Positions 1 to 64,000 of a DNA stretch of 64,000 nt are shown here, in pieces. How positions within the stretch are numbered: the stretch's first letter is position 1; the number at the start of each line of letters is the position of its first letter. The position numbers were made by a program, and so were the translations under genes. The stretch comes from Candidatus Kaiserbacteria bacterium RIFCSPHIGHO2_02_FULL_55_25 (GTDB taxonomy: Bacteria > Patescibacteriota > Minisyncoccia > Phycocordibacterales > UBA2100), in assembly GCA_001781335.1 (NCBI GenBank), contig MFLL01000001.1, forward strand, positions 25,626-89,625. The letters are read 5' to 3'. Under the pieces are notes generated by a model. The model had not been told where the DNA came from, searched no databases, and saw nothing but the letters and a program-made list of their open reading frames with translations.

Positions 1-786
1 GTATTTGATGACGAAGATGTTCATCACGTGGCGGGGACTGTAGACCCGCGGCACGATATCGAAATTATCGATATGGAGCTCATCCTCGCGGACATGCAGT
101 CGGCCGAAAAACGCCTTGACCGCGTTGAGCGTGATTCAAAAGGCGGCGACAAAGCGGTCGTTGCCGAACGTGATGTATTGAGAAAAATTGTCCCCGCCTT
201 GCAGCAGGGGAAAGCGGCGCGCACCGTGGAGCTCGATGAAAAAGAGAAAGCGGCGGCAAAGGCACTGCACCTGCTCACCATGAAGCCGGTTTTGTATGTT
301 CTGAACAGGAAAAGTGGGACGGTGAATGTGGACGCCGAGAACGGTGAGCGCTGGCGTGAGCTCAAAGACTTTTTTGAAACAGCCAATGCGAGCTACGTGG
401 TGGTAGACGCCGGAGTCGAGCGCGAACTCTCGGATGTACACGATGACGAACGCGCAGATTTCCGCCGCGAGCTCGGCGTAAACGACGACGGTATCGACGA
501 CCTCATCAAGGCGGGGTATTCACTTCTCGACCTTATTTCATTCTTTACGACCGGCGAAGATGAGTCGCGCGCATGGACCATCCGGCGCGGTTCGACAGCA
601 CCGGAGGCCGGTGCGGCAATCCACACCGATTTCCGTGACAAATTCATCCGTGCCGACGTTATCCAATGGGACAAACTTCTGGAAATCGGTTCGTGGTCAA
701 AAGCGCGTGAAAAGGGTCAGGTTCGCTCCGAGGGCAAAGAGTATGTCGTCGAAGACGGAGACGTGATGGAATTTAAGCACTCCTAG
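1..786 (+). CDS. ychF: Ribosome-binding ATPase YchF/Ola1, C-terminal part. The 5' end is truncated by the window edge and the frame is open from nt 1.
   Basis: The translation shows the YchF alpha-helical insertion and C-terminal TGS domain, for example the LYVLN, DLISFFTTGEDESRAWTIRRGSTAPEAGAAIHTDF and EYVVEDGDVMEFK stretches. Confidence 0.85.
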   Translation, partial: VFDDEDVHHVAGTVDPRHDIEIIDMELILADMQSAEKRLDRVERDSKGGDKAVVAERDVLRKIVPALQQGKAARTVELDEKEKAAAKALHLLTMKPVLYVLNRKSGTVNVDAENGERWRELKDFFETANASYVVVDAGVERELSDVHDDERADFRRELGVNDDGIDDLIKAGYSLLDLISFFTTGEDESRAWTIRRGSTAPEAGAAIHTDFRDKFIRADVIQWDKLLEIGSWSKAREKGQVRSEGKEYVVEDGDVMEFKHS

Positions 787-809
787 TCGTCACTCGACAG
801 AAGGGGGTC

Positions 810-1781
810 TTGTGTCATACTTTACCCTATATGGACAAACCTAAGGTAACTCCCAAAGATTTCGTGCTTTGGCTCGGTGCGATGGCCGCCCTCTACGGAG
901 GCGTGGTCTCATTTATCACGCTCGTGTTTGACTACATTAATCACGCGTTTCCTAATCCGGTCACAAATTACTACGTAGACCAGTCTTCAAGCATCAGCTA
1001 CGAGTCGGCTTCGCTCATTGTGCTCACGCCGGTCTTCCTCGTCTTGATGCGCGTCATCCGCCGCTCCATTGCGGCCGACCCGTCGCGCAACGAAATATGG
1101 GTGCGTCGCTGGGCACTGTTCCTGACGCTTTTTCTGGCGGGTGCGGCGATGGTCATCGACCTCATCGTCCTCCTCAACACCTTCCTCCAAGGCGAAGACT
1201 TGACCACCAGTTTCCTTCTCAAAGTTCTCACCGTGCTTCTCGTGACAGGGCTCGGGTTTATGCACTTCATGGCCGACCTTTGGGGGTACTGGGACCGTGA
1301 GAAAGCGCGGGCGCGAATGGTGAATTACGCGGTCGGAGTGCTTGTGCTCGTCACCATCATCGCCGGATTCTTCATCATCGGCACACCGCAACAGATGCGC
1401 GCACTAAAACAAGACGCTATCCGCGTGCAGGACCTGCAGAACATTCAGTGGCAGATTGTCAATTACTGGCAGCAAAAAGAGAAACTTCCGGCGGTTCTCG
1501 AGAATGTGAACGACCCGATAAGCAACAATCCCATTCCGAACGACCCGCAGACCGGTGAAGCGTACACGTACAAGATGACGGGTAAAATGTCTTTCCAGCT
1601 TTGCGCTACTTTCGCGACAGCGGGAGGAGGTCTGCAATATGGTTACGTCGAGCGCGCCGTTGAACCCATGGCCATAGACGGCAAACCTACACAAGACAAC
1701 TGGCAGCATGATGCCGGCGAGGTTTGCTTTGACCGCGCCATAGATCCTGAAAGATACCCCCCTTATTCGAAGACGCGGTAA
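810..1781 (+). CDS. Hypothetical integral membrane protein with about 5 TM helices and a soluble C-terminal domain.
   Basis: A 323-aa ORF with several hydrophobic helices. A good SD (AAGGGGG) ends 2 nt upstream of a TTG at 810; an alternative ATG is at 831. I did not recognise a family. Confidence 0.5.
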   Translation: MCHTLPYMDKPKVTPKDFVLWLGAMAALYGGVVSFITLVFDYINHAFPNPVTNYYVDQSSSISYESASLIVLTPVFLVLMRVIRRSIAADPSRNEIWVRRWALFLTLFLAGAAMVIDLIVLLNTFLQGEDLTTSFLLKVLTVLLVTGLGFMHFMADLWGYWDREKARARMVNYAVGVLVLVTIIAGFFIIGTPQQMRALKQDAIRVQDLQNIQWQIVNYWQQKEKLPAVLENVNDPISNNPIPNDPQTGEAYTYKMTGKMSFQLCATFATAGGGLQYGYVERAVEPMAIDGKPTQDNWQHDAGEVCFDRAIDPERYPPYSKTR

Positions 1782-1791
1782 GGCATATAAA

Positions 1792-1823
1792 GAACCGCCG
1801 GCTCCCGCCGGCGGTTCTTTTAT
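1792..1823 (+). terminator. Rho-independent terminator downstream of the membrane-protein gene.
   Basis: A GC stem gaaccgccgg/ccggcggttc with a short loop is followed by TTTTAT. Confidence 0.6.
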
Positions 1824-1858
1824 AGCCCGATGGTGCGTGGTAATCTGGTACCAACCTC

Positions 1859-4800
1859 ATGAAAAACTACGACCATAAAGGCATAGAGAAGAAATGGCAG
1901 GATTTCTGGACCAAGAACAAGATTTACACGACCCCTGACTCCGCGCCAAAGAAAGATAATTTCTATCTCCTCGTCGAGTTCCCGTACCCCTCTGGCAACC
2001 TCCATGTCGGCCATTGGTACGCCTTTGCGGTGCCGGACATTTTGGCCCGTTATCACCGCATGCAGGGCAAAAATGTCCTCTATCCGATAGGGTTTGATGC
2101 ATTCGGACTCCCTGCGGAAAACGCCGCCATCAAGAACAAGCTCAACCCACGCAAATGGACGGAAGGGAACATCGCGTACATGAAGAAGCAGATTCAGTCG
2201 ATGGGCACATCGTTCGACTGGTCGCGCGAGGTCGTCACGTGCGACCCGTCGTACTACAAATGGACACAGTGGCTCTTCTTACAGCTCTACAAGAGAGGGC
2301 TCGTCTATCAGAAGGAGACGGCGGTCAATTGGTGCCCCAAGGATAAGACGGTGCTCGCCAATGAGCAGGTCGTCGACGGCAAGTGCGAGCGTTGTGATAC
2401 GGAAGTCGAGCAGCGGCAGATGCTCCAGTGGAATATCAAGATTACCGATTATGCCGACCGTCTCATAGAAGACCTCGAGCCGCTCAACTGGCCGGAGCAG
2501 ATAAAAGAATCGCAAAGGAATTGGATAGGCCGCTCAGAGGGTGCGGAGATTGATTTTCCGCTTGAAATGGGCAAAAAATACAAGTTCGTCTACCTGCACG
2601 GGTATAAGAGTAAGGCTGACAGACCCCGCAATCATTGGTACAGGGCAGGTTTGGAGGCGCTTGGACATGAGGTGATAATACCGGACTTGCCGAATTCAAA
2701 TAATCCAGTCGAAGAGGAGCAAGTAAAAATTGCGATTGAGGCTACGGATTACGACGAAAACACTGTTCTTATTGGGCACAGCTTGGGTGCTGTTGTTGCG
2801 ATGAAGGCGCTTCAAAAAATGAACAAAAAGATAGCACGGCTCGTGCTTATTGCGCCTACGATTGACCCTGCGTTTCCGGGCGCTGAAGAGAGACCGTTCC
2901 ACAAAACCTTTAAATGGGACATTGACTATGAATTGCTGAAGAAACTGGCGCCCAATCGGCTTCTTCTTTCTGATCTGAAAGAGCCTGAAGTCAGAATCAA
3001 TTACATTCGCCACCTCGCGCCGAAACTGGATGCGCAACTCGTTGAAACTCACGCAACTCAAGAACACTTTACGGGTGACAAAGAACCAGACGTTCTAATG
3101 TGGTTGCGACCGACAATACGCGTGTTCACGACCCGCTCCGACACGCTCTTCGGTGCAACATACCTCGTGCTTGCGCCCGAACACCAATTTATCAGGCAGT
3201 TCTACACAAGTCAGACTTCCTTGAATAAGGCAGAGGTCCAGCAATATGTCAATACTGCATTGAAGAGGAGCGACCTTGAACGCCAGACTGACCAGAAAAA
3301 TAAAACCGGGGTGAGGCTCGAAGGGGTAAGCGCAATGAATCCTGCTACGGGGGAGAAGGTACCGCTTTATGTGGCGGATTACGTACTCGGGCACTATGGC
3401 ACCGGTGCCATCATGGCCGTGCCCGCGCACGATGAACGCGACCACGAATTCGCGGAGAAGTTCGGGCTTCCCATCAGGGAAGTTGTCGAGCCCCTCGTCG
3501 TTGCCACGAGTGGCTTTGATGCTATTCATCAGGACGAACCGTTCCAGGAGCGCAACAGCATCATTGCCATCGTGAAGCACTGGTCGGAAGACAAATACAT
3601 TTGTCTCGCGTGGAAGCCGGCAGAATGGAAAGGCTTTGTCGTTGGTGGTATCGAAAAGGGTGAAGATGCCATCGCGGCCGGTGTACGCGAGATCGTCGAA
3701 GAGACCGGGTATCAAAAGCCCACGTTCATACGTCAGCTCGGCGGCACCATTCACGACAAGTTCTATCACACGATAAAAAGGGTCAACACGTTCGCTCACT
3801 TCACGCCGCTCTTGTTCCAGTTGGAAGACGGAACACATGTCGACATCGCAGATACCGAGAAAGATTTGCATGACGTACATTGGGTCGATGCCGATAAGGT
3901 CGCGAATTTTGTGAACAGTCGCGACATCAAGGTCGCTTGGGCGCGAGTGAGCGGTAAGAATATATATACAGGGGAGGGGATACTCAGCAATTCAGGAACA
4001 TTCAGCGGATTGATGACGGAAGAAGGCCGTAAGCAGATGGCCGAGAAATTCGGACGCACGAAGAAAATGTACAAGCTGCGTGATTGGATAGTCAGCCGTC
4101 AGCGGTATTGGGGCGTGCCGATTCCGATGATTCACTGCGAGAAATGCGGCATCGTACCGGTGCCCGACAAGGACTTGCCGGTGGAATTGCCGGAGGTAAA
4201 AGATTATTTGCCGGAGGGAAGCGGGAAGTCGCCGCTCGCAAAGGTCAAAAAATTTGTGGACACGGCGTGTCCTAAATGTGGGGGGAAGGCGAAACGGGAA
4301 ACTGACACGCTCGATACATTTGTAGATTCTTCGTGGTACTTCCTGCGCTATACCGACCCCAAGAATCCCAAGGCCTTTGCATCAAAAGCCAAGCAGGCAA
4401 AATGGATGCCTATCAATCTCTACAGCGGGGGAGCGGAGCACACGACGATGCACTTGCTCTACAGCCGCTTCTGGCACAAGGCGCTCTACGACATGGGGCT
4501 TGTTGCCGACGCGGAGCCATACACCCGCCGCATGAACAGAAGCATTATTCTCGGTCCCGACGGACAAAAGATGAGTAAGTCGCACGGCAACGTAATCGAC
4601 CCCGACGAGGTGGTGGCGCGACTCGGTGCCGACACGGTACGCATGTATTTGGCCTTCGTAGGGCCGTATAACGAGGTTTCCAGCTTCCCATGGAATCCCG
4701 ACGGTGTGGTGGGTGTGAGGCGTTTTCTGGAGCGCGTATGGCGCCTGCAGGAGAAAGTCGGCACAGAGGATGCCGGCGCACTCTCCTCGGCTCTGCATAA

Positions 4801-5236
4801 GGCAATAAAGAAAGTGGGCGAGGATATTGCGGCGCAAAAGTTCAACACCGCGATAAGTCAGCTCATGATTTTGCTCAATGACATGGAGAAGCGGGAATCA
4901 CTATCGCGTAACGAGTGGACAACATTTCTGCGGTTGCTCGCGCCGTTCGCGCCGCACATGGCGGAAGAATTGTGGAGTAGTGCAGGCAACAAAAAATCCA
5001 TCCACGTCCAGAAGTGGCCGCAGTACGATGAAAAATATCTTGTCGACGAAGAAGTTACGTACGGCATTCAAATCGACGGCAAAACACGCGACGAAGTTCG
5101 CGTACCGACCGATGCCGACAAAGAGACTGTTGAAAAAGCTGCACGCGACGTCGTTGCCGCCCGACTGGAAGGAAAGACTATAAAGCGGACTATTGTCGTG
5201 CCAAAGAGGTTGGTGAATTTTGTACTCGAGACATAA
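1859..5236 (+). CDS. leuS: Leucyl-tRNA synthetase (1125 aa) carrying two inserted foreign domains: an alpha/beta serine hydrolase (nt about 2558-3106) and a NUDIX hydrolase (nt about 3542-3958).
   Basis: Class I HIGH motif (HVGH), the CP1 editing start TTRSDTLFGATY, KMSKS, and the C-terminal anticodon-binding region are all present. The insert between NWIGRSEGAEIDF and IRVFTTR has the YdeN/RBBP9 pattern (xxxHGY..NHW, GHSLG nucleophile elbow). The insert after VPAHDERDHEF..GLPI has a Nudix box GGIEKGEDAIAAGVREIVEETGY. The frame is continuous with no stops. Confidence 0.93.
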   Translation: MKNYDHKGIEKKWQDFWTKNKIYTTPDSAPKKDNFYLLVEFPYPSGNLHVGHWYAFAVPDILARYHRMQGKNVLYPIGFDAFGLPAENAAIKNKLNPRKWTEGNIAYMKKQIQSMGTSFDWSREVVTCDPSYYKWTQWLFLQLYKRGLVYQKETAVNWCPKDKTVLANEQVVDGKCERCDTEVEQRQMLQWNIKITDYADRLIEDLEPLNWPEQIKESQRNWIGRSEGAEIDFPLEMGKKYKFVYLHGYKSKADRPRNHWYRAGLEALGHEVIIPDLPNSNNPVEEEQVKIAIEATDYDENTVLIGHSLGAVVAMKALQKMNKKIARLVLIAPTIDPAFPGAEERPFHKTFKWDIDYELLKKLAPNRLLLSDLKEPEVRINYIRHLAPKLDAQLVETHATQEHFTGDKEPDVLMWLRPTIRVFTTRSDTLFGATYLVLAPEHQFIRQFYTSQTSLNKAEVQQYVNTALKRSDLERQTDQKNKTGVRLEGVSAMNPATGEKVPLYVADYVLGHYGTGAIMAVPAHDERDHEFAEKFGLPIREVVEPLVVATSGFDAIHQDEPFQERNSIIAIVKHWSEDKYICLAWKPAEWKGFVVGGIEKGEDAIAAGVREIVEETGYQKPTFIRQLGGTIHDKFYHTIKRVNTFAHFTPLLFQLEDGTHVDIADTEKDLHDVHWVDADKVANFVNSRDIKVAWARVSGKNIYTGEGILSNSGTFSGLMTEEGRKQMAEKFGRTKKMYKLRDWIVSRQRYWGVPIPMIHCEKCGIVPVPDKDLPVELPEVKDYLPEGSGKSPLAKVKKFVDTACPKCGGKAKRETDTLDTFVDSSWYFLRYTDPKNPKAFASKAKQAKWMPINLYSGGAEHTTMHLLYSRFWHKALYDMGLVADAEPYTRRMNRSIILGPDGQKMSKSHGNVIDPDEVVARLGADTVRMYLAFVGPYNEVSSFPWNPDGVVGVRRFLERVWRLQEKVGTEDAGALSSALHKAIKKVGEDIAAQKFNTAISQLMILLNDMEKRESLSRNEWTTFLRLLAPFAPHMAEELWSSAGNKKSIHVQKWPQYDEKYLVDEEVTYGIQIDGKTRDEVRVPTDADKETVEKAARDVVAARLEGKTIKRTIVVPKRLVNFVLET

Positions 5237-5301
5237 ATAGTTGTCGATATGTATATCCTTACGTCTGGTCAATGGTGCGGTTGTAGGGACACGCCGCAAG
5301 T

Positions 5302-6771
5302 TCAGCGCATGCGGATTTCGGGACCTTCCGATGTGTCTTTGATATCGTAGCCCGCTTCGGCTATTGCCACGCGAAGCTCATCGGCGCGCGTCCAGTCTTT
5401 GCCGGTACGCGCTTCCTCCCGTTGCGCTACAAGTAGTGCGACTTCGGCCGGTAAATCATCAACACTGACGGTATCGGCGACGGGAACGTTGAGCGCTTCT
5501 ACACTGCCCAATCCGAGCCCAAGCACGCGGTCTGCGTAGCGCACCGTAGCGGAAATATCCGCGGCGGAAAGTGAACCGTCTTTTGTCGCGTCCCACAGCA
5601 CAGCAAGCGCGCCCGGCGTGTCGAGGTCGTCGTTGAGCCTCTCATGAAAACGGGCACGATATGTTTCCGCCACTACGCCGCCGTCTTCTTGTGCATATTG
5701 CGCGAGACGGGAGAGCGCTGTCGAAGAAGCTTGCAATGCTTCCCAGCTGAAATTGGCGTTCGTCCGGTAGTGCGCGCCGAGGAACAAATAGCGAAGCGCG
5801 AGCGGATGGAAGCCGCGCTCTATGACATCGGAAAGGTAGACGACATTGCCGGCTGATTTGGCGAGTTTGCCGCCCTGAAATTGGATGTGTGCGCGGTGTA
5901 GCCAGAAGCGGGAGAGCGGGCGCTTGCCTATGGCTCCTTCCGACTGCGCTATCTCGTTGTTGTGATGCACCGGTATGTGCTCAATGCCGCCGGTGTGGAT
6001 GTCTATTTGCTCGCCGAGTGTTTTTCGTATCATCGCGGAGCATTCGATATGCCAGCCGGGGAAACCTTGTCCCCACGGGCTCTCCCATCCGATTTTTTCA
6101 TCAAATTTCCACAGCACAAAATCGGTCGGACTGCGTTTACCGGCAACCGCCGCGACACGCGCGCCCTCGCGCAGTCCTTTGATATCAATGCCGCCCAGCT
6201 CGCCGTAGCGGGGGAAATGTGCGGTGTCGAAATAGACGCCGCCTTCGGCTGTGTAGGCATAGCTTTTGTCCATCAGCGCGTGAATCATTGCGATTTGCGC
6301 CGGTATGTAATCACTTGCACGCGGAAATTCTATGCGCGCCGTATCTATGTTGAGCGAGCGGAGGTCGTCGAGAAACATGGCGGTGTACTTTTCTCCGAGC
6401 GCGCGCATGTTCTCGAGCGTAAAATTCATCTTTTCGCTCTTGAGCCCCTTGGACATTTTGTCCTCGCCCTCATCGGCATCCGACGTCAGATGGCCGACGT
6501 CGGTGATGTTGATGACCTGCTTCACTTTGAAACCGTTGTATTCCAGTGCTCTCTTCAGCACGTCGGTAAACACGAACATGCTGAGATTACCGATGTGCTG
6601 GCGGCCGTAGACAGTGGGGCCGCAGTTGTACATGCGTACGGTGTGCGCCTGCGGCGGCATGATAAACGGCTCGTCTTTGCCCGACAGAGTGTTGTGGAGA
6701 TACAGCGGCAATTTTGCAGTCGAGACCGGAGCCGGAGCGAACAGCGTTCGCCATTTTGAGAAAGGCCACAT
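5302..6771 (-). CDS. cysS: Cysteinyl-tRNA synthetase.
   Basis: HIGN (HIGH) and KMSKS motifs are present with the CysRS Zn-binding cysteines. The longest ORF reaches 6783, but that overlaps the corA-like stop. An ATG at 6771 avoids the overlap. A TTG at 6711 would give the canonical LYLHNTLSG N-terminus. Confidence 0.88.
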   Translation of the reverse strand: MWPFSKWRTLFAPAPVSTAKLPLYLHNTLSGKDEPFIMPPQAHTVRMYNCGPTVYGRQHIGNLSMFVFTDVLKRALEYNGFKVKQVINITDVGHLTSDADEGEDKMSKGLKSEKMNFTLENMRALGEKYTAMFLDDLRSLNIDTARIEFPRASDYIPAQIAMIHALMDKSYAYTAEGGVYFDTAHFPRYGELGGIDIKGLREGARVAAVAGKRSPTDFVLWKFDEKIGWESPWGQGFPGWHIECSAMIRKTLGEQIDIHTGGIEHIPVHHNNEIAQSEGAIGKRPLSRFWLHRAHIQFQGGKLAKSAGNVVYLSDVIERGFHPLALRYLFLGAHYRTNANFSWEALQASSTALSRLAQYAQEDGGVVAETYRARFHERLNDDLDTPGALAVLWDATKDGSLSAADISATVRYADRVLGLGLGSVEALNVPVADTVSVDDLPAEVALLVAQREEARTGKDWTRADELRVAIAEAGYDIKDTSEGPEIRMR

Positions 6772-6773
6772 AC

Positions 6774-7685
6774 TTAGAGCCATTTTTTGTGTTTAAAGAA
6801 GACAAACATGGCAATGCCGACAGACATGACCGCGCCGACGATTATCCAGAAATCATGCGGAGTTCCGATTATAGGATTGTCTCTCGCGGCGACGCCGAGA
6901 ATTGCGACGAGTAGTGCAAGAGGGAATGTGAATAGCGCCATGATGGTCAGCATGCGCATTGTTTCGTTTTGCTTGGTGGTGAGAAGGGAATTGTTGGTTT
7001 CGCGAAGCTCATGGAGAAATTCGGTACTGCGCATGATGTGATTGTGTACGCGGTAGTACTCGTTGGAAAGTGTGCGCAGGAAGGGGCGGAACCCCTCGCC
7101 CCAAAAAACAACACCGCCTTCTTCGAGGTCGCGCAGTACTTCGCGGTGTGGTTCGATGGTCTGGCGCAAATTCAACAGGTCGCGCGAGGTGCGCGAAATA
7201 GCGGCGACCATATGCACCTCGTCTCCCGAAAACACGTGGTCCTCGACAAGCTTGAGGTCGTGACGGACGTATTCGAGCTCATGTTCGACGGCGCGGTACA
7301 ACTTCTTGAGCATGTACAAAAATAGATATCCTGCGTGCTCGCCGATAGTGCTTTTGTCGAGAACTGCGTTGACCTCGAACACCTTGGAAAATTTGTGCAG
7401 CGGGTCGACGGTGTCGTAGCGGGTCGTGATGATGAAATTTTGACCGACAATGAAATCCACCTCCTGCTCACGTGTCTTGTGTGAATGGCGCAGGGCAGGG
7501 AAGTGGAGTACCGCATATACATAATTGCGGCGGAATTCGGCACGTGGCTTGCTGGCGGGCAGGAGGAGCTCTTCGGCGATATGCGGCTCAATGTCAAACT
7601 CTGCGGCGACGCGCACGACCTCGTCGCGCGTGGGCGATTCCATGTCAATCCATGTGATACCCTCGTGCTCGAAACGGGTTTGCAT
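6774..7685 (-). CDS. CorA-family divalent cation transporter. The conserved YGMNF motif reads LGVAA (GMN replaced by GVA).
   Basis: A cytoplasmic N-domain is followed by two C-terminal TM helices and a basic KHKKWL tail that aligns to the T. maritima CorA C-terminus. The ORF runs to 7766, but a minus-strand TATAAT at 7698-7693 sits 7 nt upstream of the ATG at 7685, which suggests a leaderless start. Confidence 0.72.
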   Translation of the reverse strand: MQTRFEHEGITWIDMESPTRDEVVRVAAEFDIEPHIAEELLLPASKPRAEFRRNYVYAVLHFPALRHSHKTREQEVDFIVGQNFIITTRYDTVDPLHKFSKVFEVNAVLDKSTIGEHAGYLFLYMLKKLYRAVEHELEYVRHDLKLVEDHVFSGDEVHMVAAISRTSRDLLNLRQTIEPHREVLRDLEEGGVVFWGEGFRPFLRTLSNEYYRVHNHIMRSTEFLHELRETNNSLLTTKQNETMRMLTIMALFTFPLALLVAILGVAARDNPIIGTPHDFWIIVGAVMSVGIAMFVFFKHKKWL

Positions 7686-7692
7686 TGCAAGC

Positions 7693-7719
7693 ATTATATC
7701 AGTTTCGGAGTGATATAAT
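7693..7719. promoter_or_regulatory. Divergent pair of -10 boxes. TATAAT on the minus strand (7698-7693) serves corA, and TATAAT on the plus strand (7714-7719) sits 9 nt before the ctpA ATG. Both starts look leaderless.
   Basis: Consensus TATAAT hexamers lie 7-9 nt upstream of the start codons with no SD. The same geometry recurs at at least seven other genes in the window. Confidence 0.35.
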
Positions 7720-7728
7720 CCTCTGGAT

Positions 7729-8973
7729 ATGGAAAACGGTCGTGGCATATCGCTTCTCAATGCCATCGGTATCGCGATTGCTGTTGCGGTCCTCGCTTTT
7801 GCAGGCGGGTCCGCATACGGAAGTTACCGTGCCGTCGCGTCGGGAATTGCGGGCGGTGATATACCTGCGAATGTGGATTTTTCGCCCGTCTGGCGGGCAT
7901 GGCATGTTCTCGATGAGAAGTTTGTGCCGGCAGCCGTCTCGACCTCGACTCCTATCGCCACCAGCACGGCACAGGCCGAACAGGACCGTGTCTGGGGCAT
8001 GATAAGCGGCCTCGCGGCGTCGCTGAACGACCCGTACACATTCTTTTTGCCGCCGGTAGAGAACAAGCAATTCGGGGATGATATGAGCGGGCAGTTTGAG
8101 GGCGTGGGTATGGAAATCGCGGTGAAGAGCGAGGTACTCACCGTAGTCACGCCGCTCAAAGGCACGCCTGCCGAAAAGGCCGGTATTAAGAGCGGAGACC
8201 ATATTCTGAAGATTGACGGTGTCGGTACACAGGGTATGGACGTGGATGCTGCTATCAAAAAAATCCGCGGACCCAAGGGTACGCAGGTCACTCTTACCAT
8301 GCTTCGCCAAGGTTGGGCGGAAACGCGGGAGGTAAAAGTGACGCGCGACGTCATCAATGTCCCCATAATCACAACAACCGCTCGCAAAGACGGCATCTAT
8401 GTCATCGCGCTCTCAAGTTTTACCGCAAATTCGCCCAATCTTTTTCGAGACGCCTTGCGGGATTTTGTAGAATCCGGGAATACCAAGCTCGTGCTCGACT
8501 TGCGCGGTAATCCGGGAGGATACTTGGACGCGGCTGTGGACATGGCGAGCTGGTTTTTGCCTAGCGGCAGTGTCGTCACGACGGAAGATTATGCCGGGCA
8601 CGAGAGCAATATCGTTCATCGCTCGAGCGGCTACGATATATTCAACGAGAATCTGAAAATGGTCGTCCTTGTCAATCAGGGGTCCGCCTCGGCTTCTGAA
8701 ATCCTTGCCGACGCCTTGCGCCATTACAAGGTCGCGAAAATCGTGGGTACCAATACCTTCGGCAAAGGCGTCGTGCAGGAACTCGTGTCCATCACTCCGG
8801 AAACCTCGCTCAAGGTCACGGTGGCCCGCTGGCTCGGCCCCGACGGCACCCAAATACCACTCACCGGCCTGATTCCCGACGTGATGGCCACGACAAGCGA
8901 CGAGGCCATCAAAGCCGAAAAAGACCCGCAGCTGGACAAGGCGGTCGAGCTACTGTTGTTGAAAGCGCAATAA
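7729..8973 (+). CDS. ctpA: Carboxyl-terminal processing protease of the S41 family, with an N-terminal membrane anchor and a PDZ domain.
   Basis: Diagnostic motifs include FEGVGMEI, a PDZ region, LDLRGNPGGYL and GSASASEILA. Confidence 0.88.
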   Translation: MENGRGISLLNAIGIAIAVAVLAFAGGSAYGSYRAVASGIAGGDIPANVDFSPVWRAWHVLDEKFVPAAVSTSTPIATSTAQAEQDRVWGMISGLAASLNDPYTFFLPPVENKQFGDDMSGQFEGVGMEIAVKSEVLTVVTPLKGTPAEKAGIKSGDHILKIDGVGTQGMDVDAAIKKIRGPKGTQVTLTMLRQGWAETREVKVTRDVINVPIITTTARKDGIYVIALSSFTANSPNLFRDALRDFVESGNTKLVLDLRGNPGGYLDAAVDMASWFLPSGSVVTTEDYAGHESNIVHRSSGYDIFNENLKMVVLVNQGSASASEILADALRHYKVAKIVGTNTFGKGVVQELVSITPETSLKVTVARWLGPDGTQIPLTGLIPDVMATTSDEAIKAEKDPQLDKAVELLLLKAQ

Positions 8974-8985
8974 AAACCAACCCCC

Positions 8986-9492
8986 ATGGATCTTCCTGAG
9001 GAATTACGGCCGACAGATAAAATAGAAATTCAGCTTCCGGATAACACGACAGTAAGCCTCTCCACGTCACGTCCAAAATTTCTTGTTTGGAAAGGACGCC
9101 CTGTCGATTTCGATTATGGAAAGAAACCCATACTCAATTACAGAGGGGAAGCGTGTTTTGCCGAACTCGTGATTCTCCGTATCTTGCTTGATTACGGGTG
9201 GGACGGTGTATGGGTTGAAACCTACGGCGGCACTCATTATTTACGAAGCATGCCCCATGCTTGGACTTTAAAATCGGAACATGTATCAATTCCACAAGAC
9301 AAAGAAGATTTGTTGCAAAAGATATGGAAAACAGCCAAGACAACAACGTGTTTTGATGTTCTCGCATGGCACGGTGACCAGTTGATGTTTTTTGAGGCAA
9401 AGAGGAGAGGAAAAGACAAACCTACTTCTGCTCAAATACGATTTATCGAAGGAGCTTTGGCCTGCGGAGTGCCAGCAACATCATTACTATAA
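8986..9492 (+). CDS. VRR-NUC-like PD-(D/E)xK nuclease domain protein carried on a low-GC gene.
   Basis: The motif FDVLAW...FFEAKRRG gives the D...ExK signature, and the C-terminal SAQIRFIEGALACGVP resembles the VRR-NUC tail. The nucleotide composition is visibly more AT-rich than the flanking genes. Confidence 0.5.
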   Translation: MDLPEELRPTDKIEIQLPDNTTVSLSTSRPKFLVWKGRPVDFDYGKKPILNYRGEACFAELVILRILLDYGWDGVWVETYGGTHYLRSMPHAWTLKSEHVSIPQDKEDLLQKIWKTAKTTTCFDVLAWHGDQLMFFEAKRRGKDKPTSAQIRFIEGALACGVPATSLL

Positions 9493-9542
9493 TTGTCGAA
9501 TGGACTCCGATGGATTCTGGAGGTTAAACTTCCGCGAAAACC

Positions 9543-10289
9543 TATAGAGGCGACGCCTCGATATACGTGAATTTTACAGCGGAAGGTCGGCATAATATTC
9601 GGCGGCCCCGATAAGTGTGTCCCGTAGCGCAGGGCGTTTTTCGAACATGGACATGGCATCAGCGTCGAGGATCGAGTTCTCCGGCCTCTTTGCCCCTTCG
9701 TAATCCGGCAGGCTACTGTATCGATATGTTTTGAGCTTTTGTTCCAATGATCCTATGTTCCTTACATATCCCGATTTCCATTCTCGCTCGAATAGTTCAG
9801 CAGGATTGAGATGAATGTATTGCACGACATACTGCAGGTACGCATCGTCATCGATGCGTTTGGAACGAAATGGTTTGATAAATACGTTTCCAACATGCTG
9901 TCGCTTCACATTGAAGTACATACTGAAGCTCGTTCCAAGTTTTTGCATGAATGTACTGATTCCTCCGTCGGTAATCTCTTGCAGTAGCAGATGAAAGTGG
10001 TTGGGCATGAGGCAGTACGCACCAATGGAGACCAATGGATTGCCACGCGGCAGGGAAAGAAGGCGTTCGTGCGACGGGCTGTACATAGCTCCACGGCGAA
10101 TTGTACGATTGCCATTGCAAATGTAGAGCGCCTGCAAAAAACGTTCGTAATCCTGCTCGGTCTCGAACACCACATTTTTGTCGATACTGCGGGTATAGCA
10201 GTGGTACCACTCATTGAAAGCGAATTCTTCTCTGCGATATGCCATTTGGGTATAGTATCACCCAATATATAGAGGCGTCGCCTTGATAT
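9543..10289. mobile_element. IS200/IS605-like or RAYT-like element 1, bounded by inverted GC-stem hairpins at 9543-9564 and 10268-10289.
   Basis: The hairpins tatagaggcgacgcctcgatat and tatagaggcgtcgccttgatat are mutual reverse complements and each is near-palindromic. They enclose a single HUH Y1 gene. Confidence 0.7.
9574..10245 (-). CDS. tnpA: HUH-superfamily Y1 transposase-like protein (IS200/IS605 TnpA or RAYT-like), paralog 1.
   Basis: It carries the YCLMPNHFHLLL (HuH) motif and a downstream catalytic-Tyr region YVVQYIHLNP. It is paralogous to the ORFs at 36615-37319 and 56689-57381. Confidence 0.8.
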   Translation of the reverse strand: MAYRREEFAFNEWYHCYTRSIDKNVVFETEQDYERFLQALYICNGNRTIRRGAMYSPSHERLLSLPRGNPLVSIGAYCLMPNHFHLLLQEITDGGISTFMQKLGTSFSMYFNVKRQHVGNVFIKPFRSKRIDDDAYLQYVVQYIHLNPAELFEREWKSGYVRNIGSLEQKLKTYRYSSLPDYEGAKRPENSILDADAMSMFEKRPALRDTLIGAAEYYADLPL

Positions 10290-10325
10290 GTGAGGATTTC
10301 CTGTGTTTTGATACAATGCTCAATG

Positions 10326-10769
10326 ATGAAAGTAATACTGTTGAAAGATGTGAAGGGGGTGGGGCAGAGGGGAAAGATTGTCGAGGTCAAGGACGGATAC
10401 GCGTATAATTTCCTGATTCCGCACAAAGCGGCCGAGCAGGCGACGCCCGAGAAAATTGCGGCTCACGACGCCAAAGAGAAACAGGAAGCCACTCTCCATG
10501 AACAGCAAAATACGGCACTCAAAATGGCGGTACAAAGTCTCAACGGGAAGACACTCACCGTGTTTGCACGCGCAACCGAGAAAGGCGGGCTTTTTAAGTC
10601 ATTAACGACATCCGATGTCGTTAAGGCAATTCTAGATCAGCTCAATATTCAGATACCAGAGACTACCGTCGAGCTCGAGAAGCCCATCAAGCAGACAGGC
10701 GAACACGCTATAAAGATAAAAACCGCGGATGTCGCGGCCTCTATCGTACTTTCTGTACAATCGGTTTAG
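10326..10769 (+). CDS. rplI: 50S ribosomal protein L9.
   Basis: The product begins MKVILLKDVKGVGQRGKIVEVKDGYAYNFLIP. A -10 box TACAAT at 10312-10317 sits immediately upstream. ATGs are present at 10323 and 10326. Confidence 0.9.
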   Translation: MKVILLKDVKGVGQRGKIVEVKDGYAYNFLIPHKAAEQATPEKIAAHDAKEKQEATLHEQQNTALKMAVQSLNGKTLTVFARATEKGGLFKSLTTSDVVKAILDQLNIQIPETTVELEKPIKQTGEHAIKIKTADVAASIVLSVQSV

Positions 10770-10776
10770 TTCCTGT

Positions 10777-11049
10777 TTAAACGATGTCGACAATGCGGCG
10801 TACCACCGTGCGGCCATCGAAATTGGTCTTGCGCTTTGAGCGAAACTTCACGGCGCCGGTCGTCATCGAGAAAAGAGTGTGGTCCTTGCCGATACCGACG
10901 TTTTTGCCGGCCATAATGGCTGTGCCGCGCTGGCGAACGATGATGTCGCCCGTTGCGACCTTTTGGCCGTCCGCGCGCTTAACGCCGAGGTACTTCGGAT
11001 TTGAGTCGCGTAGGTTTTTGGCTGAGCCGCCTGCTTTTGTATGTGCCAT
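10777..11049 (-). CDS. rpmA: 50S ribosomal protein L27.
   Basis: The product begins [24 protein letters not shown]. Confidence 0.93.
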
Positions 11050-11108
11050 AAAGATTAGGGACTAGGGAATAGGTGCTAGGGACTAGGAAATACAGTAAAA
11101 TTCGATGC

Positions 11109-11474
11109 ATGAGGAATATACAGGAATACTGGCAGAAAATCAAGGGTTTTCTGGACGCCGGAATAGGGGATTGGGGGCTCGTAGCCATTATATTCCTCAC
11201 AGCCCTCGGTTCCTTCGGTCTGGGGCGCCTTTCGGCCCTTGTAGAGGCTCGTCCGCCTGTACCGCTGACGATGAGTCCGGAGAAAAGCTCTCCTGCCGCC
11301 CTTGCGATGGGTGGGCTCGTGGTGGCGGCGTGGTCGGGGACGGTCTACTACTATCCATGGTGCAGTGGGGCAGGGAATATCGCCCTGCAGAATCAGCGCT
11401 GGTTTACCGACGAAAAAAGCGCTCAAGCCGCCGGCTACCGGCCCGCAAAGAACTGCAAAGGACTTGCGCAGTAA
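11109..11474 (+). CDS. Small membrane-anchored hypothetical protein with a Cys-containing C-terminal motif.
   Basis: It has one N-terminal TM helix. The C-terminus YYYPWCSGAGNIALQNQRWF...AGYRPAKNCKG resembles small metal-binding extracytoplasmic domains, but I did not recognise the family with confidence. Confidence 0.45.
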   Translation: MRNIQEYWQKIKGFLDAGIGDWGLVAIIFLTALGSFGLGRLSALVEARPPVPLTMSPEKSSPAALAMGGLVVAAWSGTVYYYPWCSGAGNIALQNQRWFTDEKSAQAAGYRPAKNCKGLAQ

Positions 11475-11478
11475 TCGT

Positions 11479-12087
11479 ATGATACTCACACAAAGCAATG
11501 AAGAGGTTCTCGAGGAAATGAAGCGTATACGGAAGTTGTATGCGCTCAAGAGCGTGATGCGTTACAAGACCGACCGGAATCGTACTGTCCACTCGGAGTC
11601 GGTTGCCGAGCATTTGTACGGCATGCAAATCATCTCGACGTACTTTCTGCCCCTCGAAGACGCAAATCGCCGGCTCAACTGGCCGCATGTTGCGGAGCTG
11701 ATACTTTTTCACGAAATAGGGGAGATAGAGACAGGCGATATTCTGTTTTTCCAGAAGCGCGACGCAGACAAAGAAGAGGAGCGTAGGGCCGCAAGGCGTG
11801 TCGCTGACGAATTGCCGCAATCCTTGCAAGCGCTGGCGTATGAGCGATTTATTGAATTCGACGCATGCGATACCCCCGAAGCGAAATTTGCCGATGCTGT
11901 GGACAAGATAGAGCCTATCTTTGAGTTACTCGACGACGTCAATGTGCAATCGTTCAAACGCTTGGGGTTGAGGAAAGACATTGCGACAAACGGTAAGAGA
12001 CTTGCGACCAAGCCGTATCCCTACATGCGGCGCTTCCTAGATGCGTGGACGGAGCACATGGTTTCAATTGAAGGGTTTGCCGTGTAA
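11479..12087 (+). CDS. HD-domain phosphohydrolase (YfbR-like 5'-deoxynucleotidase family).
   Basis: The H...HD...E.E.GD arrangement is present (SVAEHLYGMQ, LFHEIGEIETGD). The ATG at 11479 lies 4 nt after the upstream stop. Confidence 0.78.
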   Translation: MILTQSNEEVLEEMKRIRKLYALKSVMRYKTDRNRTVHSESVAEHLYGMQIISTYFLPLEDANRRLNWPHVAELILFHEIGEIETGDILFFQKRDADKEEERRAARRVADELPQSLQALAYERFIEFDACDTPEAKFADAVDKIEPIFELLDDVNVQSFKRLGLRKDIATNGKRLATKPYPYMRRFLDAWTEHMVSIEGFAV

Positions 12088-12184
12088 GCACTATAAAGTG
12101 CTTTCGGGCTCCTCGGCTCGGCAATCCCAAAGCTAACTGTCCTTTGGCATTGCGCTCGCCCTACGTCGCCCGTAAAATAGCCCA

Positions 12185-12778
12185 ATGATAGTACTAGACG
12201 TTGAAGCAACGGGGACAGAGCCGGCCAAACACTCCATAGTGAGTATCGGCGCACTCGACTTGGCGAACCCCGCCAACCGTTTCTATATGGAATGCCGCGC
12301 GTGGGACGGTGCGCACATTATGGACGAGGCGCTCGAGGTCAACGGCTTCAGCAGGGAACAGGTGACAGACCAGTCAAAGCCAACCGAGGCCGACCTTACG
12401 CACGCATTCAAAGCTTGGAGCGAAGGTGTGGAAGAGCGGACATTTGCCGGACAGAATGTTTCGTTCGACCGCGATTTCCTCCGCGCAGCCGCCGAGCGGG
12501 CAGGGCACACAGACTGGCCGTTTGCTCACCGCACGCTCGATACGCATACGATGTGTTTTATGCACATGGTAGAGCGGGGGATTCAGCCGCCTGTTGTTCA
12601 CAAACGCTCTGCCCTGAATCTCGACGCCGTTCTCAACTACTGCGGCATTCCCGAAGAACCGTCTCCGCACAACGCGCTTACCGGCGCGCTCTGTCACGCA
12701 GAGGTGATTGCGCGCCTCTTGTACGGACGCAAACTTTTGCCTGAATTTGCGCAATTCGAGATTCCTTGGAAAAAGTGA
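12185..12778 (+). CDS. DEDDh-family 3'-5' exonuclease (DnaQ-like, standalone).
   Basis: Exo I is VLDVEATG, Exo II is FDRDFL, and Exo III is HNALTGALCHAEV. A TAAAAT box at 12173-12178 sits 6 nt before the ATG. Confidence 0.75.
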   Translation: MIVLDVEATGTEPAKHSIVSIGALDLANPANRFYMECRAWDGAHIMDEALEVNGFSREQVTDQSKPTEADLTHAFKAWSEGVEERTFAGQNVSFDRDFLRAAAERAGHTDWPFAHRTLDTHTMCFMHMVERGIQPPVVHKRSALNLDAVLNYCGIPEEPSPHNALTGALCHAEVIARLLYGRKLLPEFAQFEIPWKK

Positions 12779-13217
12779 GTCCCCCATCAAAAATAGGGAA
12801 GAGGGCGCTCCGATAATGTGGTGCATTTTTTGCATATTAAAAAGACGCTACGCGCAGCCGGAAAATATCTGCGAGACCGGAAGCGGAGGGGAGAGCGAGA
12901 TTCTGCATCCGGCGCCTCTTCATGGTATTGACCGGCTCGTGGTCTAATCTAGGTTATCCTAACGTCGCACAATATATCTTTTCCGACGTAAAACCCTAGA
13001 TAAAGCCACAGCAAATAAGGCGCCGTGCTCCGGCTCTGCATCAACCTGCGTCTTCCTCTGCTCCCATGTCTCCTGCAGGCGCATAGAGGCTCAAAATGCC
13101 CTCGGTAGGCATTTCTGCGAATCGGGCTTCCCCGGAACAATAAATGAAGCATGTTTTGGCATTTGACCCAAATACAAAGAAAATTGAATTCTGTGAAAAG
13201 GGGCATATACTGCATAA

Positions 13218-13625
13218 ATGCGCAATCCCTCAGAAATACAGGCCTTTGATGGCAATGATGAAATAATTCATACTCAAGAATATTTGATTTTTGGTAACGC
13301 GCTGACCATTAGGTTTTTTAACTGGAAATTTGAATTTGAGTTTATAAATGACCCGAATAACACGGTGCGCTACGATTCTTCGAAAATTGAAGAAAATGGA
13401 GTGGTTATCGGTGCACATTTTCGCGTATTTAATTTTTTAAAGAACGTTGGCGCTGCGACGCTCAGTAAGGGTCGTATTGTCGAGGACATCGTCTATCACG
13501 GAGAGCGACGTGATCCGAATGCTGTCAAAGACATTTACTTTGCTCTCAAGACAACGGGGAGATATGGGGAGAACGGTCCCGCAGCAATTACTGTCACGTT
13601 TTATTCTAGGGTGCGCGCTACATAA
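13218..13625 (+). CDS. Hypothetical protein in the AT-rich islet.
   Basis: A 135-aa ORF in a visibly lower-GC stretch. No family recognised. Confidence 0.3.
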   Translation: MRNPSEIQAFDGNDEIIHTQEYLIFGNALTIRFFNWKFEFEFINDPNNTVRYDSSKIEENGVVIGAHFRVFNFLKNVGAATLSKGRIVEDIVYHGERRDPNAVKDIYFALKTTGRYGENGPAAITVTFYSRVRAT

Positions 13626-13670
13626 TCTATGCCTGGTCAAAGCGCACAACCATCGGGCCCCGGCGACTCA

Positions 13671-13958
13671 ATGCACGAGACGGTTAAGCAGCATTCCGCG
13701 CATTTGGAGAAACTAGATCAAGTTATGCTAGCCGTTGTCGTTGTGCTTTTGGTAATGGTGGGAACACTCGTAATAACCGTTTTTATCGATTGGAAGAATT
13801 CTTATGAGAGATTGTCAGATAAAATTGACTCTATACAGAATCAAGGCAATTCTTTGAAAACACAGATTACGAACACAGAAAAGCCAATATCTTTAGTGCC
13901 GGTTGAAGGCTGGGAGGTTTGGGGCTCTGATCAATATTTCATAGTCCAGAGAAATTGA
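13671..13958 (+). CDS. Hypothetical single-pass membrane protein in the AT-rich islet.
   Basis: A TM helix MLAVVVVLLVMVGTLVITVF is present. The ORF could start at 13629 or at an internal Met at 13671. Confidence 0.3.
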   Translation: MHETVKQHSAHLEKLDQVMLAVVVVLLVMVGTLVITVFIDWKNSYERLSDKIDSIQNQGNSLKTQITNTEKPISLVPVEGWEVWGSDQYFIVQRN

Positions 13959-14125
13959 AGTCAGAGCTTTTTCTTTGGTATACTTAGTTTTTAGCCGGCA
14001 CTGAACACGCCGTTCTGTGCCGGACCCCAGTTCGACAACCTGTTTGCCCCGATACCTAACTTCGACAATTTTATTGTCGCAGAATGGTCTTCGGGGCTGT
14101 TCTTTTGAGGGTCTATAATCCACTT

Positions 14126-14782
14126 ATGTACCGAGAACGTCTCAAGGCGCTACTCACTCCCGCTGAGAGGAAGATTTTTGTGCGGCTGACTTCCCCGCAG
14201 AAAATTCAAAATTTTCTCGATACCCTTCCCATCAACTTCGAACTAAAGGGCGAGACGTACATGTCGCCGCGACGAGTGTTGCGCGCAAAAACTGCGCACT
14301 GTTTCGAAGGTGCGCTCTTTGCTGCGGCGGTGCTCGCGTATCACGCCCATATGCCGCTCCTGATGGACATTCAAACGATTCCAGCCGATGAGGACCACGT
14401 TATAGCGCTGTTCCGGCAAAACGGCCGCTGGGGTTCGATAAGCAAGACGAATCACACAATATTGCGGTATCGCGACCCCGTGTATGCCTCGCCGCGCGAA
14501 CTTGCGATGTCGTATTTCCACGAGTACATCATGAATAGCGGGCGACGCTCCATGCTCGCCTTCTCCGCCCCGTTTGATTTGAGTCGATATGCACCCGAGC
14601 GTTGGGTCACTGCGCCGGAAGAGCTTGACTGGCTTGTCGAAGCGCTCGACAACTCCCGCCACTTCCCTATCGCGCCGAAGAAAAATCTGCGGCTGATCCG
14701 CAAGGCTACGCCGGTTGAACGACAGGCGCTCAACATTACCGAATGGCATCCGCGCGGCACAAAAACACGTCACGGAAAGTAG
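14126..14782 (+). CDS. Hypothetical protein, possibly a transglutaminase-like cysteine peptidase-fold protein.
   Basis: The order Cys (TAHCFEGALF) ... His (DEDHVIALF) ... Asp matches the transglutaminase-like core. TATAAT at 14114-14119 sits 6 nt before the ATG, which suggests a leaderless start. Confidence 0.45.
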   Translation: MYRERLKALLTPAERKIFVRLTSPQKIQNFLDTLPINFELKGETYMSPRRVLRAKTAHCFEGALFAAAVLAYHAHMPLLMDIQTIPADEDHVIALFRQNGRWGSISKTNHTILRYRDPVYASPRELAMSYFHEYIMNSGRRSMLAFSAPFDLSRYAPERWVTAPEELDWLVEALDNSRHFPIAPKKNLRLIRKATPVERQALNITEWHPRGTKTRHGK

Positions 14783-14842
14783 CGAGGGACAAAATTACCG
14801 CACGCGGTGATTTTACCCGAGCGACCTTTTCGAAAGCTTCGC

Positions 14843-16099
14843 TTACGGCAAATAATTCACCGGATTGACATAGCCGTTGAACGGCGACACAGGCACTTTG
14901 ACGCTCTTGCCATTGTTGCATTTGTAATTAATGAAGCTCACCGCGGAGGAGACGTATACGGTGAAGTGAAGGTGCGGGCCGGTCGCATAGCCGGTATTGC
15001 CGCTGTATCCGATTAACTGACCGGTGGACACGCTTTGACCTTGGACTACATTGACTCCGGAGAGATGTGCGTACAGTGTCGTGAGTCCGTTGTTGTGCCT
15101 GATGAGAACCCATTTTCCATATTGACAGTTTGGTGCGGTTCCCAGGTTGGTTTCCTGTACCACACCATCAAGCGCGGCATACGTGGGAGTGCCGATGCTC
15201 GCCCGCATATCAATGCCGTTGTGACCCTTGCCTTTGTATGCTGCCGTCCGCGCAAACGCCGTGTCGCCGAAATATTGCGTTACGTGCACAGAGGTCAGTG
15301 GCCATCGCAGGACACCTTTCCCCTGCGACGGTATGGAGGAAATGTCGGCCGACTGCAGCTTGGCCTGCAGTTCCCGCAACGTGTCTTCAAAATCCTGTTT
15401 TGCGGCAACTTTCTCCGCGATAATCTTCTGATAGTTGCTTTCCTGATTTTTGGTCTGCGCAAGGAGGTCGCTTTGCGCTTTTTTTGTCGCATTGAGCGAA
15501 CCCTGCTGGGTGGTGAGTGTGCGCTGTTGGGCAAGTAATTGCGCGCGTTTCGCTTCCGCAGTGGTTTTATTGCTCGTCAGTGTCTGCTTATCCGCGGCGA
15601 GCCGGACGATGGTCGCCTGCATGGCGCCTTGCAGCGCTGCAATCGAGTCGATGTCCTGCCACAGATCCGAAATCGTCCCGGCCGCAAGAAGAGTGATGGA
15701 GAGCGGCGTTTGTTCGATGGCGTCAAGACTGCGGAGCGATTCGGCAAGCCCCGCCCGTTCATCGTCTATGGTGGCTTGCTTCGTGGCGATGCCTTGCGAA
15801 AGTTGCTGAATCTGGAGTTGCGTCGTGTTTATCTGGCTTTTTGTAACAGTAATCTTTGCGGTCAACTGTTTGTTTTGGAGGGTTAATTGGTTAACCGTGT
15901 TTTGCAAGGTGCTTTTTTGCTTCGTGGTGGAGTCGAGCTGTGCCTGATAATTGGCAATCTCGTTATCGAGTTGCTGTATCTGTGCGTTGTTGTCGTCTAT
16001 CTGTTTTTGCAGCTCGTCGGCGGTTTGTGCCGCGGCGGGCGCCGGAAGAATGGTAAAAACACAAACTAGCGCGAGTACTGACAACTTCCCCGTTCTCAT
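14843..16099 (-). CDS. M23 family metallopeptidase with an N-terminal signal peptide and a long coiled coil (EnvC-like murein hydrolase activator or endopeptidase).
   Basis: A signal peptide MRTGKLSVLALVCVF is followed by Q/L-rich heptad repeats. The C-terminus has HNGIDMRA and GNTGYATGPHLHFTVY. The start overlaps the gltX stop in an ATGA arrangement. Confidence 0.85.
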   Translation of the reverse strand: MRTGKLSVLALVCVFTILPAPAAAQTADELQKQIDDNNAQIQQLDNEIANYQAQLDSTTKQKSTLQNTVNQLTLQNKQLTAKITVTKSQINTTQLQIQQLSQGIATKQATIDDERAGLAESLRSLDAIEQTPLSITLLAAGTISDLWQDIDSIAALQGAMQATIVRLAADKQTLTSNKTTAEAKRAQLLAQQRTLTTQQGSLNATKKAQSDLLAQTKNQESNYQKIIAEKVAAKQDFEDTLRELQAKLQSADISSIPSQGKGVLRWPLTSVHVTQYFGDTAFARTAAYKGKGHNGIDMRASIGTPTYAALDGVVQETNLGTAPNCQYGKWVLIRHNNGLTTLYAHLSGVNVVQGQSVSTGQLIGYSGNTGYATGPHLHFTVYVSSAVSFINYKCNNGKSVKVPVSPFNGYVNPVNYLP

Positions 16100-17403
16100 A
16101 GAAGTCCTGCAGCCTTGGTGATGCGTTGAAGCGTGCGCTCTTTGCCGATGAGAGACGCAATGACGAACGGGTCGGGGGATTTCTCGCGGCCGGAAAGCGC
16201 GACACGCAGGGGCCAAAGCACAGCCCCTCTTCCCTCTTCTGTGGCATACGGGAAAATTACGTTTTTTATTTCTTCAGACGTGAACTGTTCGCCGGACAAT
16301 CCTTCCAGCAATTTTGCGACAGCCGTCAAATGCTGCTTCGCGGCAGGCGCATCAGTTTTTGCCCCCTTGATGAGTAATGCGGGTTCATACGAGATATCCT
16401 GCGACATAAATTGAAACTCACCGTTTTTAATGAGTTCGGCGGCTTCTCCGAATGTCCGTGCACGCTCTTTGATGAGAGCGACCGGGAGTTCACCCAAGTC
16501 GGTACCGGCGAACTCTTGATACCGGCGCGCGTATTCATCGTCGGAAAGTGTCCGCAAGTGCTCGTGATTTATCCAAAGCATTTTTTCCAGATCAAACACC
16601 GCGCCGTGTTTGTGAACACGCTCGATGGTAAATGCTTTGATGAGCTCTTTGAACGTAAAAATCTCCTGCTCGGTCCCCGGATTCCAGCCGAGAAGCGCCA
16701 AATAGTTCACGAACGCCTCCGGCAGGAAACCCTGCAAGCGGTATTCGTTGACTGACACGGCCCCGTGCCTCTTGGAAAGTTTCGAGCGGTCGGGCGCGAG
16801 GATGAGTGGTATGTGGGCGTAAATAGGTCTCCCGTAACCGAGCGCTTCGAGAATGAGGATTTGCCGCGGCGTATTGGAAATGTGGTCCTCGCCGCGAATG
16901 ACGTGCGTAACGCCCATTTCATGGTCATCTACGACGACCGCGAGATGGTAGAGCGGAGCGTCGACTGATTTTGCTATGACAAAATCTTTCAAATCGGTAG
17001 TATCGAACGAAACTTCACCGCGTATGAGGTCGGTAAACGTCACACGCGTATTCGGATTCTTGAATCGTATGACCTTTTTGTCCGGATTGTCCGTCGTTGC
17101 CTCCGCTTCGTATGCGTGGCCGCTCTTCAGCAGTGTCTGTATGCAGTCGCTGTACACATCCGTACGCTCCGATTGTTTTGTGATTGCTTTTGCGTCGTAC
17201 GGAATTCCGAGCCACGTGAGGCCGTCCAAAATATCCTGCTCAAATTCGTCCTTGTTGCGTTCCTTGTCGGTGTCTTCGAAACGCAGGCGCATCTCGCCGC
17301 CCGCATGTGCGGCAAACAGGTAGTTGAACAATGCGGTGCGCGCACTCCCGATGTGGAAGTATCCTGTAGGTGATGGCGGAAATCTCGTAACTACTTTCGT
17401 CAT
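16096..17403 (-). CDS. gltX: Glutamyl-tRNA synthetase (short, 435 aa).
   Basis: HIGS, TGYFHIGSARTA and KLSKRHG motifs are present. Confidence 0.92.
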   Translation of the reverse strand: MTKVVTRFPPSPTGYFHIGSARTALFNYLFAAHAGGEMRLRFEDTDKERNKDEFEQDILDGLTWLGIPYDAKAITKQSERTDVYSDCIQTLLKSGHAYEAEATTDNPDKKVIRFKNPNTRVTFTDLIRGEVSFDTTDLKDFVIAKSVDAPLYHLAVVVDDHEMGVTHVIRGEDHISNTPRQILILEALGYGRPIYAHIPLILAPDRSKLSKRHGAVSVNEYRLQGFLPEAFVNYLALLGWNPGTEQEIFTFKELIKAFTIERVHKHGAVFDLEKMLWINHEHLRTLSDDEYARRYQEFAGTDLGELPVALIKERARTFGEAAELIKNGEFQFMSQDISYEPALLIKGAKTDAPAAKQHLTAVAKLLEGLSGEQFTSEEIKNVIFPYATEEGRGAVLWPLRVALSGREKSPDPFVIASLIGKERTLQRITKAAGLL

Positions 17404-18542
17404 ACGGGTTCGTGTTGGAGCGCGACGTCGAGCAGAACGGTGGCAATTTTGCGTGCAGATTGCGGACGCGCGAACTTCTTCGCAGCTTGCGACATTTCCG
17501 CGACTCGCGCGGGATCTTTGATGATTCTCTCTATTTCCGCAAAAAGGACGTGTGGCGTGAGGTTGTGCTGCTCAATGACCACCGCTCCTCCCGCGCGCGC
17601 ATAGGAAAACGCGTTGGAGGTCTGGTCGTGAGAAATGTCTTCGGGAATCGGTACAAGTATCGCGGGAGTACCCCACGTGGCGAGCTCAAATATAGTGCCG
17701 CTCCCGGCGCGGGCAACCACCAGATTAGCGACACCAGCGGCCATGCGCAAAGCAAGCGCGTTCAGAAGCCCGAACGGCCGGTACCGCTCTTCGTGTGAAG
17801 TGTCGCGTAGCACGAGCTTGGCGAGCTTATCGACTTCATCAATATTCGCATTCCCCGCCTGATGAATTACGTTGTATGAGGAAACGAGTTGCGGAAGCGC
17901 GTCGATGATGGCGTTGTTGATAACCTGTGCGCCCTGCGAACCGCCCATGACGAGTACTGTCGGGACACTCGTATCAAGATGCAAAAACTCGTGACCGCCC
18001 TCTTTTGCGGGAGTCTCTATCTCCTTGCGTATAGGATGGCCGATGTGCGCGATGCGGTCGCGAATGGCGGCAGGAAAACGCGCGGCCGCTTCCGGATGCG
18101 CGACACCTATCCAACGGGCAAATTTTGACGACCACAGCGACACCCTGCCCGGAGTCGCGTCTGCGTCATAAATAACAACCGGAATACGCAGCAGTTTCGC
18201 CGCATACAGGCTGGGGAAAGCTGCAAATCCGCCCGTGGAGAATATTACGTCGGGATACAGGCGGTACAGCTGGACAATGGAAGTGCAGATGCCCCAAGCC
18301 GTCGCAAAGAGCCCCAGAACGTTGAAAATGCTGGAGTAGCGGCGAAGGCGCCCGGCCGCACCCGGAATGTAGGCTATTTCGTGCTCAAGAAGCGCGGTGC
18401 GCTCAAACGGCTCGGGGCCGATGTAATAGAGCTCCGGTTCGATAAGTGTGCGTTCCCGCGTAAGCTCTTCGAGTGCCTCGGCTACGGCAATAAGAGGATA
18501 GAAATGTCCTCCGGTTCCCCCGCCAAGCAAAACGATACGCAT
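17400..18542 (-). CDS. murG: Undecaprenyldiphospho-muramoylpentapeptide beta-N-acetylglucosaminyltransferase.
   Basis: The product begins MRIVLLGGGTGGHFYPLIAVAEAL and has a GT28 C-terminal domain. Confidence 0.92.
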   Translation of the reverse strand: MRIVLLGGGTGGHFYPLIAVAEALEELTRERTLIEPELYYIGPEPFERTALLEHEIAYIPGAAGRLRRYSSIFNVLGLFATAWGICTSIVQLYRLYPDVIFSTGGFAAFPSLYAAKLLRIPVVIYDADATPGRVSLWSSKFARWIGVAHPEAAARFPAAIRDRIAHIGHPIRKEIETPAKEGGHEFLHLDTSVPTVLVMGGSQGAQVINNAIIDALPQLVSSYNVIHQAGNANIDEVDKLAKLVLRDTSHEERYRPFGLLNALALRMAAGVANLVVARAGSGTIFELATWGTPAILVPIPEDISHDQTSNAFSYARAGGAVVIEQHNLTPHVLFAEIERIIKDPARVAEMSQAAKKFARPQSARKIATVLLDVALQHEPV

Positions 18543-18894
18543 TGCGCCATTTTATCACATCGGGTAGCCGTCGTTGACTGGAGCGTATAAAAATCAAAGG
18601 TTGACCTTGGGGTTATCGTTGGTCGACCCATTGTCAGCAGGATAGGGGCTTCACTATCCGTGAAGAATTTTTGCGCCGTCCCGCATTTCCCAATACCAAT
18701 CCTTGGTATCGCCATGACGGACGAATTTCACGACTTCGCCGCGGCGGCGCGCTTCGGTCACTTTGTGCGGGATGTGACTTGCGCCAGCACCAAAGTCTGC
18801 AACGTCGGACTCGGGCATCATAGCCCCCCTGTCACCGCCACCACCGATTGCGCTGGCCAAAGCAGCAAAAGCTACAAGGCTTACCCCTCGGGAT

Positions 18895-18934
18895 TACACA
18901 AGTCTGACTTCCGTACGGAAGTCAGACTTGTGTA
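18895..18934. repeat. Perfect 40-nt palindrome tacacaagtctgacttccgtacggaagtcagacttgtgta.
   Basis: I checked exact reverse-complement symmetry base by base. It lies in a roughly 490-bp non-coding stretch upstream of murG, and no T-run follows it. Confidence 0.9.
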
Positions 18935-18960
18935 GACTCAGTGCTCTGAATTTATAAGTC

Positions 18961-18999
18961 CTATAAAACAAAAGCTCCGCACGCGGGGTGAGGAGCTTG
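18961..18999 (-). terminator. Rho-independent terminator for the 19032-19721 gene.
   Basis: On the minus strand the stem aagctcc/ggagctt is followed by TTTGTTTTAT. Confidence 0.55.
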
Positions 19000-19031
19000 G
19001 TCGCACAGTGCGACAGGAACTTCTTGACACT

Positions 19032-19721
19032 TCAGCCCCTCTTAAGCACCTTGTCGAGCTTCGGGGCGAGTTGCGGTGCCATGTCGGCAAGACCGAGTTT
19101 GAGCGAACGCTTGCCGAACTTGGTCTCATCGCCAAGCATGGCTTTGGTTCGCATAGCCTCGGTGATGGTGTGCTCGCTATGCGTGCTTGCGATAACCTTG
19201 TTGTTCGGGTCGCCGGACGCGCGCAAGGTGTCGATAACCCTTTTCGCCATTCCGTTGCCGTTGTCGCGGTCATAGCACCACGGAGCAATTTCGTCTCCGC
19301 TCAGGTCTATTTTCATCACGCGACCTTTGAGGTAGTCGAAGTCCGTCTTCTTGGCAAGAATCGTTCTCGCCTCGTCGGCTGTCATGGGCTTGGGGTCGTA
19401 CTGTATGAATCCCATGCCCTGCGCTTGTGCTGCATTGTAGAGCGCGGCGAGCACTGTGGCTTTGTCGAGACCGCGAATTGAGATGGCGTCCATCGGTAGT
19501 CCTCCGGTTGAAGGGCATGATGCCTGTAATATAGTAGCATCTAGAACGATATTCGTCAAGGCACCTGCGAGAACACAATCGGACTTCTGAGGGAATTCTT
19601 TCCAAAAGGCACGCGGTTCGATATCATACGAGACAGCGAAGTTGCGAAGGCCGTATGGAATTTGAACCACCGACCGCGCAAACGCCTCTTCTGGCAGACT
19701 CCGTGCAGTGTATTCGGTCAC
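19032..19721 (-). CDS. Hypothetical protein (229 aa).
   Basis: A clean ORF between ftsW and a terminator. No family recognised. Confidence 0.5.
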   Translation of the reverse strand: MTEYTARSLPEEAFARSVVQIPYGLRNFAVSYDIEPRAFWKEFPQKSDCVLAGALTNIVLDATILQASCPSTGGLPMDAISIRGLDKATVLAALYNAAQAQGMGFIQYDPKPMTADEARTILAKKTDFDYLKGRVMKIDLSGDEIAPWCYDRDNGNGMAKRVIDTLRASGDPNNKVIASTHSEHTITEAMRTKAMLGDETKFGKRSLKLGLADMAPQLAPKLDKVLKRG

Positions 19722-19821
19722 TGTTGCACTTGAAGCTTTAATTCAAGTCCCAGACACTTTCCTTGATGGTCCGCTACCATGTGATTTGGACTTAAGTTGT
19801 AGGGTCTCACCGTCAAATTAT

Positions 19822-20919
19822 TCAGCTACGCCGGCGCGAAATACTGAGAAGCAGGCCGGCGCTGCCGAGCGAGGCGAGCATCGCGCTCCCGCCCTGACTG
19901 ATAAATGTGAGCGGTATACCGGTGACAGGTGCGACGCCGAGCATTGAAGCGATGTTTATAAACGCCTCTATAACAAGATAGGTCGATATTCCCACGGCAA
20001 GGAGCGAGCCGAACAAATCCGGCGCGCGGGCCGCGATGCTGTACCCGCGCAATGCGAACGCAAGGAAAAGCGCCACAATAAAGACCGAGCCGACAAAACC
20101 AAGCTCCTCTGCGGCGACCGCGAAAATGGAGTCACCCATCGGCTCCGGAAGATACGTAAACTTCTGTATCCCCTGCCCGAATCCGCGTCCGAACACTCCG
20201 CCCGAACCCACTGCAATAAGCGATTGCTTGATTTGATACGACTGATCGTGCTGGCCCTGCGAGGGATAGATGAATGTGACAAGCCGCTCGCGTACGTAGT
20301 CTTTTTTGTAAGCGACAAGCGCGAGCGCGACAACACCGACGCATATCACTGCCCCGATTTGTTTCCACGATGCGCCGGCGGCAAAAAATATCGCCAAGAC
20401 CGATATGCAGATGATACCGAGTGTTCCGATGTCGGGCTGCAGAACGAGCGCGAGCGCCGGCAATGCAAGCAGAGCCGCAAAGCCACCGAATCCGTACATG
20501 AACGAAGAGACTTTTGTTTTTATTGCGGCGAAATACGAAGCGGCAAGCAGAATGCTCGCGATTTTAAGAAGTTCCGACGGTTGGAACGAAAATCCGGCTA
20601 GGAGAATCCAGCGGCGGGCACCTCCGTGCCCAAACCCGATTTGTGGTATAAAAACGGCAAGAGTGGCGATAATCGCCAATGCATATATGTACGGCGCAAA
20701 GCGGCGCCACCGATGGTAATCCACCGCGGCACCAGTCATGAGCGCAATCGCACCCAAACCCACGCCAAGAACAAGATGGCTGAAGACCACCGACGACATA
20801 TTGGTCGCGCCGCGTGCCAAAAGTCCGAAAGCGGCGGAGGCGAATATCATGCAACCGCCGACAAGCAATACTAGTATCAAAAGCGCCAACGGTTTGTCGA
20901 CGGCGGCGCGTTTCTTCAT
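19822..20919 (-). CDS. ftsW: SEDS-family peptidoglycan glycosyltransferase (FtsW/RodA).
   Basis: A polytopic membrane protein with the FtsW/RodA signature, positioned between murG and mraY. Confidence 0.88.
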   Translation of the reverse strand: MKKRAAVDKPLALLILVLLVGGCMIFASAAFGLLARGATNMSSVVFSHLVLGVGLGAIALMTGAAVDYHRWRRFAPYIYALAIIATLAVFIPQIGFGHGGARRWILLAGFSFQPSELLKIASILLAASYFAAIKTKVSSFMYGFGGFAALLALPALALVLQPDIGTLGIICISVLAIFFAAGASWKQIGAVICVGVVALALVAYKKDYVRERLVTFIYPSQGQHDQSYQIKQSLIAVGSGGVFGRGFGQGIQKFTYLPEPMGDSIFAVAAEELGFVGSVFIVALFLAFALRGYSIAARAPDLFGSLLAVGISTYLVIEAFINIASMLGVAPVTGIPLTFISQGGSAMLASLGSAGLLLSISRRRS

Positions 20920-20923
20920 GGGT

Positions 20924-22054
20924 CTATGGTATCACTGTCGCGGGAGCCTCGTAGAGCATGGTTTGCTGGGGACTCACCGCGTACGGTGTTACGGGCAGGG
21001 CGGCGAGCGCGATAATCACCCCGACAAAGGCGAACACAACGGAAAGCACCCAGTAACGCATGACCACCTTGGGGCCCGGCCACCCGATGGCCTCAAAATG
21101 ATGATGCAGAGGCGCGACTTGCAGAACCTTCCTGCCGAAAAAACGTTTGGAAATGACCTGAACTACATTTGAGAGTACCGTAGCGACCAGCAACATGCCG
21201 ATGACCGGCAGTACCGCGACACCCACGCCGCCGCCGATGCTGTCGGTCATAAAGGCGACTGCAGCAAGGCTCAAGGTGAGCCCCATGGTGCCGGTGTCCG
21301 ACATGTAGAAACGCGCGGGAGGAATGTTGAACCAGAGGAATGCCAGCAATCCACCGACGATGGCCGCGCAAAATGCCGCGAGGTCGAGCTGTTGTTGAAC
21401 GAACGCAATGATGGTGTATGAGGCGAAAATGGACGCAAAGACGCCTCCGGAGAGCCCGTCTATCCCGTCGATAACGCCGGATGCGTAGAGCGCCAACGAA
21501 AGAAGAACAAAGCACGGGACAATCAGGATGCCGAGATACAACGGGGAGGCAAATGGGATGCTCAAGCTCACCACGCCGAGTTTCGCCCAAAACCACCAGC
21601 CGGTAAGGCCTGAAAGTGCGATGACGATAAGAATGCGGTGACGCAGCAAGAGGCCGCCGCCGCGCGGTTGAATCGCAAGGATGTCGTCGACGAGACCGAC
21701 CAAAGAGCCGGCCAAAAGGGCCCCGAGCGGTATCCATGTTTGGCTACGGCTCAGGAAGTCGAGCTGGAGCGAGGCGGTATTCGGCATCAGCCGTGCGAGC
21801 GCGGCGATGCCAAAAACGGTGAGCAGGGTACTTCCCCACACCACAATGCCGCCCATGCGCGGCGCGCGAACTTCGTGCTCTTTGTGAAGGTCGTTGAAAA
21901 TGTGCGCCGCTTCGCCGTCAAGAGCTATTTTCCCCGGAGCCTTTTTCCATGCTTTGTGTTTGTATAAATAATGCGTGAGGACCGGTGTCGCTGCCATACC
22001 GAAAATGAACGACACGGTGGCAGGAATAAGGATACGGATAATTTCGTAGAGCAT
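20924..22054 (-). CDS. mraY: Phospho-N-acetylmuramoyl-pentapeptide transferase.
   Basis: A polytopic membrane protein with MraY D/N-rich loops and the expected context. Confidence 0.92.
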   Translation of the reverse strand: MLYEIIRILIPATVSFIFGMAATPVLTHYLYKHKAWKKAPGKIALDGEAAHIFNDLHKEHEVRAPRMGGIVVWGSTLLTVFGIAALARLMPNTASLQLDFLSRSQTWIPLGALLAGSLVGLVDDILAIQPRGGGLLLRHRILIVIALSGLTGWWFWAKLGVVSLSIPFASPLYLGILIVPCFVLLSLALYASGVIDGIDGLSGGVFASIFASYTIIAFVQQQLDLAAFCAAIVGGLLAFLWFNIPPARFYMSDTGTMGLTLSLAAVAFMTDSIGGGVGVAVLPVIGMLLVATVLSNVVQVISKRFFGRKVLQVAPLHHHFEAIGWPGPKVVMRYWVLSVVFAFVGVIIALAALPVTPYAVSPQQTMLYEAPATVIP

Positions 22055-22056
22055 AT

Positions 22057-23040
22057 TTATTGCTGGGCAATCGCCGCACGAGCCGCCATTACAAGCATCT
22101 TCATGTCGGCAAATCTTCCGCTGTGCGTGGAGCCGAGGACGACGGCTACGACCGGGCGCGCGAGTCCGACATCAAAGACAACGGCGAGGTTACCGCCCGC
22201 GAGGTCGGTGTAGCCGGTTTTTCCCATGATGAGGCCCGGAATCGCTCCGAGCGCTTCGTTGGTGTTGAACGCGGAGGTCGTATTGCCGTCTTCGTCGGTA
22301 AGCAAGAGACCGTCTCTGGTCGTTCCCGAGAAACTCTCCGGCGAGGTTGATGCGGCGTACGCAAAGAGCGCCGCGACATCCTCCGCCGAACCGTACGCCC
22401 CCGACTGGGATATGCTCGAGTCGAGGCCGTTCACGTTGAGAAAATAGGTGTGCGTAAGACCGAGCGATTGCGCCAGATTGTTCATACGCCACAGTGCCGC
22501 GCCCCCCAACGGTGCCTGCGGATAGCGCGCCTTGACGGCGGCGTCGGCGACCTGTGCGAGAATGTTCGCGCCTTCGTTGGAAGAAGCGACGAGCGTGAAA
22601 TTGATGACGTCACCCAGTTTCCATTTCTCACCTTTCCCGAGACGCATCGCGGCGCCCTTCGGCGCGGTGTCGTAGGGTATGGTGACGAGCGATTCCGGCG
22701 GCATGGCGTCACGCACAGCAAGCACGAGTGCGACTTTGGCAAGTGAAGCGAGCGGTAATTGTGTGCCGGAATTGAGCCGGTAGAGGACTTTTCCTGTGCG
22801 CAGGTCAACAACAACCGCGCTCTTTGCCTGAAGCGAAATACCCGCAAAGGCGTCTGTCACCGCCGCCGCGGAAGCTGTTTCTGCGGACGGTACCTGTGTA
22901 ATATTGCCCATGTAGGCATACACAAATACGAACGCCGCTATAGCAAGCAACAGGAGCGTGGCGGGCCCTGCAAGGCCCGACAGGCGTGAAAGTACCTCCT
23001 GCGGTGCGTCATTGCTGTGCGATATCTCCTGTGGCGGCAT
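22057..23040 (-). CDS. D-alanyl-D-alanine carboxypeptidase (S11, PBP5/6-like) with an N-terminal membrane anchor.
   Basis: The S11 motifs SxxK (ASLAKV), SxN (ASSNEG) and KTG are present. The 5' end overlaps scpB by about 30-50 nt, depending on which Met is used. Confidence 0.85.
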   Translation of the reverse strand: MPPQEISHSNDAPQEVLSRLSGLAGPATLLLLAIAAFVFVYAYMGNITQVPSAETASAAAVTDAFAGISLQAKSAVVVDLRTGKVLYRLNSGTQLPLASLAKVALVLAVRDAMPPESLVTIPYDTAPKGAAMRLGKGEKWKLGDVINFTLVASSNEGANILAQVADAAVKARYPQAPLGGAALWRMNNLAQSLGLTHTYFLNVNGLDSSISQSGAYGSAEDVAALFAYAASTSPESFSGTTRDGLLLTDEDGNTTSAFNTNEALGAIPGLIMGKTGYTDLAGGNLAVVFDVGLARPVVAVVLGSTHSGRFADMKMLVMAARAAIAQQ

Positions 23041-23596
23041 GGTTTTCAAACGGCTCACTCGATTTTTTCTGGGACTCCTCGAATGCGGCCAATTCGCTGG
23101 CTATTTTAGCATATTCCGGCAATTCGTGCGCGTCGCGGATACCAAGGTGCGAAAGGAGCTCTACCGTGGGCCGGTAGAGGTATTCACGCGCATCGTTGGG
23201 GTTTGCGGCACGTTCAAGCAGTCCGCGCGAGGCAAGTGTGCGGATAGTTGACGATGTGTTGACTCCGCGGATGTAATCTATCTGTGTACGGGTCGAAGGT
23301 CCGCGATAGAGAATGATTGAGATGACTTCGAGCCCCGCGTCCCCTATCTCGCGACCTAATTCCCGTTCAAATGCTTTTTGTACGACGGGCGCGACAGGCG
23401 CGGCTACCACGAGTGCGGCTTCAGTGTCGCTCACCACGAGAGTAAGGCCGCCGTTTTCGAGTCTCGCGCGAAGTTTTGGGAGTGCCTCATCGACGTGCGC
23501 CAATGAAACATCGAGCAATTGCGCAATTTTCTTTTTGGGAAGCGAGCCGCCTTCGCTAAAAAGCAGTGCTTCGATTTTTGCGGAAAGGTCATCCAT
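23009..23596 (-). CDS. scpB: Segregation and condensation protein B.
   Basis: Tandem winged-helix ScpB pattern (IEALLF...GLTLVV). Confidence 0.85.
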   Translation of the reverse strand: MDDLSAKIEALLFSEGGSLPKKKIAQLLDVSLAHVDEALPKLRARLENGGLTLVVSDTEAALVVAAPVAPVVQKAFERELGREIGDAGLEVISIILYRGPSTRTQIDYIRGVNTSSTIRTLASRGLLERAANPNDAREYLYRPTVELLSHLGIRDAHELPEYAKIASELAAFEESQKKSSEPFENHAATGDIAQQ

Positions 23597-23602
23597 ATTA
23601 TG

Positions 23603-24328
23603 TTATGTGCCGTAGCGGGGTGCCGCGAGCGAGTCGTTCTCGATGGTGATGTCTTCGAATAGCCGTTCCTGCGTCACACTCGCGGAGCCTGCGCGCACTA
23701 GCTCCAGCATGGCGAGAAAATACACAATAACCTCGTGGCGGTCTTTACTCTTCGTCAACTCGCTGAAGCGTGCCTTGAAAGCATTGGCAAGCCTTTCTTT
23801 AAGACGCACAATGACGTCCTCGAGCGCCAGCACCGGCGCTACGGCCGCCTGCATCATTGCTTCCGGCTTGGGCAAAATGTTCATCAGGCGTATCGCCGCT
23901 TCCGCAATAGTCTGAATCGTCGCTTCGGCTGGAGAGAAGACGGCCGCGCGCGCCGGAGCGCGGTACGGGAACAGGAGTGGCGCTCTCCCCCACTCTTTGC
24001 GCAAAAGCCGCGATGCCTTGCGGATGATTTGCAGGCGCGCAAGCCGGCGCTCGAGCTCCAACACTGAATCGCGCTCGTCTTCGGAAAGGTCCATGGTGGG
24101 GAGAAGCGCGCGCGACTTGATAAGCAGGAGAGTGGAGGCGACGAGTATGAATTGTGCGGTCTCCCCGAGAGGAAGTTCGGGTAATTTTTCCACATACGCG
24201 AGATATGCGTCCGCCACATCCGCAAGCGAGATGTCCGAAATGGACATTCTGCGCTCCTCAATGAGGTTCAGCAGTGTCTCGAGAGGGCCCTGAAACGTGC
24301 CCGTAGCGATGTTAAATTTGCCCGTCAT
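23603..24328 (-). CDS. scpA: Segregation and condensation protein A.
   Basis: ScpA/kleisin-like sequence placed immediately upstream of scpB. Confidence 0.85.
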   Translation of the reverse strand: MTGKFNIATGTFQGPLETLLNLIEERRMSISDISLADVADAYLAYVEKLPELPLGETAQFILVASTLLLIKSRALLPTMDLSEDERDSVLELERRLARLQIIRKASRLLRKEWGRAPLLFPYRAPARAAVFSPAEATIQTIAEAAIRLMNILPKPEAMMQAAVAPVLALEDVIVRLKERLANAFKARFSELTKSKDRHEVIVYFLAMLELVRAGSASVTQERLFEDITIENDSLAAPRYGT

Positions 24329-25656
24329 GACTCGAATTCCGGAGCTTCCGAAAGGCGTGAATCAATGCGCGTCATGTCGCGCGGGAATGCGGTCGCCTCC
24401 TTAACGTTCGGTATTTCAAGCATGCGTGCAGTAAATCGTTCAAGTCCTGTTGAGGAACCGCCGTGCGGCGGCATGCCGTACCTGAAGGCTTGAAGATAAA
24501 AAACAAATTTCGCGGGATCGAATCCTCTTTCCTTCATTCGTGCGACGAGAGTGTCGTGATCATGTATGCGTTGTGCGCCACTGTTGATTTCAAGACCGCG
24601 GAAAAGCAAATCAAAACCCCTTGAATACGGTGATTCGGACGGGTCCTCATAGGTGTAGAACGCCCGCTTTTTCGTGGGATAGCGAGTAATAAAAATAAAG
24701 TCGGAACCCTTTTCCTTCTTAGACCACTCGCAAATCTGCCGCTCATTCTCCGGCTCCATATCCGGTTCGTGAGGAACACCCAGTATGTCTTGTGCCTCAC
24801 GCAATGTAAGTATCGGGATTTCATCGGGCACGAGCGGAACGGACGTATGGAATCGTTCGAATATGTCTGCGTGTTTTTCTGCAACAAATTTGACAGTGTC
24901 TTTGATGGTTTTCTCAAGCACGCGCATCGGTTCTTTTTCGTTCTCAATGAAACCCATCTCGAAATCCATGCACGTGGCTTCGCTCAAGTGTCTTGTGGTA
25001 GCGCTCCTCTCCGCGCGAAATATCTTTGCCACAGTGAACGCTCTTTCGAACGGGCCAACCATGATTTGTTTGTAAAATTGAGGACTCGTTGCAAGATAGG
25101 CCGTCTTGTCGTTGAAGTAATCGACCTTGAATACGGCCGAGCCGCCTTCTGCATCGCCACCGACAAGCGCTGGGGCCACGAATTCCGTAAACCCCTGCAA
25201 TTTCAAGGATGTCCGGTATGCATCAAGTATTGAAGATTGCATATGAAAGATGTCTCGGCTTCGCTGTGTTTTAAGCGTCAGTGGCAAATTGTCCAGATGT
25301 GTCTCAAGATGTAGGTCGGCACCAAGTTCAAAGGGCAGTGTCGCGGCCGCTCCGAGCACCTCTACCCTCTCTATCTGCAATTCTATGTCGCCGTTCTGCT
25401 TCCCCTCTTGGACGTTCTTTTCAGGTCGCTTGTTCACCAGCCCTGTAACTGCAACGGCCGACTCGACGCGCACGTCTTTGGCCGTCTCGATTGCCGCACT
25501 TTTAGGTAATACGACACCCTGCACGCTTCCCGTCATATCGCGGAAATCAAAAAATACCATCTTGCCTTGGTCGCGACGCACTGATACCCATCCCATAATC
25601 GTAACGCTCTCGCCGACATGCTGACTCAAATCTCCGATGTATGTGCGTTTTTCCAT
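24325..25656 (-). CDS. aspS: Archaeal-type aspartyl-tRNA synthetase (Asx type, probably non-discriminating).
   Basis: An N-terminal OB fold is followed by class II motifs, including the flipping-loop TSPQFYKQ and FRAERSATTRHLSE. The 443-aa length fits the archaeal-type AspRS/AsnRS clade. Confidence 0.8.
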   Translation of the reverse strand: MEKRTYIGDLSQHVGESVTIMGWVSVRRDQGKMVFFDFRDMTGSVQGVVLPKSAAIETAKDVRVESAVAVTGLVNKRPEKNVQEGKQNGDIELQIERVEVLGAAATLPFELGADLHLETHLDNLPLTLKTQRSRDIFHMQSSILDAYRTSLKLQGFTEFVAPALVGGDAEGGSAVFKVDYFNDKTAYLATSPQFYKQIMVGPFERAFTVAKIFRAERSATTRHLSEATCMDFEMGFIENEKEPMRVLEKTIKDTVKFVAEKHADIFERFHTSVPLVPDEIPILTLREAQDILGVPHEPDMEPENERQICEWSKKEKGSDFIFITRYPTKKRAFYTYEDPSESPYSRGFDLLFRGLEINSGAQRIHDHDTLVARMKERGFDPAKFVFYLQAFRYGMPPHGGSSTGLERFTARMLEIPNVKEATAFPRDMTRIDSRLSEAPEFES

Positions 25657-25658
25657 AG

Positions 25659-26591
25659 TTAGAGTGCCACGCCGATTTTTTGTCGCACGTCGGCCATCTT
25701 TGCAGACGCGCGGGCGCGGGCACGCTCGGCTCCGTGCGTCAGTATTTGTTTGACCTCTTCGTCGGTAATGACATCGCGTCGTTCACGCATCGGCGCGACA
25801 ACGGCCTCAATATCCTCGATGAGCGCTTCTTTTAATACTTTGTATTTACCTTTGTTTGTTTTGTACAGTTCTCCCAAGTAGTCGCCATCGCGGAACAACG
25901 CGTGTATCGCATATACATTCGTCGGACTCTCGGCATTGGAATCCGTGACGATAGACATAACGGCCTTCGCAATCTCGTCTTTGGTGCCGAACAGCGGAAT
26001 AGTGTTGCCGTAGCTCTTACTCATCTTCTTTCCGTCCGTACCCGGCACGATCGCGATTGCGTCGAGTATCCGCTCCTTGGGCTCTTTGAACGTGTCACCG
26101 AATGCTTTGTTGAACTTGGCCGCCGCTTCGCGCGCATACTCGACGTGTTGGCGCTGGTCCGCGCCCACAGGCACGATGTCGGTGTTGTAAAGCAAAATGT
26201 CGGCCGCCATAAGCATCGGATATGCAAAAAGGCCGGCGTTGGCCTCGAGCCCTTTCCCTACTTTGTCTTTGTATGCGTGCGACAGCTCGAGGAACGGCAC
26301 GGTGACGAGGCACTGGAATATCCACGCGAGCTCGGTGTGCTCCGGCACATCCGACTGTTTGAACACGACCGTCTTATCGGGGTCGATGCCTGCGGCGAGA
26401 TAATCGCGAGTCGCGTTGATGATATTGGCACGTAGCTCCGCGGGCTCGCGCAGTGTCGTGAGCGCATGGTAGTCCGCGACCATGAGCATACCCTCATGCT
26501 CCTTGCACATCTCAACAGCCGGCTTGAGCGCACCGATGTAGTTGCCGATATGAAGTGCCCCTGATGGCTGTAATCCCGTGAATAGTTTCAT
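25659..26591 (-). CDS. trpS: Tryptophanyl-tRNA synthetase.
   Basis: It has GLQPSGALHIGNYIG and KMSKS. Confidence 0.92.
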   Translation of the reverse strand: MKLFTGLQPSGALHIGNYIGALKPAVEMCKEHEGMLMVADYHALTTLREPAELRANIINATRDYLAAGIDPDKTVVFKQSDVPEHTELAWIFQCLVTVPFLELSHAYKDKVGKGLEANAGLFAYPMLMAADILLYNTDIVPVGADQRQHVEYAREAAAKFNKAFGDTFKEPKERILDAIAIVPGTDGKKMSKSYGNTIPLFGTKDEIAKAVMSIVTDSNAESPTNVYAIHALFRDGDYLGELYKTNKGKYKVLKEALIEDIEAVVAPMRERRDVITDEEVKQILTHGAERARARASAKMADVRQKIGVAL

Positions 26592-26726
26592 AGTGACGAT
26601 AGAGCGGCGTAAGAGGTAAACAGTTTACCCCGTACTAACTTGACCCAGTCAAGTTTAGCGCTGAGGCCGCATAGGCTCAAATATATCAGATTTCTCGGCG
26701 TCCCTGTAGGGTTCAGTATATAAGAA

Positions 26727-26754
26727 AACCCCGCGTGACAATGCGCGCGGGGTT
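26727..26754 (-). terminator. Rho-independent terminator after the nucleotidyltransferase gene.
   Basis: On the minus strand the stem ccccgcg/cgcgggg is followed by TTTTCTT. Confidence 0.55.
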
Positions 26755-27538
26755 ACTCTGACTGAGAGTCAGGATACAAACCATAGAACAGTTCTATAGC
26801 TTGTTCAGTAATTTCCATCGCCTTGCGTGGTTCCGATTCGGCACCGTTAACGATTGCGAGCGCTTGCCTGGCAAGTGGTGTTGCCTCCGGCGCATACGTT
26901 GCAATCATCGTGACCGTTTGCTCTGGCGAGATGTAGAATGTCGCACCGCGGAGAATCGTAATGCCGGAGAGCACGCGAATCGCGGCTTTTGCGCTGGAGC
27001 GAGCAAGCAGTCTGGGATTACTCCGAAACGGCTCATTGATGACCCCAGACCGATACCTTTTCATTAGTATCTTGGCGCGAGCGGCACGTCCGTAGGCCAT
27101 CGTCTCGACTGAGGGGACGTGTGCCCGAAAGTCGATCCCGTCGCCCCACAGATGCAGTCCTGTCACTGCGATGATTCGTGCCCGGCCCAATACCATCGCA
27201 TCAGGATTCTCCACATGGAGCGCCGCAAGACTGAGTATCGAGTTATTGATGAATGATACTTGTGGCCAAGATGCACCGAGCGTCGACAGCTCTCGCCGTC
27301 TCGCAGCTTCATTGTCAGGGTGTACTTCTCGCTCGACCACCCCAACGACATCAAGGTCGCTAACGCCAGGCATCCATTCTCCTACCGCCACGCTTCCGAT
27401 GACGTAGACTGACCGTAAATCAGAATGATGTCGTCGGTAGCATGCCACAGTATCATCCGCAAGCGGGCGGAGAATTGATGGAATCTCTTCAAGAACTTTG
27501 AAACCAAGCGTGAGACGCTTGGGTGATTGATCTGACAT
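26753..27538 (-). CDS. Pol-beta-superfamily nucleotidyltransferase (ANT/KNTase-like two-domain architecture).
   Basis: The motif GS-x10-DLD (VIGSVAVGEWMPGVSDLDVVGVV) is followed by a helical C-terminal domain. Confidence 0.7.
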   Translation of the reverse strand: MSDQSPKRLTLGFKVLEEIPSILRPLADDTVACYRRHHSDLRSVYVIGSVAVGEWMPGVSDLDVVGVVEREVHPDNEAARRRELSTLGASWPQVSFINNSILSLAALHVENPDAMVLGRARIIAVTGLHLWGDGIDFRAHVPSVETMAYGRAARAKILMKRYRSGVINEPFRSNPRLLARSSAKAAIRVLSGITILRGATFYISPEQTVTMIATYAPEATPLARQALAIVNGAESEPRKAMEITEQAIELFYGLYPDSQSE

Positions 27539-27556
27539 GTACTCCTCCTGTTTGCA

Positions 27557-28252
27557 TCATCGGTTGATATGCCGATCGGCAACTTCACGCATGTACTGCA
27601 AGCGATCAGGGATAGGCATTCCCATGAAGTGTATAGCGAACGGATCGGACGCCATCGTCGGGCCAGCATATCTTTCGTGATACGGCTGGTTCCAACCGAT
27701 GGGCAACCACGCTGTACCTTTCATAAGCTCGGTTGGTGTATCGGGTATTCGCGCACCACGATAGTGCTCGTCGCCCAAAATCCATCCGAGTGCCCTGAGC
27801 ACCGCGCCCTGGTCAGCCCAGCGCCCTTCCGGCATCCCAATTTCCAAGACCCGATCTAAAAAGCGAAATGCTTTTTCGGTGTTACGGAGCACCCACACCC
27901 CCGTATTTGGATTCGTCCGGCCTTCTAACGGAACTGAGTGGAGTACCAAACCTTGGTAGTCGGTTGCGTCGAGTGAGTCCAGGATGTCCACATCGGTTCG
28001 ACAGATCAGCACATCCGCGTCAAACCATACGATAACGTCACTCTGTTCAAGAGCCGACCGGATGAGACGCAACTTTTGCCAGCGGACGCTCTTGGCAGTG
28101 GCACTCCACCTATCCGCATCGTCTTCCGTCACATATGTTACTTGCATCCTGTAGCCATGACGCTCCGCGAACGAAGCGAATGGCGCCAGCGAAATGGTAG
28201 TGAGAACTGGTGCCATGCTCGGCCCAGCCGCCGTCACGATTGTTTTGCGCAC
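27557..28252 (-). CDS. Putative nucleotide-diphospho-sugar transferase (GMA12/MNN10-like glycosyltransferase fold).
   Basis: It has a DxD-type WFDADV motif and the family-like spacing W..K......L...L.....DV.W.DAD. Confidence 0.45.
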   Translation of the reverse strand: MRKTIVTAAGPSMAPVLTTISLAPFASFAERHGYRMQVTYVTEDDADRWSATAKSVRWQKLRLIRSALEQSDVIVWFDADVLICRTDVDILDSLDATDYQGLVLHSVPLEGRTNPNTGVWVLRNTEKAFRFLDRVLEIGMPEGRWADQGAVLRALGWILGDEHYRGARIPDTPTELMKGTAWLPIGWNQPYHERYAGPTMASDPFAIHFMGMPIPDRLQYMREVADRHINR

Positions 28253-28854
28253 TATTTACTCCCTTCTGAAAGAGCAGTTGGTTTGTTGCTCATAGCGATT
28301 AGCTTCCGCAACACTACAGCATATCCAACCGCATCGTCAAGTGCATTGTGCGTATGCTCGGGCATATCTTTCGTTAGCTCCTTTGGCCAGTGTATGCGCC
28401 TGGAGTTGTCAAAAGTAAAGCCGAATTTGCCTGCAACATAGGATTTAATGTCGAGCGATCGAATACTGTTCTTTTCGTTTTTGAACGGGTTAGCAGACGC
28501 AAATCGGGACAAATACCAACTGACGAACGTGTAGTCGAGACTGACAGGATTTGAAACAAAGATGGCCTCGCGCCCAAGTTCGGTAACCCAGTTATAGAAT
28601 TCCGTCATCACGTGCTTCGGTGGCTGTGAATCGGTGGTTGCTTCTTTCCATGCTTCTTGATGTCTCTTCCACCATTCAGTCACAGTGGGGTCAGCTGATG
28701 CATTCGGGAGTGTGGCGAGCTTACGATAAAAACGCGACACTTCTTCTTTTTCAGTTGTTGCTACTGCCGCGAGACTGAGCATTGAATTGAGCCCCACCGA
28801 CGGGCCATCAGCTTCAATATCGATTACTATAAAAATTTGGGAATCAGAAATCAT
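28252..28854 (-). CDS. DEDDh-family 3'-5' exonuclease, paralog 2.
   Basis: It has VIDIEADGP, FDNS and HNALDDAVGYAVVL. Confidence 0.7.
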   Translation of the reverse strand: MISDSQIFIVIDIEADGPSVGLNSMLSLAAVATTEKEEVSRFYRKLATLPNASADPTVTEWWKRHQEAWKEATTDSQPPKHVMTEFYNWVTELGREAIFVSNPVSLDYTFVSWYLSRFASANPFKNEKNSIRSLDIKSYVAGKFGFTFDNSRRIHWPKELTKDMPEHTHNALDDAVGYAVVLRKLIAMSNKPTALSEGSK

Positions 28855-28911
28855 AGAGACTTGCAGTACAGTTTCATGATATCTGCGTTCGTCAACATAT
28901 CAACAAATATA

Positions 28912-30492
28912 TCACTGTGTCGGGAATTCCAGTATAAAGCGGGAGCCCTTGTCTTTGCCGTCTGATTCGGCCCAAATGCGGCCGCCCATCGCCTCTATAA
29001 ATGTCTTCGCGAGATATAGGCCGACGCCTGTGCCGAGGAGGTTCACTTTTTGCGCATCGGCACGCGAGAATTTCTTGAAGAGATGCGGGAGTGTCTCGGG
29101 CGCAATGCCGACGCCGGTGTCTGAAATCGTCAAGCGGACCGCAACCCCATGCCGCTCGACGGCGACGGTGACGCCCCCGTGCACGGTGTATTTGAGAGAG
29201 TTATCAATCAAGTTGCCTATTACCTCTTTCACCTTGCCCTCGTCCGCCTTGATGGTGTACTGATGAGATTCGTCGATTTTCTTTTCGAGAGTCAGGCCAC
29301 GCAGCTGCGCGTGCGGAACGTAGCCGTCCGCAATAGACGAAGCGGCTGCGGCGAGGTCGAAAGGAGCGCTGTTGTACGATATCTGCCCGAGCTCCATCTT
29401 GGACTTGCTCAAAAATTGGGCGATGAGATTCAACACGTCGTTCCCCCCGATGAGAATCTTCTGCGCGACCGCTTTTACCTCGGGCGAAGCATGGTCGACA
29501 GTGCCGTCGACGATAAGCGATGCATACCCGCGCATGGCGGTAATCGGATTGCGGATTTCATGCGACGCAAACGTCATAAATTCCGATTTTTCCTCACTCA
29601 GCCGCTGAATTTCCTCCCGTGATCTGACCTCTGTACGAACACTGCGCACCAAGAGTGACCCGATCGCCAAGCTAAGAACAAAAAGCAAACCGTTGAACAT
29701 CTGCTCCGTTTGATTTGCAGCAAGTATCGTGCGAAGGAAAGTAGTAATCCAAAGCAGACCGATAAGAAGTTCGGTGATCATCACTTTTGCATTGAATAGC
29801 TGAAGCCTGAATACTGAATACATGACCGCGATTGCAATGCACGTCGTAAAAAGCGGTCCCGTCCAAATGTACTTTGCATTATTGAGAAACGGCGATGGCA
29901 GAATGAGGTTGTAAAAGATTCCGGCCGCTCCAGCGATGGTGACACTTCCGACGATGACGAGGAGTTGAGTGCGCTCAATACCGGATGCTACAAGATATTT
30001 TGCCCACAGTCGCGCGATTCCACCAACAAAAAGCGCGCCAAAAAGCAAGGCGAATGTGAGGTATCCCTGCAGGTCGAGTTGTACGCCACGGCCCCACTCA
30101 TATTGAACGATTGCCTGAGTTAAGAAAGATGGATCGACTAAAAGAACCACCGAAAAGAGGAGTACCGCGAGGGTTGGTATCCATACTGCAGACCGCGGAA
30201 ACGCCTCCGAACGAGGAAACGAGTATGAGAACAAATAGTACGTGACCCCAATTACGAGCGCTGCGATGTACGATGCTTTTGTACTGTAGAGCGATGCGAT
30301 GTACGAATTCGTTACTTGGGATCCTATAAGCGCTAAAGCCCAGATGGAGAGCGCCGCAAGAAATATCGCGAACAGCGCATTCTCGCGACGCCGAACATTT
30401 CCGCGAAGTAGCACAATCATTGAGCCGGCGTTGAATAGCGCGGTCATGAGTAGGATGCTGTTTGTTATGTTCAACATGATGAGGTAGCGCAA
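28912..30492 (-). CDS. Sensor histidine kinase with a polytopic (about 8 TM) N-terminal domain. No response regulator lies adjacent.
   Basis: The H-box is FASHEIRNPITAM and there is a C-terminal HATPase_c domain (DTGVGIAPE...GLGLYL). Confidence 0.85.
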   Translation of the reverse strand: MRYLIMLNITNSILLMTALFNAGSMIVLLRGNVRRRENALFAIFLAALSIWALALIGSQVTNSYIASLYSTKASYIAALVIGVTYYLFSYSFPRSEAFPRSAVWIPTLAVLLFSVVLLVDPSFLTQAIVQYEWGRGVQLDLQGYLTFALLFGALFVGGIARLWAKYLVASGIERTQLLVIVGSVTIAGAAGIFYNLILPSPFLNNAKYIWTGPLFTTCIAIAVMYSVFRLQLFNAKVMITELLIGLLWITTFLRTILAANQTEQMFNGLLFVLSLAIGSLLVRSVRTEVRSREEIQRLSEEKSEFMTFASHEIRNPITAMRGYASLIVDGTVDHASPEVKAVAQKILIGGNDVLNLIAQFLSKSKMELGQISYNSAPFDLAAAASSIADGYVPHAQLRGLTLEKKIDESHQYTIKADEGKVKEVIGNLIDNSLKYTVHGGVTVAVERHGVAVRLTISDTGVGIAPETLPHLFKKFSRADAQKVNLLGTGVGLYLAKTFIEAMGGRIWAESDGKDKGSRFILEFPTQ

Positions 30493-30624
30493 TTATACCC
30501 CGCACTATTAGGGCAATTTTGACCTTATCGGCACTGTAGAATTGACAGACGGCGGGTTTAGTTACAATATGCTGATAGGCTACTTGACAATGAACCATTG
30601 CGGGGAATCCGCAGGAGGACACAA

Positions 30625-31656
30625 ATGAAGATCGAGAGCATCGGCTTGGCCCTTCCTGCGAGGAAGGTCACCAACGACGACATTCTCAGCGAAATCGCGG
30701 AGCGGAGCACCGGGTTTAAGGGCGACCTGACCCAAGCGCTTCGCACTGTCGACATTATGCTGCGCCACAGCGGATCGTCTACCCGCTACTGGAAGGACGA
30801 TACGCAAAATTCTCTGGATCTGGCTGTGGCGGCCGGACGCGACGCGCTTGCGCGCCTCGACGGCGACGATCATAGCGTGGATCTTATTCTTTACGCGAGC
30901 GTCTACTCCGAACTGAAGGAGCCATCGAGCTCCGGTCCCATCGCGCATGAGCTTGGGATGGACGCCGTCGAGACGTGGGACGTCAAGATGGCGTGCGACG
31001 GATGGATGAAAGCAGTAAAGACGGCGTATGCACTCATCGAAACCGGGCTGTATCGCCGGATAATGGTGGTGACTTCCGAGTTTTCTATGGCGCACAACTA
31101 CGCCATCTATCCGAAACTGTTCGAGCTGGACTCCATTGATCAGCTCGAGTGGCGCTTCCCTGCCTATACGATTGGCGAGGCGGCATCGGCGACGATCCTC
31201 GGTCCGGATCCCGCGAACGGCTGGGCGTTTTTCAACCGGACGAGGAACGATCTGTACGACCTGTGCACCGTTCCGAATCCCTGGTCGAATCCGCGCTCGG
31301 CGCGCGTTGCAAAAGACGGCCTTTCGCACTTCACTTCCTATGGTATAGATCTGCGAAAGCATGGCTTTCCCGGTGCGGTCGAGACATTTCGCGAATCGGG
31401 CATCGACACAAGCAAGGTCGATGTTCTGTTCACGCACTCGTCCTCAAAGGCCGATTGGTCGGCGGGAGCGAAACTCCTCGGGATGCACAACAAGATGTAC
31501 GACATCTACTCAAAGTTCGGCAACGTCGTATCGGGTGCAATCCCGGTCGCGATGGCAAGTGCCGAGCGGGAAGGTACGCTCAAGCGCGGCATGAACGTCG
31601 CCGCGTGGGTCGCATCCGCCGGAATGTCGTTCTCAACCGCCGAGTTCGTATACTAA
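30625..31656 (+). CDS. FabH-like (KAS III / thiolase-fold) enzyme.
   Basis: It aligns to FabH blocks. The active-site Cys is in DVKMACDGW, a His is in FTHSSSK, and there is a GNVVSGAIP C-terminal block. No other fatty-acid synthesis genes are nearby. Confidence 0.7.
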   Translation: MKIESIGLALPARKVTNDDILSEIAERSTGFKGDLTQALRTVDIMLRHSGSSTRYWKDDTQNSLDLAVAAGRDALARLDGDDHSVDLILYASVYSELKEPSSSGPIAHELGMDAVETWDVKMACDGWMKAVKTAYALIETGLYRRIMVVTSEFSMAHNYAIYPKLFELDSIDQLEWRFPAYTIGEAASATILGPDPANGWAFFNRTRNDLYDLCTVPNPWSNPRSARVAKDGLSHFTSYGIDLRKHGFPGAVETFRESGIDTSKVDVLFTHSSSKADWSAGAKLLGMHNKMYDIYSKFGNVVSGAIPVAMASAEREGTLKRGMNVAAWVASAGMSFSTAEFVY

Positions 31657-31680
31657 TATCAAGTAGAAGAGCACTCTGAA

Positions 31681-31709
31681 GGGGCCGCCACTCGCGGCCC
31701 CTTTTTCTA
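31681..31709 (+). terminator. Rho-independent terminator after the FabH-like gene.
   Basis: The stem ggggccgc..gcggcccc is followed by TTTTTCT. Confidence 0.65.
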
Positions 31710-32198
31710 TCCCCTTGCGAACGCGAGGGCGATGAAGCTGATGAGAAGCCACCAGAAGCGATACGCATCGCCGAACACTGCTTGAATCTGGGGTCCGAAG
31801 TGCCACACGCTCTCAAGCGCGGGGATTTGAAGCCACACAACGACGGCAATCACCGCGACGGCGACACCGCTGAAAACCGCCTGAATAGGATGCGAGGAGT
31901 CCGCACCGTAGGTGTCGGTAATGCGGTACATACAAATGAAAATAATCACCAGCAAAATACCGTGAAGCAGGGCGGCAATGAGCGGCGTACTAAGCTGAGA
32001 CGCGATACTGCCCATCAGACGCGCATCAGGCAGAGCACTCGCGACGAGGAGCGTGAGCGGGAGCGCAAGTGCGAGAGCCGTAGCACGCGAAGGACCTCCG
32101 CGAAGCGCGTCCGCCGACATGATGAGCGCAAACACCGCAAGCACAACCCAATCAAGCGGTATGTTGGAAAAGACCGACACGAGTGCGTGCCAATCCAT
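31707..32198 (-). CDS. Hypothetical integral membrane protein (163 aa).
   Basis: It has four predicted TM helices. No family recognised. Confidence 0.5.
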   Translation of the reverse strand: MDWHALVSVFSNIPLDWVVLAVFALIMSADALRGGPSRATALALALPLTLLVASALPDARLMGSIASQLSTPLIAALLHGILLVIIFICMYRITDTYGADSSHPIQAVFSGVAVAVIAVVVWLQIPALESVWHFGPQIQAVFGDAYRFWWLLISFIALAFARG

Positions 32199-32201
32199 AG
32201 A

Positions 32202-33281
32202 TTAGAGTCCTTCCCCGCGAAGCTTTTCAATAAGCTCGCGTGCCTTTGCGGAAAGTTTTTTCGGAAACTGAATGTCTATCCGCACCATAAGGTCGCCGCG
32301 GGTATTTCTTCCATGAGGAACACCCTTGCCGCGTATGCGAACGACTTCCCCGTGTGTGACTCCCGCCGGAACATCAATTGTTTCGTCACCATCGAGCGTA
32401 CGTACGTGGTATTCCCCGCCAAGAAGCGCATCCGAGAGCTTGATGGGCAGTGAAATCGTGAGATTGTTGCCGTCACGTGTGAAATCGGAATCCTTCTTGA
32501 CGTGCAATTTGACGTACAAATCCCCCGCCGAGCCGCCCGCAGCCGCTTCGCCACGCCCGGGCATGCGTATCATCTCGCCGTCGGATACTCCGGCCGGAAC
32601 GACTATCTGAATTTCCTCCTGTCTCCGCGCGACACCTTCGCCGCGGCATGTCTCGCACGGACTCTCCGGCACTTGGCCGCGGCCATGGCACTTCGGGCAC
32701 TGTCGCGTGGTGGTAAACGAGCCGAACAAAGAATTGCGCGTCTCTCGCATCTCACCCTTGCCGTTGCAGCCGGTGCAGGCCGTCATCTTGGTCCCCTTCT
32801 TGGCACCGGAACCGCCGCAGGTATCGCACATACCCACTTTGGCGATAAGAACGTTGCGTTCGGTGCCAAAAATCGACTCGCGAAACGCGAGCTCAATATC
32901 TATTGAAATGTCCCGCCCTCTGCGTTGACCGGCCGAAAAGCCGCCACCGCCGAAAAATTCACCGAAGATATCGCCGAGGTCAAACTCCTGAAAATTGCCC
33001 TGAAACCCCTGAAAATTAGAGAAATCGAACCCGCCGAAGCCCTGTCCGTGCGGAGAGCCGCCTGCAAATGTCTTGCCGTAGGTGTCGTACTCCGCGCGCT
33101 TCTTTTTGTCGGACAATACCGAATAGGCCTCGCTCACTTCTTTGAATTTCGTCTCGTCCCCGCCCTTCTTGTCGGGATGGTATTTGTGCGCTAATTTTCT
33201 GAACGCGGATTTTATCTCATCTTCATTGGCGCCCTTCTTCACACCCAAAATATCGTAGTAGTTTTTCATGGTCGGAATCAT
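32202..33281 (-). CDS. dnaJ: Chaperone DnaJ.
   Basis: A J-domain (YYDILGV...HPDK), a G/F region, and four CxxCxGxG zinc-finger repeats. Confidence 0.93.
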
Positions 33282-33307
33282 TATATGTGCAGAAAAATTA
33301 TCCGCAA

Positions 33308-34150
33308 TTACAAATATTCATTAATCATTTTCTGGTATCGCCATTCCTGAATTTTGGGTGTCTTGTGCATCCGGACAACCATCCAGATAATACGGCAAAA
33401 CTCAAAGGGCTTGTAATTTGCTCTGAAACCGGAATACCCAAGCCGTCCAAGCCGATCGTCGAGGGTCACAATATAGGCGCTCTTTTGCGCATCAGTGATT
33501 TTCCATTTCGCCTGATATTCGTAGTCGCCCGACTCCGGAAACCACTCGTTCGTCGAAAGTACACTTGCGATGTCAAATCCAAGCGGCGCGGGAAATGAAT
33601 CCTCTAGGTCTAGAACGCCTTGCGCACTTATATTCGACGGGTTGAGGTCTCCGTGCGAAATGACGTACGGGAAATCACTGATGCTACGCAATGACTCTTC
33701 GAATTTCGCCTGTATCCGCGAAGCATACTCGGGAAGTTCCTGTTTGAGAATTTCCAGATGGATGCCCTTTGCGAATTGCTCGGGGTCTGAGACGACGATG
33801 GCCTTGCTCTGCGGTTCGAGATACTTGCCGACTGCCTCTACCAGCTCGTCGAACGTCGCGTCGGATACAGCACCTGATGTTTCGTATTCTTTAGTAAAAC
33901 GCATTCGAAACGTCTCCCCCAACGACTCCTCGATGAAATACGAATGTCCTTCGTACGTACCTTCCGACAATATTTTTGCGACAGGGTACCCCGCACGCTC
34001 CATGGCGCGGTGCATCTCCAGATCTTTTGCAATTTGTGCAGGCGGACCGATGCGCAGATATTCGTCTGTCGCACGATAAACGCCCGCGGCCGACCTCTGG
34101 AGGCTTACCAAATCGAACGATTTGCCCTCAATGATCAGATGCTCCTCCAT
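33308..34150 (-). CDS. Aminoglycoside/choline kinase-fold phosphotransferase (APH family), inserted between dnaK and dnaJ.
   Basis: It has the Brenner motif HGDLNPSNI and a DxE-type downstream motif. Confidence 0.72.
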
Positions 34151-34622
34151 TCACGCACTTTATCATGTACTTATCGCCGTTGATTTTGCGAAAGAAAAGA
34201 GAGATAAATCGAAGCCGTCATATTGATCGCTTCTGGCAAAATCAAAAGAGCGCCCGAATACGAGCGCCCTCTTTCCGACAGAGATCCGGGTTGATTACTT
34301 GGTCGGTGCAGTCACCGATGTTGGGAACAGAAATTTTACTAGCAACAACGCCACCAGCATCGTACCCGAACTGATCAAGGCGTCGTCGGGACCGCGCCAC
34401 AGGATTGGGGCCGAACCGAACAATGCGACCGTCTAAATCATCGCGGCAGGGATCGCGCAGTAGGTGTGCGGATATTTTGCTTTCGTCCGCATAGCCCAGA
34501 TCGTGAACAACGCCGCGAATGGAATCAGTAATCCGCGGGGAATTGCATCAAGCAGAACCTGCGTCCACATTTTGTGGCCCTCCGTTGAGCGACCTACATT
34601 GTAGCCTCAATCTATACTTATG

Positions 34623-36491
34623 TCAAGAGGTAGATTCTGGCGGTTTCTGATCTCCTGCAGGCGGTGTCTGTTGCTGATTCATTGCCTGACCGATCGAGCT
34701 CATTGCCGTTGAGAGCGCTTCTGAATCCGACTTGATAGCACTCGCATCAGTGCCGCCACGCGCCGTTTTGAGTGCGTCGATTTTCTCCTGCACATTCTTC
34801 TTGATGTCTTCGCTGACCTTGTCGCCATGCTCTTTGAGGGCCTTCTCGGCGGCGTATACGAGCTGGTCGGCGGCATTTTGCGCTTCTACGAGTTCTTTCT
34901 TTTTGAGGTCGCTATCAGCGTTCGCCTCCGCATCTTTGCGCATCTTTTCGACTTCTGCGTCAGAAAGTCCCGAGGCACCCTCAATGCGAATCGATTGCTC
35001 TTTGTTGGTTGTTTTGTCCTTGGCCTTGACCGTGAGAATGCCGTTGGCGTCGATGTCGAAGGTAACTTCCACCTGCGGCATGCCGCGCGGCGCCGGCGGA
35101 ATACCGTCGAGATTGAAGCGACCGAGCGACTTGTTGTCGCCTGCCATCGGGCGCTCGCCCTGCACCACGTGGATTTCCACCGACGGCTGGTTGTCGGAAG
35201 CTGTAGAAAATGTCTGTGAACGGGATGTCGGTATGGTCGTGTTGCGGTCGATGAGTTTTGTCGCGACCCCGCCCATCGTCTCGATACCGAGCGAAAGCGG
35301 AATCACATCGAGCAGAAGCACGTCTTTCACGTCGCCCTGCATGATGCCGCCCTGCAGTGCCGCACCGAGTGCCACCACTTCGTCGGGATTGACGCTCAAG
35401 TTCGGCTTTTTGCCGAAAAATTCCTCCACGGCACGCTGAATCGCCGGCATGCGGGTCTGTCCGCCCACCAAAATGACTTCATGTATCTGGTCCTTTTTGA
35501 AGGGCGACGCTTCCATCGCGCGTTTGGTGATAGCCATAGCCCGCTCCACAAATTCGGCGGTGAGTTGCTCAAGTGTGGCACGGCTCAATTTCACCAGCAG
35601 GTGCTGTGGTCCGGCATCGGTAGATGTGATGAATGGAATGTTGATTTCGGATTCCGTGGCGGTGGAAAGCTCGATTTTCGCCTTCTCGGCCGCTTCGTCC
35701 AAGCGCTGTCTCGCGAGCGGGTCTTTGAGCACGTCCACACCGCTTTCCTTCTTGAATTCAGCCGCAATCCAATTCATTATTTTCTGGTCCAAATCTTTGC
35801 CGCCGAGGTGCGAGTCGCCGTCGGTCGAGCGCACTTCAATCACGTCATCGCCGACTTCGAGCACCGAAATATCGAAAGTGCCGCCGCCGAAATCGAACAC
35901 GACGATTTTCTCGTTCTTCTTTTTGTTGAAACCATAGGCGAGAGCGGCCGCCGTCGGCTCGTTGATGATGCGCTTCACATCGAGTCCGGCGATTTTCCCG
36001 GCATCGCGCGTCGCGGCACGTTGCGCGTCGTTGAAGTATGCCGGCACCGTGATGACCGCCTCCGTAATTTTCCCTCCAAGGCGCGCTTCCGCATCGGCTT
36101 TCAGCTTCTGCAAAATCATCGCCGAAATTTCCTCCGGACGGTACCATTGTCCCGCCTTGCCGTCGGGCAGGTCACCCATCTTCACCTCAATACCGCCGTT
36201 TGACGCTTTGCGCATCTCAAACGGGATGGCCTCGCGGTCCTTAGCGACATTCGCCTCGTCAAAGTTGTGTCCGATGAAGCGCTTTATCTGAAATACCGTG
36301 TTTTTAGGATTTGTGACACCCTGCCGCTTGGCTATCTGGCCGACGAGCCGCTCGCCCGTCTTGGAGAGCGCGACGATGGAAGGTGTGGTGCGCGCACCCT
36401 CCGAGTTCTCGAGTATCACCGGTTCGCCGCCCGAAACCACCGCCATCGCGGAATTTGTCGTGCCCAAATCTATGCCGAGTATTTTTGCCAT
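34623..36491 (-). CDS. dnaK: Chaperone DnaK (Hsp70).
   Basis: It has [18 protein letters not shown] and the remaining Hsp70 signatures. Confidence 0.95.
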
Positions 36492-36573
36492 ATGTTTAAT
36501 TTTAATCGACTAATGAAGCCTCATTATGAGTGATTATATGTATCACATTGCGCCATTATATTCTTCATCAAAA

Positions 36574-37370
36574 GTTGTGCAAGTTAAACCTGCACAACCA
36601 TGCAATATATGTGTTCATTCGTCAATCGCTAAGATGTGCCAATCGCTTGGTGCTCTCCTACCGAGTAAGACGTCACGCGAAAACTCTTTAAACTCCCTCC
36701 CTTTCAGCAAAACCTCATCCGCGTTTTTCTGATCGAGAAGCGCTGAAAATAATCCAGACGACGTACCGATCAATCCCGCGAACTCATAGTGTCTCGCCCA
36801 CTCAAAAGCATCTTCAAATTCTTCAGTGGCTCGCGAAAGTCCGCCCGGATATTTTTCGAGAGGATTTTTAACATGAATATAGGCATTGAGATACTGCAGC
36901 TGTCTGTCGGAATCAACGGTACGGGCCTGAAATGATCCTTGAAACAAGGTACCGGCCTCAGCATACTGTGCATTGAAATAGGCGGACATACTTGTGCAAA
37001 GTCTCTGCATGAATCGACTAATTCCACCTTCTTCAATCTCCTGAAAAAGAAAGTGGAAATGATTGTCCAGCAGGCAGTACCCCAATATCGAGACATACGG
37101 CTTTGGGTGCGGCCAATGTTCTGGCCGTGCGAAACCCCGACGTACGTGTTCCGGTCCTATATCACGTTCCCAATTACGCGGAACATTCGCATCATTCAAA
37201 TAGCGTACCAGTTTCAGAAATCTCCAGCGATCATTGTCGCTCCTGACGATGTCCATCCGACGGGTGCCTCTGTTATATACATGGACGTATGAACCTACCG
37301 AGTATGGTTCTTTCCGCATTGACACAATGTCGCATACGTCATTACGTTGTGCAAGTTTAACTTTCACAAC
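36574..37370. mobile_element. IS200/IS605-like or RAYT-like element 2, inserted between grpE and dnaK and bounded by hairpins in direct orientation.
   Basis: The hairpins gttgtgcaagttaaacctgcacaac (36574-36598) and gttgtgcaagtttaactttcacaac (37346-37370) flank an HUH gene. The element ends 6 nt from the grpE stop. Confidence 0.7.
36615..37319 (-). CDS. tnpA: HUH Y1 transposase-like protein, paralog 2.
   Basis: It has YCLLDNHFHFLF and YLNAYIHVKNP. The ORF extends to a GTG at 37367 through the hairpin. By alignment to the two paralogs, the ATG at 37319 is the more likely start. Confidence 0.78.
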   Translation of the reverse strand: MRKEPYSVGSYVHVYNRGTRRMDIVRSDNDRWRFLKLVRYLNDANVPRNWERDIGPEHVRRGFARPEHWPHPKPYVSILGYCLLDNHFHFLFQEIEEGGISRFMQRLCTSMSAYFNAQYAEAGTLFQGSFQARTVDSDRQLQYLNAYIHVKNPLEKYPGGLSRATEEFEDAFEWARHYEFAGLIGTSSGLFSALLDQKNADEVLLKGREFKEFSRDVLLGRRAPSDWHILAIDE

Positions 37371-37376
37371 TAAATA

Positions 37377-37919
37377 TCATTTCTTGACGATGACCTGAGC
37401 GGGCCTAAGTATTCGTTCGCCCGCTTTGTAGCCGTACCGTAAAATCTTGATGATTTCGTGCGATTTGCCGGCTACATCTTCGACCTCCTGTACGGCATCG
37501 TGCAAGTGCGGACTGTACGTCTCGCCCACTTTGCCGTAGTGTTCGATGCCGTTGCGCTTCAGCGCGTCGATGAGTTGGTCCCGCACGCGCTCCATACCGC
37601 TTTTCCACCCGTCGCTCACCTCGGCCCACGCCTCACTTCCTGCCGCCATATCGAAGCTATCGAGCGCGGGAATGATGTCATGCACCAATTCTTCCCGCAG
37701 AAGCTCGCCGCTGCGCGCAGCTCGGGCCTCGGATTCGCGCTTGCTGTTCACCGCATCAGCCTTGGCTCTCTGCCAGCCGTCTAGGTACTCCTGCCTCTCT
37801 TTCTTTACTTTCTCCAGTTCGTCTTTGAGTTTCCTGATTTTTGCCTGTGCCGCGCCGATATCCCCGAGTTCTTCCTCGGGTTCAAAGTTCACTTCTTCGT
37901 CTTCGGCGTGTTTCTTCAT
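37377..37919 (-). CDS. grpE: Nucleotide exchange factor GrpE.
   Basis: A coiled-coil N-terminus is followed by the GrpE C-terminal domain. A minus-strand TATACT sits 6 nt upstream of the ATG. Confidence 0.9.
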   Translation of the reverse strand: MKKHAEDEEVNFEPEEELGDIGAAQAKIRKLKDELEKVKKERQEYLDGWQRAKADAVNSKRESEARAARSGELLREELVHDIIPALDSFDMAAGSEAWAEVSDGWKSGMERVRDQLIDALKRNGIEHYGKVGETYSPHLHDAVQEVEDVAGKSHEIIKILRYGYKAGERILRPAQVIVKK

Positions 37920-38083
37920 TGGGCGAGTATATCAAAATCAAACAAAATGTGCCTCTACACCGGATTATTGATCTATCGCTTGCATCACGGATACGTTGCT
38001 CGCCGTCGCTCGCAACGTTCCGCGACCCCGCCTCGCGGCCTCGCCTGCTGGCTCGGCATCGCTCCGGCCGAGCAAACGTCAAG

Positions 38084-38110
38084 AAAAAAGGAGGCGAAGG
38101 CCTCCTTTTT
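38084..38110 (-). terminator. Rho-independent terminator immediately after the rpsI stop. It is symmetric, with an A-run on one side and a T-run on the other.
   Basis: The sequence aaaaaa-ggaggc-gaag-gcctcc-ttttt was verified by complementarity. Confidence 0.6.
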
Positions 38111-38503
38111 CTAGCGTTTGCTCCATTGCGGCGCACGGCGGGCGCCCTTGAGACCGAACTTTTTGCGTTCACGGGCACGCGGGTCGCGCTTGAGGAAGCC
38201 TTTGACCTTGAGGTCTTTGCGCTGTTCGGGATTGATTTCTATCATTGCGCGGGAGATTCCCAGCCGGATGGATTCGGCTTGCGCCTTTTTGCCGCCGCCG
38301 GAGACGCGCGCGGTCACCAAATACGTCGCGCCGAGAAGCGTAAGCGGCTCGTAGGCGGTCTTCATCATGATATTGAGCGGGAAATAGTCCTTGGCGTCCA
38401 TGCCGTTGACCTCCATCGTCGTATTCTTGGCGGGAGTGATGCGCACGCGCGCTGTCGCGGTCTTTCTGCGTCCCACTGCCTCTGTGTATCGTGCGGTTGC
38501 CAT
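38111..38503 (-). CDS. rpsI: 30S ribosomal protein S9.
   Basis: The C-terminus reads ...ARERKKFGLKGARRAPQWSKR. Confidence 0.93.
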   Translation of the reverse strand: MATARYTEAVGRRKTATARVRITPAKNTTMEVNGMDAKDYFPLNIMMKTAYEPLTLLGATYLVTARVSGGGKKAQAESIRLGISRAMIEINPEQRKDLKVKGFLKRDPRARERKKFGLKGARRAPQWSKR

Positions 38504-38552
38504 AGAAATAGTTGATAGTTATTAGTACGTAGTTCGTATAGAATGCAAAACG

Positions 38553-38915
38553 CTAATCGGTGACGATAAGATTTTTAAGACGTGCGGTAAGCATGGTATT
38601 GCGCGGAAGCATTTTGCGGACGGCGCGACGAATCGCTTCGCCGTGACCCTTGCGCTCGTTGAGATGTGCGAGTGACTCCTTCTTGAGTCCGCCCGGATAC
38701 CCCGAATATGTCGTGTAGATTTTGCCCGTGCGCTTTTTCTCGGGAGCAAACATCTTCGAAGCGTTCTTCACCGTGACCTTGACGTCACTACGGATATTCG
38801 GCGTGTAGCTTGCGTGCAGTTTGCCCATAAGCGCTTTTGCGGCCTGCGAAGCCACGCGGCCGATAGGCAGACCTGCAGCGTCTATTGTATGAGCCTGTGA
38901 GGTGGTGGTTGTCAT
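38553..38915 (-). CDS. rplM: 50S ribosomal protein L13.
   Basis: L13 signature. The internal Met start MTTTTSQ is preferred over the upstream ORF extension. Confidence 0.88.
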   Translation of the reverse strand: MTTTTSQAHTIDAAGLPIGRVASQAAKALMGKLHASYTPNIRSDVKVTVKNASKMFAPEKKRTGKIYTTYSGYPGGLKKESLAHLNERKGHGEAIRRAVRKMLPRNTMLTARLKNLIVTD

Positions 38916-38916
38916 A

Positions 38917-39273
38917 TTATTGTACGAATTCAATGCGTGCCGCATCCCCTACGCGCTTACCGACGCGGCCAAGCAGTGTGATGCGGGTGTATCCGCCGGC
39001 GCGCTTGGCGTAGCGGGGTGCGAGCGTGTCATGGAGTTTCCTCACCGTCTCAGGTGCACCACCGAGGCGTTCCGCGACCTTGCGGCGGGAGAGAAGCGAA
39101 TTCTGCTTGCTGGTCGACACGAGCTTCTCGACAAACGGACGCAGTTCTTTTGCCTTGGCTACCGTGGTCGTGATCCCCTCGTGAAGAACGAGTGAGCGTG
39201 CCAAAGAGCGCAAGAGCGCGGTGCGCTGGCGCTTCGGGCGGTTCAATGTTCGATTCTTCACGTGGTGACGCAT
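38917..39273 (-). CDS. rplQ: 50S ribosomal protein L17.
   Basis: The product begins MRHHVKNRTLNRPKRQRTALLRSLA. Confidence 0.92.
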   Translation of the reverse strand: MRHHVKNRTLNRPKRQRTALLRSLARSLVLHEGITTTVAKAKELRPFVEKLVSTSKQNSLLSRRKVAERLGGAPETVRKLHDTLAPRYAKRAGGYTRITLLGRVGKRVGDAARIEFVQ

Positions 39274-39320
39274 AAGCAGTGTTTAGTAAGTAGAACGTAG
39301 ATAGTAGTAAATGCAACAAG

Positions 39321-40289
39321 TTACTGAGAGCGGAGCGTCAATCCGAGGTTCGAAAGTGAGCGCTTGATGTCCTGTAATCCTTTTTGGCCGAGACCTTCGA
39401 TGGCAAGCAGGTCGTCTTCGCGCTTGCGTACAAGACCGCCGACGGTGCGGATGGAGGCATTGTCGAGCGCCATCTCCACACGCTGTGGAAGTTTGAGCTC
39501 GGTGATGCGGGTCTTGAGCATTTCAGAATCCACCGGCATGCCTTTGTCCTCGCGGGTCGAACGGTGCTCTGATGCAACCGGCATTTCCTGTGCCTCTTCC
39601 TCTTTGAAGCCGACGACCGCCTTGAGCTGGTGAATCATCGTCTCGATGGAGCGCTCGAGCGCTTCGCGCGGAGCGATGGTGCCGTCGGTCTCAATGAGAA
39701 TACGGAGGCGGTTGAAATCGGTGCGGTCACCGACGCGCATGTTTTCCACTTCGTAGTTTGCGCGGCGAATCGGGCTGAAAATCGCATCGAGTGCGATAGT
39801 GCCGATGTCAACGCGCTCTTTCTGATGTTCCTCTTTCGGAATATAGCCCAAGCCGCGCTCCGCGCGGACTTCGAGTTCGAAATTCACCTTTCCGGTGACA
39901 TCGGCGATGCGCTGTTCCGGATTGAGAATTTCGACTTGGCCCGGCAATTTGAGGTCGGCGGCGGTCACTTCCTTGGGACCCTTCACCGAGAGTGTGATGG
40001 TCTGCGGCTCGTCGGAGAGCAGCTTGAAGCGGATTTTGCGGAGATTGAGTAGTATCGTCACGACGTCTTCTTTGACGCCCTCGATGGTCGAGAACTCATG
40101 GGCAACACCCGGAATTTTGACATGGGTAACGGCCGCGCCCGGAAGCGAGGAGAGGATGATGCGGCGTAGAGAGTTGCCGAGGGTAAAACCGTAGCCGGGG
40201 TAGAGTCCGTCTATTTCGTACGTACCACTGCGCTCCGATTCGGAGACGACGCGGGGCTTACTGGGCAATGCAATGTGATAATCAGACAT
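39321..40289 (-). CDS. rpoA: DNA-directed RNA polymerase alpha subunit.
   Basis: An N-terminal dimerisation domain (LGNSLRRILLSSLPG) and an alpha-CTD. Confidence 0.93.
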   Translation of the reverse strand: MSDYHIALPSKPRVVSESERSGTYEIDGLYPGYGFTLGNSLRRIILSSLPGAAVTHVKIPGVAHEFSTIEGVKEDVVTILLNLRKIRFKLLSDEPQTITLSVKGPKEVTAADLKLPGQVEILNPEQRIADVTGKVNFELEVRAERGLGYIPKEEHQKERVDIGTIALDAIFSPIRRANYEVENMRVGDRTDFNRLRILIETDGTIAPREALERSIETMIHQLKAVVGFKEEEAQEMPVASEHRSTREDKGMPVDSEMLKTRITELKLPQRVEMALDNASIRTVGGLVRKREDDLLAIEGLGQKGLQDIKRSLSNLGLTLRSQ

Positions 40290-40481
40290 ATAGGATGATG
40301 GACCTGTTAGGAAATCCTACTAATTGCTAATAAATAATGACACCTGGGTTAGAAAATAAGACTGCTGTCTTTTTCCGTCTTCGCTCGGACGAAGTGTAAG
40401 CAAGCTTCCGCTTCGCTCCTCGCTAGACGTAATAAAACGCCCGCCAGTATACCTCATAATTGCGGTCATAGCAAATATTAT

Positions 40482-41090
40482 TTACCTACTATAGAACTCA
40501 AACAGCGTCGGGTAATTAAGGCCTGTTTCGACTGCGTTGTACTGTGGCTCCCCGACAATTTCGATTTTCATGGCGCTCATGTCTACGGCGAGCCACTGCG
40601 GAGCCGGACGCTTGTCTTCCTTTTCGGCGAGACTTGCGTACAGCGGGCTCGAGCGGTTGCCTTCGCGGACAGCCACGATATCACCTTTACTCACGCGATA
40701 TGAAGGTGTCGTGATACGCTTTCCGTTGACCGTGAAGTGGCCGTGAGAAATAGCCTGACGTCCGGCGCGGCGCGTAGGAGCAAATCCCGCACGGTAGACG
40801 ACGGAATCGGCGCGCATCTCGAGTGCGCGGTGGAGCGATGCGGAAGGGTCGACCTCGACATACGCTTTCTCGGCGTAATTGGAGAGCTGGCGCTCCGAAA
40901 GACCGTAGGTGAAGCGGACGCGCTGCTTCTCGAGAAGCTGCAGGCCGTAGTCCGAACCGCCCCTGCCTCCGCGACCGCGCTTCTCCTTTTTGCGTGCGGC
41001 CGAGAGCGCAAACTTCTGTGTCTGCAGTTGTTCGAAAATGCCGGGACCGAGGCGCTTTCCTATTTTGTATTTTGATTTGATTGGCAACAT
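40482..41090 (-). CDS. rpsD: 30S ribosomal protein S4.
   Basis: S4 N-terminal motif and S4 domain. The start is placed at MLPIKSKYK, just after the rpsK stop. Confidence 0.9.
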   Translation of the reverse strand: MLPIKSKYKIGKRLGPGIFEQLQTQKFALSAARKKEKRGRGGRGGSDYGLQLLEKQRVRFTYGLSERQLSNYAEKAYVEVDPSASLHRALEMRADSVVYRAGFAPTRRAGRQAISHGHFTVNGKRITTPSYRVSKGDIVAVREGNRSSPLYASLAEKEDKRPAPQWLAVDMSAMKIEIVGEPQYNAVETGLNYPTLFEFYSR

Positions 41091-41100
41091 ATAGTGTGTA

Positions 41101-41535
41101 TTAGACTCGGCGGGGTTTCGGCGGACGCGGGCCGTTGTGCGCGACCGGCGTGTCGTCGGCAATTTTTGTTATATCAATGCCCTTCCCGGCAAAGCCGCGC
41201 AATGCACTCTCGCGACCTGCGCCGACACCGCGGATGACCACGTCGACTTCTTTGACACCGATGATGGCGGCTTTGTCGCCGACGAGCTCACCCACCTTGG
41301 CTGCGGCAAACGGTGTTCCCTTCTTGGCGCCGGAAAAGCCCAAACTGCCGGAGGAAGACCATGCCATGGCATTCCCCGTCTTGTCGGTGAGGAGGACCTT
41401 TGTGTTGTTGTAGGTCGCGTGAATATGGAGCGTACCCTGCGTAATGTTCTTCTTGGCGGTGCGCGCCAAAGAGCGGGACTTGAGCCCCTGATCCACAGTT
41501 CCTCCTGATTTTCTAATGATGCGTTTCTTTCCCAT
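41101..41535 (-). CDS. rpsK: 30S ribosomal protein S11.
   Basis: S11 signature. Confidence 0.93.
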   Translation of the reverse strand: MGKKRIIRKSGGTVDQGLKSRSLARTAKKNITQGTLHIHATYNNTKVLLTDKTGNAMAWSSSGSLGFSGAKKGTPFAAAKVGELVGDKAAIIGVKEVDVVIRGVGAGRESALRGFAGKGIDITKIADDTPVAHNGPRPPKPRRV

Positions 41536-41660
41536 AATTGATTACAAAAGTAACAAGTAACAAGTATCAGGTATCAAACGAGTGTCGAGAAAACAAGTAT
41601 CAAATTGATACTTGCTACCTGATACTTGATACCTACTAGAAAAAATCATGTTTTTTCTAG
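41536..41660. repeat. Repeat-dense rpsM-rpsK spacer. It holds four copies, in both orientations, of the caagtatc / gatacttg motif, and a 10-bp-stem palindrome ctagaaaaaa-tcatg-ttttttctag centred on the rpsM stop codon.
   Basis: Read directly from the sequence. The palindrome caagtatcaa-a-ttgatacttg (41594-41614) and the stems at 41636-41660 were verified as reverse complements. Confidence 0.8.
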
Positions 41661-42026
41661 TTTACGGCGGCCTGAAGTCATCGTCTTACGGACGTTGCCG
41701 CGGACCGTGCGAGAGTTGGTCTTGCTACGCTGACCGCGCGCCGGAAGGCGCTTGGCATGACGCGAACCGCGGTATGATTTGATGTCTTTGAGGCGGCGGA
41801 TGTTGCCGCTTATCGAGCGACGCAATTCTCCCTCGACGGTGAACCTCTCGAGTGCCTCACGAAGTGCGGTCTCTTCTTTTGCAGTGAGCTCCTTCGGATG
41901 CTTGCCCGCGTCAATCTTGAGTGCCTCGAGCGCCGAGAGAGCGCGCGGACGACCCACGCCGTAAATGGCGGTCAGCCCGATTTCGAGCCGTTTCTCCTCC
42001 GGTATGGTTACTCCTGCGATACGCAT
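41646..42026 (-). CDS. rpsM: 30S ribosomal protein S13.
   Basis: The product begins MRIAGVTIPEEKRLEIGLTAIYGVG. Confidence 0.93.
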   Translation of the reverse strand: MRIAGVTIPEEKRLEIGLTAIYGVGRPRALSALEALKIDAGKHPKELTAKEETALREALERFTVEGELRRSISGNIRRLKDIKSYRGSRHAKRLPARGQRSKTNSRTVRGNVRKTMTSGRRKLEKT

Positions 42027-42030
42027 AAAA

Positions 42031-42123
42031 TATGTTGTAAATGTTGTATGTGTTGTAATCGTTTTAAATGTTTTGGCCCGTTTGCATATACAACATCTAC
42101 AACAATTTCAACATGTATAACAC
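42031..42123. repeat. AT-rich imperfect inverted repeat in the rpmJ-rpsM spacer. It has three tgttgta units on the left and three tacaaca units on the right, separated by a spacer of about 30 nt.
   Basis: The left arm tatgttgtaaatgttgtatgtgttgta pairs with the right arm tacaacatctacaacaatttcaacatgta, with a few mismatches. Confidence 0.7.
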
Positions 42124-42127
42124 TTAT

Positions 42128-42241
42128 CTAGCCTTGCCTTTGCTTATGGCGAGGGTTTGTGCAGATAACCCACAGTCGCCCGCGTCGTTTGACGTGGCGA
42201 CAATGCATGCAAATTTTCTTAACGGAAGCTTTCACCTTCAT
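42128..42241 (-). CDS. rpmJ: 50S ribosomal protein L36.
   Basis: The product [37 protein letters not shown] (37 aa) lies inside a longer listed ORF. Confidence 0.9.
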
Positions 42242-42251
42242 GGGTCTGAAG

Positions 42252-42458
42252 TTAGACGCGTCGGGTAATGCGGGCGCGACCCCCATACGGATCGAGCTGT
42301 ACGAGCACACGGTCGCCGACGAGCACTTTTATTCTATGCAGACGCATTTTACCTGCGAGGTATGCGAGAACGATGTCCCCACTAGCGAGCTTTACGCGAA
42401 AGAGAGTATTAGGAAGCGCCTCGTCGACGACTCCTTCCACAACCTCTGCATCAGCCAT
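42252..42458 (-). CDS. infA: Translation initiation factor IF-1.
   Basis: S1-like OB fold with ...[29 protein letters not shown]... Confidence 0.93.
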
Positions 42459-42503
42459 ATCTGCGCGACGAAATATAGCAGTGCGTGCCTATATAGTCAA
42501 GGA

Positions 42504-43913
42504 TTATTTGGCTTCGGGGGCCACTACGTCAATCTTGATGGCGGCAGGGTCGGTCGGGAACGTGCTTTTCCAGAATGGTTCGATGCGTGCGTGCGCCTCT
42601 TGCACGCCGGAGAACTGGGTGACTATAGTCTGAAACGCGCCTTGGTCCTTGCCTGCAAGAGCCTGCTGTAGAGCCGCGGAATCGATATTCCACACGAGCT
42701 GCGCCGAGCCGGCAAGCGCGAACTGCAATGGGTCGACACCGAAAGTCGACGAAGCGTTCGCTGCGCGTGCGACGAAGCCGCTTCCCGGAGTGAATGTTAT
42801 AGAAGCACCGTTCGCATCGGCATACACCGTTTGTGCAAGCGCATCAGCCGGAAAAACCGGGGCGACAACATGGGCACTTTGATGTATGCGTACGCCGCCG
42901 CCGGCCTCGGGAGTGGAAGGTTCGTCCTTGTATGTAATCTGCACGAGGTCGGGGAACACTACCGTGCCGGCGGCGGCGGCAACAGAGCCACGCGCCTTGC
43001 TTTCAAGTCGGGTGCGTACCGCGCTCACGGCGGTCTGCATTGCAGCAGGCGCGACACCCGGCTTATCTCCGACGAATCCCCCGCTCATGGCGGACGTTGA
43101 CTTCCCGTAGATATGCGGATAAATGGCGGCCGACGTCTTGAGGCCGGGCACGGTGAATTTGCCTGCGGCCACATTATATTGCTCGCCTGGTTGATCGGCG
43201 ATAACCGTCACGCTCACCTGACCCGGCGTCGTGCCCTTCTTTCCCGGAATGACGATATCCGCAGGTGTACGGAATATCAGCCCGCTCTCCGATTGGAAGC
43301 GCGTGTTCTTGATGAGTTTGAACGAGGTCGTCTGATAGTCGTTGTATACCGTGATGATGCCACTCGCCTTGTCTTCGGAATGGACCGTGCCCTGACTCTC
43401 GACGACTTCAGAGTCAGCGAGGTCTACGGTCTGCACAGTGTACGAGAGTGTGCCGCTGGCGGCCGTCGCCGCCGGATACGCCGTAAACCGCGAAGACTCA
43501 TCAAAAGTCGCCGTGTGAGAGCGCGGCGTGACCGTAATCGTGGTCGAGCGCATCGCGACAAGCAACAAAATACCGAGCACGATGACGCATACACCGGCCA
43601 GAGCCCAAATCCACCAACCCGCCAATGCGCTTTTGCGGGGCGGCACTCCGGAAGTCTCTTGATACTCGCGCATGTCGTTCATTGCAGGACGTGAGCGGGG
43701 GCGTTGCGGCATTGAAATGTTGCGGATGGAGCGCTCACCCTCGGCCGGAGGAGGCGGTATTGGGCGGACCGGATTTGCATTAATCGGGACAGGGCGGGAG
43801 TCATCGGACTCGGGCATTTCCGCCGGAGCAGGAGAGGCAGAGGGAGCGCTCTTGCGCGGCTCATTTCCATCCGGAGGCAAGATATCCTGAAAATAATCTT
43901 TGGCCATGTTCAA
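42504..43913 (-). CDS. Hypothetical membrane-anchored protein with a Pro-rich N-terminal tail (469 aa).
   Basis: A Pro/Ser-rich cytoplasmic N-terminus, one TM helix (WWIWALAGVCVIVLGILLLV), and a large extracytoplasmic domain. No family recognised. Confidence 0.5.
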   Translation of the reverse strand: MNMAKDYFQDILPPDGNEPRKSAPSASPAPAEMPESDDSRPVPINANPVRPIPPPPAEGERSIRNISMPQRPRSRPAMNDMREYQETSGVPPRKSALAGWWIWALAGVCVIVLGILLLVAMRSTTITVTPRSHTATFDESSRFTAYPAATAASGTLSYTVQTVDLADSEVVESQGTVHSEDKASGIITVYNDYQTTSFKLIKNTRFQSESGLIFRTPADIVIPGKKGTTPGQVSVTVIADQPGEQYNVAAGKFTVPGLKTSAAIYPHIYGKSTSAMSGGFVGDKPGVAPAAMQTAVSAVRTRLESKARGSVAAAAGTVVFPDLVQITYKDEPSTPEAGGGVRIHQSAHVVAPVFPADALAQTVYADANGASITFTPGSGFVARAANASSTFGVDPLQFALAGSAQLVWNIDSAALQQALAGKDQGAFQTIVTQFSGVQEAHARIEPFWKSTFPTDPAAIKIDVVAPEAK

Positions 43914-43945
43914 AAAAGTATATCACGCAGATATCCCGCCTTTAT

Positions 43946-45091
43946 TTACTCCTGTGACTCGATGTTGACAAGTGCGGAGGCGACGGCAAGCGAATCGTCC
44001 GCGACCTCTCCCGATATCCAGCGGTCCATGTGAATCGAGGACGGGGTGCACACGATGAACGGGAGCGTCGTCACGGTGAATTGCGAGAAATCGATACGGG
44101 AAAAAAGCCGCCCGAGCCACGGCTCAAGGTCCGGATGCGTCACCAGGAGCATGTCGTTTGCCGCACGGCGGGTCGCGGCCATTTGTCCGATGGGGCCGGC
44201 AAATATCCGGACGAGTTCCGGTTCGACAAGCGCAAGCGCTTTTTGTACCGCTTCGCACGCTTCCGTCGAACATGCGTCGCGCTCTAGCATCCGCAGTGAA
44301 GTGAGTACGTCCTCGGGTAATTTCCCGCCGGCAATGCGCGAAAGTATCGTGCGCACTCCCTCCGGCACAACACGCTGCTCGAATGCCGCACCGCGTACCG
44401 AGACGATGTGAGTAGTATCAACACCCATGTCGACAATGAGGTAGTGCTTGCCGGGAATCGCACTCTCACGCGCAAGCATCATCAGCGCGCGGATGCCGGA
44501 ACGCCACGCCGGTTTCGCGACCGGAAATACTTGGGCAACACCCTCTGCGATAGCGCTACGAACGGCCGGTTCGCATTCGCTCACCAGAGACACGGCGTTT
44601 ATCTCGTGCGCGCGCTTGCCCGCCGGTTGTCCGGTCGAATAGCCGTTGAGCTGTACGCGCAGAACAGTTGCTTCGAGAAGTTTGGCTCTATCGAGGTCCG
44701 GCGCGCCCGCAAGCGCTCCCTGTGCCAGTTTCGACACCATTGAATCGTGAATGACTTCGTCGCGACCGTACTCTTCGCCGGAACGGATGCTCCGTGTCGT
44801 CGCCCAAGGGGCATGAACCGTGACGTAAACCTCCGTTATCGGAGAACGGTGCCCGTCTTTCGCATATGCATCGAGCGCTTCTTTGCCGGCTTCTTGTATC
44901 TGCCCGCCAATCTGCGCGGTTGCTTGCTTGAATGTCCGTTCTTCGAGCGTGAGCTTGGAGTGACCAGTCGCAATGACATTCGCCGGCGAATGCCCGGACA
45001 CAGAGAGCACCGCTACCGACGCACTGCCGGGGCTTACATCGACAACCGCGACCGCACGCTCGCGGCCGCCTGTAAGGTGCATGTTGACCAT
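43946..45091 (-). CDS. Actin-like ATPase-fold protein (FtsA/PilM/ASKHA-like) of unknown function.
   Basis: It has phosphate-1-like VAVVDVSPGS and adenosine/phosphate-2-like IVDMGVDTTHI motifs. The start is placed at the MVNMHL Met. Confidence 0.5.
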   Translation of the reverse strand: MVNMHLTGGRERAVAVVDVSPGSASVAVLSVSGHSPANVIATGHSKLTLEERTFKQATAQIGGQIQEAGKEALDAYAKDGHRSPITEVYVTVHAPWATTRSIRSGEEYGRDEVIHDSMVSKLAQGALAGAPDLDRAKLLEATVLRVQLNGYSTGQPAGKRAHEINAVSLVSECEPAVRSAIAEGVAQVFPVAKPAWRSGIRALMMLARESAIPGKHYLIVDMGVDTTHIVSVRGAAFEQRVVPEGVRTILSRIAGGKLPEDVLTSLRMLERDACSTEACEAVQKALALVEPELVRIFAGPIGQMAATRRAANDMLLVTHPDLEPWLGRLFSRIDFSQFTVTTLPFIVCTPSSIHMDRWISGEVADDSLAVASALVNIESQE

Positions 45092-45156
45092 TGTGTTCAG
45101 TATATCGCGCCGTGAGACGACGCTGCGGGTTTTGCCCGCGCACATGTGCAAAAGAA

Positions 45157-47094
45157 TTATACGAGAACCGCTTTGATGCGCCTGATGCCCGCCGCCACCG
45201 CCTCTTCTTTTTGGACTTTAAATGTCCCAAGTTCGCTCGTGTTGCCAACATGCGGACCGCCGCAAAATTCTATAGAAAATGCGCGCTCATATTGAGGTTT
45301 AACCTCATTCCCACCACGCGGGCCAATAGAGTAGACGGAGACCATGTCGGGATACTTGGCGCCGAATTCATGTTCCGCGCCGAGCACCTCCGCCTCGTCT
45401 CTCGGAAGCGTCGAACGCATCACGGGGAGCGCCTCCGCAATTTTCTCGTTGACGACTTTCTCCACCGCGGCAATTTGCTCTTTCGTCATTTTGGCGCCAT
45501 ACGAGAAGTCTATGCGAAGGCGCTCGGAGGTGATATTGCTTCCGCGTTGCTTCACCTGCGGGCCGAGGACCATCTGGAGTGCCTTGAGCAGTAAGTGGTG
45601 AGCGGTGTGCAGCTGCGTCGTCTTTTCGGAATGGTCGGCAAGACCGCCTTTGAATTTCTGCTCACTGCCCGCGCGGCTAAGCTCCTGATGCTTTTTCATT
45701 TCGAGCTTGAACCCGTCTTCGTCAACGTCTATATTTCTCTCTTTCGCGATTTCCAATGTCATTTCAAACGGAAAACCGTAGGTCGTGAAGAGCACATATG
45801 CCTGCTCGCCGCTGATGTGGCCGCCGGCGGCGGTTTTCTCAAATTCCTTCATACCTTTGACGAGCGCGTGACCGAATTGCACTTCCTCTTTCCACACCTC
45901 ATCCGCCACCATGTCGTACACCTCGTCGGCCGCGAGCTCGGGATATGCCTCGTCGTACTTTTCCAAAATAATCGTTGCGGAGCGCACGAGCATGCTGTCA
46001 TCCGCCTTCTCCGCGCTGATGCCGATTTTTTGCGCATGAAGCGAGGCGCGACGCAAAAGTCGGCGCAAGATGTAGCCGCGGTCGGTGTTTGACGGTCGCA
46101 CGCCGTCGCCGAGCATGAAAACGGCCGCCCTCATGTGGTCGGCGACGATACGGAAACTGCGCTTGTACCTACTATCATCGTATTGCTTGCCGGAGAAATG
46201 TTCGAGCAGAGTGATAACGTCCCAGAACACATCCGTTCGAAACACATCGGGGTCGCCTTGCGCTGCGGCCGCGATGCGCTCAAGTCCGCCGCCGAAATCC
46301 ACGTTCTGTTTCGGCAAGAGCGCAAATCCTGCCTGCCCTGAGCCTGTCGAATGGGTCTTTATGTATTGCATGAAAACGGAGTTACCTATTTCCATGAAGC
46401 GTCCGCAATCGCAATTCGGATGGCACTCCGCACCGAACGCGGGGTCGTGCGGCGTACCGAAATCGTAAAAAACTTCGGAGTCGGGTCCGCCCGGCTCACC
46501 CGCGGGCATATTCTCGGGCACGCCCGCGCGGCTCCACCAATTCTTCTTGGCGTCGTAGTAGAAAATGTGACCGCCCTGCATGCCGAGGCGGTAGCCGTCG
46601 GCTTCGCTCCCTATCTCCACCACCTTGGCCTCTATCCCCTTCTTTGCAAAAAGTTCTTTCCAGATATCGGCGGATTCCGTGTCGCGCGGCACGTTATTTT
46701 TCTCGTCGCCAATAAATACCGTCACGTACAGGCGCGATGCATCAATGCCTACTTCGTCCGTAAGAAATTCAAAGAACCACGGTAATTGCTCTTTCTTGAA
46801 ATAGTCGCCGAGCGACCAGTTGCCGAGCATTTCGAAAAAGGTCGTATGCCTGTTGTCGCCGACCTCCTCTATATCTTCAGCGCGGAAACTCTTCTGACTG
46901 TTGACCAATCTGTTTCCTTCCGGATGCGGCGCACCGAGCAGATACGTGATAAGCGGCTGCATGCCGGAGCCGGTAAAAAGCGTCGTCGGGTCGTTCAATG
47001 GCACGAGTGATGCGCTCGGAATAACGGTATGCCCGCGCGCTTTGAAAAACTCAAAATACTTTGTCCGTATTTCGTTGACCGTCAGCATACCCAT
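45157..47094 (-). CDS. alaS: Alanyl-tRNA synthetase (short form, 645 aa, lacking the C-terminal C-Ala domain).
   Basis: A class II catalytic core (FTGSGMQP, FRAEDIEEVGD...HTTFFEMLGNWS) plus editing-domain HxxxH-like motifs. Confidence 0.9.
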   Translation of the reverse strand: MGMLTVNEIRTKYFEFFKARGHTVIPSASLVPLNDPTTLFTGSGMQPLITYLLGAPHPEGNRLVNSQKSFRAEDIEEVGDNRHTTFFEMLGNWSLGDYFKKEQLPWFFEFLTDEVGIDASRLYVTVFIGDEKNNVPRDTESADIWKELFAKKGIEAKVVEIGSEADGYRLGMQGGHIFYYDAKKNWWSRAGVPENMPAGEPGGPDSEVFYDFGTPHDPAFGAECHPNCDCGRFMEIGNSVFMQYIKTHSTGSGQAGFALLPKQNVDFGGGLERIAAAAQGDPDVFRTDVFWDVITLLEHFSGKQYDDSRYKRSFRIVADHMRAAVFMLGDGVRPSNTDRGYILRRLLRRASLHAQKIGISAEKADDSMLVRSATIILEKYDEAYPELAADEVYDMVADEVWKEEVQFGHALVKGMKEFEKTAAGGHISGEQAYVLFTTYGFPFEMTLEIAKERNIDVDEDGFKLEMKKHQELSRAGSEQKFKGGLADHSEKTTQLHTAHHLLLKALQMVLGPQVKQRGSNITSERLRIDFSYGAKMTKEQIAAVEKVVNEKIAEALPVMRSTLPRDEAEVLGAEHEFGAKYPDMVSVYSIGPRGGNEVKPQYERAFSIEFCGGPHVGNTSELGTFKVQKEEAVAAGIRRIKAVLV

Positions 47095-47589
47095 CTATAT
47101 ACCACGACCATCGGCTGCCATGCGAATCAGGAGCGGAGAATCAACTTGATTGTAAAACTTGAGTGTCGAGACGTGCTCCAGCGGTATCCACTGCGCCTCG
47201 CGCATATACGCCTTCTCGCCCTCGTTCAATCCCTGCGTCTTGAGTTCGCCTTCAACGCCTTTGCAGGTGAAATACATAAGGACGGAGTGGAAATGCCGAT
47301 CGCCGTTGGGGTGAGTGAAAAAGTGGTCCGCCACATGCAAAAGTTTGCCGCGTTGTACGGTGAGTCCTGTTTCCTGCTTGACCTCCCGCGCAAAAGTTTC
47401 GTCCATCGTCTCACCCATGTGGATGCCGCCGCCGGGGAAATCCCATCCGTCCCACTGACTGGAGAGCAGTACTTCACTGTCTTTGATTATCACGGCGAAA
47501 ACGGACGGGCGGAATGTGAGCTGCTCCACGGGCACTTCCGTCTTTTCGCCGTTGATACCGGTGCAGGTGACTGTCTTTTTCTCGGTCAT
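47095..47589 (-). CDS. NUDIX hydrolase.
   Basis: Nudix box GGGIHMGETMDETFAREVKQETGL. Confidence 0.8.
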   Translation of the reverse strand: MTEKKTVTCTGINGEKTEVPVEQLTFRPSVFAVIIKDSEVLLSSQWDGWDFPGGGIHMGETMDETFAREVKQETGLTVQRGKLLHVADHFFTHPNGDRHFHSVLMYFTCKGVEGELKTQGLNEGEKAYMREAQWIPLEHVSTLKFYNQVDSPLLIRMAADGRGI

Positions 47590-47657
47590 AGTCCGTAAAG
47601 TGTAGCACCCCCGTTTCCTTTGCTCCACGTGGCGAGAGGATATACTATGGCTCCACC

Positions 47658-48929
47658 ATGAAATACAACATCCACACTCTCAAGAACTGCCTGCGCGTGA
47701 TTCTCGCGCCGATGCCCGATACCCAGACGGCGACCGTCATTGTGATGACGGGCACGGGCTCGCGCTACGAGACCGCGAAGGAAAACGGACTCGCCCATTT
47801 CCTCGAACACATGTTTTTCAAGGGCACCAAGAAGCGCCCCAGTGCCAAGAAAATCAGCGAGGAGCTCGACGGGCTCGGTAGTCACTACAACGCATTTACC
47901 GCCAAAGACCGCACCGCCTACTATGCCAAGGTCAGCAGCCGCTACATTGATACCGCGCTCGATGTGATAAGCGACATTTTTCTCAATTCGACGCTGCCTG
48001 AAAAAGAAATCACCAAAGAGCGCGGGGCAATCATTCAAGAGATTGATATGTACGAAGACATGCCGATGCGCACGGTAGACAATGTATTCGATGCTCTCAT
48101 CTTCGGCACCGACCACCCGCTCGGCCGCACGATTCTCGGCCCAAAAGAAAACATCAGGCGCTTCAAGCGCAAGGACTTCGACAGCTACCTCAAGCGCCAC
48201 TATACGCCTGCCAATGTCGTCGTTTGTATCGCGGGCAGTTTCAGCGAAAAGAAAGTACTCGCGAAGATAACGAAAGAATTCGGCGCCCTCAAGCAAGGCG
48301 AACATATCAAGCCGCTCCCCTATTGGGCCGCACAAAAAGAGCCGCGCGTCGCTATCAAAGAGAAGAAGACCGACCAGACCCAGCTCATGCTCGGTGTCCC
48401 CGCGTATCCCTACAAGCACAAAGACGAGTACGCTCTCGCGGTCTTGGCCACCATTCTCGGCGGCGGGATGAGCAGTCGCCTCTTCCTCGAAGTGCGCGAG
48501 AAGCGCGGGCTCGCCTACTCGGTACACGCGTGGGTGGACAAATACCCCGATACCGGCTATTTCGTCGTGCAGGCGGGTGTGGAACATGCGAAGCTCGAAA
48601 AGACCGTCGAGACGATTCTCGCGGAGTTCAAAAAGATAAAACGCACCAAAGTCTCGGCCGCCGAGCTCAAGAAGGCCAAGGCATACATCAAAGGCACCAA
48701 GACGCTTTCACTGGAGACGAGTGACGAGGTCGCTGGCAATGCCGCCTCGACACTGCTCAACCTCGGCAAAGTGCGCACGCTCGAAGACGTCTTGCGGGGC
48801 ATAGACAAAGTAACCGCCGCCGACATTCAGCGCGTTGCCCGCGACATACTCCGCACGGAGGGCCTCAACCTCGCCATCATCGGCCCTCATTTGCATAAAG
48901 ACCATTTTTTCTCCCTCTTGCGAGTGTAA
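47658..48929 (+). CDS. M16 family (pitrilysin/insulinase-like) zinc peptidase.
   Basis: The inverted zinc motif HxxEH (HFLEHMFFKGT) with a downstream Glu. Confidence 0.88.
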   Translation: MKYNIHTLKNCLRVILAPMPDTQTATVIVMTGTGSRYETAKENGLAHFLEHMFFKGTKKRPSAKKISEELDGLGSHYNAFTAKDRTAYYAKVSSRYIDTALDVISDIFLNSTLPEKEITKERGAIIQEIDMYEDMPMRTVDNVFDALIFGTDHPLGRTILGPKENIRRFKRKDFDSYLKRHYTPANVVVCIAGSFSEKKVLAKITKEFGALKQGEHIKPLPYWAAQKEPRVAIKEKKTDQTQLMLGVPAYPYKHKDEYALAVLATILGGGMSSRLFLEVREKRGLAYSVHAWVDKYPDTGYFVVQAGVEHAKLEKTVETILAEFKKIKRTKVSAAELKKAKAYIKGTKTLSLETSDEVAGNAASTLLNLGKVRTLEDVLRGIDKVTAADIQRVARDILRTEGLNLAIIGPHLHKDHFFSLLRV

Positions 48930-48944
48930 AGAGATCTAAAACAG

Positions 48945-48973
48945 AACCGCGTCGGAGAACGTCCGACGCGGTT
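48945..48973. terminator. Bidirectional stem-loop between the convergent M16 peptidase gene and the hypothetical gene at 49004.
   Basis: A 12-bp stem aaccgcgtcgga/tccgacgcggtt. A T-rich run follows on the minus-strand side. Confidence 0.5.
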
Positions 48974-49003
48974 ATTGTGCAAAGATAAGCGACCAAGCAC
49001 TTT

Positions 49004-50167
49004 CTACGATTGGACCGGCTTACAGTACGCCGCCTGCACCCGCTGATACAAGAGCCGAGGCGTATAGCCGACGGGTCTGAGCCCTTGGATTGGAGCTACG
49101 CTACATTGCAACTGCTCCAGTCTGTCGGGTGTCCGCCACGCCATGAACGCGTCAAGTGCTTTCCGCCACCAATCACCGACATTTTCGAAGAAGGTGGCAA
49201 CGTCAGCAACCACAGCAACGATCGCCACGATGAACACCACCGTAGTGAAGTAGGCGACGACATAGTTCAGGAAGTTGAAGTCGTAGTCATTCTTCGCCAG
49301 GACGATTGTTGCAATGCCGAGCAGAATGACGTGAGGAAGCGGAGCAAGTAGTACAGCTCCGTTTTCGCCCACGGCGCGCTCCGTGCCGTCAGTCCTTCGC
49401 CCAATCCACGAGGTTTTGTTCTTCTTATGGTGCCACACTTCCACGAAGCTTTGAGTGAATGGGTGGACGATTGCCCCCCAGTCACACCGTAGCCCGCACA
49501 ACACGCCGTAAAACATCGCGGTGCCGAACCGGAACAGTGTCATCAGCACGAGCCATATTGCAACCGCCGTTGGTTGCAATAGAGGGAAGTACGCTATGAA
49601 CCGGCGCCGACGGATGGAGCAGGAGTTCTTCGCGTACGTCGGGAACAGCAAGTTGATCCACCATTCTTCGCGGGACGAGAGCACAGGAGCGAAAAAGTCT
49701 GCGGATACATTGATGGTCCGCTCGGCGAGGCCGAAACGCCTCAGTCCCATTGCGTGGCGACGTTTGTCGGTATGCCCGCCAACGAGGTCGTTCAGCGAGT
49801 AACGATATTGCCCGTATTGTCCGTCGAGCAACCACGATCGAATTTTCTTCGCTCGATGTTGTTTGCTCCAGACGACGCTGGCGCAGATCGTGTGCGTACC
49901 GCTCGCGTGGAACTGAATGAGCTCACGCTGGCTCGTAAGGTCGAAGACGTATCGCACTTCGTGCCCTTCAGGATTTTTAATCGACACCAACACGAGCGCA
50001 TTCTTGATGTCGTTGTCGCGCACAAAATCCAAGAAAGGCTTCGCCACGCACCACTGAAGGTACATGGTAGCGCTTGACGTCGTTTGCGTGTAGTCGTAAA
50101 GGAGCTGGAGCCCGATATTGGGCAATTTCATCTCTCTTCTCACGCGCTTCGATAGAGTCGCTGACAT
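49004..50167 (-). CDS. Hypothetical protein with a cytoplasmic N-domain and C-terminal TM helices (387 aa).
   Basis: Clean ORF. No family recognised. Confidence 0.5.
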   Translation of the reverse strand: MSATLSKRVRREMKLPNIGLQLLYDYTQTTSSATMYLQWCVAKPFLDFVRDNDIKNALVLVSIKNPEGHEVRYVFDLTSQRELIQFHASGTHTICASVVWSKQHRAKKIRSWLLDGQYGQYRYSLNDLVGGHTDKRRHAMGLRRFGLAERTINVSADFFAPVLSSREEWWINLLFPTYAKNSCSIRRRRFIAYFPLLQPTAVAIWLVLMTLFRFGTAMFYGVLCGLRCDWGAIVHPFTQSFVEVWHHKKNKTSWIGRRTDGTERAVGENGAVLLAPLPHVILLGIATIVLAKNDYDFNFLNYVVAYFTTVVFIVAIVAVVADVATFFENVGDWWRKALDAFMAWRTPDRLEQLQCSVAPIQGLRPVGYTPRLLYQRVQAAYCKPVQS

Positions 50168-50247
50168 CTTGCAGTCCTTTCATGCTTATTGAACCACGGA
50201 CTTTATACAACATCTCGCTCGCAATGTCTAGTTATTTCCCGAGACAG

Positions 50248-50335
50248 CTTTACAGCCAATCAATGGGTTTTTTGTTGTGGGCCGCAAGATACTCGTTCGT
50301 TTTGCTGAATGGCTTGGAGCCGAAGAAGCCGCTAC
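50248..50335 (-). pseudogene. Diverged duplicate of the ung 3' end. It encodes ...[27 protein letters not shown] against authentic ...[27 protein letters not shown].
   Basis: The nucleotide alignment to 50887-50985 is about 85% identical and the reading frame is conserved. The fragment lies on the far side of the mazF-like gene from ung. Confidence 0.75.
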
Positions 50336-50481
50336 TATTTGCTTATTCAATTGAATTAGCAAGTAAGCCTACCTCGTCGCCTTATCCTCGCCTTTCACTT
50401 GCTTTTCATACAGATAAGCGTAGAATGCACGGACAGTTGGCTTCGGCCTCGCCCCCGCAAGGGGGAAAGAGTAGAAAACCG

Positions 50482-50868
50482 CTAGAGCATCGCTTTGGCG
50501 GCTTTCTTTCTTAATGCATCGAAAGGTGCCTTGTCGAGAAAGCCAATGCGGTTCTGTAACCGACGTGTATCAACGACTCGCAATTGCGAAAGATTTGCTC
50601 GAGCCTCCTGGTCTTCAATTAATCCAACAGGTACGCGTAGCGCGTGTTTACGCAGAGACGTCGTGAGCGGCACTATCAAGCATGCATCGGGGCCGAATCC
50701 TCGCATGATTACACACGGGCGAACGTGCCACTCGCCTTTCCCATCTTGTTCTGTGCCAATGTTTACACCAAGTCGACACCACCAGACTTCGCGCACGGTA
50801 TACAAACGCGGTTGTTCGGCATTTGTTTTCTTCTTTACCTCGTTCCACCCATCAAAATCTTTTTCCAT
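50482..50868 (-). CDS. MazF/PemK-family toxin-like protein (mRNA interferase fold). No antitoxin gene is adjacent.
   Basis: PemK/MazF pattern ...RPCVIM...ACLIVPLTT...VPV...LSQLRVVDTRRL..RIG.L. A minus-strand TACAAT sits 7 nt upstream of the ATG. Confidence 0.65.
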   Translation of the reverse strand: MEKDFDGWNEVKKKTNAEQPRLYTVREVWWCRLGVNIGTEQDGKGEWHVRPCVIMRGFGPDACLIVPLTTSLRKHALRVPVGLIEDQEARANLSQLRVVDTRRLQNRIGFLDKAPFDALRKKAAKAML

Positions 50869-50886
50869 TCGTGAGATTGTAACATC

Positions 50887-51567
50887 CTACAACCAATCAA
50901 TCGGTTTTTTGGAGTGGGCCGATAGATAGTCGTTGGTTTTGCTGAATGGCTTTGAGCCGAAGAAGCCGTTGTATGCTGAAAACGGCGACGGATGCGGCGA
51001 TTCAATGACGAAATGCTTTGCGCGGTCGATGTGCGCGCCTTTTGCTTTGGCGTAGTTGCCCCACAGGATAAAAACGAGATTCTCGCGCTCTTCGGAGAGT
51101 TTGCGAATGACCGCATCGGTGAATTGCTCCCACCCCTGCCCCTGATGCGAACCCGCTTTGCGCGCGCTCACCGTCAGAGTCGCATTGAGAAGAAGAACTC
51201 CTTGCTTGGACCAATGTTCGAGATTACCCTTCTTCGCCAAGGCTTCGAAGGGCAAAGAACAATCTGCTGAAAGTTCTTTGAATATATTCTGAAGCGACGG
51301 CGGCAAGCGCTGGCCTTCGCTCACCGCGAAACACAGACCGTTGGCCTGATTGGGACCGTGGTACGGGTCTTGGCCAAGTATTACCACTTGGATTTTGTCG
51401 AACGGGCATAGGTCGAACGCGCGGAAAATATTCTTGGGCGGCGGGTACACAATCCCATGCAAGTATTCGCTTTTTACAAATTCCCGCAGCATCTTGAAGT
51501 AATCCTTGCCGAATTCATCCTTCAGCACCGCTTTCCACGACGCCTCTATCTGTACCTCCTTTTCCAT
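50887..51567 (-). CDS. ung: Uracil-DNA glycosylase (family 1).
   Basis: It has GQDPYHGPNQANGLCFAV and HPSPFSAYNGFFG. Confidence 0.93.
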   Translation of the reverse strand: MEKEVQIEASWKAVLKDEFGKDYFKMLREFVKSEYLHGIVYPPPKNIFRAFDLCPFDKIQVVILGQDPYHGPNQANGLCFAVSEGQRLPPSLQNIFKELSADCSLPFEALAKKGNLEHWSKQGVLLLNATLTVSARKAGSHQGQGWEQFTDAVIRKLSEERENLVFILWGNYAKAKGAHIDRAKHFVIESPHPSPFSAYNGFFGSKPFSKTNDYLSAHSKKPIDWL

Positions 51568-51576
51568 ACCCCCACT

Positions 51577-52431
51577 TTAGCCCGCGGTGAACGCAAGCGC
51601 GATAGCGGTGAGGACGGCAAGCGAGAGGCCGAATTTTTGATGCACCACAAGTCGTTCTTTATTAAAAAAGAGACCGAGTATCGCGGCGAGCGCAATGTAG
51701 CTCTCGGTGAGACCCGTCGCGAGACCGATGGGCATAAAAAGAGTCGCTGACGAATAGGCTACCCACGCAGTATTGTCGCTCACACTCACCGCAAGAATGA
51801 GTCCTTTATTTTTTCTCCAATTCGATAAGACCAAATGTCCCTGCCTCGTGTACAGGAGGTATGCGAGCGTCGAAACGGCCATAAAGGCGCTCGTAAACCA
51901 GTTTATCATCAGGGGGTCTGTCGCGCGCGACGCAAAGCCGAAGAGAAAGTTGCTGGCACCCATGCCGATGGTTGCGAGCACTGCAACGAGTACCCCCTTT
52001 TCCAGTGTCCGTATCCGCATACGACCGAAATGCTTATTAGAAACGAGAAAGATGCCGACGAGAAGCCCGACGATGAGCATCAGCTGTGTGCCCGTCATGA
52101 CTTCGCCGATGATAAACGTAGAGAGTGCGATGGTGATAGGAACTTCCATTGCATAGATGGGCTCCACGACCGAAATTTTGCCGACGCGCAGCGCATCAAA
52201 GTCGAGCAGACCGGCGGCAAGAATGACAACGCTCGTTCCAGTAAGTACCAGCCAGTCAAATGCGCTTAACCCCTCGAGTGCCTGATATACGAACGGGAAC
52301 AGTACGATGGCCGCAAAGGCGGTGATAAAGAAAAGAGCTTCCCAGTCGCCGAGCTTGCGGGCACTGCGCTGAATGAGAAAATCGCCGAATCCCCAACCCA
52401 CGATGGCGAGCCCCGCGAAGAGAATTCCCAT
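51577..52431 (-). CDS. EamA/DMT-superfamily transporter (10 TM).
   Basis: Two EamA-like repeats. Confidence 0.78.
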   Translation of the reverse strand: MGILFAGLAIVGWGFGDFLIQRSARKLGDWEALFFITAFAAIVLFPFVYQALEGLSAFDWLVLTGTSVVILAAGLLDFDALRVGKISVVEPIYAMEVPITIALSTFIIGEVMTGTQLMLIVGLLVGIFLVSNKHFGRMRIRTLEKGVLVAVLATIGMGASNFLFGFASRATDPLMINWFTSAFMAVSTLAYLLYTRQGHLVLSNWRKNKGLILAVSVSDNTAWVAYSSATLFMPIGLATGLTESYIALAAILGLFFNKERLVVHQKFGLSLAVLTAIALAFTAG

Positions 52432-52437
52432 GAGTGA

Positions 52438-52695
52438 TTACGCGAGCGCGCCCTCGCGCCGCAAAATCTCTTGTTTGCGCAGGGTGCCACCGCGGTTGTA
52501 ATCACCGAATCCCCCATCCGTGCGCACCACGCGGTGACACGGAATAGTATCGTCGTAATTCGTGCGCATAATCGCTCCCACGGCACGCGCCGCGAGCGGA
52601 TTCCCCGCATTGGTTGCAACCTCTTTGTACGTCATCGTCTTCCCTTCCGGAATCTTGCGGACAATATCGCGCACATTATCTGCAAACGTCTTCAT
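52438..52695 (-). CDS. MGMT-family DNA-binding domain protein (standalone O6-alkylguanine-DNA alkyltransferase C-domain or Atl-like, 85 aa).
   Basis: The active-site motif IPCHRVV and a downstream GG..KL.LL..EG-like tail. Confidence 0.78.
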   Translation of the reverse strand: MKTFADNVRDIVRKIPEGKTMTYKEVATNAGNPLAARAVGAIMRTNYDDTIPCHRVVRTDGGFGDYNRGGTLRKQEILRREGALA

Positions 52696-52796
52696 TCACG
52701 TATTATACCTCGTTATGTTTCGTGCCTCAGAGGTATCTGCATGAATTCGATGCGTACATTATAAGCGGCCGGTCGGCCGCTTATAATGTACCGGCT

Positions 52797-53621
52797 CTAC
52801 AAGCCGAGAGACTTGGTTTCTTTGCCTTTCTTCGCGAGCGCCAGCAGTTTCTTGCCGGCGAATTCACGATATCTGCAATAGTCACAATCCTCCGACGGCG
52901 CGGGAATCTCGTCGCTATCGAGACACTTCTTGATATCCATCAGCGTTCCCTCCACCCACGAATCGTCACCTTTGTGTGCGATAAGCGTCACCTCAAACTC
53001 AAGTCGTCCGTCAAATGATTTATTGTCTTTGCTCGCGTTGGCGTAGACGAAGTAGCCGGTATCCGAGACCTTGAAGCCGTTTTGGCGGAAGAGCCACTGA
53101 TACACCTCCATCTGATGCTTGTAGCCGTCGTGCCATTCCTGGTCCAGCGCTTCGATTTTTTCGTCTTTGCTCGTCGATTTGTAGTCCACAATCATCAATT
53201 CCCCCTTGGGGTTCACCCACACGTCATCTATCGCACCGGAGACAGTGAATCCCGTCGGCTCGTGTTTGAAATCAATGCCTTTGAAATTCTCGCGCCAGAT
53301 ATGCATCTTGGCGTGCTGAAATGGTACTGCGTCTACCCCATACTGCTCCATCAGCGGATGTGATGTTTTCCCCGCGCGATGAATATCAAATTCTTTTTTG
53401 AGGAGCGCATCGACGGCGGAGTTGAGGTTGAACGGATATCCTGGCGGACGTGCGGTGCCGAGCTTGTTGTCTACATAAAAACAGCGCGGGCAGTCCTGAA
53501 ACAGACCGATTTTTGACCTCGAAAGACGCCACTTATTGCCGCCGTAATTCCAGTCCGGCTTTCTGTCGGGTTTGTAGTACTGAGACATGGGGGAAGTATA
53601 CCCCATTAGATAGCTACGCAT
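52797..53621 (-). CDS. Cas4-like / RecB-family PD-(D/E)xK nuclease with four Fe-S-type cysteines.
   Basis: An N-terminal CPRC, a nuclease core GAIDDVWVNPKGELMIVDYKS (D..D/ExK), and a C-terminal CLDSD...CDYCRY. The Cys1 and Cys3 spacing is typical of Cas4/AddB Fe-S nucleases. No CRISPR repeats or other cas genes are nearby. Confidence 0.65.
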   Translation of the reverse strand: MRSYLMGYTSPMSQYYKPDRKPDWNYGGNKWRLSRSKIGLFQDCPRCFYVDNKLGTARPPGYPFNLNSAVDALLKKEFDIHRAGKTSHPLMEQYGVDAVPFQHAKMHIWRENFKGIDFKHEPTGFTVSGAIDDVWVNPKGELMIVDYKSTSKDEKIEALDQEWHDGYKHQMEVYQWLFRQNGFKVSDTGYFVYANASKDNKSFDGRLEFEVTLIAHKGDDSWVEGTLMDIKKCLDSDEIPAPSEDCDYCRYREFAGKKLLALAKKGKETKSLGL

Positions 53622-53634
53622 CTAACGGGACAGG

Positions 53635-54150
53635 TCACTGCGCCGTTGGAGTTACCGGAGGCGGAGTGCCGTTGGTATCGGGGTGATGCTCGACGAACCA
53701 GTGTTTAAACTTGTTCTCCACATACCACATGCCGGTGAACATAATGAGGGACAGGAGCGCCGCAAAGATGGATACCGAGTACATGCCGAAGCCCACTGCC
53801 ATACCGATGGCCGCGGTAATCCAAAGGCCGGCCGCCGTCGTTATGCCGTGCAATGATTCGCCGCGGAAAATGATGAGACCGCCGCCGAGGAATCCGATAC
53901 CCGTGATGATGGCCGCGGCGATAAAAGTCGGCTGAACGTCCGCAAGCCCCAAGAACGCGATATTTACATAGTTGCCTATGACCACGAAAAGACACGCGCC
54001 CAGCGCGACGAGACCGAAGGTGCGCGTGCCGGCGGGTTGGCGCGCAAGTATCGCGCGTTCGGTACCGATGACGCCGCCGAGGACTATTGCAAGCACGAGT
54101 TTGAAAAACATGATGCTCGTCGGGTCGATAAATTGCGCTGTAGTCTGCAT
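53635..54150 (-). CDS. MgtC/SapB-family membrane protein.
   Basis: MgtC signature (VLGGVIGTERAILARQPAGTRTFGLVALGAC). Confidence 0.82.
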   Translation of the reverse strand: MQTTAQFIDPTSIMFFKLVLAIVLGGVIGTERAILARQPAGTRTFGLVALGACLFVVIGNYVNIAFLGLADVQPTFIAAAIITGIGFLGGGLIIFRGESLHGITTAAGLWITAAIGMAVGFGMYSVSIFAALLSLIMFTGMWYVENKFKHWFVEHHPDTNGTPPPVTPTAQ

Positions 54151-54165
54151 ACGGGGATTATACGC

Positions 54166-54990
54166 TCAAATTGAGCACAATCGTTGAGCTTCTTCGAGTA
54201 CCTGTGGAATCTTGCCCGGCGCGACGCCATACTCGCGCAGTGTGTGCGGGTCCCGCACGCTTTTACACAACACGACCTTGTTCTCCAAAAGCCGCCGTTT
54301 CTCTCCTTCGGAAAGTGTGGTCAAGGCCGTGAGCGGATGCACTTTGCCCTCCTCTATCATCTGCATCAGCCCGCGCGTGCGCGGATAATCCCAGCCGATG
54401 ACGGTGAGATTGGAACAGCGGGCGTAGCGGATGGCGTTGCGCGTCAGTACCGTATTGGTAACGAGCCAGCCCTCGTCCACCCGCGAAGAAGCAAGCGGCG
54501 CCTGTCGAAGGTCGTCGTAACGGGCTTTCACATAGAGCGCGTCTTTGATGTCGGTCTTTCCGCCCGGCTCGTTGTGGAATTTGGCCTCGATGCCAACGCG
54601 CCTGCCGTCTTTCTCGGCTAGTACATCCACCTCGTGTGGAGCGCAACGGCCCATGAGCATCAAGTCGGTACGGACGCGCCAGCCGTGCGCACGCAACACC
54701 TCGGCAAGGAATTGTTCAAACGGAAATCCGGACGGCCCGAGCGCAAAAACCGCGCGCTTGACCGAATACCGCGCCGCGATAGGCGTGGCCTCGTTTTTCT
54801 TAAGCAACGCAAACGCTCGGCGGTAAATATCCTCGGTCGTCATGAGCGGCCGAAGTTCCTTGATGACCTCCGAGAGAATGTGTGCGCGCATGGTCGATGA
54901 GGCGCCGGCATGCGAAAGCGAGCGCTCGAGCTTCACCGGGTCAAACGGCTCCTGTTCTCCATCAGCTTTTGTTATGAAAATGTGCGGCAT
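54166..54990 (-). CDS. ATP-cone domain fused to an Mrr-like PD-(D/E)xK restriction endonuclease domain.
   Basis: An N-terminal ATP-cone (ITKADGEQEPFDPVKLERSL) and a central HEVDVLAEKDGRRVGIEAKF motif (D...ExK). Confidence 0.68.
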   Translation of the reverse strand: MPHIFITKADGEQEPFDPVKLERSLSHAGASSTMRAHILSEVIKELRPLMTTEDIYRRAFALLKKNEATPIAARYSVKRAVFALGPSGFPFEQFLAEVLRAHGWRVRTDLMLMGRCAPHEVDVLAEKDGRRVGIEAKFHNEPGGKTDIKDALYVKARYDDLRQAPLASSRVDEGWLVTNTVLTRNAIRYARCSNLTVIGWDYPRTRGLMQMIEEGKVHPLTALTTLSEGEKRRLLENKVVLCKSVRDPHTLREYGVAPGKIPQVLEEAQRLCSI

Positions 54991-54992
54991 GT

Positions 54993-55400
54993 TTAATTGC
55001 GCTGGATGACGGGAATCACCGCGAGCCGGAGCGGCTCACCGTCGAGCGAGCCGATGAATTGTATACCCGCGGCGGGCGCGAACACGACGACGCGAAACGA
55101 CCGCGGGGTATCTTCCCGTACACAAGCCACCGACGGCTCCTCCCAGCTCGTAAAAATAAGCTGGTATGTCGTGGTCGAAATTTGCACGGAGCGCTCGGAT
55201 ATCTGCGCGCAGGTGGACGGCGCCATGATGATACCCGATAGATAGTGCACACCCGGCTTCAGAGAATCGCGGATGAGGACGATGCGACTTTCATCAATCG
55301 CCTCTGCACGGATTGCACTCCCTGCCACGAGAAATACGGTGTAAGAAACCGCGCACGCGATAATAAAGAACCACACGAGGCGCACGAGCGCTTCTTTCAT
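54993..55400 (-). CDS. Hypothetical membrane-anchored protein (135 aa).
   Basis: An N-terminal TM helix LVWFFIIACAVSYTVFLV. No family recognised. Confidence 0.4.
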   Translation of the reverse strand: MKEALVRLVWFFIIACAVSYTVFLVAGSAIRAEAIDESRIVLIRDSLKPGVHYLSGIIMAPSTCAQISERSVQISTTTYQLIFTSWEEPSVACVREDTPRSFRVVVFAPAAGIQFIGSLDGEPLRLAVIPVIQRN

Positions 55401-55459
55401 TAAGACTATTGTATCTCTTTTTTGAGCGCGACGACCAAACGCTATGCACATCCGCGGTA

Positions 55460-56590
55460 TCACTTCTCCGCAAAAGGCATCACTTTTTGTTTTTTGTCCT
55501 CTTTCGGCTTCGCCGCTGCGGGCACGGGAGCTGTGTTTTTTGCCAGTATGCCACCACCGAGACAGCGACCGCCGTCATACACAACGGCTGATTGCCCCGG
55601 AGAGATTACGTGCGGCTCGCCGAAGTCGACATACGCGCGCTTGCCTTCGCTGCGTAGCTTGATGGGAAGCGGCGTCTCCCGGTAGCGCATTTGTGCGGCA
55701 AGGCCGGTAAGGAACGACGGAGCGACTCCCGATATCCAATGCATGTCCAGCACAACGGTGCCCGCGCGCGCCGCGTCGGAACGGTTTGCCGACACTATCA
55801 CGATGTTGTTCTTGGTGTCGATACCGGTGACATAGTGCGGCGTCTTCGCCAACTGCTTCTTGGTGACGGTGAATCCGTGCCGCTGCCCGATAGTGTAGAG
55901 CGCGGCACCTTCGTGGACGCCGAGGATATGGCCCTTTTTGTCGGTCACGCGCCCCTCGGCAACAGTGATAAAGCGCTTCAGAAAATCGCGCATACTGACG
56001 TCGCCGACAAAACACAGGCCCTGACTGTCGGGCTTCTGCGCGACGGGAAGGGAGTGCGCTTTTGCATATGCGCGTACCTGTTTTTTTGTCATTGCGCCGA
56101 CGGGGAACGCGGAGCGCGAGAGGTCGCCCTGATTGAGTTGGTACAAAAAGTACGACTGGTCTTTGTCTTTGTCGACACCGCGCCACAGCTCGGGACCATG
56201 CTCGCCCTGTTTTATCTGCGCATAATGACCGGTCGCAACCACATCGGCACCCTCGGCGCGCGCCCATTTAGAGAACGCGCCGAACTTGATACTGCGATTG
56301 CACAGCACGTCGGGATTCGGTGTCTCGCCCGCGCTGTACGACGAAATCATTTTTGTGACGACCTCATTTTTGTACTCTTCGGACAAATCAATCTCTTTGA
56401 ACGGTATGCCGAGCGCTGCGGCAACGCGCATCGCATCGAGCCGGTCGCGCTGCCACGTGCACTCGATAAATTCCGGCTGCCAAATCTTTATGAAAACGCC
56501 CACAACCTTGTGCCCCTGTTCTTTGAGGAGCGCGGCACTCACCGCGCTATCCACTCCTCCCGAAAGCCCGACAAAAACCGTATGCGCCAT
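55460..56590 (-). CDS. mnmA: tRNA-specific 2-thiouridylase MnmA.
   Basis: PP-loop SGGVDSAV, catalytic cysteines, and the remaining MnmA signatures. Confidence 0.93.
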   Translation of the reverse strand: MAHTVFVGLSGGVDSAVSAALLKEQGHKVVGVFIKIWQPEFIECTWQRDRLDAMRVAAALGIPFKEIDLSEEYKNEVVTKMISSYSAGETPNPDVLCNRSIKFGAFSKWARAEGADVVATGHYAQIKQGEHGPELWRGVDKDKDQSYFLYQLNQGDLSRSAFPVGAMTKKQVRAYAKAHSLPVAQKPDSQGLCFVGDVSMRDFLKRFITVAEGRVTDKKGHILGVHEGAALYTIGQRHGFTVTKKQLAKTPHYVTGIDTKNNIVIVSANRSDAARAGTVVLDMHWISGVAPSFLTGLAAQMRYRETPLPIKLRSEGKRAYVDFGEPHVISPGQSAVVYDGGRCLGGGILAKNTAPVPAAAKPKEDKKQKVMPFAEK

Positions 56591-56644
56591 CGCACTACTA
56601 TATCAAAATTTACCAACGTACCGAGGTTTAATCTCATCATCTCG

Positions 56645-57415
56645 TGGCAAGGTAAGACCTTGCCATTTTTGTGTTATGCTTTTTGCCTATGGGCGATCGC
56701 ATCGTTTATTTCCAACCCGGAGAATGGTTCCACTGCTACAGTCGCGGTGTCGATAAAAGACGTGTATTTATATCAGCAAGCGATTATCAGCGTTTTCAGG
56801 CGCTGCTGTATGCATGTAACAATACTGATATGATTCACGTCAGTAATTACGGTCAAGGCTTTCGAAGTAAAAATCTTACTAATGTACTGAGTATTCCTCG
56901 GAGCGAATCGCTTGTTGACATCGGGGCATATAATCTGATGCCAAACCATTATCACCTTTTGTTGCGGGAACAGGTTGATGGTGGGGTGACTTCGTTCATG
57001 CGCAAAATCGGAACTGCGTACACCATGTACTTTAATATCAAGAACAAGCGCTCGGGTGCACTGTTCGAGGGTGCATTCAAAGCGAAACACGTTAAAACGG
57101 ATGCGTACTTCCGCAGAGTGTTCAATTACATTCAAGGCAATCATGCAGAACTTTCGGAGCCGCGATGGAAAGAAGGTGTCATCCAAAACGACCGGGCACT
57201 TATAGAGTCACTTCTCGCCTATCCATACTCGAGCCTTAAAGACTTCAACGGACCATCGAGACCAGAGCGCGCAATAGTTAACCGCAACTCGATACTCGAC
57301 ATCATTGACGAAATTCCGAACCCTAGAAAAATCCTTGAGGACGCTCGCATATTCGCTCGACTACACGAGGACGGCCTGTAACGCATCTACCTTATGGCAA
57401 GGTCTTACCTTGCCA
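56645..57415. mobile_element. RAYT/IS200-like element 3, flanked by inverted REP-like hairpins tggcaagg-taaga-ccttgcca (56645-56665) and tggcaagg-tctta-ccttgcca (57395-57415).
   Basis: The stems are identical and the loops are reverse complements, so the two hairpins are in inverted orientation. A third related hairpin tcatgagcaagg-aagac-ccttgctcatga lies at 57549-57577. Confidence 0.72.
56689..57381 (+). CDS. tnpA: HUH Y1 transposase-like protein, paralog 3.
   Basis: It has YNLMPNHYHLLL and VFNYIQGNHAEL. By alignment to the paralogs the start is the MGDRIVYFQ Met. Confidence 0.8.
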   Translation: MGDRIVYFQPGEWFHCYSRGVDKRRVFISASDYQRFQALLYACNNTDMIHVSNYGQGFRSKNLTNVLSIPRSESLVDIGAYNLMPNHYHLLLREQVDGGVTSFMRKIGTAYTMYFNIKNKRSGALFEGAFKAKHVKTDAYFRRVFNYIQGNHAELSEPRWKEGVIQNDRALIESLLAYPYSSLKDFNGPSRPERAIVNRNSILDIIDEIPNPRKILEDARIFARLHEDGL

Positions 57416-57487
57416 TTTACTGAGAAGCGCGGCTGACACCGCGCTGTCCACGCCACCGGAAAGTCCGACAAAAACCGTGTGTGCCAT
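57392..57487 (-). pseudogene. Duplicated mnmA 5' fragment. It encodes MAHTVFVGLSGGVDSAVSAALL, identical to authentic MnmA residues 1-22, then reads into the REP hairpin and stops.
   Basis: I compared it codon by codon with 56525-56590. There are about 10 nucleotide differences in 66 nt and all are synonymous. Confidence 0.72.
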
Positions 57488-57548
57488 TGCGTAAGGATAC
57501 TACAGTGGACAAAAGAATGAACCCCCGCGAGAGGCGAGGGTGTGTTGC

Positions 57549-57577
57549 TCATGAGCAAGGAAGACCCTTGCTCATGA
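57549..57577. repeat. Third REP-like hairpin of the element-3 family.
   Basis: The 12-bp stem tcatgagcaagg/ccttgctcatga has loop aagac, and it shares the gcaagg...ccttgc core with the element-3 terminal hairpins. Confidence 0.6.
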
Positions 57578-57588
57578 TTTTGCGGAAA

Positions 57589-57996
57589 TCAGTTGTACGC
57601 CGCCGGCCTCACCTGCCCGCCGTCTTCTACTGGCAAATGTCGCGGATTGTCGAATCTTTTCGCTTGACCCTCGCCCCATGTCCCACAATAACCGGCGGCG
57701 TCGCCACAGTAACCCGCGTGCGTGTACGGAAACTGTCCGTCACCGTCACAGCAAATGCCGTGACCAGGGAAGATCGGGCGTCGGCAACAAGCGCATAATG
57801 TGCTGAATGTATTGAGATATTCGCTCGCACACACGGCACATTTTGTCGACTCTTCGAAAGTGCACTGAGTGCCGAGCACCGCTATTTCGAATGGCGACTG
57901 CCCATTGTGCCCGCACTCGAAGCGTTTCGTGTTCGGAACAACCGGCACAGGTGCCGCGGTTCCTCTAAACAGACGGACCAATCTTTGCAAAGCCAT
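57589..57996 (-). CDS. Cysteine-rich hypothetical protein (135 aa, at least 14 Cys and several His).
   Basis: A strong SD (GGGGAGG) lies 7 nt upstream of the ATG at 57996. Cys and His residues are clustered (C.V.C, CACC, CC) and there is no signal peptide. Confidence 0.5.
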   Translation of the reverse strand: MALQRLVRLFRGTAAPVPVVPNTKRFECGHNGQSPFEIAVLGTQCTFEESTKCAVCASEYLNTFSTLCACCRRPIFPGHGICCDGDGQFPYTHAGYCGDAAGYCGTWGEGQAKRFDNPRHLPVEDGGQVRPAAYN

Positions 57997-58053
57997 GACT
58001 GCCTCCCCTTTGGCGCTGGCTACATGGTTACACGACCATGTCGGCAAAGCAAC

Positions 58054-59082
58054 TTAAAAGTATCTTGCCTTGTTGGCGAGCTGACATGAGTACGTCTTGC
58101 AGAAATGGGTCACGCCGCGCCGGTCGGCGAGAAAATACAGGTAATCGTTCTTCGTCGGAACGGCCGCCGCCAGTAGCGAATCGAGCGAGGGATTCCCTAT
58201 CGGCGTCGGCGGGAGACCTTTGTTGATGTATGTATTGTACGGCGAGGGCGTGACAAGGTCCTTCATGGTGATTTGGAATGTTCCTTTCCCGTGCGTGTAG
58301 GCGAAGGTTACGTCCACCTGCAAGGGCATTCCGCGTTTGATGCGATTCCACAGCACGCCGGAAATCATTTTGCGGTCGGCGGTGTTGTACGCTTCGCGCT
58401 CGAGAATGGATGCCATCACGACGATGTCGCTGACACTGCGGGTCGAGCTCGCGATTTGCGGCATGATAGTCTCGATTTTTGAATCGAAATTCTGGCGGAG
58501 TGTCTGTATCACCGTGCCTTCATTTGCATTGGGAAGGAAAAAATATGTGTCGGGGAAGAGGTATCCCTCCTGCGATTGCGCCTGCGCAAGAAAATTCTCC
58601 TTGTTGAAGCGCTCCAAGTGAACGCTGAAAATCGCCGCCATCTCTTTCACGGTCGCTCCCTCGGGGACGCGAATCCTCGCCGGCTCGAGCCCGAACGCGC
58701 CGACCGACATCGCGCGCGCGATGGTAAACAGGTCGCGCGGCTCCTTAAACAGGTAATCGCCCGCCTGCGCGGTACGCGTGGTGCCAAAAAGCGTCATCAA
58801 CACCCTGAATGCAAACGGCGAACGTATCACACCGTCGTCGTACAGGGTCTCTGCAATTTGGCTAAGTGTTTCCCCTTGCGGCACGGAGACAAGCTCGTTC
58901 ACGGGAAAATTGTCCGGCGCCTGTATCAGAGCGAGCCATGAGTACGTCGACAGCGCCCCGAGGATTACGAGAATGACAATAGTGCGGCGGTTGGCATGCA
59001 GACGCCAGCGCTCCGAAAGTTGTGCCTGCAGACCGTCAAGTACGGAAAAGAACTTCTCCAATGCGGCCTTGAGAGAATCCAT
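58054..59082 (-). CDS. mltG: Endolytic murein transglycosylase MltG (YceG-like).
   Basis: An N-terminal TM helix and a YceG domain. Confidence 0.82.
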   Translation of the reverse strand: MDSLKAALEKFFSVLDGLQAQLSERWRLHANRRTIVILVILGALSTYSWLALIQAPDNFPVNELVSVPQGETLSQIAETLYDDGVIRSPFAFRVLMTLFGTTRTAQAGDYLFKEPRDLFTIARAMSVGAFGLEPARIRVPEGATVKEMAAIFSVHLERFNKENFLAQAQSQEGYLFPDTYFFLPNANEGTVIQTLRQNFDSKIETIMPQIASSTRSVSDIVVMASILEREAYNTADRKMISGVLWNRIKRGMPLQVDVTFAYTHGKGTFQITMKDLVTPSPYNTYINKGLPPTPIGNPSLDSLLAAAVPTKNDYLYFLADRRGVTHFCKTYSCQLANKARYF

Positions 59083-59085
59083 GAA

Positions 59086-60504
59086 CTATTTCGGAAGGTT
59101 CGCAGGCGGTTCGGCCTTGGTCGCGGCCATCCGCTGGATACCCGGCACGGCGACAGCGCGGCTCGGCGGATGCCACAGAGAGGCAATCGTCTCGTTGGTG
59201 AGCACGTTGGTCGGCAAAATCCACGGCGAATTGAAGAACGAGCGACGGCGGAACGCATCATGCACGCGGTACCCCTGATTGATCCACCGGTAATCATGAA
59301 AGTCCTGCCACGGATAATCGAAATCGCAGTGCCATTTTTTTGGACGCAGGTGCGTACCGTATTGCGGGTTGCCGAACGGGCGCCATATCCAACGGAACCC
59401 CGTGAAGATGGGTCCGCGCAAGTCGCCTTCGACCCAGTAGATACCGCGCATGCCGACCTCAAAGGGGTATTTGCCGAGGTGGCGCTCCATTGCCTTCATC
59501 ATCTCGTTCTGTTTCCAAGACGGTCTCGGCGAGACGTGCTTGTCTTCTTCTTCGCCGTGCTCCGCAAGGACCTCTTTGAGCGTTTCCGCGGGAATGATGG
59601 CGGCCTCGGCGCGAAGCTTGTTGACTTCGTTTTCAACCATGTCCTTCCACAGATTGTCTTCGTCGGGCTTGCCAAACGGGTTGAGAATGTACCGCTTGCC
59701 CAATTTACGCAGAACGATTTGTATCCACAATTGTTCGTTGGGCTTGATACTGGACATGAATTCCAGCACGTTGGCGAGCGGGTCTATTTTGAATTCCTCT
59801 TTCGGGTCCTTGTCCAATTCAAAATCCACGTACGTGCGCGGTTGGTATGCGTTAATCCTGAAATCCGTTTGACCGATGCCCATATACGTCATAAGCGGCC
59901 ACTCGACGCCCCACACGTTGTGCTTTTCGGGGTCATACTGGAACTTCGTCGCATAATCTTCCACCTCGACAAGCTCTATTTCGGGATAGTGTGCATAAAG
60001 CATCCCCTCGATAATGTCTTTGTAATTCTTCCAGCACCAAATATAGAAATGTATCTCTCCGCCGAAACTCGCAATCTCAAAGGAGAAGAACGGACGAACC
60101 TGCCCCCTCCACGCACGGTGGAGAAAGGTCGTCTCGCCGGAGGAAAGATTGAGACTGGTGAGCGCGAGCTCCATGGCACGCGGCGAGCGAGCGACTTCGC
60201 GCGGGATTTTCATCTCGAGCAGTACCGGCTGACGGCCGGAAATATAGAGCGACTGAATGTAGGTTACCCAAGCCTTCCATGCTCCGATGATGAGCCCGAT
60301 GGGCACCCATATCGGAGCGGTGGCGACGAGCCAGTTGAACGTGAAGAGTGGGAGGTTGGGAATGAAGTTGCCTAATATGAGGTACAGGCCGAAAAAAACG
60401 ATGCCGAGCATGAACGCGCGCGATATACCCCACTCACCCCAGTAGCCGATGTCGAACAGTTCTTTAATCCAATGCGGGATTGGTCCGTGACTGCCATGCG
60501 CCAT
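59086..60504 (-). CDS. Large hypothetical membrane protein (472 aa, Trp-rich).
   Basis: Four or five N-terminal TM helices and a large soluble domain. No family recognised. Confidence 0.55.
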   Translation of the reverse strand: MAHGSHGPIPHWIKELFDIGYWGEWGISRAFMLGIVFFGLYLILGNFIPNLPLFTFNWLVATAPIWVPIGLIIGAWKAWVTYIQSLYISGRQPVLLEMKIPREVARSPRAMELALTSLNLSSGETTFLHRAWRGQVRPFFSFEIASFGGEIHFYIWCWKNYKDIIEGMLYAHYPEIELVEVEDYATKFQYDPEKHNVWGVEWPLMTYMGIGQTDFRINAYQPRTYVDFELDKDPKEEFKIDPLANVLEFMSSIKPNEQLWIQIVLRKLGKRYILNPFGKPDEDNLWKDMVENEVNKLRAEAAIIPAETLKEVLAEHGEEEDKHVSPRPSWKQNEMMKAMERHLGKYPFEVGMRGIYWVEGDLRGPIFTGFRWIWRPFGNPQYGTHLRPKKWHCDFDYPWQDFHDYRWINQGYRVHDAFRRRSFFNSPWILPTNVLTNETIASLWHPPSRAVAVPGIQRMAATKAEPPANLPK

Positions 60505-60621
60505 GGCGGTATTTTAACACGAACGCCGCGCATAGCGCGGCGTTCGTACGTATCCTGTTGGTGAACGTTATTGCGGCTAGCGAGGAGCGAGGTGTGAGCA
60601 AGCTCATACCTCGTCCGAGCG

Positions 60622-60656
60622 AAGACGCAAAAAGGATTTTGTAGAAATCCTTATTT
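60622..60656 (-). terminator. Rho-independent terminator overlapping the stop of the HTH-protein gene.
   Basis: On the minus strand the stem aaggattt/aaatcctt is followed by TTTTTGC. Confidence 0.5.
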
Positions 60657-61673
60657 GGCGAGCGAGTAGCGGCCGTCGGAAAGGCGCGTAAACATGTTGT
60701 TCTGAAGATTGACCGAAATGGTCGCGTCTTTGACATAACGCTCGCGCTTCACACGCTCGATGATGTCCTCGCGAGAGAGCGGTCCTTCGCGCTCGATAAT
60801 TCCTTTGATGACCTCGCGAACGACGCCCGGCTCGTAACCCCATTCCTTGAGCGCGTACAGACCGCGTCCGACGAGGACGAAGCGGTTGTCCTTGATGAGC
60901 TCGTTGTGAGTCGTTGCGGGATGCGTCTCGCGGCCGAAAAGCTTTTCGATACCTTTGGCGACTTCGGTGAAATGCATCGGCGAGCCGTGGCGCTTGAGCG
61001 TGAGGTAGGCGAAATCGCGCGTATTCTTGATACGCACATGCGGAGACTCCTGCCGGCCCCATTCGCCGAGCGGATTTTTGCCGACACGTTTCGAAATGAG
61101 AAGCCAGCGCGTCATGACATCGTCGGGGCGGTTCTTCACTCCCTGCTGTTTGAGATGCTTTGCGAACAACTGCAAAAATTCATCCTCCGGCGTGAGGCGG
61201 TTTGTTTCGAGCGATTCGTAAAGTGCGGTAAGCGCCTGTTCCACCTGTTCGGCAAGCTGTTCATCAATGTGCCAGCGCGTTTTGAAATCCGCATCTTCGC
61301 GGCGGAAATCGAAATGATGCCCGACAGTGAGAAGGAATACGATGTGATTGTGGTCGGCCTCGTTCTTGGCGGTTTCGCGGAGTACCGTCTCTTCGGCGAG
61401 AACACCGCCGAGTGAGGCAAGCGCGCGCTTGAGGTCTTCGAGTGTCGGTGCGTGCGTCTCGTACGCATCGGAGTCGCGCACGGTCGAAAGACCGTGATTT
61501 TCTATCTGGCGGATGCGCTCGCGTGTGATGCCGTACTCCTGTCCGATGGCATCGAGGGTGCGGGACTCGCCTTTGCCGGAAAGACCGAAACGGTCAATAA
61601 GCACGCGGCGGGAGCGCTCGGGAAGCTCCGAAAGGAGCTCTTTTGTGACGTTTTTGACCGAAAATGAAAGCAT
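60651..61673 (-). CDS. Sigma-70 region-4-like HTH domain protein (hypothetical DNA-binding protein).
   Basis: The N-terminal segment ELLSELPERSRRVLIDRFGL...TLDAIGQEYGITRERIRQIENHGL matches the sigma region 4 pattern. The rest is unrecognised. Confidence 0.5.
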   Translation of the reverse strand: MLSFSVKNVTKELLSELPERSRRVLIDRFGLSGKGESRTLDAIGQEYGITRERIRQIENHGLSTVRDSDAYETHAPTLEDLKRALASLGGVLAEETVLRETAKNEADHNHIVFLLTVGHHFDFRREDADFKTRWHIDEQLAEQVEQALTALYESLETNRLTPEDEFLQLFAKHLKQQGVKNRPDDVMTRWLLISKRVGKNPLGEWGRQESPHVRIKNTRDFAYLTLKRHGSPMHFTEVAKGIEKLFGRETHPATTHNELIKDNRFVLVGRGLYALKEWGYEPGVVREVIKGIIEREGPLSREDIIERVKRERYVKDATISVNLQNNMFTRLSDGRYSLAK

Positions 61674-61860
61674 GGTATATGGGCGATTTCTATAGCCAAT
61701 TTGACTATTTGGAATGCCGTGGCTTTGTTGTAACAAATACCACGCCCCGCGTCAAGTGTGCAATTCGGGATTGCACAATCCACCCCTTCTCCACAGGCAA
61801 GTCCCACATCGCGGGATTTTGCCGTGAATCCAAAAAATCTCACCGTGCTAGAATCGCCAG

Positions 61861-63255
61861 ATGATTGCCCAGCCGACACGCGTCCCCCCGCAAGATATTG
61901 AAATGGAACGTGCGCTTCTCGGTGCGCTCCTGCTCTCCCCCGGTGCAATGTACGAAATCGTAGATGTCGTCGGCATTGACTCTTTTTATGCGGGCAAACA
62001 CCGCACCATATTCGATGCGATGCTCAGCCTGCATACCAAGGGCGAACCCATCGACGTTGTTACCGTTTCGGGCAAACTCAAAGAGCGTAAAGAACTGACC
62101 GCAATCGGAGGCGCTGCATATCTCTCCGAGGTCGCGGGCGCCGCCGCCTCTCCCGGCTCGGCGCGCCACTACGCACAGAGTGTCCAGACAAAATTCGTAC
62201 TCCGTAGTCTCATAGAGGCGGCGGCGAAAATCGGAGAACTCGGTTTCGAGGAAGACCGCGACATCGAGCAGGTGCTCGACGATGCGCAGTCCGCCGTTTT
62301 CCAAGTCACCAACTCACCGATGCTTCAGAGTTTCAGCGCCATCAAAGAGGAGCTCGCTGGCGCGTGGGAACGGCTCGAATTACTGCAAAAGCACAAAGGC
62401 GCACTCCGCGGAGTACCGACCGGCTTCCCCCAGCTCGACAACATGCTCTCCGGTCTGCAAAAATCCGACCTCATTATCCTCGCGGCGCGTCCCTCGATGG
62501 GTAAGACCGCGCTCGCTCTCGACATCGCCCGTCAAACTGCGGTCAAACACAAAACCGCTGTCGGTATTTTCTCGCTCGAAATGGCGTCTGAACAACTTGT
62601 CGACCGTATGCTTGCGGCGCAGGCGGGTGTGGATTCATGGCGCCTGCGTACCGGCAAAATCTCCAAAGACGACGAGTACGACCGTCTGCAGGAGGGCATC
62701 GCGCAATTGAGCGAGGCGCCTATCTATATCGACGACAAACCGGGAACCACCGTGCTCGCCATGCGCTCCGTCGCGCGGCGTCTCAAAATGGAAAAGGACC
62801 TCGGACTCCTCATTGTGGACTACCTCCAACTCATCACGCCGGGCACGAGCCGTGGCAACGACAACCTCGTTCAGCAAATCACGGAGATATCGCGCTCGCT
62901 CAAATCGATGGCGCGCGAGCTCAAGGTACCGGTCCTCGCACTCTCACAGCTCTCCCGTGCCGTGGAACAGCGCCGCGGCCGGCCTCGCCTGTCCGACCTG
63001 CGCGATTCCGGCTCCATCGAGCAGGACGCCGACGTCGTGATGTTTATCCATCGCGAAGACAAAATGAACGCCGACACCGGCGCCGAGAAGACCAACGTCG
63101 CCGAGATTCTTATCGAAAAACACCGCAACGGCCCCATCGGCAAAGTTGACCTGCTTTTCGATGAGTCGAAGACAACCTTCCGCTCCGTGGACAAGAGCGA
63201 CTTCGGCGATATCATGACAGAGGCGCAGGTGGGGGGCGGAGAAACGCCGTTCTAA
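61861..63255 (+). CDS. dnaB: Replicative DNA helicase DnaB.
   Basis: An N-terminal DnaB domain, Walker A GARPSMGKT, and the H1-H4 motifs. An extended -10 box TGCTAGAAT ends 6 nt before the ATG. Confidence 0.93.
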   Translation: MIAQPTRVPPQDIEMERALLGALLLSPGAMYEIVDVVGIDSFYAGKHRTIFDAMLSLHTKGEPIDVVTVSGKLKERKELTAIGGAAYLSEVAGAAASPGSARHYAQSVQTKFVLRSLIEAAAKIGELGFEEDRDIEQVLDDAQSAVFQVTNSPMLQSFSAIKEELAGAWERLELLQKHKGALRGVPTGFPQLDNMLSGLQKSDLIILAARPSMGKTALALDIARQTAVKHKTAVGIFSLEMASEQLVDRMLAAQAGVDSWRLRTGKISKDDEYDRLQEGIAQLSEAPIYIDDKPGTTVLAMRSVARRLKMEKDLGLLIVDYLQLITPGTSRGNDNLVQQITEISRSLKSMARELKVPVLALSQLSRAVEQRRGRPRLSDLRDSGSIEQDADVVMFIHREDKMNADTGAEKTNVAEILIEKHRNGPIGKVDLLFDESKTTFRSVDKSDFGDIMTEAQVGGGETPF

Positions 63256-63332
63256 GTGTTATACATGTTGCATTTGTTATATTTGACGGCAATTTGAACA
63301 GCTAGAACATTTATATCATTTTCAACAATTCT

Positions 63333-63962
63333 ATGGACCCTATCGAGCGACTGGCGAGACTTTTTGAACGCTTCCCCGGCATCGGGCCGAGACAAGCTCA
63401 ACGTTTCGTGCAATTTCTTTTGCGAAGCACGCCGTCGGCACGGCGCGAGTTTGTGGATGCGATACAGAGCCTGGGCGGTGCGGTGCATCAATGCCCCGAG
63501 TGCATGCGCTTCCATGCTTGGCCCGCCGAAGCCTCGGCGAAGGGGGCCGGGGACAAAAAGCTCTGCGGCATCTGTACAAATCCCGAGCGCGACAAGACCC
63601 ATCTCGCTGTCGTTGCGAACGATGCCGACCTGCTCGCACTCGAACGCAGTGGCACGTTCCGCGGACAGTACTTTGTGCTTGGCGGCACCATATCTCTGGC
63701 ATCGGAGAAAACCAACGGCCTGCGTATCAAGCAACTGCTCGAATCAGTCCCCGCCCGCGTGGGAAAAGGCATGAGCGAAATCATTCTCGCCTTCCCCGTG
63801 AACCCCGAAGGCGACGCCACCGCAATCCGCATTCGCGAGGACATCGTCGCGCACAGTCCGGACATCAAGGTCACTGCCCTCGGTCGCGGCCTCTCGACCG
63901 GCAGTGAACTCGAATACGCCGACCCCGAGACCATCAAGAGTGCGTTGGACTCACGGCGCTGA
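63333..63962 (+). CDS. recR: Recombination protein RecR.
   Basis: HhH (RFPGIGPRQAQR), a C4 zinc finger (CPEC...CGIC), and a Toprim domain. Confidence 0.92.
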   Translation: MDPIERLARLFERFPGIGPRQAQRFVQFLLRSTPSARREFVDAIQSLGGAVHQCPECMRFHAWPAEASAKGAGDKKLCGICTNPERDKTHLAVVANDADLLALERSGTFRGQYFVLGGTISLASEKTNGLRIKQLLESVPARVGKGMSEIILAFPVNPEGDATAIRIREDIVAHSPDIKVTALGRGLSTGSELEYADPETIKSALDSRR

Positions 63963-64000
63963 TGGGGTATCGTATAGAAAGCACCTACCGTTTCAACACG

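What the first reader, a model, noticed from the sequence alone, without database searches (positions are those of the whole stretch)
1859..5236. LeuRS with two foreign catalytic domains spliced into one 1125-aa open frame
The first insert (nt about 2558-3106) replaces the roughly 10-residue linker between the catalytic core and the CP1 editing domain. It is about 185 residues and carries the full YdeN/RBBP9 hydrolase pattern, including HGY, NHW and the nucleophile elbow GHSLG. The second insert (nt about 3542-3958) follows CP1, after VPAHDERDHEF...GLPI. It carries a canonical Nudix box, GGIEKGEDAIAAGVREIVEETGY, within a complete Nudix fold. The LeuRS motifs HVGH, TTRSDTLFGATY and KMSKS stay in frame on either side of both inserts, and the roughly 300 extra residues account for the length excess over typical bacterial LeuRS. 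This follows from comparison with the well-known domain order of bacterial LeuRS. Whether the inserts are active is inference. Nudix enzymes cleave Ap4A-type products made by aaRSs, and an extra serine hydrolase could be a second deacylase, so both inserts could plausibly act on aminoacylation by-products. A separate Nudix gene also sits beside alaS.
Basis: partly seen in the sequence, partly recalled or inferred. Interest (0 to 1): 0.85.

Follow-up and report, generated by a model that had tools for sequence, protein, structure and literature searches.

The report
LeuRS with nested hydrolase and Nudix
This is a real leucyl-tRNA synthetase from an uncultured candidate-phyla-radiation (CPR) bacterium, likely Kaiserbacteria, with two apparently active enzymes (a serine hydrolase and a Nudix pyrophosphatase) built into loops of its proofreading domain; over 100 related sequences share the layout, no paper describes it, and related LeuRSs carry many other small enzymes at the same spots.

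Summary
ORF 1859-5236 (+) encodes an 1125-aa bacterial-type LeuRS (TIGR00396, 978 bits) with intact HVGH, KMSKS and CP1 editing motifs.

Two complete foreign domains sit inside CP1 loops:
- Residues 241-419 are a YdeN/RBBP9-family serine hydrolase ("H"; Ser308, Asp372 or Glu375, His403).
- Residues 545-701 are a Nudix hydrolase ("N") with a canonical Nudix box.

It is not a misassembly. Eight independent species-level MAGs and more than 100 protein clusters, mostly Candidatus Kaiserbacteria/Paceibacterota, share the same layout in the same syntenic locus. An alignment-based AlphaFold model gives both inserts pLDDT around 90-97.

New context: among the 150 nearest LeuRS cluster representatives, the same H and N subfamilies occur at five or more different positions each. 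At least ten other Pfam families (Ham1, HAD, GNAT, nucleotidyltransferase, DUF559, IS200-like and others) occupy the same loops. Catalytic residues of H and N are kept at every site, and CP1 editing residues stay intact.

Function is inferred, not shown. The favoured reading is an extra aminoacyl-bond hydrolase plus an ApnA-type pyrophosphatase acting beside the editing site. The main rival is unrelated passenger enzymes in permissive loops.

I found no literature description. I rate it a new variant of a known kind.

The parts
1859..5236 (+). leuS: 1125-aa bacterial-type leucyl-tRNA synthetase carrying two nested domains (end includes the stop codon)
   Evidence: ORF list. TIGR00396 978.6 bits against a cutoff of 548.4. 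Aligns end to end with T. thermophilus LeuRS 1h3n in four blocks. Foldseek best hits are LeuRS structures 2bte, 5omw and 4aq7, TM normalised by target 0.77-0.82.
1859..2578 (+). LeuRS catalytic core, N-terminal part (aa 1-240), with HVGH (aa 49-52), the Zn-binding CxxC...CxxC region and the first CP1 strand
   Evidence: Aligns to Tth LeuRS residues 1-240. HVGH is invariant in 9 of 9 orthologs.
2579..3115 (+). Insert 1 ('H', aa 241-419): YdeN/RBBP9-family alpha/beta serine hydrolase. Nucleophile Ser308 in GHSLG, acid Asp372 or Glu375, His403
   Evidence: PF06821 37.9 bits and PF12697 37.7 bits. A 9-sequence profile hits YdeN 1uxo at E 1e-13 and RBBP9 at E 3e-11. Ser308 and His403 are invariant in 116 of 116, Asp372 in 114 of 116, and position 375 is acidic in 116 of 116. 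pLDDT is 91-97, and the triad residues follow predicted strands 302-307, 366-372 and 393-397, the canonical positions.
3116..3490 (+). CP1 editing domain, main part (aa 420-544), with the T-rich motif TTRSDT (424-429) and the universal Asp in AHDERD (523-528)
   Evidence: Aligns to Tth 243-363. PF13603 matches. The editing residues are conserved in all architecture classes.
3491..3961 (+). Insert 2 ('N', aa 545-701): Nudix hydrolase with the canonical box G596-x5-E602-x7-R610-E611-U-x-E614-E615-x-G-Y618 and an aromatic X-loop at F635/Y636
   Evidence: PF00293 44.7 bits. Profile hits include MutT/Nudix 3smd at 6e-8 and Ap4A hydrolases 1f3y and 3i7u at about 1e-7. R610, E611, E614 and E615 are at least 90% conserved (counts). 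pLDDT is 89-96, and the box lies on the predicted helix 604-616.
3962..5233 (+). Rest of CP1, catalytic core C-terminal half with KMSKS (aa 904-908), anticodon-binding and C-terminal domains. The leucine-specific domain is replaced by a short 'GPDG' linker
   Evidence: Aligns to Tth 376-579 and 637-876 with nothing matching Tth 580-636. PF08264 Anticodon_1 matches. Compare the GKDG linker of M. mobile LeuRS (PMC3643597).
47095..47589 (-). Free-standing Nudix gene (164 aa from the ATG at 47589) whose stop codon abuts the alaS start. Related context, not part of leuS
   Evidence: PF00293 75.9 bits. The sequence reads TAG then ATG. Only distantly related to N: 28% identity over 76 aa, and A2 profile E 2.6e-8. 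The adjacency to alaS is conserved in 9 of 10 metagenome loci.

Best explanation
The gene is the single housekeeping LeuRS at this locus in a Patescibacteria/CPR bacterium, most likely Candidatus Kaiserbacteria (Paceibacterota). Its CP1 editing domain carries two nested, catalytically competent enzymes.

Shown:
- The synthetic site (HVGH, KMSKS) and the canonical CP1 editing site (TTRxDT, HDxRD) are intact.
- H is a YdeN/RBBP9-type Ser-Asp/Glu-His hydrolase inserted in the hairpin about 5 residues upstream of the T-rich editing motif.
- N is a canonical Nudix pyrophosphohydrolase inserted about 17 residues after the editing-site Asp.
- Both are predicted as autonomous, well-folded lobes.
- The layout is inherited in a conserved syntenic locus across many genomes.

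Inferred:
- H hydrolyses an aminoacyl bond. The likely substrate is a mis-acylated or otherwise aberrant aminoacyl ester at the tRNA 3' end, or an aminoacyl-adenylate, giving a second clearing activity beside CP1.
- N hydrolyses a nucleoside-diphosphate-X compound made at or near the synthetase. The best guess is a dinucleoside polyphosphate (ApnA) or a related adenylated by-product.
- On this reading the protein is a LeuRS with two extra built-in clean-up activities.

My estimates for the separate steps: real, inherited architecture about 0.97; both inserts enzymatically active about 0.75; their substrates linked to LeuRS chemistry about 0.4.
For: Architecture:
- The ORF and its motifs are present, with HMM scores above cutoffs.
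- The inserts map exactly against 1h3n.
- Eight species-level MAGs carry both inserts at the same two sites within conserved YchF-DUF5671-leuS-cysS-CorA-S41 synteny.
- More than 100 clusters at 90% identity share 60-73% identity and the same Pfam set.
- The AF2 model has mean pLDDT 87.8, and the inserts are among its best-predicted parts.

Activity:
- Ser308 and His403 are invariant in 116 of 116, Asp372 in 114 of 116, and position 375 is acidic in 116 of 116.
- The triad residues follow the predicted strands in the canonical alpha/beta-hydrolase positions.
- The nucleophile Ser is kept in 44 of 44 H modules and the Nudix REUxEE glutamates in about 74 of 74 N modules, wherever they are inserted.

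Coupling to LeuRS:
- The same two specific subfamilies were inserted into LeuRS at five or more different sites each, sometimes in 2-3 copies. They cluster mostly by site at about 30% identity between sites, which indicates repeated old acquisitions.
- The four other aaRS genes in the window have no nested domains.
[quoted passage not shown] Ile and Met are among the amino acids LeuRS is known to misactivate (my own knowledge).
- The N X-loop is aromatic at +17/+18, with no ADP-ribose Pro and no NADH motif. The marker rule is given in PMC5389931.
- Ap4A hydrolases are among the best PDB hits of the N profile.
- A separate Nudix is conserved immediately upstream of alaS in relatives.
- CP1 editing residues stay intact in every architecture class, so the inserts add to CP1 editing and do not replace it.
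Against: - No biochemical data exist for any member.
- In related LeuRSs the same two loops carry many unrelated domains: Ham1, HAD, two GNAT types, a nucleotidyltransferase, DUF559, an IS200-like Y1 transposase fold, PD-(D/E)XK and ASCH. The loops therefore accept almost anything.
- N is dispensable or replaceable over short evolutionary distances. Syntenic orthologs with 79-81% core identity lack it, with no N-type Nudix within 6 kb in the one such locus with DNA available (L019). P0156, at 84.5% core identity, carries a Nudix only 32% identical.
- The residue that anchors the free alpha-amine in RBBP9 (Glu108) aligns with a conserved Arg/Lys in H (109 of 116), so RBBP9 specificity cannot simply be transferred.
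- The Nudix subfamily assignment is weak. E-values are about 1e-7 against several functionally different Nudix enzymes, and the best NCBIfam hit is RppH, far below its cutoff.
- I could not obtain model coordinates, so the distances between the insert active sites and the CP1 pocket or the tRNA path are not measured.
Confidence: 0.45

Rival explanations
1. Passenger (nested-gene) model. The CP1 surface loops and a few other LeuRS loops are structurally permissive landing sites. In these streamlined genomes, small stand-alone enzymes such as the house-cleaning types Nudix, Ham1 and HAD, along with esterases and GNATs, became embedded in the large, constitutively expressed leuS gene. On this model H and N are active but work on cellular substrates unrelated to leucylation, and the fusion only provides co-expression and stability.
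For: - At least ten unrelated Pfam families occupy the same sites in related LeuRSs. They include domains with no plausible link to aminoacylation: DUF559 endonuclease, IS200-like Y1_Tnp and PD-(D/E)XK.
- Insertions are seen at roughly 10 internal positions plus the C-terminus.
- Presence or absence of N varies among syntenic orthologs at about 80% core identity.
- N has been swapped for a divergent copy in P0156.
- CP1 editing residues are unchanged whichever insert is present.
Against: - The same two specific subfamilies recur at many sites and in several copies within LeuRS in particular.
- Generic Nudix proteins from the same genomes score far worse against the N profile: 1e-5 to 1e-9, against 1e-13 to 1e-65 for N modules.
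- CysRS, GluRS, the Asp/AsnRS-type enzyme and AlaRS in the same window carry no passengers.
- A Nudix-aaRS association also exists in trans at alaS.
Confidence: 0.35
2. Target-tethered immunity model. The inserted enzymes detoxify aminoacyl-adenylate-mimicking LeuRS inhibitors at the target itself. On this model H cleaves the aminoacyl-nucleotide bond as MccF does, the GNAT inserts in other lineages acetylate the alpha-amine as MccE2 does, and the Nudix, Ham1 and HAD inserts degrade the nucleotide moiety.
For: - The commonest insert families are a serine hydrolase, GNATs, a nucleotidyltransferase of the aminoglycoside-resistance type, and nucleotide pyrophosphatases or phosphatases. These overlap the enzyme classes that give immunity to microcin C-type aminoacyl-nucleotides: the GNAT MccE2, the serine peptidase MccF and the HIT hydrolase MccH (PMC8323819).
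- LeuRS is a known natural-product target. TM84 from agrocin 84 is a leucyl-adenylate mimic (PMC8323819; Foldseek hit 3zgz).
Against: - H belongs to the YdeN/RBBP9 family, not the S66 MccF family.
- No inhibitor is known in these habitats.
- PADLOC shows no defence-system link.
- The nuclease and transposase-like inserts do not fit this model.
- Nothing in the neighbourhood suggests a biosynthetic or immunity cluster.
Confidence: 0.1
3. Non-catalytic scaffold model. The inserts are degenerate folds retained for tRNA binding, oligomerisation or partner docking, not for catalysis.
For: Nudix and alpha/beta-hydrolase folds are known to be reused as binding modules. Non-enzymatic Nudix functions are listed in PMC5389931.
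Against: Catalytic residues are almost perfectly conserved across more than 100 sequences and at all insertion sites. That would be unexpected for pure scaffolds.
Confidence: 0.06
4. Artefact or removable element. On this reading the extra segments are an assembly chimera, or an intein-like or mobile insertion that is spliced out.
For: - There is a slight GC dip (0.46 against about 0.53-0.56) over the H-coding segment.
- One relative carries an IS200-like domain at site 1.
Against: - The same in-frame junctions appear in 8 independent species-level genomes and more than 100 protein clusters from different projects.
- The identical protein is recorded on another contig (P0154).
- No Hint or intein domain hit appears, and the junctions lack intein splice residues.
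- The junction sequences themselves are conserved ('...EPDVLMWLRPTIRVFTTR...').
Confidence: 0.01

Closest known systems
Bacterial leucyl-tRNA synthetase (T. thermophilus 1h3n/2bte; E. coli 4aq7/4arc)
   Same: Same domain order and catalytic motifs. It aligns over aa 1-240, 420-544, 702-899 and 904-1123. The overall fold matches with TM 0.77-0.82 normalised by target. The CP1 T-rich motif and the conserved Asp are present.
   Different: It carries a 179-aa hydrolase where Tth has 2 residues and a 157-aa Nudix where Tth has 12. It lacks the leucine-specific domain. No solved LeuRS covers the inserts (TM normalised by query about 0.6).
YdeN (B. subtilis, 1uxo) and RBBP9 (human, 2qs9/7oex), Pfam PF06821 Ser_hydrolase
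   Same: These are the best solved relatives of insert 1 (E 1e-13 and 3e-11). They are of similar size, about 180-190 aa. They share the GxSxG nucleophile elbow and the spacing of Ser, acid and His. RBBP9 removes single hydrophobic amino acids that have a free alpha-amine (PMC8866121).
   Different: YdeN and RBBP9 are free-standing proteins, whereas H is nested inside another enzyme. RBBP9's amine-anchoring Glu108 aligns with a conserved Arg/Lys in H, so the substrate probably differs. YdeN itself has no established substrate, as far as I know.
Nudix hydrolases of the ApnA-hydrolase / RppH type
   Same: N has the full Nudix box. Its X-loop is aromatic about 17-18 residues downstream, as in ApnA hydrolases (PMC5389931). 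Ap4A hydrolases 1f3y and 3i7u and RppH models are among the top hits.
   Different: All scores are far below any equivalog cutoff. N forms its own LeuRS-embedded subfamily, which recognises N modules at other LeuRS sites at 1e-13 to 1e-65 but recognises free Nudix proteins only at 1e-5 to 1e-9. The substrate is unknown.
Other aaRSs with an added enzymatic domain, e.g. NCBIfam NF040702 'isoleucine--tRNA ligase, N-acetyltransferase domain-containing'
   Same: This is a precedent for a bacterial class Ia synthetase carrying a small-molecule-modifying enzyme domain. The model appears in the hit list. GNAT inserts also occur in related LeuRSs.
   Different: The synthetase, the inserted domain and the insertion site all differ. 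I did not examine that family further.
Mycoplasma mobile LeuRS (3ziu), a minimal LeuRS
   Same: It lacks the leucine-specific domain, which is replaced by a tetrapeptide: GKDG there (PMC3643597) and GPDG here.
   Different: M. mobile LeuRS also lacks CP1 entirely. This protein keeps CP1 and enlarges it.

Membership tests
Bacterial-type LeuRS (TIGR00396 leuS_bact) | Whole-protein HMM score above the curated equivalog cutoff | tested here: met
   978.6 bits against a cutoff of 548.4.
Bacterial-type LeuRS (TIGR00396 leuS_bact) | Class I signature motifs HIGH and KMSKS | tested here: met
   HVGH at aa 49-52 and KMSKS at aa 904-908, conserved in orthologs.
Bacterial-type LeuRS (TIGR00396 leuS_bact) | CP1 editing domain with the T-rich motif and the conserved Asp | tested here: met
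   TTRSDT at 424-429 and AHDERD at 523-528. PF13603 scores 181 bits.
Bacterial-type LeuRS (TIGR00396 leuS_bact) | Leucine-specific domain before KMSKS (present in most but not all LeuRSs) | tested here: not met
   Nothing aligns to Tth 580-636, and the sequence reads 'ILGPDGQKMSKS'. This is not a disqualifying feature, since M. mobile LeuRS also lacks it (PMC3643597).
Bacterial-type LeuRS (TIGR00396 leuS_bact) | Leucylation of tRNA(Leu) and hydrolysis of mischarged tRNA(Leu) | not testable with these tools
   Needs biochemistry.
YdeN/RBBP9 serine hydrolases (Pfam PF06821) | HMM score above the gathering threshold | tested here: met
   37.9 bits against 22 for the isolated insert, and 32.9 bits in the whole protein.
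YdeN/RBBP9 serine hydrolases (Pfam PF06821) | Closest solved relatives are members of the family | tested here: met
   The profile of 9 orthologous inserts hits YdeN 1uxo at 9.9e-14 and RBBP9 at 3e-11. The next hit is at 2.6e-4.
YdeN/RBBP9 serine hydrolases (Pfam PF06821) | Ser-Asp-His triad with the Ser in a GxSxG elbow | tested here: met
   GHSLG Ser308 and His403 are present in 116 of 116. The acid is Asp372 (114 of 116) or Asp/Glu375 (116 of 116); which of the two it is remains unresolved. Both follow predicted strands in the canonical positions.
YdeN/RBBP9 serine hydrolases (Pfam PF06821) | Alpha/beta-hydrolase fold confirmed by a structure comparison of the domain alone | tested here: inconclusive
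YdeN/RBBP9 serine hydrolases (Pfam PF06821) | RBBP9-like recognition of a free alpha-amine (Glu108) | tested here: not met
   The aligned position is Arg/Lys in 109 of 116 sequences. The loop alignment is of modest reliability.
Nudix hydrolases (Pfam PF00293) | HMM score above the gathering threshold | tested here: met
   44.7 bits against 21.1 for the isolated insert.
Nudix hydrolases (Pfam PF00293) | Nudix box GX5EX7REUXEEXGU | tested here: met
   G596...E602...R610 E611 I V E614 E615 T G Y618. Among 109 Nudix-bearing orthologs the counts are E602 103, R610 106, E611 109, E614 108 and E615 109.
Nudix hydrolases (Pfam PF00293) | Box located on a loop-helix-loop within an alpha/beta/alpha sandwich | tested here: met
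   The predicted helix 604-616 carries the REUxEE residues and is flanked by beta-strands, with pLDDT 89-96. This rests on a predicted model, not a solved structure.
ApnA (diadenosine polyphosphate) hydrolase subgroup of Nudix | Tyr in the X-loop about 16-18 residues after the box; absence of the ADP-ribose Pro and of SQPWPFPQS | tested here: inconclusive
   Positions +17 and +18 are always aromatic (F73/Y36 and Y74/F30), with no Pro at +15/+16 and no NADH motif. The rule comes from PMC5389931. This is a correlate, not proof.
Inteins / self-splicing protein insertions | Hint domain and conserved splice-junction residues | tested here: not met
   No Hint or intein Pfam hit appears. The junctions are 'PLEMG|KKYKF' and 'LRPT|IRVF', with no C-terminal His-Asn and no +1 Cys/Ser/Thr pattern.

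The most novel reading that the evidence does not exclude
In Patescibacteria, LeuRS serves as a modular platform whose CP1 domain, and at least six further positions, repeatedly recruit small hydrolases and transferases that act on aminoacyl-nucleotide or aminoacyl-tRNA species at the synthetase itself. On this reading H and N are new cis-acting quality-control or immunity modules: a third editing activity, ApnA clearance, or detoxification of leucyl-adenylate-mimicking antibiotics. The decorated CP1 cassette is exchanged between LeuRS lineages as a unit.
Probability: 0.3. Interest if true: 0.85.

Novelty: new variant of a known kind. Interest (0 to 1): 0.66.

Why it matters
Bacterial aminoacyl-tRNA synthetases are usually regarded as architecturally conservative, and accretion of extra domains is regarded mainly as a eukaryotic feature. 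This case differs in several ways:
- A whole clade of uncultured bacteria has a LeuRS whose editing domain hosts two further, apparently active, hydrolases.
- Related LeuRSs host a dozen other enzyme families at the same loops.

If the inserts act on LeuRS substrates or by-products, they would be new cis-acting proofreading or clean-up activities. They would also give a biochemical handle on the orphan YdeN/RBBP9 family.

If they are mere passengers, the case is still useful in three ways:
- It shows domain nesting as a genome-economy strategy in ultra-small bacteria.
- It maps naturally permissive insertion sites in LeuRS that could serve protein engineering.
- It exposes an annotation problem, because these essential synthetases are variously named 'alpha/beta fold hydrolase', 'NUDIX domain-containing protein' or 'hypothetical protein'.

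Tried and rejected
- Single-sequence AlphaFold of the full protein was unusable (mean pLDDT 33.7). The alignment-based run replaced it.
- Word-indexed homolog searches with the isolated inserts found almost nothing: 3 fragments for H and none for N. This reflects a sensitivity limit of that tool, not absence, as later showed.
- Whole-model Foldseek against the PDB returned only LeuRS chains in the 50 rows shown, so it gave no domain-level neighbours for the inserts.
- The AFDB library was unavailable.
- An NJ tree of the 50%-identity representatives was star-like. The parsimony counts of gains and losses were nearly equal to the counts of occurrences, so they are not interpretable. I relied instead on close syntenic orthologs.
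- The test for a degenerate CP1 editing site in insert-bearing proteins was negative. The editing residues are intact in all classes, so 'replacement of editing' is rejected.
- The test for an N-type Nudix encoded in trans near leuS in an H-only relative (L019) was negative within 6 kb. A fission/fusion origin is neither supported nor excluded.
- PADLOC showed no defence-system affiliation.
- Rfam and tRNA scans of the window were empty.
- Seven literature searches found no description of a LeuRS with a Nudix or alpha/beta-hydrolase insert. The Nudix-clan review PMC5389931 does not mention tRNA synthetases.
- The misassembly and intein explanations are rejected, as set out under the rival explanations.

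Full report
**1. The observation**

Window positions 1859-5236 (+) hold one uninterrupted ORF of 1125 aa. It is a bacterial-type LeuRS. TIGR00396 scores 978.6 bits against a cutoff of 548.4, and Pfam finds tRNA-synt_1, the LeuRS editing domain PF13603 and Anticodon_1.

The proposed HMM tests succeed:
- The first insert alone scores 37.9 bits on PF06821 Ser_hydrolase (cutoff 22) and 37.7 bits on PF12697.
- The second insert alone scores 44.7 bits on PF00293 NUDIX (cutoff 21.1).

A phmmer alignment to T. thermophilus LeuRS (1h3n) splits the protein into four collinear blocks: query 1-240 with Tth 1-240, 420-544 with 243-363, 702-899 with 376-579, and 904-1123 with 637-876. From this:
- Insert 1 (H) is aa 241-419 (nt 2579-3115) and replaces two residues.
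- Insert 2 (N) is aa 545-701 (nt 3491-3961) and replaces about twelve residues.
- The leucine-specific domain is missing and is replaced by 'GPDG'. This resembles the GKDG linker of Mycoplasma mobile LeuRS (PMC3643597).

Both inserts lie within CP1 loops. H sits about five residues before the T-rich editing motif TTRSDT. N sits about 17 residues after the editing-site Asp528.

**2. It is not an artefact**

A scan of one genome per species with the H sequence returned eight MAGs, all Patescibacteria and mostly Paceibacterota/Parcubacteria. Each has a 1119-1136-aa LeuRS ORF with both inserts at the same two positions; L001 is cut by the contig end. All lie in the same gene order, YchF-DUF5671-leuS-cysS-CorA-S41 peptidase.

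The word-indexed search with the full protein found an identical sequence on another contig (P0154). It also found more than 100 distinct 90% clusters at 60-73% identity with the same Pfam set. Many are from Candidatus Kaiserbacteria, including genomes deposited since the GW2011 series. They are annotated inconsistently as leucyl-tRNA synthetase, alpha/beta fold hydrolase, NUDIX domain-containing protein or hypothetical protein.

There is no Hint or intein signature, and the junction sequences are themselves conserved.

**3. What the inserts are**

*Insert H.* A profile of nine orthologous H inserts hits B. subtilis YdeN (1uxo, E 1e-13) and human RBBP9 (E 3e-11). These are far ahead of any other alpha/beta hydrolase. 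In a 116-sequence alignment:
- Ser308 (in GHSLG) and His403 are invariant.
- Asp372 is D in 114 of 116.
- Position 375, which aligns with RBBP9 Asp138, is Asp or Glu in 116 of 116.

*Insert N.* The N profile hits generic MutT/Nudix proteins and Ap4A hydrolases at about 1e-7. The Nudix box is complete, and its key residues E602, R610, E611, E614 and E615 are each present in 103-109 of 109 Nudix-bearing sequences.

*Structure prediction.* The single-sequence AlphaFold run failed. With the 116-sequence alignment the model reaches mean pLDDT 87.8 and pTM 0.71. The inserts are among the most confident regions, at 91-97 and 89-96. In the model, Ser308, Asp372/Glu375 and His403 follow strands 302-307, 366-372 and 393-397, which are the canonical alpha/beta-hydrolase positions. 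The REUxEE residues lie on helix 604-616. Foldseek matches the whole model to LeuRS structures only, and none of them covers the inserts.

**4. The wider picture**

An exhaustive phmmer search of 1.84 billion cluster representatives shows that close LeuRS relatives range from about 750 to 1344 aa. I measured what sits at the two sites and searched with the H and N profiles. The 150 nearest representatives divide as follows:

| Architecture | Count |
|---|---|
| Neither insert | 37 |
| N only | 36 |
| H only | 25 |
| H and N | 17 |
| Other combinations | 35 |

Aligning everything to an insert-free LeuRS profile shows insertions of at least 50 aa at about ten internal positions, roughly window aa 201, 240, 551, 763, 802, 832, 903, 968, 1012 and 1045, and at the C-terminus.
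- H occurs at aa ~201, 240, 551, 763 and 968.
- N occurs at aa ~201, 240, 551 and 802 and at the C-terminus.
- Some proteins have two or three N copies, for example P0008 and P0139.

Modules group mostly by site and are about 30% identical between sites. This points to several old, separate insertions and not to recent hopping.

Other occupants of the same loops are Ham1/ITPase, HAD, two GNAT types, a second Nudix type, an aminoglycoside-nucleotidyltransferase-like domain, DUF559, an IS200-like Y1 transposase fold, PD-(D/E)XK, ASCH and a 110-125-aa domain with no Pfam match.

Three further observations bear on interpretation:
- The nucleophile Ser is kept in 44 of 44 H modules, and the Nudix glutamates in about 74 of 74 N modules, at all sites.
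- The CP1 editing residues are intact whichever insert is present.
- The four other aaRS genes in this window carry no nested domains.

**5. Dynamics among close relatives**

Syntenic orthologs with 79-81% core identity, such as P0166 and P0234, have H but only a short loop at site 2. In L019, the one such locus with DNA available, no N-type Nudix lies within 6 kb.

P0156 has the highest core identity to the window (84.5%), but its Nudix is only 32% identical.

L003/P0005 is a mosaic. Its synthetase body is closest to a different LeuRS lineage, at 67-71% against 44-54% to the window. Its CP1, H and N are closest to the Kaiserbacteria type, at 65-78%. Its flanking genes are as similar to the window as those of any other locus. 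The decorated CP1 cassette therefore appears to be exchanged as a unit.

**6. Mechanism**

What is shown is the architecture, its inheritance, the conservation of catalytic residues, and the retention of the normal synthetic and editing sites. What the inserts do is inference.

In favour of coupling to LeuRS:
- The same two subfamilies were recruited repeatedly by this one protein.
- According to PMC8866121, RBBP9 forms acyl-enzymes with single Leu/Ile, Met, Phe, Tyr or Trp and cleaves amide, ester or thioester bonds to them. An aminoacyl ester at the tRNA 3' end is chemically such a substrate.
- N has an aromatic pair at +17/+18 of the X-loop, with neither the ADP-ribose Pro nor the NADH motif. 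This is the pattern associated with ApnA hydrolases (PMC5389931).
- A separate Nudix gene is conserved immediately upstream of alaS in 9 of 10 related loci.

Against coupling:
- The loops accept many unrelated domains.
- N is dispensable or replaceable among close relatives.
- RBBP9's amine-anchoring Glu108 aligns with Arg/Lys in H.
- The Nudix subfamily assignment is weak.

My probabilities are about 0.45 for two LeuRS-linked clean-up activities, 0.35 for the passenger-enzyme model, 0.10 for target-tethered immunity against aminoacyl-adenylate mimics (by analogy with MccE2 and MccF; PMC8323819), about 0.06 for non-catalytic scaffolds, and about 0.01 for an artefact or intein.

**7. Novelty**

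The sequences are public, and their automated Pfam annotation already implies the architecture. Even so, seven full-text searches found no paper describing a LeuRS with a nested Nudix or alpha/beta hydrolase. The Nudix-clan review does not mention tRNA synthetases, and a 2026 review of the phylum mentions only rRNA introns and GlyRS recoding.

I classify this as a new variant of a known kind: a LeuRS with an undescribed nested-domain architecture, and one instance of a broader, apparently undescribed pattern of domain nesting in Patescibacteria LeuRS.

**8. Limits**

- I could not access model coordinates, so no distances between active sites were measured.
- The gain/loss tree of 50% representatives was unresolved.

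Noticed in passing
window 47095-47589 (-) and 45157-47094 (-); loci L009-L018: A free-standing 164-aa Nudix gene ends with TAG immediately before the ATG of a short alaS (645 aa; catalytic plus tRNA_SAD domains only). The Nudix-then-alaS order is conserved in 9 of 10 related metagenome contigs, down to 47% Nudix identity. This Nudix is only distantly related to the LeuRS insert (28% over 76 aa).
   Followed up: partly
locus L003 5284-8640 (+) and protein P0005: This LeuRS is a mosaic. Its synthetase body is closest to a different LeuRS lineage (P0037/P0046 type, 67-71% identity, against 44-54% to the window). Its CP1, hydrolase and Nudix are closest to the Kaiserbacteria type (65-78%), and its flanking genes are ordinary orthologs. 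This suggests recombination that swaps either the decorated CP1 cassette or the synthetase body.
   Followed up: partly
protein P0156, site 2: This is the closest full-length relative by core identity (84.5%), yet its Nudix is only 32% identical to the window's and 56% identical to that of L003. The Nudix module seems to have been replaced without disturbing the rest of the gene.
   Followed up: partly
proteins P0008, P0139, P0022, P0066, P0054, P0079: Some related LeuRSs carry two or three copies of the same Nudix subfamily. These include tandem pairs at the site near window aa 201 together with a copy at site 2. Copies within one protein are 20-46% identical to each other.
   Followed up: partly
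proteins P0009, P0087, P0094, P0096, P0109, P0119, P0141: A 110-125-aa domain with no significant Pfam match recurs at site 1 or site 2 of seven LeuRS cluster representatives. Its identity is unknown.
   Followed up: no
window 9574-10245 (-); protein P0124 site 1: The window has a 223-aa ORF with a weak IS200-like Y1 transposase match (28.9 bits). The same fold is found nested in frame at LeuRS site 1 in another lineage (57 bits).
   Followed up: no
window 4559-4582 (aa ~901-908): The leucine-specific domain is absent. The sequence reads 'ILGPDGQKMSKS', which resembles the GKDG tetrapeptide that substitutes for this domain in Mycoplasma mobile LeuRS (PMC3643597).
   Followed up: partly
window 2551-3000: GC content dips to about 0.46 over the hydrolase-coding segment, against about 0.53-0.56 in the rest of leuS. 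The cause could be composition, since the segment is rich in Lys, Glu, Ile and Asn, or a foreign origin.
   Followed up: no
window 1-64000: No tRNA genes and no Rfam family at gathering score were found in 64 kb, although the window contains at least five aaRS genes (leuS, cysS, gltX-like 16096-17403, an Asp/AsnRS-type gene 24325-25656, and alaS). Several ORFs of 387-472 aa have no Pfam match (42504-43913, 43946-45151, 49004-50167, 59086-60504).
   Followed up: no
protein clusters P0157, P0164, P0174, P0188, P0206, P0216, P0242: Public annotation of these essential synthetases is inconsistent. The same architecture is named 'alpha/beta fold hydrolase', 'NUDIX domain-containing protein', 'hypothetical protein', 'class I tRNA ligase family protein' or 'leucyl-tRNA synthetase'. 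Three of the MAGs are labelled Saccharibacteria, although their loci match the Paceibacterota ones.
   Followed up: no

Follow-up and report, generated by a model that had tools for sequence, protein, structure and literature searches.

Introduction

How is translation initiated at the divergent genes corA and ctpA, whose start codons are each preceded at close range by a hexamer resembling a bacterial −10 promoter element, with no Shine-Dalgarno sequence in between? Leaderless initiation, in which the ribosome engages an mRNA that begins at or next to its start codon, is regarded as an ancient mode, with good documentation from Actinobacteria, Deinococcus-Thermus and archaea. The genes in question belong to an uncultivated groundwater bacterium of Candidatus Kaiserbacteria, a lineage of the candidate phyla radiation (CPR), and lie in a stretch of 64,000 nucleotides (the window). 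A first-pass annotation had proposed, from eight genes with such a hexamer, that leaderless initiation is common in this genome. Every computational test that could be run favors that proposal, with the transcription start sites themselves predicted from the sequence; its extent proved larger than eight examples had indicated, as 29 of 67 genes in the window (~43%), and 25 of 44 likely transcription-unit heads (~57%), are of the leaderless type after curation (Table 1).

Results

A Hexamer at a Preferred Distance from the Start Codon

All eight hexamers of the first-pass annotation are present at the coordinates given for them and end 5–9 nt before an ATG, but the consensus assigned to them, TAnAAT, is too narrow; TAnnnT accommodates the set, including grpE with TATACT. 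When the distance from −10 box to start codon was counted in the window and in related loci, a sharp peak was obtained at 6 nt, tailing off to 9. Of 62 open reading frames in the window, 14 have TAnnnT at a spacer of exactly 6 nt from their first in-frame ATG; for internal in-frame ATGs the figure is 1 of 300 (Fisher p=6e-11; binomial p=2e-12), and 1.7% of all ATGs in the window have the motif at this spacer. Among 80 related loci around ctpA, spacer 6 is occupied at 175 of 853 genes vs. 26 of 4053 controls (p=7e-110), and an independent set of 80 related loci around dnaK gives the same peak (109 of 793 genes). The same script applied to an E. coli region found TAnnnT at spacer 6 in 0 of 41 genes and no −10 peak.

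The peak does not depend on how the genes were called. With the calls made by a third party for this contig, the motif is at spacer 6 in 10 of 46 genes and at spacers 5–10 in 17 of 46. In a test that used no gene calls, an ATG was found 6–9 nt downstream of TGnTAnA[AC]T at 10 of 13 sites in the window and at 83 of 185 in the relatives, with other offsets at ~1–2% each. The triplet at spacer 6 after this motif in the relatives is by far most commonly ATG; TTG occurs in 5 of 185 cases and GTG is not among the commonest. Pfam profile coordinates and independent gene calls also support the start codons: position 1 of the DnaJ profile falls at residue 3 of dnaJ, and position 2 of the DnaB N-terminal profile at residue 9 of dnaB; the mazF/PemK-like gene has no other in-frame Met before residue 55. 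For rplI, the spacing of 5 nt given in the first-pass annotation is correct for ATG 10323 and becomes 8 nt at the canonical ATG 10326, where position 1 of the Pfam L9_N profile coincides with residue 1 and where the third-party call also begins; the start is ambiguous. The third-party call for the gene starting at 14126 uses ATG 14084 instead, which has TATTGT at 6 nt, and probably mis-starts this gene.

Table 1. Candidate leaderless modules in the window, followed by two variants with predicted short leaders. Spacers are counted from the end of the hexamer to the ATG; TGn is given with the box where it is present.
Gene	Coordinates	Strand	Box	Spacer (nt)	ATG	Remarks
DUF5671 gene	818..833	+	TACTTT	7	831	weak box
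corA	7683..7701	-	TGaTATAAT	7	7685	
ctpA (PDZ + S41 protease)	7711..7731	+	TGaTATAAT	9	7729	
Y1_Tnp-like gene a	10243..10260	-	TGaTACTAT	6	10245	
rplI	10309..10328	+	TGaTACAAT	5 or 8	10323 or 10326	
Ada-Zn-like gene	11096..11111	+	TAAAAT	7	11109	
RNase_T exonuclease	12173..12187	+	TAAAAT	6	12185	profile position 1 at residue 2
Hypothetical, 135 aa	13206..13220	+	TATACT	6	13218	
Hypothetical, 218 aa (14126 gene)	14114..14128	+	TATAAT	6	14126	
murG	18540..18557	-	TGaTAAAAT	6	18542	
ftsW	20917..20934	-	TGaTACCAT	6	20919	putative promoter within mraY 3' end
dnaJ	33267..33285	-	TATAAT	10	33269	expected leader ~3–4 nt
APH-family kinase	34148..34165	-	TGaTAAAGT	6	34150	
dnaK	36489..36504	-	TAAAAT	7	36491	doubtful
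grpE	37917..37934	-	TGaTATACT	6	37919	
Hypothetical, 467 aa	43905..43925	-	TGaTATACT (TACTTT)	9 (7)	43907	
Hypothetical, 381 aa	45089..45104	-	TATACT	7	45091	
NUDIX gene	47587..47607	-	TGcTACACT	9	47589	divergent pair with M16 peptidase gene
M16 peptidase	47643..47660	+	TACTAT	9	47658	
mazF/PemK-like toxin	50866..50884	-	TGtTACAAT	7	50868	
Uracil-DNA glycosylase (udg)	51565..51579	-	TAAAGT	6	51567	
Ogt DNA-binding-domain gene	52693..52707	-	TATAAT	6	52695	
PD-(D/E)XK nuclease	53586..53600	-	TATACT	6	53588	third-party call agrees
mgtC	54148..54162	-	TATAAT	6	54150	
Hypothetical, 135 aa	55398..55413	-	TACAAT	7	55400	
mnmA	56588..56605	-	TGaTATAGT	6	56590	
Y1_Tnp-like gene c	56672..56691	+	TGtTATGCT	8	56689	weak box
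Hypothetical, 472 aa	60502..60519	-	TGtTAAAAT	6	60504	
dnaB	61846..61863	+	TGcTAGAAT	6	61861	
leuS	1838..1861	+	TGgTAATCT	12	1859	short-leader variant; expected leader ~5–6 nt, without Shine-Dalgarno
Histidine kinase	30475..30497	-	TATAAT	14	30477	short-leader variant

Promoter Signals Around the Box

The commonest hexamers are TATAAT, TAAAAT, TATACT and TACAAT. Base frequencies at positions for which the sites had not been selected were taken from the 175 spacer-6 sites of the ctpA-neighborhood relatives. An extended −10 signal is visible there (G at −14 in 61%, T at −15 in 42%), as are preferences inside the −10 element (A at −9 in 52%, A at −8 in 64%) and a weak TTG with a 17-nt spacer at −35 to −33 (T/T/(G or T) in 51/52/74%); the base before the ATG is a pyrimidine in 66%, which with A at +1 matches the sigma-70 start-site pattern. 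Together these features support a sigma-70 promoter with its predicted +1 on the A of the ATG. Of the 29 boxes in the window, 14 are preceded by TGn vs. a background of 5.3%, and −35 elements show no excess over chance (2 of 29 with at least 4/6 matches vs. 10.6% at random). Half of the boxes would thus be extended −10 promoters (TGnTAnnnT) in which the −35 element is slight or absent. A scan with the standard −35/−10 consensus found no promoter at corA/ctpA; such a scan is uninformative there, because the putative promoters are of the extended −10 type without a −35 element.

The Putative Divergent Promoters of corA and ctpA

As first described, the corA and ctpA boxes are back to back, at 7693–7698 on the minus strand and 7714–7719 on the plus strand, and together cover 27 bp; the two ATGs are 43 bp apart. 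The putative ctpA promoter is divergent from that of corA and overlaps with it. The two are interdigitated, each −10 box lying in the −35 region of the other, and simultaneous occupancy is therefore probably impossible. The ctpA transcript is expected to have a 5′ UTR of ~2–3 nt. The corA start at 7685 agrees with orthologue alignments, which begin at residue 1 in all 46 divergent loci, and with the Pfam CorA profile, position 2 of which falls at residue 8. An upstream start at ATG 7694, a third-party call that overlaps TATAAT, was rejected, since orthologue alignments start at the Met of 7685 and the box spacing is retained there. The corA start in the GenBank record differs from that in the third-party calls on the metagenome contigs (ENA/JGI).

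Dependence on Operon Position

The box is found at 40–53% of genes with a divergent upstream neighbor or an upstream gap of at least 30 nt vs. 4 of 67 with an overlapping upstream gene, and, within the window, at 25 of the 44 likely unit heads vs. 5 of 24 other genes. At the operon-internal M23, gltX and r-protein genes it is at background level. Five close-packed genes (ftsW, mazF, udg, mgtC, rpmJ) have a box inside the upstream gene, and these may be read from upstream promoters also, or instead.

Conservation in Orthologues

Across relatives of 53–87% identity the distance from box to start is kept, while the spacer sequence itself varies. A box at spacer 6–9 is found in 48 of 51 corA orthologues (scored as [TG]AnnnT), 45 of 56 of the exonuclease, 27 of 31 of murG (21 of them at spacer 6), 26 of 32 of the 14126 gene, 50 of 69 of grpE, 15 of 18 of tyrS, 46 of 56 of the Ada-Zn-like gene, 29 of 41 of leuS, 39 of 66 of dnaJ, and 16 of 34 and 13 of 18 of the 467- and 381-aa hypothetical proteins, respectively. 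The same holds for 48 of 80 ctpA orthologues, many of them with TGcGATAAT at 6–7 nt, and for 24 of 40 orthologues of the DUF5671 gene, all of which start with ATG. Operon-internal controls have a box at this distance in 4 of 39 (M23), 7 of 37 (gltX), 4 of 57 (rpsI) and 4 of 40 (infA) cases. The dnaK box is poorly conserved, with only 21 of 80 orthologues at spacer 6–9, and the dnaK module in the window is doubtful.

Scarcity of Shine-Dalgarno Motifs

GGAG, GAGG and AGGA are all absent from the region 3–13 nt upstream of the eight starts first cited, in agreement with the original description. Shine-Dalgarno 4-mers at spacer 4–10 amount to 0.18 per gene in the window, 0.08 in the relatives, which is background, and 0.68 in E. 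coli, the positive control, in which the script recovered a clear peak. The window value, about twice background, is owing to three or four genes, the only ones with a good motif; one of them (fabH-like) is without orthologues in the relatives, and two others among them belong to a block with atypical codon usage. Two genes had been named as a minority with a clear Shine-Dalgarno sequence: the one at 57996 has GGGGAGG at 5 nt, and the one at 810 is doubtful, ATG 831 being the likelier start. TTG 810 was rejected as a Shine-Dalgarno-led start in favor of ATG 831 on the strength of the third-party call, the all-ATG orthologues and the DUF5671 profile.

No Shine-Dalgarno peak was found among 519 genes without a box; the set from the dnaK neighborhood has a small bump at spacer 5–7. 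A search for a new Shine-Dalgarno-like motif in box-free genes returned only 4-mers that contain stop codons or are A/T-rich. As for the ribosomal side, neither Rfam nor tRNA matches were found in the window and no rRNA in the 10 kb to its right, and none of the 160 related loci contains a conserved 16S motif.

Discussion

The hexamers are probably sigma-70-type −10 elements placed so that transcription starts at the ATG, or no more than ~3 nt from it, and leaderless mRNAs result, as judged from motif, spacing, context, conservation and the scarcity of Shine-Dalgarno motifs. The usual gap from a −10 box to +1 is 6 nt. With +1 placed by this canonical distance, RNA polymerase would start on the A of the ATG at spacers of 6–7, and 1–4 nt before it at spacers of 8–10, which 6 of the 29 modules have; the implied leaders of these six are 2–4 nt rather than zero, and the mRNAs would be leaderless or almost so. 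Some boxes (TACTTT, TATGCT) are weak. No Shine-Dalgarno sequence would be possible on such mRNAs because the leader is absent or nearly absent, and initiation would therefore proceed by direct recognition of the 5′-terminal AUG, by a ribosome carrying initiator tRNA, in the manner known from mycobacteria, Deinococcus and archaea. This predicted architecture is conserved across related Kaiserbacteria and Parcubacteria. The remaining genes of the window would be translationally coupled, close-packed, or provided with G-poor leaders that lack a Shine-Dalgarno sequence.

Other explanations can be set against this reading. The modules could be an artefact of chance hexamers and of start codons picked to fit: TAnnnT is a loose motif that matches ~0.8% of positions; chance alone should produce ~3 of the 29 modules; and the starts of corA (7694 vs. 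7685), rplI (10323 vs. 10326) and the 14126 gene (14084 vs. 14126) are ambiguous. However, a first-ATG rule, third-party calls and the gene-call-free test all give one sharp peak, internal ATGs and E. coli are flat, and the pattern is conserved in orthologues; the spacing statistics already refute the artefact, which retains next to no probability. If the boxes are real, they may still be secondary promoters, most transcripts arising from upstream promoters or read-through with ordinary leaders and leaderless transcripts being minor. The weakness of the −35 elements, the plausibility of read-through in a compact genome and the position of five boxes (ftsW, mazF, udg, mgtC, rpmJ) in the 3′ end of a same-strand upstream gene, at gaps below 30 nt, speak for this. 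Yet 25 of the 29 modules are at divergent or at least 30-nt gaps, without a same-strand upstream gene from which to read through, divergent pairs such as corA/ctpA have no space for a further promoter and leader, and leadered forms would likewise lack a Shine-Dalgarno sequence; we regard secondary promoters as improbable.

TAnnnT could, alternatively, act in translation, as an A/T-rich non-Shine-Dalgarno ribosome-binding or enhancer element within a longer 5′ UTR, in the style of Bacteroidetes "group B." Shine-Dalgarno motifs are scarce here, the CCUCC anti-Shine-Dalgarno sequence is reported to be missing in related CPR lineages (PMC10783764, PMC9297842), and A/T-rich upstream motifs have a translational role in other phyla that are poor in Shine-Dalgarno sequences (PMC6028130). 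Such an element would, however, be expected at operon-internal genes as well, whereas the box is seen at 6% of overlapping genes vs. 40–53% of unit heads and is absent from r-protein operon genes; its consensus is that of the Pribnow box, and TGn at −15/−14 together with TTG at −35 (17-nt spacer) has no role in a ribosome-binding site. A translational element is thus highly improbable, and promoters that abut the start codon are the preferred reading.

The mechanism is known elsewhere, namely in GeneMarkS-2 "group C," Actinobacteria and Deinococcus, and a literature search on leaderless genes in CPR, Patescibacteria, Parcubacteria and Saccharibacteria found no relevant report. Group C denotes bacterial leaderless transcription and takes in ~90% of Actinobacteria and 97% of Deinococcus-Thermus, and CPR/Patescibacteria are not among the lineages named for it (Lomsadze et al. 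2018, PMC6028130). As in group C, a Pribnow-like box lies 6–8 nt before the first genes of operons and is missing at internal genes, and the predicted share of leaderless operons, ~57%, is at or above the 25–50% reported for that group (PMC6028130); unlike in group C, where the other genes use Shine-Dalgarno sites, the motifs are here at or near background. The leaderless transcriptomes of M. tuberculosis, M. smegmatis and D. deserti have been mapped experimentally (Cortes 2013, Shell 2015, and de Groot 2014, as cited in PMC6028130), with 167 of 262 mapped genes leaderless in D. deserti as summarized there (PMC6028130). The window resembles them in having TANNNT ~6–7 nt before the start codon, and its predicted leaderless share is similar to that of D. 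deserti; dRNA-seq, proteomics or ribosome profiling has confirmed those systems, whereas the present one is a prediction from sequence, and G+C content and phylum differ from mycobacteria and Deinococcus. Mycobacteria use GTG too at leaderless starts, whereas the predicted leaderless starts here are almost exclusively ATG.

Within the same superphylum and class-level neighborhood, Ca. Campbellbacteria, Ca. Wolfebacteria, SR1 and Peregrinibacteria lack the 16S CCUCC core and are poor in Shine-Dalgarno motifs (PMC10783764), and Tsurumaki et al. (2022, PMC9297842) could detect the anti-Shine-Dalgarno motif in no more than 48% of Parcubacteria. The near absence of Shine-Dalgarno sequences upstream of genes is shared with those lineages, for which neither promoter-adjacent start codons nor leaderless mRNAs are reported (PMC10783764, PMC9297842). 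Haloferax volcanii and other haloarchaea are described as mostly leaderless, with leadered mRNAs that lack a Shine-Dalgarno sequence (PMC3986360); the combination of a (here predicted) leaderless majority of unit heads with leadered genes without Shine-Dalgarno sequences is shared, but in haloarchaea both the promoters (TATA/BRE ~26 nt upstream) and the initiation apparatus are archaeal. The chances seem even that Kaiserbacteria and allied Parcubacteria have abandoned Shine-Dalgarno initiation almost wholly, with leaderless unit heads and downstream genes served by coupling or by G-poor, unstructured leaders; this would be the mRNA-side counterpart of the reported anti-Shine-Dalgarno loss and ribosome reduction.

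If that near-total loss is real, a large bacterial clade initiates translation like haloarchaea and unlike typical bacteria. Leaderless initiation, if shown to be the main mode in a CPR lineage, would explain how start codons are chosen in organisms reported to lack the anti-Shine-Dalgarno sequence, and would provide one more case for the study of how initiation and ribosome reduction evolve together. It would also permit better start-codon annotation for thousands of CPR metagenome-assembled genomes and supply native promoter designs (TGnTAnAAT + 6 nt + ATG) for the emerging genetics of Patescibacteria.

Relatives and Gene Sets

The window has a G+C content of 53–57%, and its proteins are identical to those of Rifle aquifer metagenome contigs and of GenBank MFKZ01000008.1 (assembly GCA_001781195.1). 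The closest species-representative genomes are metagenome-assembled genomes (MAGs) labelled Candidatus Kaiserbacteria, Parcubacteria or Patescibacteria (CtpA identity 53–87%; some labels are automated and may be wrong, e.g., "uncultured Candidatus Saccharibacteria"), thus the organism belongs to the candidate phyla radiation (CPR). About 74 kb of this genome was examined directly. Two independent sets of related loci, 80 in each, were analyzed as well: one centered on ctpA (853 genes), the other, from metagenomes, on dnaK (793 genes). No tRNA genes or Rfam-recognizable RNAs were found in the window.

A Promoter-like Box at Start Codons

A promoter-like motif is tied to ATG at the canonical −10-to-+1 distance and is specific to the heads of transcription units; it is conserved over a class-level clade, in a Shine-Dalgarno-poor background. 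The motif is a −10-like hexamer (TAnnnT; the box), and its spacer is counted from the end of the hexamer to the start codon. When ORFs were called by codon usage and the first in-frame ATG was taken with the motif ignored, the box lay at a spacer of exactly 6 in 14/62 ORFs of the window and at 6–9 in 22/62. A spacer of 6 occurs at 1/300 internal in-frame ATGs and, when every ATG on either strand of the window is counted (2056), at 1.7% (Fisher p = 6e-11; binomial p = 2e-12). Without any gene calls, 10 of the 13 TGnTAnA[AC]T occurrences in the window have an ATG 6–9 nt downstream, and third-party gene calls on public contigs (L001, L087) place the box at spacer 6 in 10/46 genes and at 5–10 in 17/46; the same script applied to 50 kb of E. 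coli K-12 gave 0/41 at spacer 6. Around ctpA in the relatives, the box stands at spacer 6 in 175/853 genes and at 7–9 in another 147 (p = 7e-110, with the limit that the loci are partly orthologous and their genes not fully independent), against 0.3–1.2% per position at internal ATGs; the dnaK-locus set has a matching peak (109/793 at spacer 6). At spacer 6, ATG far outnumbers every other triplet, TTG is rare, and GTG is not one of the frequent ones.

The first-pass annotation had proposed from eight genes that leaderless initiation is common. All eight hexamers are present at the positions given, the gene identities agree with Pfam, and GGAG, GAGG or AGGA is found 3–13 nt upstream in 0/8. The spacers are short, as claimed: 6 nt for the RNase_T exonuclease, the hypothetical 218-aa gene (ATG 14126), grpE and dnaB, 7 for corA and the mazF-like gene, and 9 for ctpA. 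For rplI, the spacer is 5 nt to ATG 10323, which is a possible alternative start, but 8 to the adjacent ATG 10326, whose Met is where the Pfam L9_N profile starts; the implied leader is at most 3 nt with either ATG. The pattern is indeed common, and eight understates it: once starts had been curated against orthologues, Pfam profile coordinates and third-party gene calls, the box was found at spacers 5–10 in 29 of 67 window genes (15 at 6, 8 at 7, 2 at 8, 3 at 9 and 1 at 10), about 3 of which are expected by chance. In five further genes (leuS, a histidine kinase gene, infA, rpsK, and recR) the box lies at 11–14 nt, which implies leaders of 5–8 nt, too short for a Shine-Dalgarno site.

Start-codon reassignment could have destroyed this spacing, but apart from the ambiguity at rplI the starts checked here hold. 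The N-termini of the exonuclease, DnaJ, DnaB, FtsW, and CorA agree with profiles to within a few residues, and the first 54 residues encoded by the mazF-like gene offer no other Met as a start. For the 218-aa gene, a third-party call starts at 14084 and orthologues favor 14126. The corA start differs by source: 7685 in the GenBank record and ATG 7694, which overlaps the TATAAT, in third-party calls on public contigs. The latter was dropped in favor of 7685 because the alignments of all 46 divergent orthologous loci start at that Met and their boxes lie 6–7 nt from it.

Gene Context and Conservation

In the window, the box precedes 25/44 likely transcription-unit heads (divergent neighbor or upstream gap ≥30 nt) vs. 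5/24 close-packed genes. More broadly, it is found at 40–53% of genes with a divergent or at least 30-nt upstream gap, at 30% of those with a gap of 0–29 nt, and at 6% (4/67) of genes overlapping the preceding gene (window alone, 0/6). A general ribosome-binding motif would not be expected to follow gene context in this manner.

Among orthologues the box-to-start distance is kept while the spacer sequence varies. At the ctpA loci a spacer of 6–9 is found for corA (48/51), the exonuclease (45/56), murG (27/31), the 218-aa gene (26/32), an Ada-Zn-like gene (46/56), leuS (29/41), and ctpA (48/80); the operon-internal controls have it in only 4/39 (M23) and 7/37 (gltX). In the dnaK-locus set the box is conserved at grpE (50/69), dnaJ (39/66), tyrS (15/18), alaS (14/19), and a hypothetical 381-aa gene (ATG 45091, minus strand; 13/18), and is at background for ribosomal-protein operon genes and infA. 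The dnaK box in the window is doubtful because it is conserved in only 21/80.

Promoter Signals

In the 175 aligned spacer-6 sites of the ctpA-locus relatives, several signals appear that selection did not impose: an extended −10 TGn (G at −14 in 61%, T at −15 in 42%), A at −9 (52%) and −8 (64%) within the −10, a pyrimidine at −1 (66%) followed by A at +1, and T (51%), T (52%), and G/T (74%) at −35 to −33, corresponding to a TTG-type −35 hexamer with a 17-nt spacer to the −10. TGn accompanies 14/29 window boxes vs. 5.3% background; −35 matches at the window boxes are not above chance, and a standard two-hexamer scan found no promoter at corA/ctpA. Judged by sequence, the window hexamers are predicted −10 or extended −10 promoters.

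The corA and ctpA boxes do lie within 27 bp (7693–7719), as first described, and 43 bp separate the two ATGs. The predicted extended −10 promoters point apart with each −10 in the −35 region of the other, so simultaneous occupancy would be unlikely.

Shine-Dalgarno Usage

GGAG, GAGG, AGGA, and GGAGG have no positional peak in 519 boxless genes of the relatives; E. coli K-12 (50 kb, same script) gives a clean peak. Shine-Dalgarno four-mers per gene at spacers 4–10 number 0.08 in the relatives (background), 0.18 in the window (about double that level), and 0.68 in E. coli. The window excess comes from four genes (see table). By our rough estimate about 0.7 GGAGG sites would be expected, so that the three found are only marginal; the fabH-like gene has one orthologue in 80 loci. 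Two genes had been offered as a Shine-Dalgarno minority, of which the Cys-rich ORF stands (motif 5 nt before ATG) and the TTG at 810 is doubtful, ATG 831 being the more likely start (third-party call, ATG in 40/40 orthologues, TACTTT at 7 nt). The Cys-rich ORF (135 aa) has no Pfam-annotated neighbor and was missed by the codon-usage gene caller. Codon-usage scores are low or atypical in a three-gene block (an unknown 261-aa protein, a GT-like protein, and a second RNase_T exonuclease paralogue), in which 2/3 genes carry Shine-Dalgarno-like motifs; its origin may be horizontal transfer from a Shine-Dalgarno-using bacterium.

Upstream regions of boxless genes tend to be A-rich and G-poor, and T directly precedes ATG in 52% of boxless leadered and internal genes (related loci L007–L086) vs. 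about 27% expected. The leaders of rpsI, rplQ, rpmA, rpsK, rpsM, and recR are very G-poor (0–8% G in the last 25 nt) and resemble short tandem repeats, with neither a Shine-Dalgarno site nor a nearby −10 box; similar repeats occur in intergenic regions of relatives (loci L043, L061, L035). Before rpsK and rpsM, a 20–22-bp hairpin ends a few nt short of the ATG, with the A/C-rich stretch as its 3′ arm, and may be a ribosomal-protein operator or a processing site.

Other Features of the Window

Each of three paralogous Y1_Tnp genes (IS200-like or REP-associated tyrosine transposase-like) has its own start-proximal −10 box. No recognizable antitoxin gene precedes the mazF/PemK-like gene, udg ending 18 nt upstream of it; the toxin gene seems to stand alone, with a putative leaderless-type promoter of its own. 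Divergent from dnaB lies a gene for a 340-aa protein with N-terminal Sigma70_r4 plus HARE-HTH, unusual for a sigma-related protein. Extra Pfam matches (Ser_hydrolase/Abhydrolase_6 and NUDIX) inside the 1125-aa leucyl-tRNA synthetase suggest inserted domains. Two perfect palindromes could be terminators or operators; the second, between a PD-(D/E)XK nuclease gene and an ogt-like gene, has TTATAAT on both arms. The 37-aa rpmJ (ribosomal protein L36), between infA and rpsM, is absent from ORF lists with a cut-off of at least 60 aa.

Coordinates of features in the window
Feature	Position (strand)	Detail
Divergent corA/ctpA starts	7685-7731	
Gene at 27538, with Shine-Dalgarno site	27538	AGGAGGAG
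GTG start with Shine-Dalgarno site	28252	GGGAG
fabH-like gene with Shine-Dalgarno site	30625	AGGAGG
Start of Cys-rich ORF with Shine-Dalgarno site	57996	GGGGAGG
Cys-rich ORF	57589-57996 (-)	
Three-gene block	26753-28854 (-)	
G-poor leaders (ribosomal-protein genes, recR)	38504-38552, 39274-39320, 11050-11108, 41536-41645, 42027-42127, 63256-63332	
Hairpin region upstream of rpsK	41548-41632	
Hairpin region upstream of rpsM	42033-42104	
Y1_Tnp gene	9574-10245 (-)	
Y1_Tnp gene	36615-37319 (-)	
Y1_Tnp gene	56689-57381 (+)	
mazF/PemK-like gene	50482-50868 (-)	
Sigma70_r4/HARE-HTH gene	60651-61673 (-)	
Leucyl-tRNA synthetase gene	1859-5236 (+)	
Palindrome	18895-18934	20+20 nt, loopless
Palindrome	52754-52791	18+18 nt, 2-nt loop
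rpmJ	42128-42241 (-)	

Discussion

The architecture described here, a Pribnow box before the first gene, is shared with GeneMarkS-2 "group C" genomes, in which the box lies about 6–8 nt before the first gene of the operon and 25–50% of operons are leaderless; this group includes 90% of Actinobacteria and 97% of Deinococcus-Thermus (PMC6028130). Unlike group C, the remaining genes of the window and its relatives are largely without Shine-Dalgarno sites. The anti-Shine-Dalgarno motif was detected in only 48% of Parcubacteria (PMC9297842), and in Ca. Campbellbacteria and Ca. Wolfebacteria Shine-Dalgarno sites are scarce and CCUCC is absent (PMC10783764); neither paper mentions leaderless genes in these lineages. 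A search of the literature available to this analysis found no paper linking leaderless mRNAs to the CPR. As far as searched, the dominance of leaderless initiation in a CPR lineage, as suggested by these sequences, together with a near absence of Shine-Dalgarno motifs, appears to be unreported.

The mechanism itself is already familiar from the established leaderless mRNAs of mycobacteria, Deinococcus, and E. coli. From what is known of sigma-70 promoters, RNA polymerase would start on the A of the ATG or 1–3 nt before it, and the 5′-terminal AUG would then be bound directly by ribosomes with initiator tRNA.

Follow-up and report, generated by a model that had tools for sequence, protein, structure and literature searches.

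E1, a candidate compact mobile element with a Y1 HUH gene between paired palindromes upstream of rplI in Patescibacteria

Patescibacteria have genomes of about 1 Mb, in which every gene is costly. The presence of a gene for a putative Y1 HUH enzyme, set between two palindromes just upstream of rplI, raises the question of what such a unit does there: does it move on its own, does it serve its host as a resident module, or are its palindromes ordinary regulatory DNA? Class-2 RAYT-like Y1 nucleases are usually treated as domesticated enzymes without insertion-sequence features, and the field has yet to settle how IS200-like transposons gave rise to REP systems. We analysed this unit, hereafter E1, in its genomic surroundings, a stretch of 64 kb (the window) that also harbours two paralogs, E2 and E3 (Table 1). 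With moderate confidence, we consider E1 to be a compact, self-contained mobile element composed of a palindrome, an extended -10 promoter, a leaderless Y1 HUH gene and a second palindrome. The best reading of the analysis as a whole is that of a probably autonomous, low-activity, TIRtron-like Y1 element, whose protein is predicted to be a class-2 (RAYT-like) single-strand DNA nuclease/ligase.

Table 1. Coordinates of E1, its paralogs and related features in the window
Feature	Position	Strand	Basis or remark
E1, candidate mobile unit, 747 bp	9543-10289		palindrome, promoter, HUH gene and palindrome
E1 3'-side palindrome, TATAGAGGCG-A-CGCCTCGATAT	9543..9564	.	9 nt past the stop codon
E1 gene, predicted Y1 HUH nuclease, 223 aa	9574..10245	-	ORF, Pfam, alignment, model
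E1 promoter region (putative)	10246..10260	-	extended -10 box TGATACTAT at 10252-10260, 6 nt before ATG
E1 5'-side palindrome, TATAGAGGCG-T-CGCCTTGATAT	10268..10289	.	centre 33 nt upstream of ATG
rplI extended -10 box TGATACAAT (10309-10317) and ATG (10326)	10309..10328	+	host gene outside E1
E2 3'-side palindrome, GTTGTGCAAGTT-A-AACCTGCACAAC	36574..36598	.	repeat search, folding
E2 gene, Y1 HUH paralog, 236 aa	36615..37325	-	tblastn, Y1_Tnp
E2 5'-side palindrome	37346..37370	.	repeat search, folding
E3 5'-side palindrome, TGGCAAGGT-AAG-ACCTTGCCA	56645..56665	.	repeat search, folding
E3 gene, Y1 HUH paralog, 230 aa	56689..57381	+	tblastn, Y1_Tnp
E3 3'-side palindrome	57395..57415	.	exact reverse complement of the 5' copy
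Orphan mnmA 5' end	57421..57490	-	83% identical to the functional copy at 56524-56593
Solo hairpin, E3 type, GCAAGG-N5-CCTTGC core	57549..57577	.	
Solo hairpin, E2 type, TGTGCAAT-TCGGG-ATTGCACA	61757..61777	.	

The predicted enzyme, its family and its promoter

The translation of the E1 gene and its alignment reveal the motifs YCLMPNHFHLLL, NHFH and YIHLNP, and a YSS tail. The HUH motif comprises H83 and H85, and both residues, together with Tyr143 and Asn147, are invariant in an alignment of 64 homologs. This combination of an HUH motif, a single Tyr and a polar ligand four residues on assigns the predicted protein, by sequence and model, to the Y1 HUH superfamily, in agreement with an earlier note on this DNA that had named an HUH Y1 enzyme here. 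All three paralogs pass the gathering cut-off of Pfam Y1_Tnp (28.9, 36.2 and 29.9 bits against 23), the match of E1, at 28.9 bits, being confined to residues 72-145. Pfam yields no other match in E1, including no C-terminal HTH (DnaA_C-like) domain. In an AlphaFold model computed with the 64-homolog alignment (pLDDT 92, pTM 0.89), the tail of the protein is a short helical bundle.

The best PDB match of this model in a Foldseek search is 4ER8 (E 1.6e-6, TM 0.70 on target), which is the E. coli TnpA-REP protein with a bound REP hairpin. The next matches are the TnpA proteins of ISDra2 and IS608 (2XM3, 2A6O and 2VJV; E 1e-4 to 1e-3). As a sequence-profile search of the PDB with the E1 family returned nothing at E<=1, it is the fold search only, and not the sequence profile, that ties the family to solved TnpA structures. 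The dN/dS amounts to 0.07-0.10, which indicates that purifying selection has kept the protein functional.

The family is large. More than 1,700 homologs of E1 were collected in a word-indexed search, and a profile search gave 1,144 clusters at 50% identity (E<=1e-30). Among GTDB species representatives, 479 loci were found, all of them in Patescibacteria (e.g. Kaiserbacteria, Adlerbacteria and Paceibacterota). The set of 83 loci used below comprises 78 of 80 GTDB loci, the L001 and L002 loci described below, and E1, E2 and E3; the two GTDB loci left aside have a gene start too near the locus end. The three paralogs of the window are 34-42% identical to one another, with E1 sharing 34-36% with E2 and 42% with E3, so that the earlier count of three divergent copies in 64 kb stands. 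E2 is inserted between grpE (37377..37919) and dnaK (34623..36491). Weak tblastn matches at 56186-56311 and 23982-24164 were dismissed, as they lie inside other genes, and an Rfam scan of the 64-kb window gave no match.

Expression signals recur across the family. In 74 of the 83 loci, a TAnnnT box ends 4-9 nt upstream of the ATG, with a mode of 6, as against 6% of controls, and 49 of the 83 have the extended TGn form of this -10 box (controls 0.5%). Shine-Dalgarno-like sequences are found at 4 of the 83 loci, and E1 is without one. The TGATACTAT box six nt before the ATG suggests that the E1 gene has its own leaderless promoter, and we infer that its mRNA is leaderless. A generic -35/-10 promoter scan returned nothing relevant, the purpose-built count showing the extended -10 box only. 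In the family, the centre of the 5' palindrome is about 31 nt upstream of the start, and in E1 this palindrome overlies the -35 region of the gene's own promoter. The gap between this palindrome and the -10 box of rplI amounts to 22 nt, close to the 20 or so first reported.

The paired palindromes

The two 22-mers of E1 are found nowhere else in the 64 kb. Each of them is an imperfect palindrome, TATAGAGGCG-A/T-CGCCTYGATAT. Given this symmetry of the site, the pair can be read as a direct repeat with two mismatches, namely the centre A/T and a C->T change, and equally well as an inverted one, the mismatches then numbering 3-4. The earlier note had described two flanking 22-nt hairpins, each the reverse complement of the other. 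A pair does stand at both ends of the gene, but its right member departs from an exact reverse complement of the left one. Both copies can form hairpins, but weak ones when folded alone as single-stranded DNA (-4.5 and -3.0 kcal/mol; z -2.1 and -1.6), and 9/200 and 20/200 shuffled sequences, respectively, fold as well or better. The hairpins of E2 and E3 are stronger (z -3 to -6.6). What gives weight to the palindromes of E1 is thus their position at both gene ends and the family consensus, not their stability.

This consensus, the core palindrome A-G-G-Y-G-W-C-R-C-C-T, is present in 72 of the 83 loci, centred 13-52 nt before the ATG, which shows that the palindromes are conserved in other copies. 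Palindromes are found at both ends in 55 loci, with the second no more than about 55 nt past the stop codon, and a blind flank-to-flank comparison finds the same repeat pairs again. Beyond the core, arm positions 6-12, which are not imposed by the palindrome search pattern, pair in 67-92% of the sequences (26-49% after shuffling). Each position has 2-4 pair types and little sequence conservation. The arms agree at 5.8 of these 7 positions between the two ends of one element and at 2.5 of 7 between different elements. With its covarying arms around a common core, the site is thus a 25-27-nt perfect palindrome with element-specific arms, and by its sequence E1 is a canonical member of the family with decayed outer arms. 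As for the innermost pair, it is an A.G mismatch in E3 and T-A in E2, as in the L084 locus. The earlier proposal that each paralog has its own hairpin is therefore right for the outer arms, which differ, but not for the core, which is common family-wide: the hairpins are variants of one template.

The centre base of the palindrome, A or T, is combined at random between the two ends and bears no relation to gene orientation, so that nothing in the sequence tells which strand is processed. No guide or cleavage motif was found outside the palindrome, no position exceeding 0.5 bit in the 83-locus family profile. Classes of core variants follow the protein tree weakly (51.4% vs 48.7% identity), and these values do not speak for co-evolution over and above shared ancestry. 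The orientation of neighbouring genes, 40 divergent vs 30 tandem, is no different from random.

Might these palindromes simply be regulatory DNA, that is, an operator that overlies the -35 region together with a terminator acting in both directions, rather than nuclease substrates? The location of the 5' palindrome, about 31 nt before a leaderless start, is compatible with this idea, the 3' palindrome of E1 scores terminator-like on the minus strand, and the symmetry of the site, given its random centre base, is what one would expect of a protein that binds double-strand DNA as a dimer. However, one and the same sequence is required at both gene ends, and a dimer would have no need for arms that are self-complementary out to 12-13 bp. 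Furthermore, the palindromes coincide with the exact limits of the moving unit described below, and the nearest structural relatives of E1 bind single-stranded DNA hairpins. We therefore regard a purely regulatory role as very unlikely.

Mobility, insertion site and recombination

The palindromes accompany the gene into unrelated genomic contexts. In the L002 locus, an element with the same palindromes and a protein 83% identical to that of E1 lies between a methyltransferase gene and gatB, adjoining secA. In about half of 56 pairs with proteins at least 70% identical, the flanks are unrelated on both sides, and two elements that are 84% identical (L027 and L038) have unrelated flanks within one single MAG. 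Where the contexts of a pair are unrelated, nucleotide similarity ends, on either side, no more than about 4 nt from the outer edge of the palindrome. Target duplication is absent, with a mean flanking direct repeat of 2.11 nt vs 2.08 nt in mismatched controls (n=55).

As for the site of E1 itself, relatives were sampled through a nearby RNase T-like gene, and 45 loci cover the site. None of them has an HUH gene next to rplI (0/45), and E1 is thus missing at the same site in every relative sampled in this manner. The S41 peptidase gene and rplI are 10-89 nt apart in 33 of the 45, and 12 carry other cargo of 583-1287 nt, with HicAB, a deaminase and a 349-aa ORF among others. This absence and the alternative cargo indicate that E1 is an accessory unit inserted at a hot spot for cargo. 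Orthologs at the same site, with conserved synteny, are found in L001 and L017 (86% and 91% identical); they exceed their neighbours in conservation (RplI 48%, S41 peptidase about 70%) and have lower dS. L038 harbours a 53%-identical paralog at the rplI site. The window sequence recurs in Rifle aquifer assemblies, where every contig that spans the site carries E1. Near-identical copies of E1 were found neither elsewhere in the window nor in 530 kb of flanks, which, together with the low identity between paralogs, gives no sign of recent transposition bursts. An empty site at nucleotide resolution was sought in a 90%-identical relative (L028/L108), whose intergenic regions are unalignable, so that presence or absence alone can be scored there.

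Some observations count against a mobile element. E1 is fixed in its population, its hairpins are weak, and a cleavage motif outside them is lacking. The lack of near-identical copies and the random centre base point the same way. In relatives, its site also gathers cargo of other kinds, HicAB and the deaminase included.

Recombination near the elements is frequent. A 70-nt stretch of the mnmA 5' end is present on either side of E3 as a direct repeat, and its two copies specify the same peptide over their first 22 codons. The nine codons that differ are all synonymous, which implies that both copies evolved as coding sequence in diverged lineages. L040 has a like duplication of the last 35 nt of groEL, and the PemK toxin gene at the ung 3' end in the window is associated with another gene-end duplication, without an HUH gene. 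The duplicated host-gene ends at two elements suggest that homologous or illegitimate recombination also moves these regions, and it could be the source of part of the apparent mobility. In addition, a strain variant (L099) is 99.8% identical to the window up to 4 nt past the 3' palindrome of E3, unrelated for about 590 nt beyond this breakpoint, and then 87% identical. At the spot of the solo hairpin of E2 type, a 90%-nucleotide-identical relative bears a 980-nt insertion instead.

In 507 kb of flanks, about 14 genuine solo palindromes were found no further than 4 kb from HUH genes. HUH-free DNA from relatives, 476 kb in all, gave 4 weak palindrome matches vs 2.2 expected by shuffling, which is at the level of noise. 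The window contains the flanking pairs of E1, E2 and E3 and the two solo hairpins only. Extra copies of an element's own palindrome are located 130-3400 nt off and enclose other DNA, and one-and-a-half palindromes were found beside elements. The idea that variability is limited to the 3' palindrome side was rejected, as the solo palindromes are mostly on the 5' side.

These features bring up a second explanation, according to which E1 is a domesticated, immobile REPtron or TIRtron that acts as a resident host module, for instance in fork-hairpin processing or local regulation, and whose context changes through transformation and recombination in cargo hot spots. Such a module would be expected to be under strong purifying selection, to be conserved above the neighbouring housekeeping genes and to be fixed in the population, as E1 is, and it would remain syntenic, as in L001 and L017. 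The divergence of the paralogs and the failure to find identical copies agree with it, as do the alternative cargo at the S41-rplI junction in 12/45 relatives, the gene-end duplications beside E3 and L040, and the similar duplication around a toxin gene without an HUH gene. Moreover, the synonymous-only differences at E3 suggest recombination with diverged alleles. However, recombination of this type would leave larger shared blocks, whereas similarity stops at the palindrome edges on both sides, and it does not readily explain 84%-identical copies in different contexts of one MAG. The clustering of solo palindromes a few kb from HUH genes, and their absence elsewhere, suggest local enzyme activity, and the catalytic residues are invariant. 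Domestication is thus possible but, in our view, unlikely, and we retain a mobile element as the preferred reading.

It is also conceivable, although we consider it quite improbable, that the palindrome/HUH module is a small recombination platform whose nicks seed the capture, exchange and loss of adjacent DNA. This would account for the extra palindromes nearby, the one-and-a-half palindromes and the breakpoint at a palindrome edge, and also for the duplicated, diverged host-gene ends and the hypervariable cargo sites. If true, the module would be like a minimal cassette system with a single-strand nuclease and not an integrase.

Relation to known systems and possible mechanism

The closest described concept to the E1 family is that of TIRtrons and their TIRYT enzymes (Di Nocera et al. 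2013, PMC3733652). Quentin et al. 2018 (PMC6006769) treat these as equivalent to TnpA-Y1 subclass 2.1, the RAYT Group 1 of Bertels (PMC6006769). As with TIRYTs, a RAYT-like Y1 gene is located between terminal inverted repeats and not GTAG-tagged REPs, and some TIRs have been described as 'partly or wholly self-complementary' (PMC3733652). Several distinct copies are present per genome, each with its own repeats, in both TIRtrons and the E1 family. Copies of subclass 2.1 in one genome share about 49% identity, as against a mean of 99.4% between copies of IS200-type genes (PMC6006769). The published table row for subclass 2.1 lists NH[YF]H, FQ or W[EQ], Y[IV]HLNP, an SS tail and about 238 aa (PMC6006769). 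Read by eye on the alignment against that table, the motifs of E1 appear to fit class 2, and the subclass 2.1 row best, with FQ being present in E2. There are also differences. The GGGGWSAS motif of TIRtrons is absent in the E1 family, whose core is AGGYG-W-CRCCT, and the C-terminal DnaA_C/HTH domain of TIRYTs was not found by Pfam in E1. Whereas Quentin et al. found no REP-like structures adjoining subclass 2.1 genes (PMC6006769), a perfect palindrome pair is a regular feature of the E1 family. Finally, the hosts are Patescibacteria, which are mentioned in neither the Di Nocera nor the Quentin survey.

REPtrons (Corneloup et al. 2021, PMC8266576), to which the E. coli protein of 4ER8 belongs, provide the best structural match to E1. 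They have the class-2 YxxxNP signature, which reads YIHLNP in E1, and their gene is likewise bracketed by at least two cognate hairpin-forming palindromes; one described REP group also has perfect palindromes. Low copy number, divergent paralogs and strong purifying selection are further points in common. In contrast, the conserved GT[AG]G foot of REPs is absent in E1 and in the family profile, and no dispersed high-copy palindrome was found in the 64-kb window or in the 476 kb of HUH-free DNA from relatives. The score of E1 with NCBIfam REP_Tyr_transpos (42.3 bits) is under the equivalog cut-off of 80. RAYTs are regarded as domesticated and immobile, whereas in the E1 family the whole unit of gene and palindromes moves.

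With its Y1 HUH fold, Y1_Tnp match, small size, hairpin ends and lack of target duplication, E1 also resembles the IS200/IS605 insertion sequences (IS608, ISDra2), and it would share their single-strand 'peel and paste' logic. Nevertheless, their subclass 1.1 signature is Y-x3-Q with DH[VI]H (PMC6006769), unlike the NHFH and YIHLNP of E1. In IS200/IS605, the LE and RE hairpins differ from each other, are imperfect and lie subterminally, and guide tetranucleotides and a fixed target go with them, whereas the elements of the E1 family have the same terminal perfect palindrome at both ends, and neither a target nor a guide tetranucleotide was found. IS200/IS605 elements form near-identical multicopy sets, often with tnpB, and E1 has neither. 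No TnpA of known structure was retrieved at E<=1 by profile. That E1 is a classical IS200/IS605 insertion sequence is thus barely credible. The label of IS200/IS605 or RAYT that the earlier note had proposed is apt in that E1 is a Y1 HUH gene with cognate palindromes, but E1 fits the classical form of neither IS200/IS605 nor RAYT/REP, as features that define each of them are absent.

If E1 is a mobile element, as we favour, the manner in which it might move can be proposed by analogy with TnpA-REP and IS200/IS605 TnpA, from homology and from the architecture of the unit. In single-stranded DNA, each palindrome would fold into a 12-13 bp hairpin with a G-W-C tip, and the enzyme would read the conserved tip and the inner stem. 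It may then cut at the feet of the hairpin, or a few nucleotides from them, via a 5'-phosphotyrosine intermediate. Rejoining of the strands would lead to the excision of the unit and to its insertion from palindrome to palindrome without target duplication. The 5' palindrome, placed over the -35 region, may permit autoregulation, and the 3' palindrome may have a second role as a terminator.

A search of the full-text literature combining Patescibacteria with these terms yielded no description of the E1 family. The TIRtron/RAYT-type concept is already known; what appears to be new, on the evidence of the sequences, is a Patescibacteria family with an AGGYG-W-CRCCT palindrome pair. In the E1 family, a class-2 enzyme may have kept the ability to travel, as a minimal unit with its own hairpins for borders. 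Its large size and a sharply defined site with covarying arms would make it a clean system to study hairpin reading and cleavage-site choice, and elements of the E1 type may serve as a marker for accessory DNA in the genomes of Patescibacteria.

Duplicated gene ends at E3 and ung

Both copies of the mnmA 5' end that flank E3, a palindrome-bracketed HUH gene (see the table below), encode an identical peptide over their first 22 codons. The nine codons in which they differ are synonymous without exception, including an AGT/TCA pair for Ser. This pattern is a hallmark of recombination involving an allele that was functional but had diverged. At 57419-58050 the strain variant L099 departs from the window: it is 99.8% identical until 4 nt beyond the 3' palindrome of E3. 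The breakpoint falls exactly at the palindrome edge. Past it lie approximately 590 nt unrelated to the window, in which the orphan mnmA fragment is absent, and identity then resumes at 87%. As for L100 (GCA_001781195.1), its E3 gene carries a tandem duplication of 77 nt (window equivalent 56926-57002) that shortens the called HUH product to 147 aa. The allele may be genuinely disrupted, or the duplication may have arisen in assembly.

A duplication of the end of ung brackets a toxin gene (region 50251-50968), with no HUH gene involved. What the orphan copy encodes is still the Ung C-terminus, with conservative changes, and it therefore originates from a diverged allele.

Features of the window discussed in this section
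Feature	Position	Details
Aminoacyl-tRNA synthetase ORF	1859-5236	1125 aa
ORF adjoining E1	8986..9492	168 aa
Perfect palindrome, 40 nt	18895-18934	TACACAAGTCTGACTTCCGTACGGAAGTCAGACTTGTGTA; partial copy at 3201-3234, 15.7 kb distant
Intergenic repeat, 67 nt	40369-40435, 60568-60634	82% identical, opposite orientations
Inverted repeat, 29 nt	42098-42126, 63253-63281	90% identical
PemK/MazF toxin ORF	50482..50868	minus strand; between the ung copies
ung 3' end, last 81 nt	50888-50968	duplicated at 50251-50331, 89% identical
Near-perfect palindrome, 38 nt	52754-52791	GTACATTATAAGCGGCCGGTCGGCCGCTTATAATGTAC; intergenic
mnmA 5' end, two copies	56524-56593, 57421-57490	one on each side of E3
Hairpin, 21 nt	61757-61777	TGTGCAAT-TCGGG-ATTGCACA

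Insertion sites among relatives

The junction between the S41 peptidase gene and rplI (8974-10325), in which the HUH element E1 resides, is a cargo hot spot. The two genes are separated by 10-89 nt in 33 of the 45 relatives, and the remaining 12 harbour other inserts, such as HicAB, a deaminase or a 349-aa ORF. The ORF adjoining E1 had no match in Pfam; its counterparts in L001 and L125 are 87% and 95% identical to it, respectively, whereas none is present in L017, a locus with an E1 ortholog at the same site.

The 21-nt hairpin is replaced in L028, a relative with 90% identity, by a 980-nt insertion (6664-7643) that comprises an ORF and the hairpin GCAAGG-N5-CCTTGC. One copy of the 29-nt inverted repeat is intergenic, directly upstream of recR. 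In L028, an HUH element is located in that same intergenic region.

Other repeats, gene fusion and gene starts

The 40-nt palindrome and its partial copy are unrelated to the HUH palindromes. The 67-nt repeat includes a short hairpin, CTTCGCTCGGACGAAG, and has no match in Rfam. No Rfam match was found anywhere in the 64 kb, which therefore contain no tRNA.

According to the precomputed gene table, the synthetase ORF combines Pfam tRNA-synt_1 domains with serine hydrolase/alpha-beta hydrolase and NUDIX matches, an unusual fusion. Finally, an extended -10 box is frequently found 6-7 nt before the gene start in the window, including those of rplI, mnmA and the HUH genes, and no Shine-Dalgarno sequence accompanies these starts. 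This arrangement suggests that leaderless mRNAs are widespread in the window.
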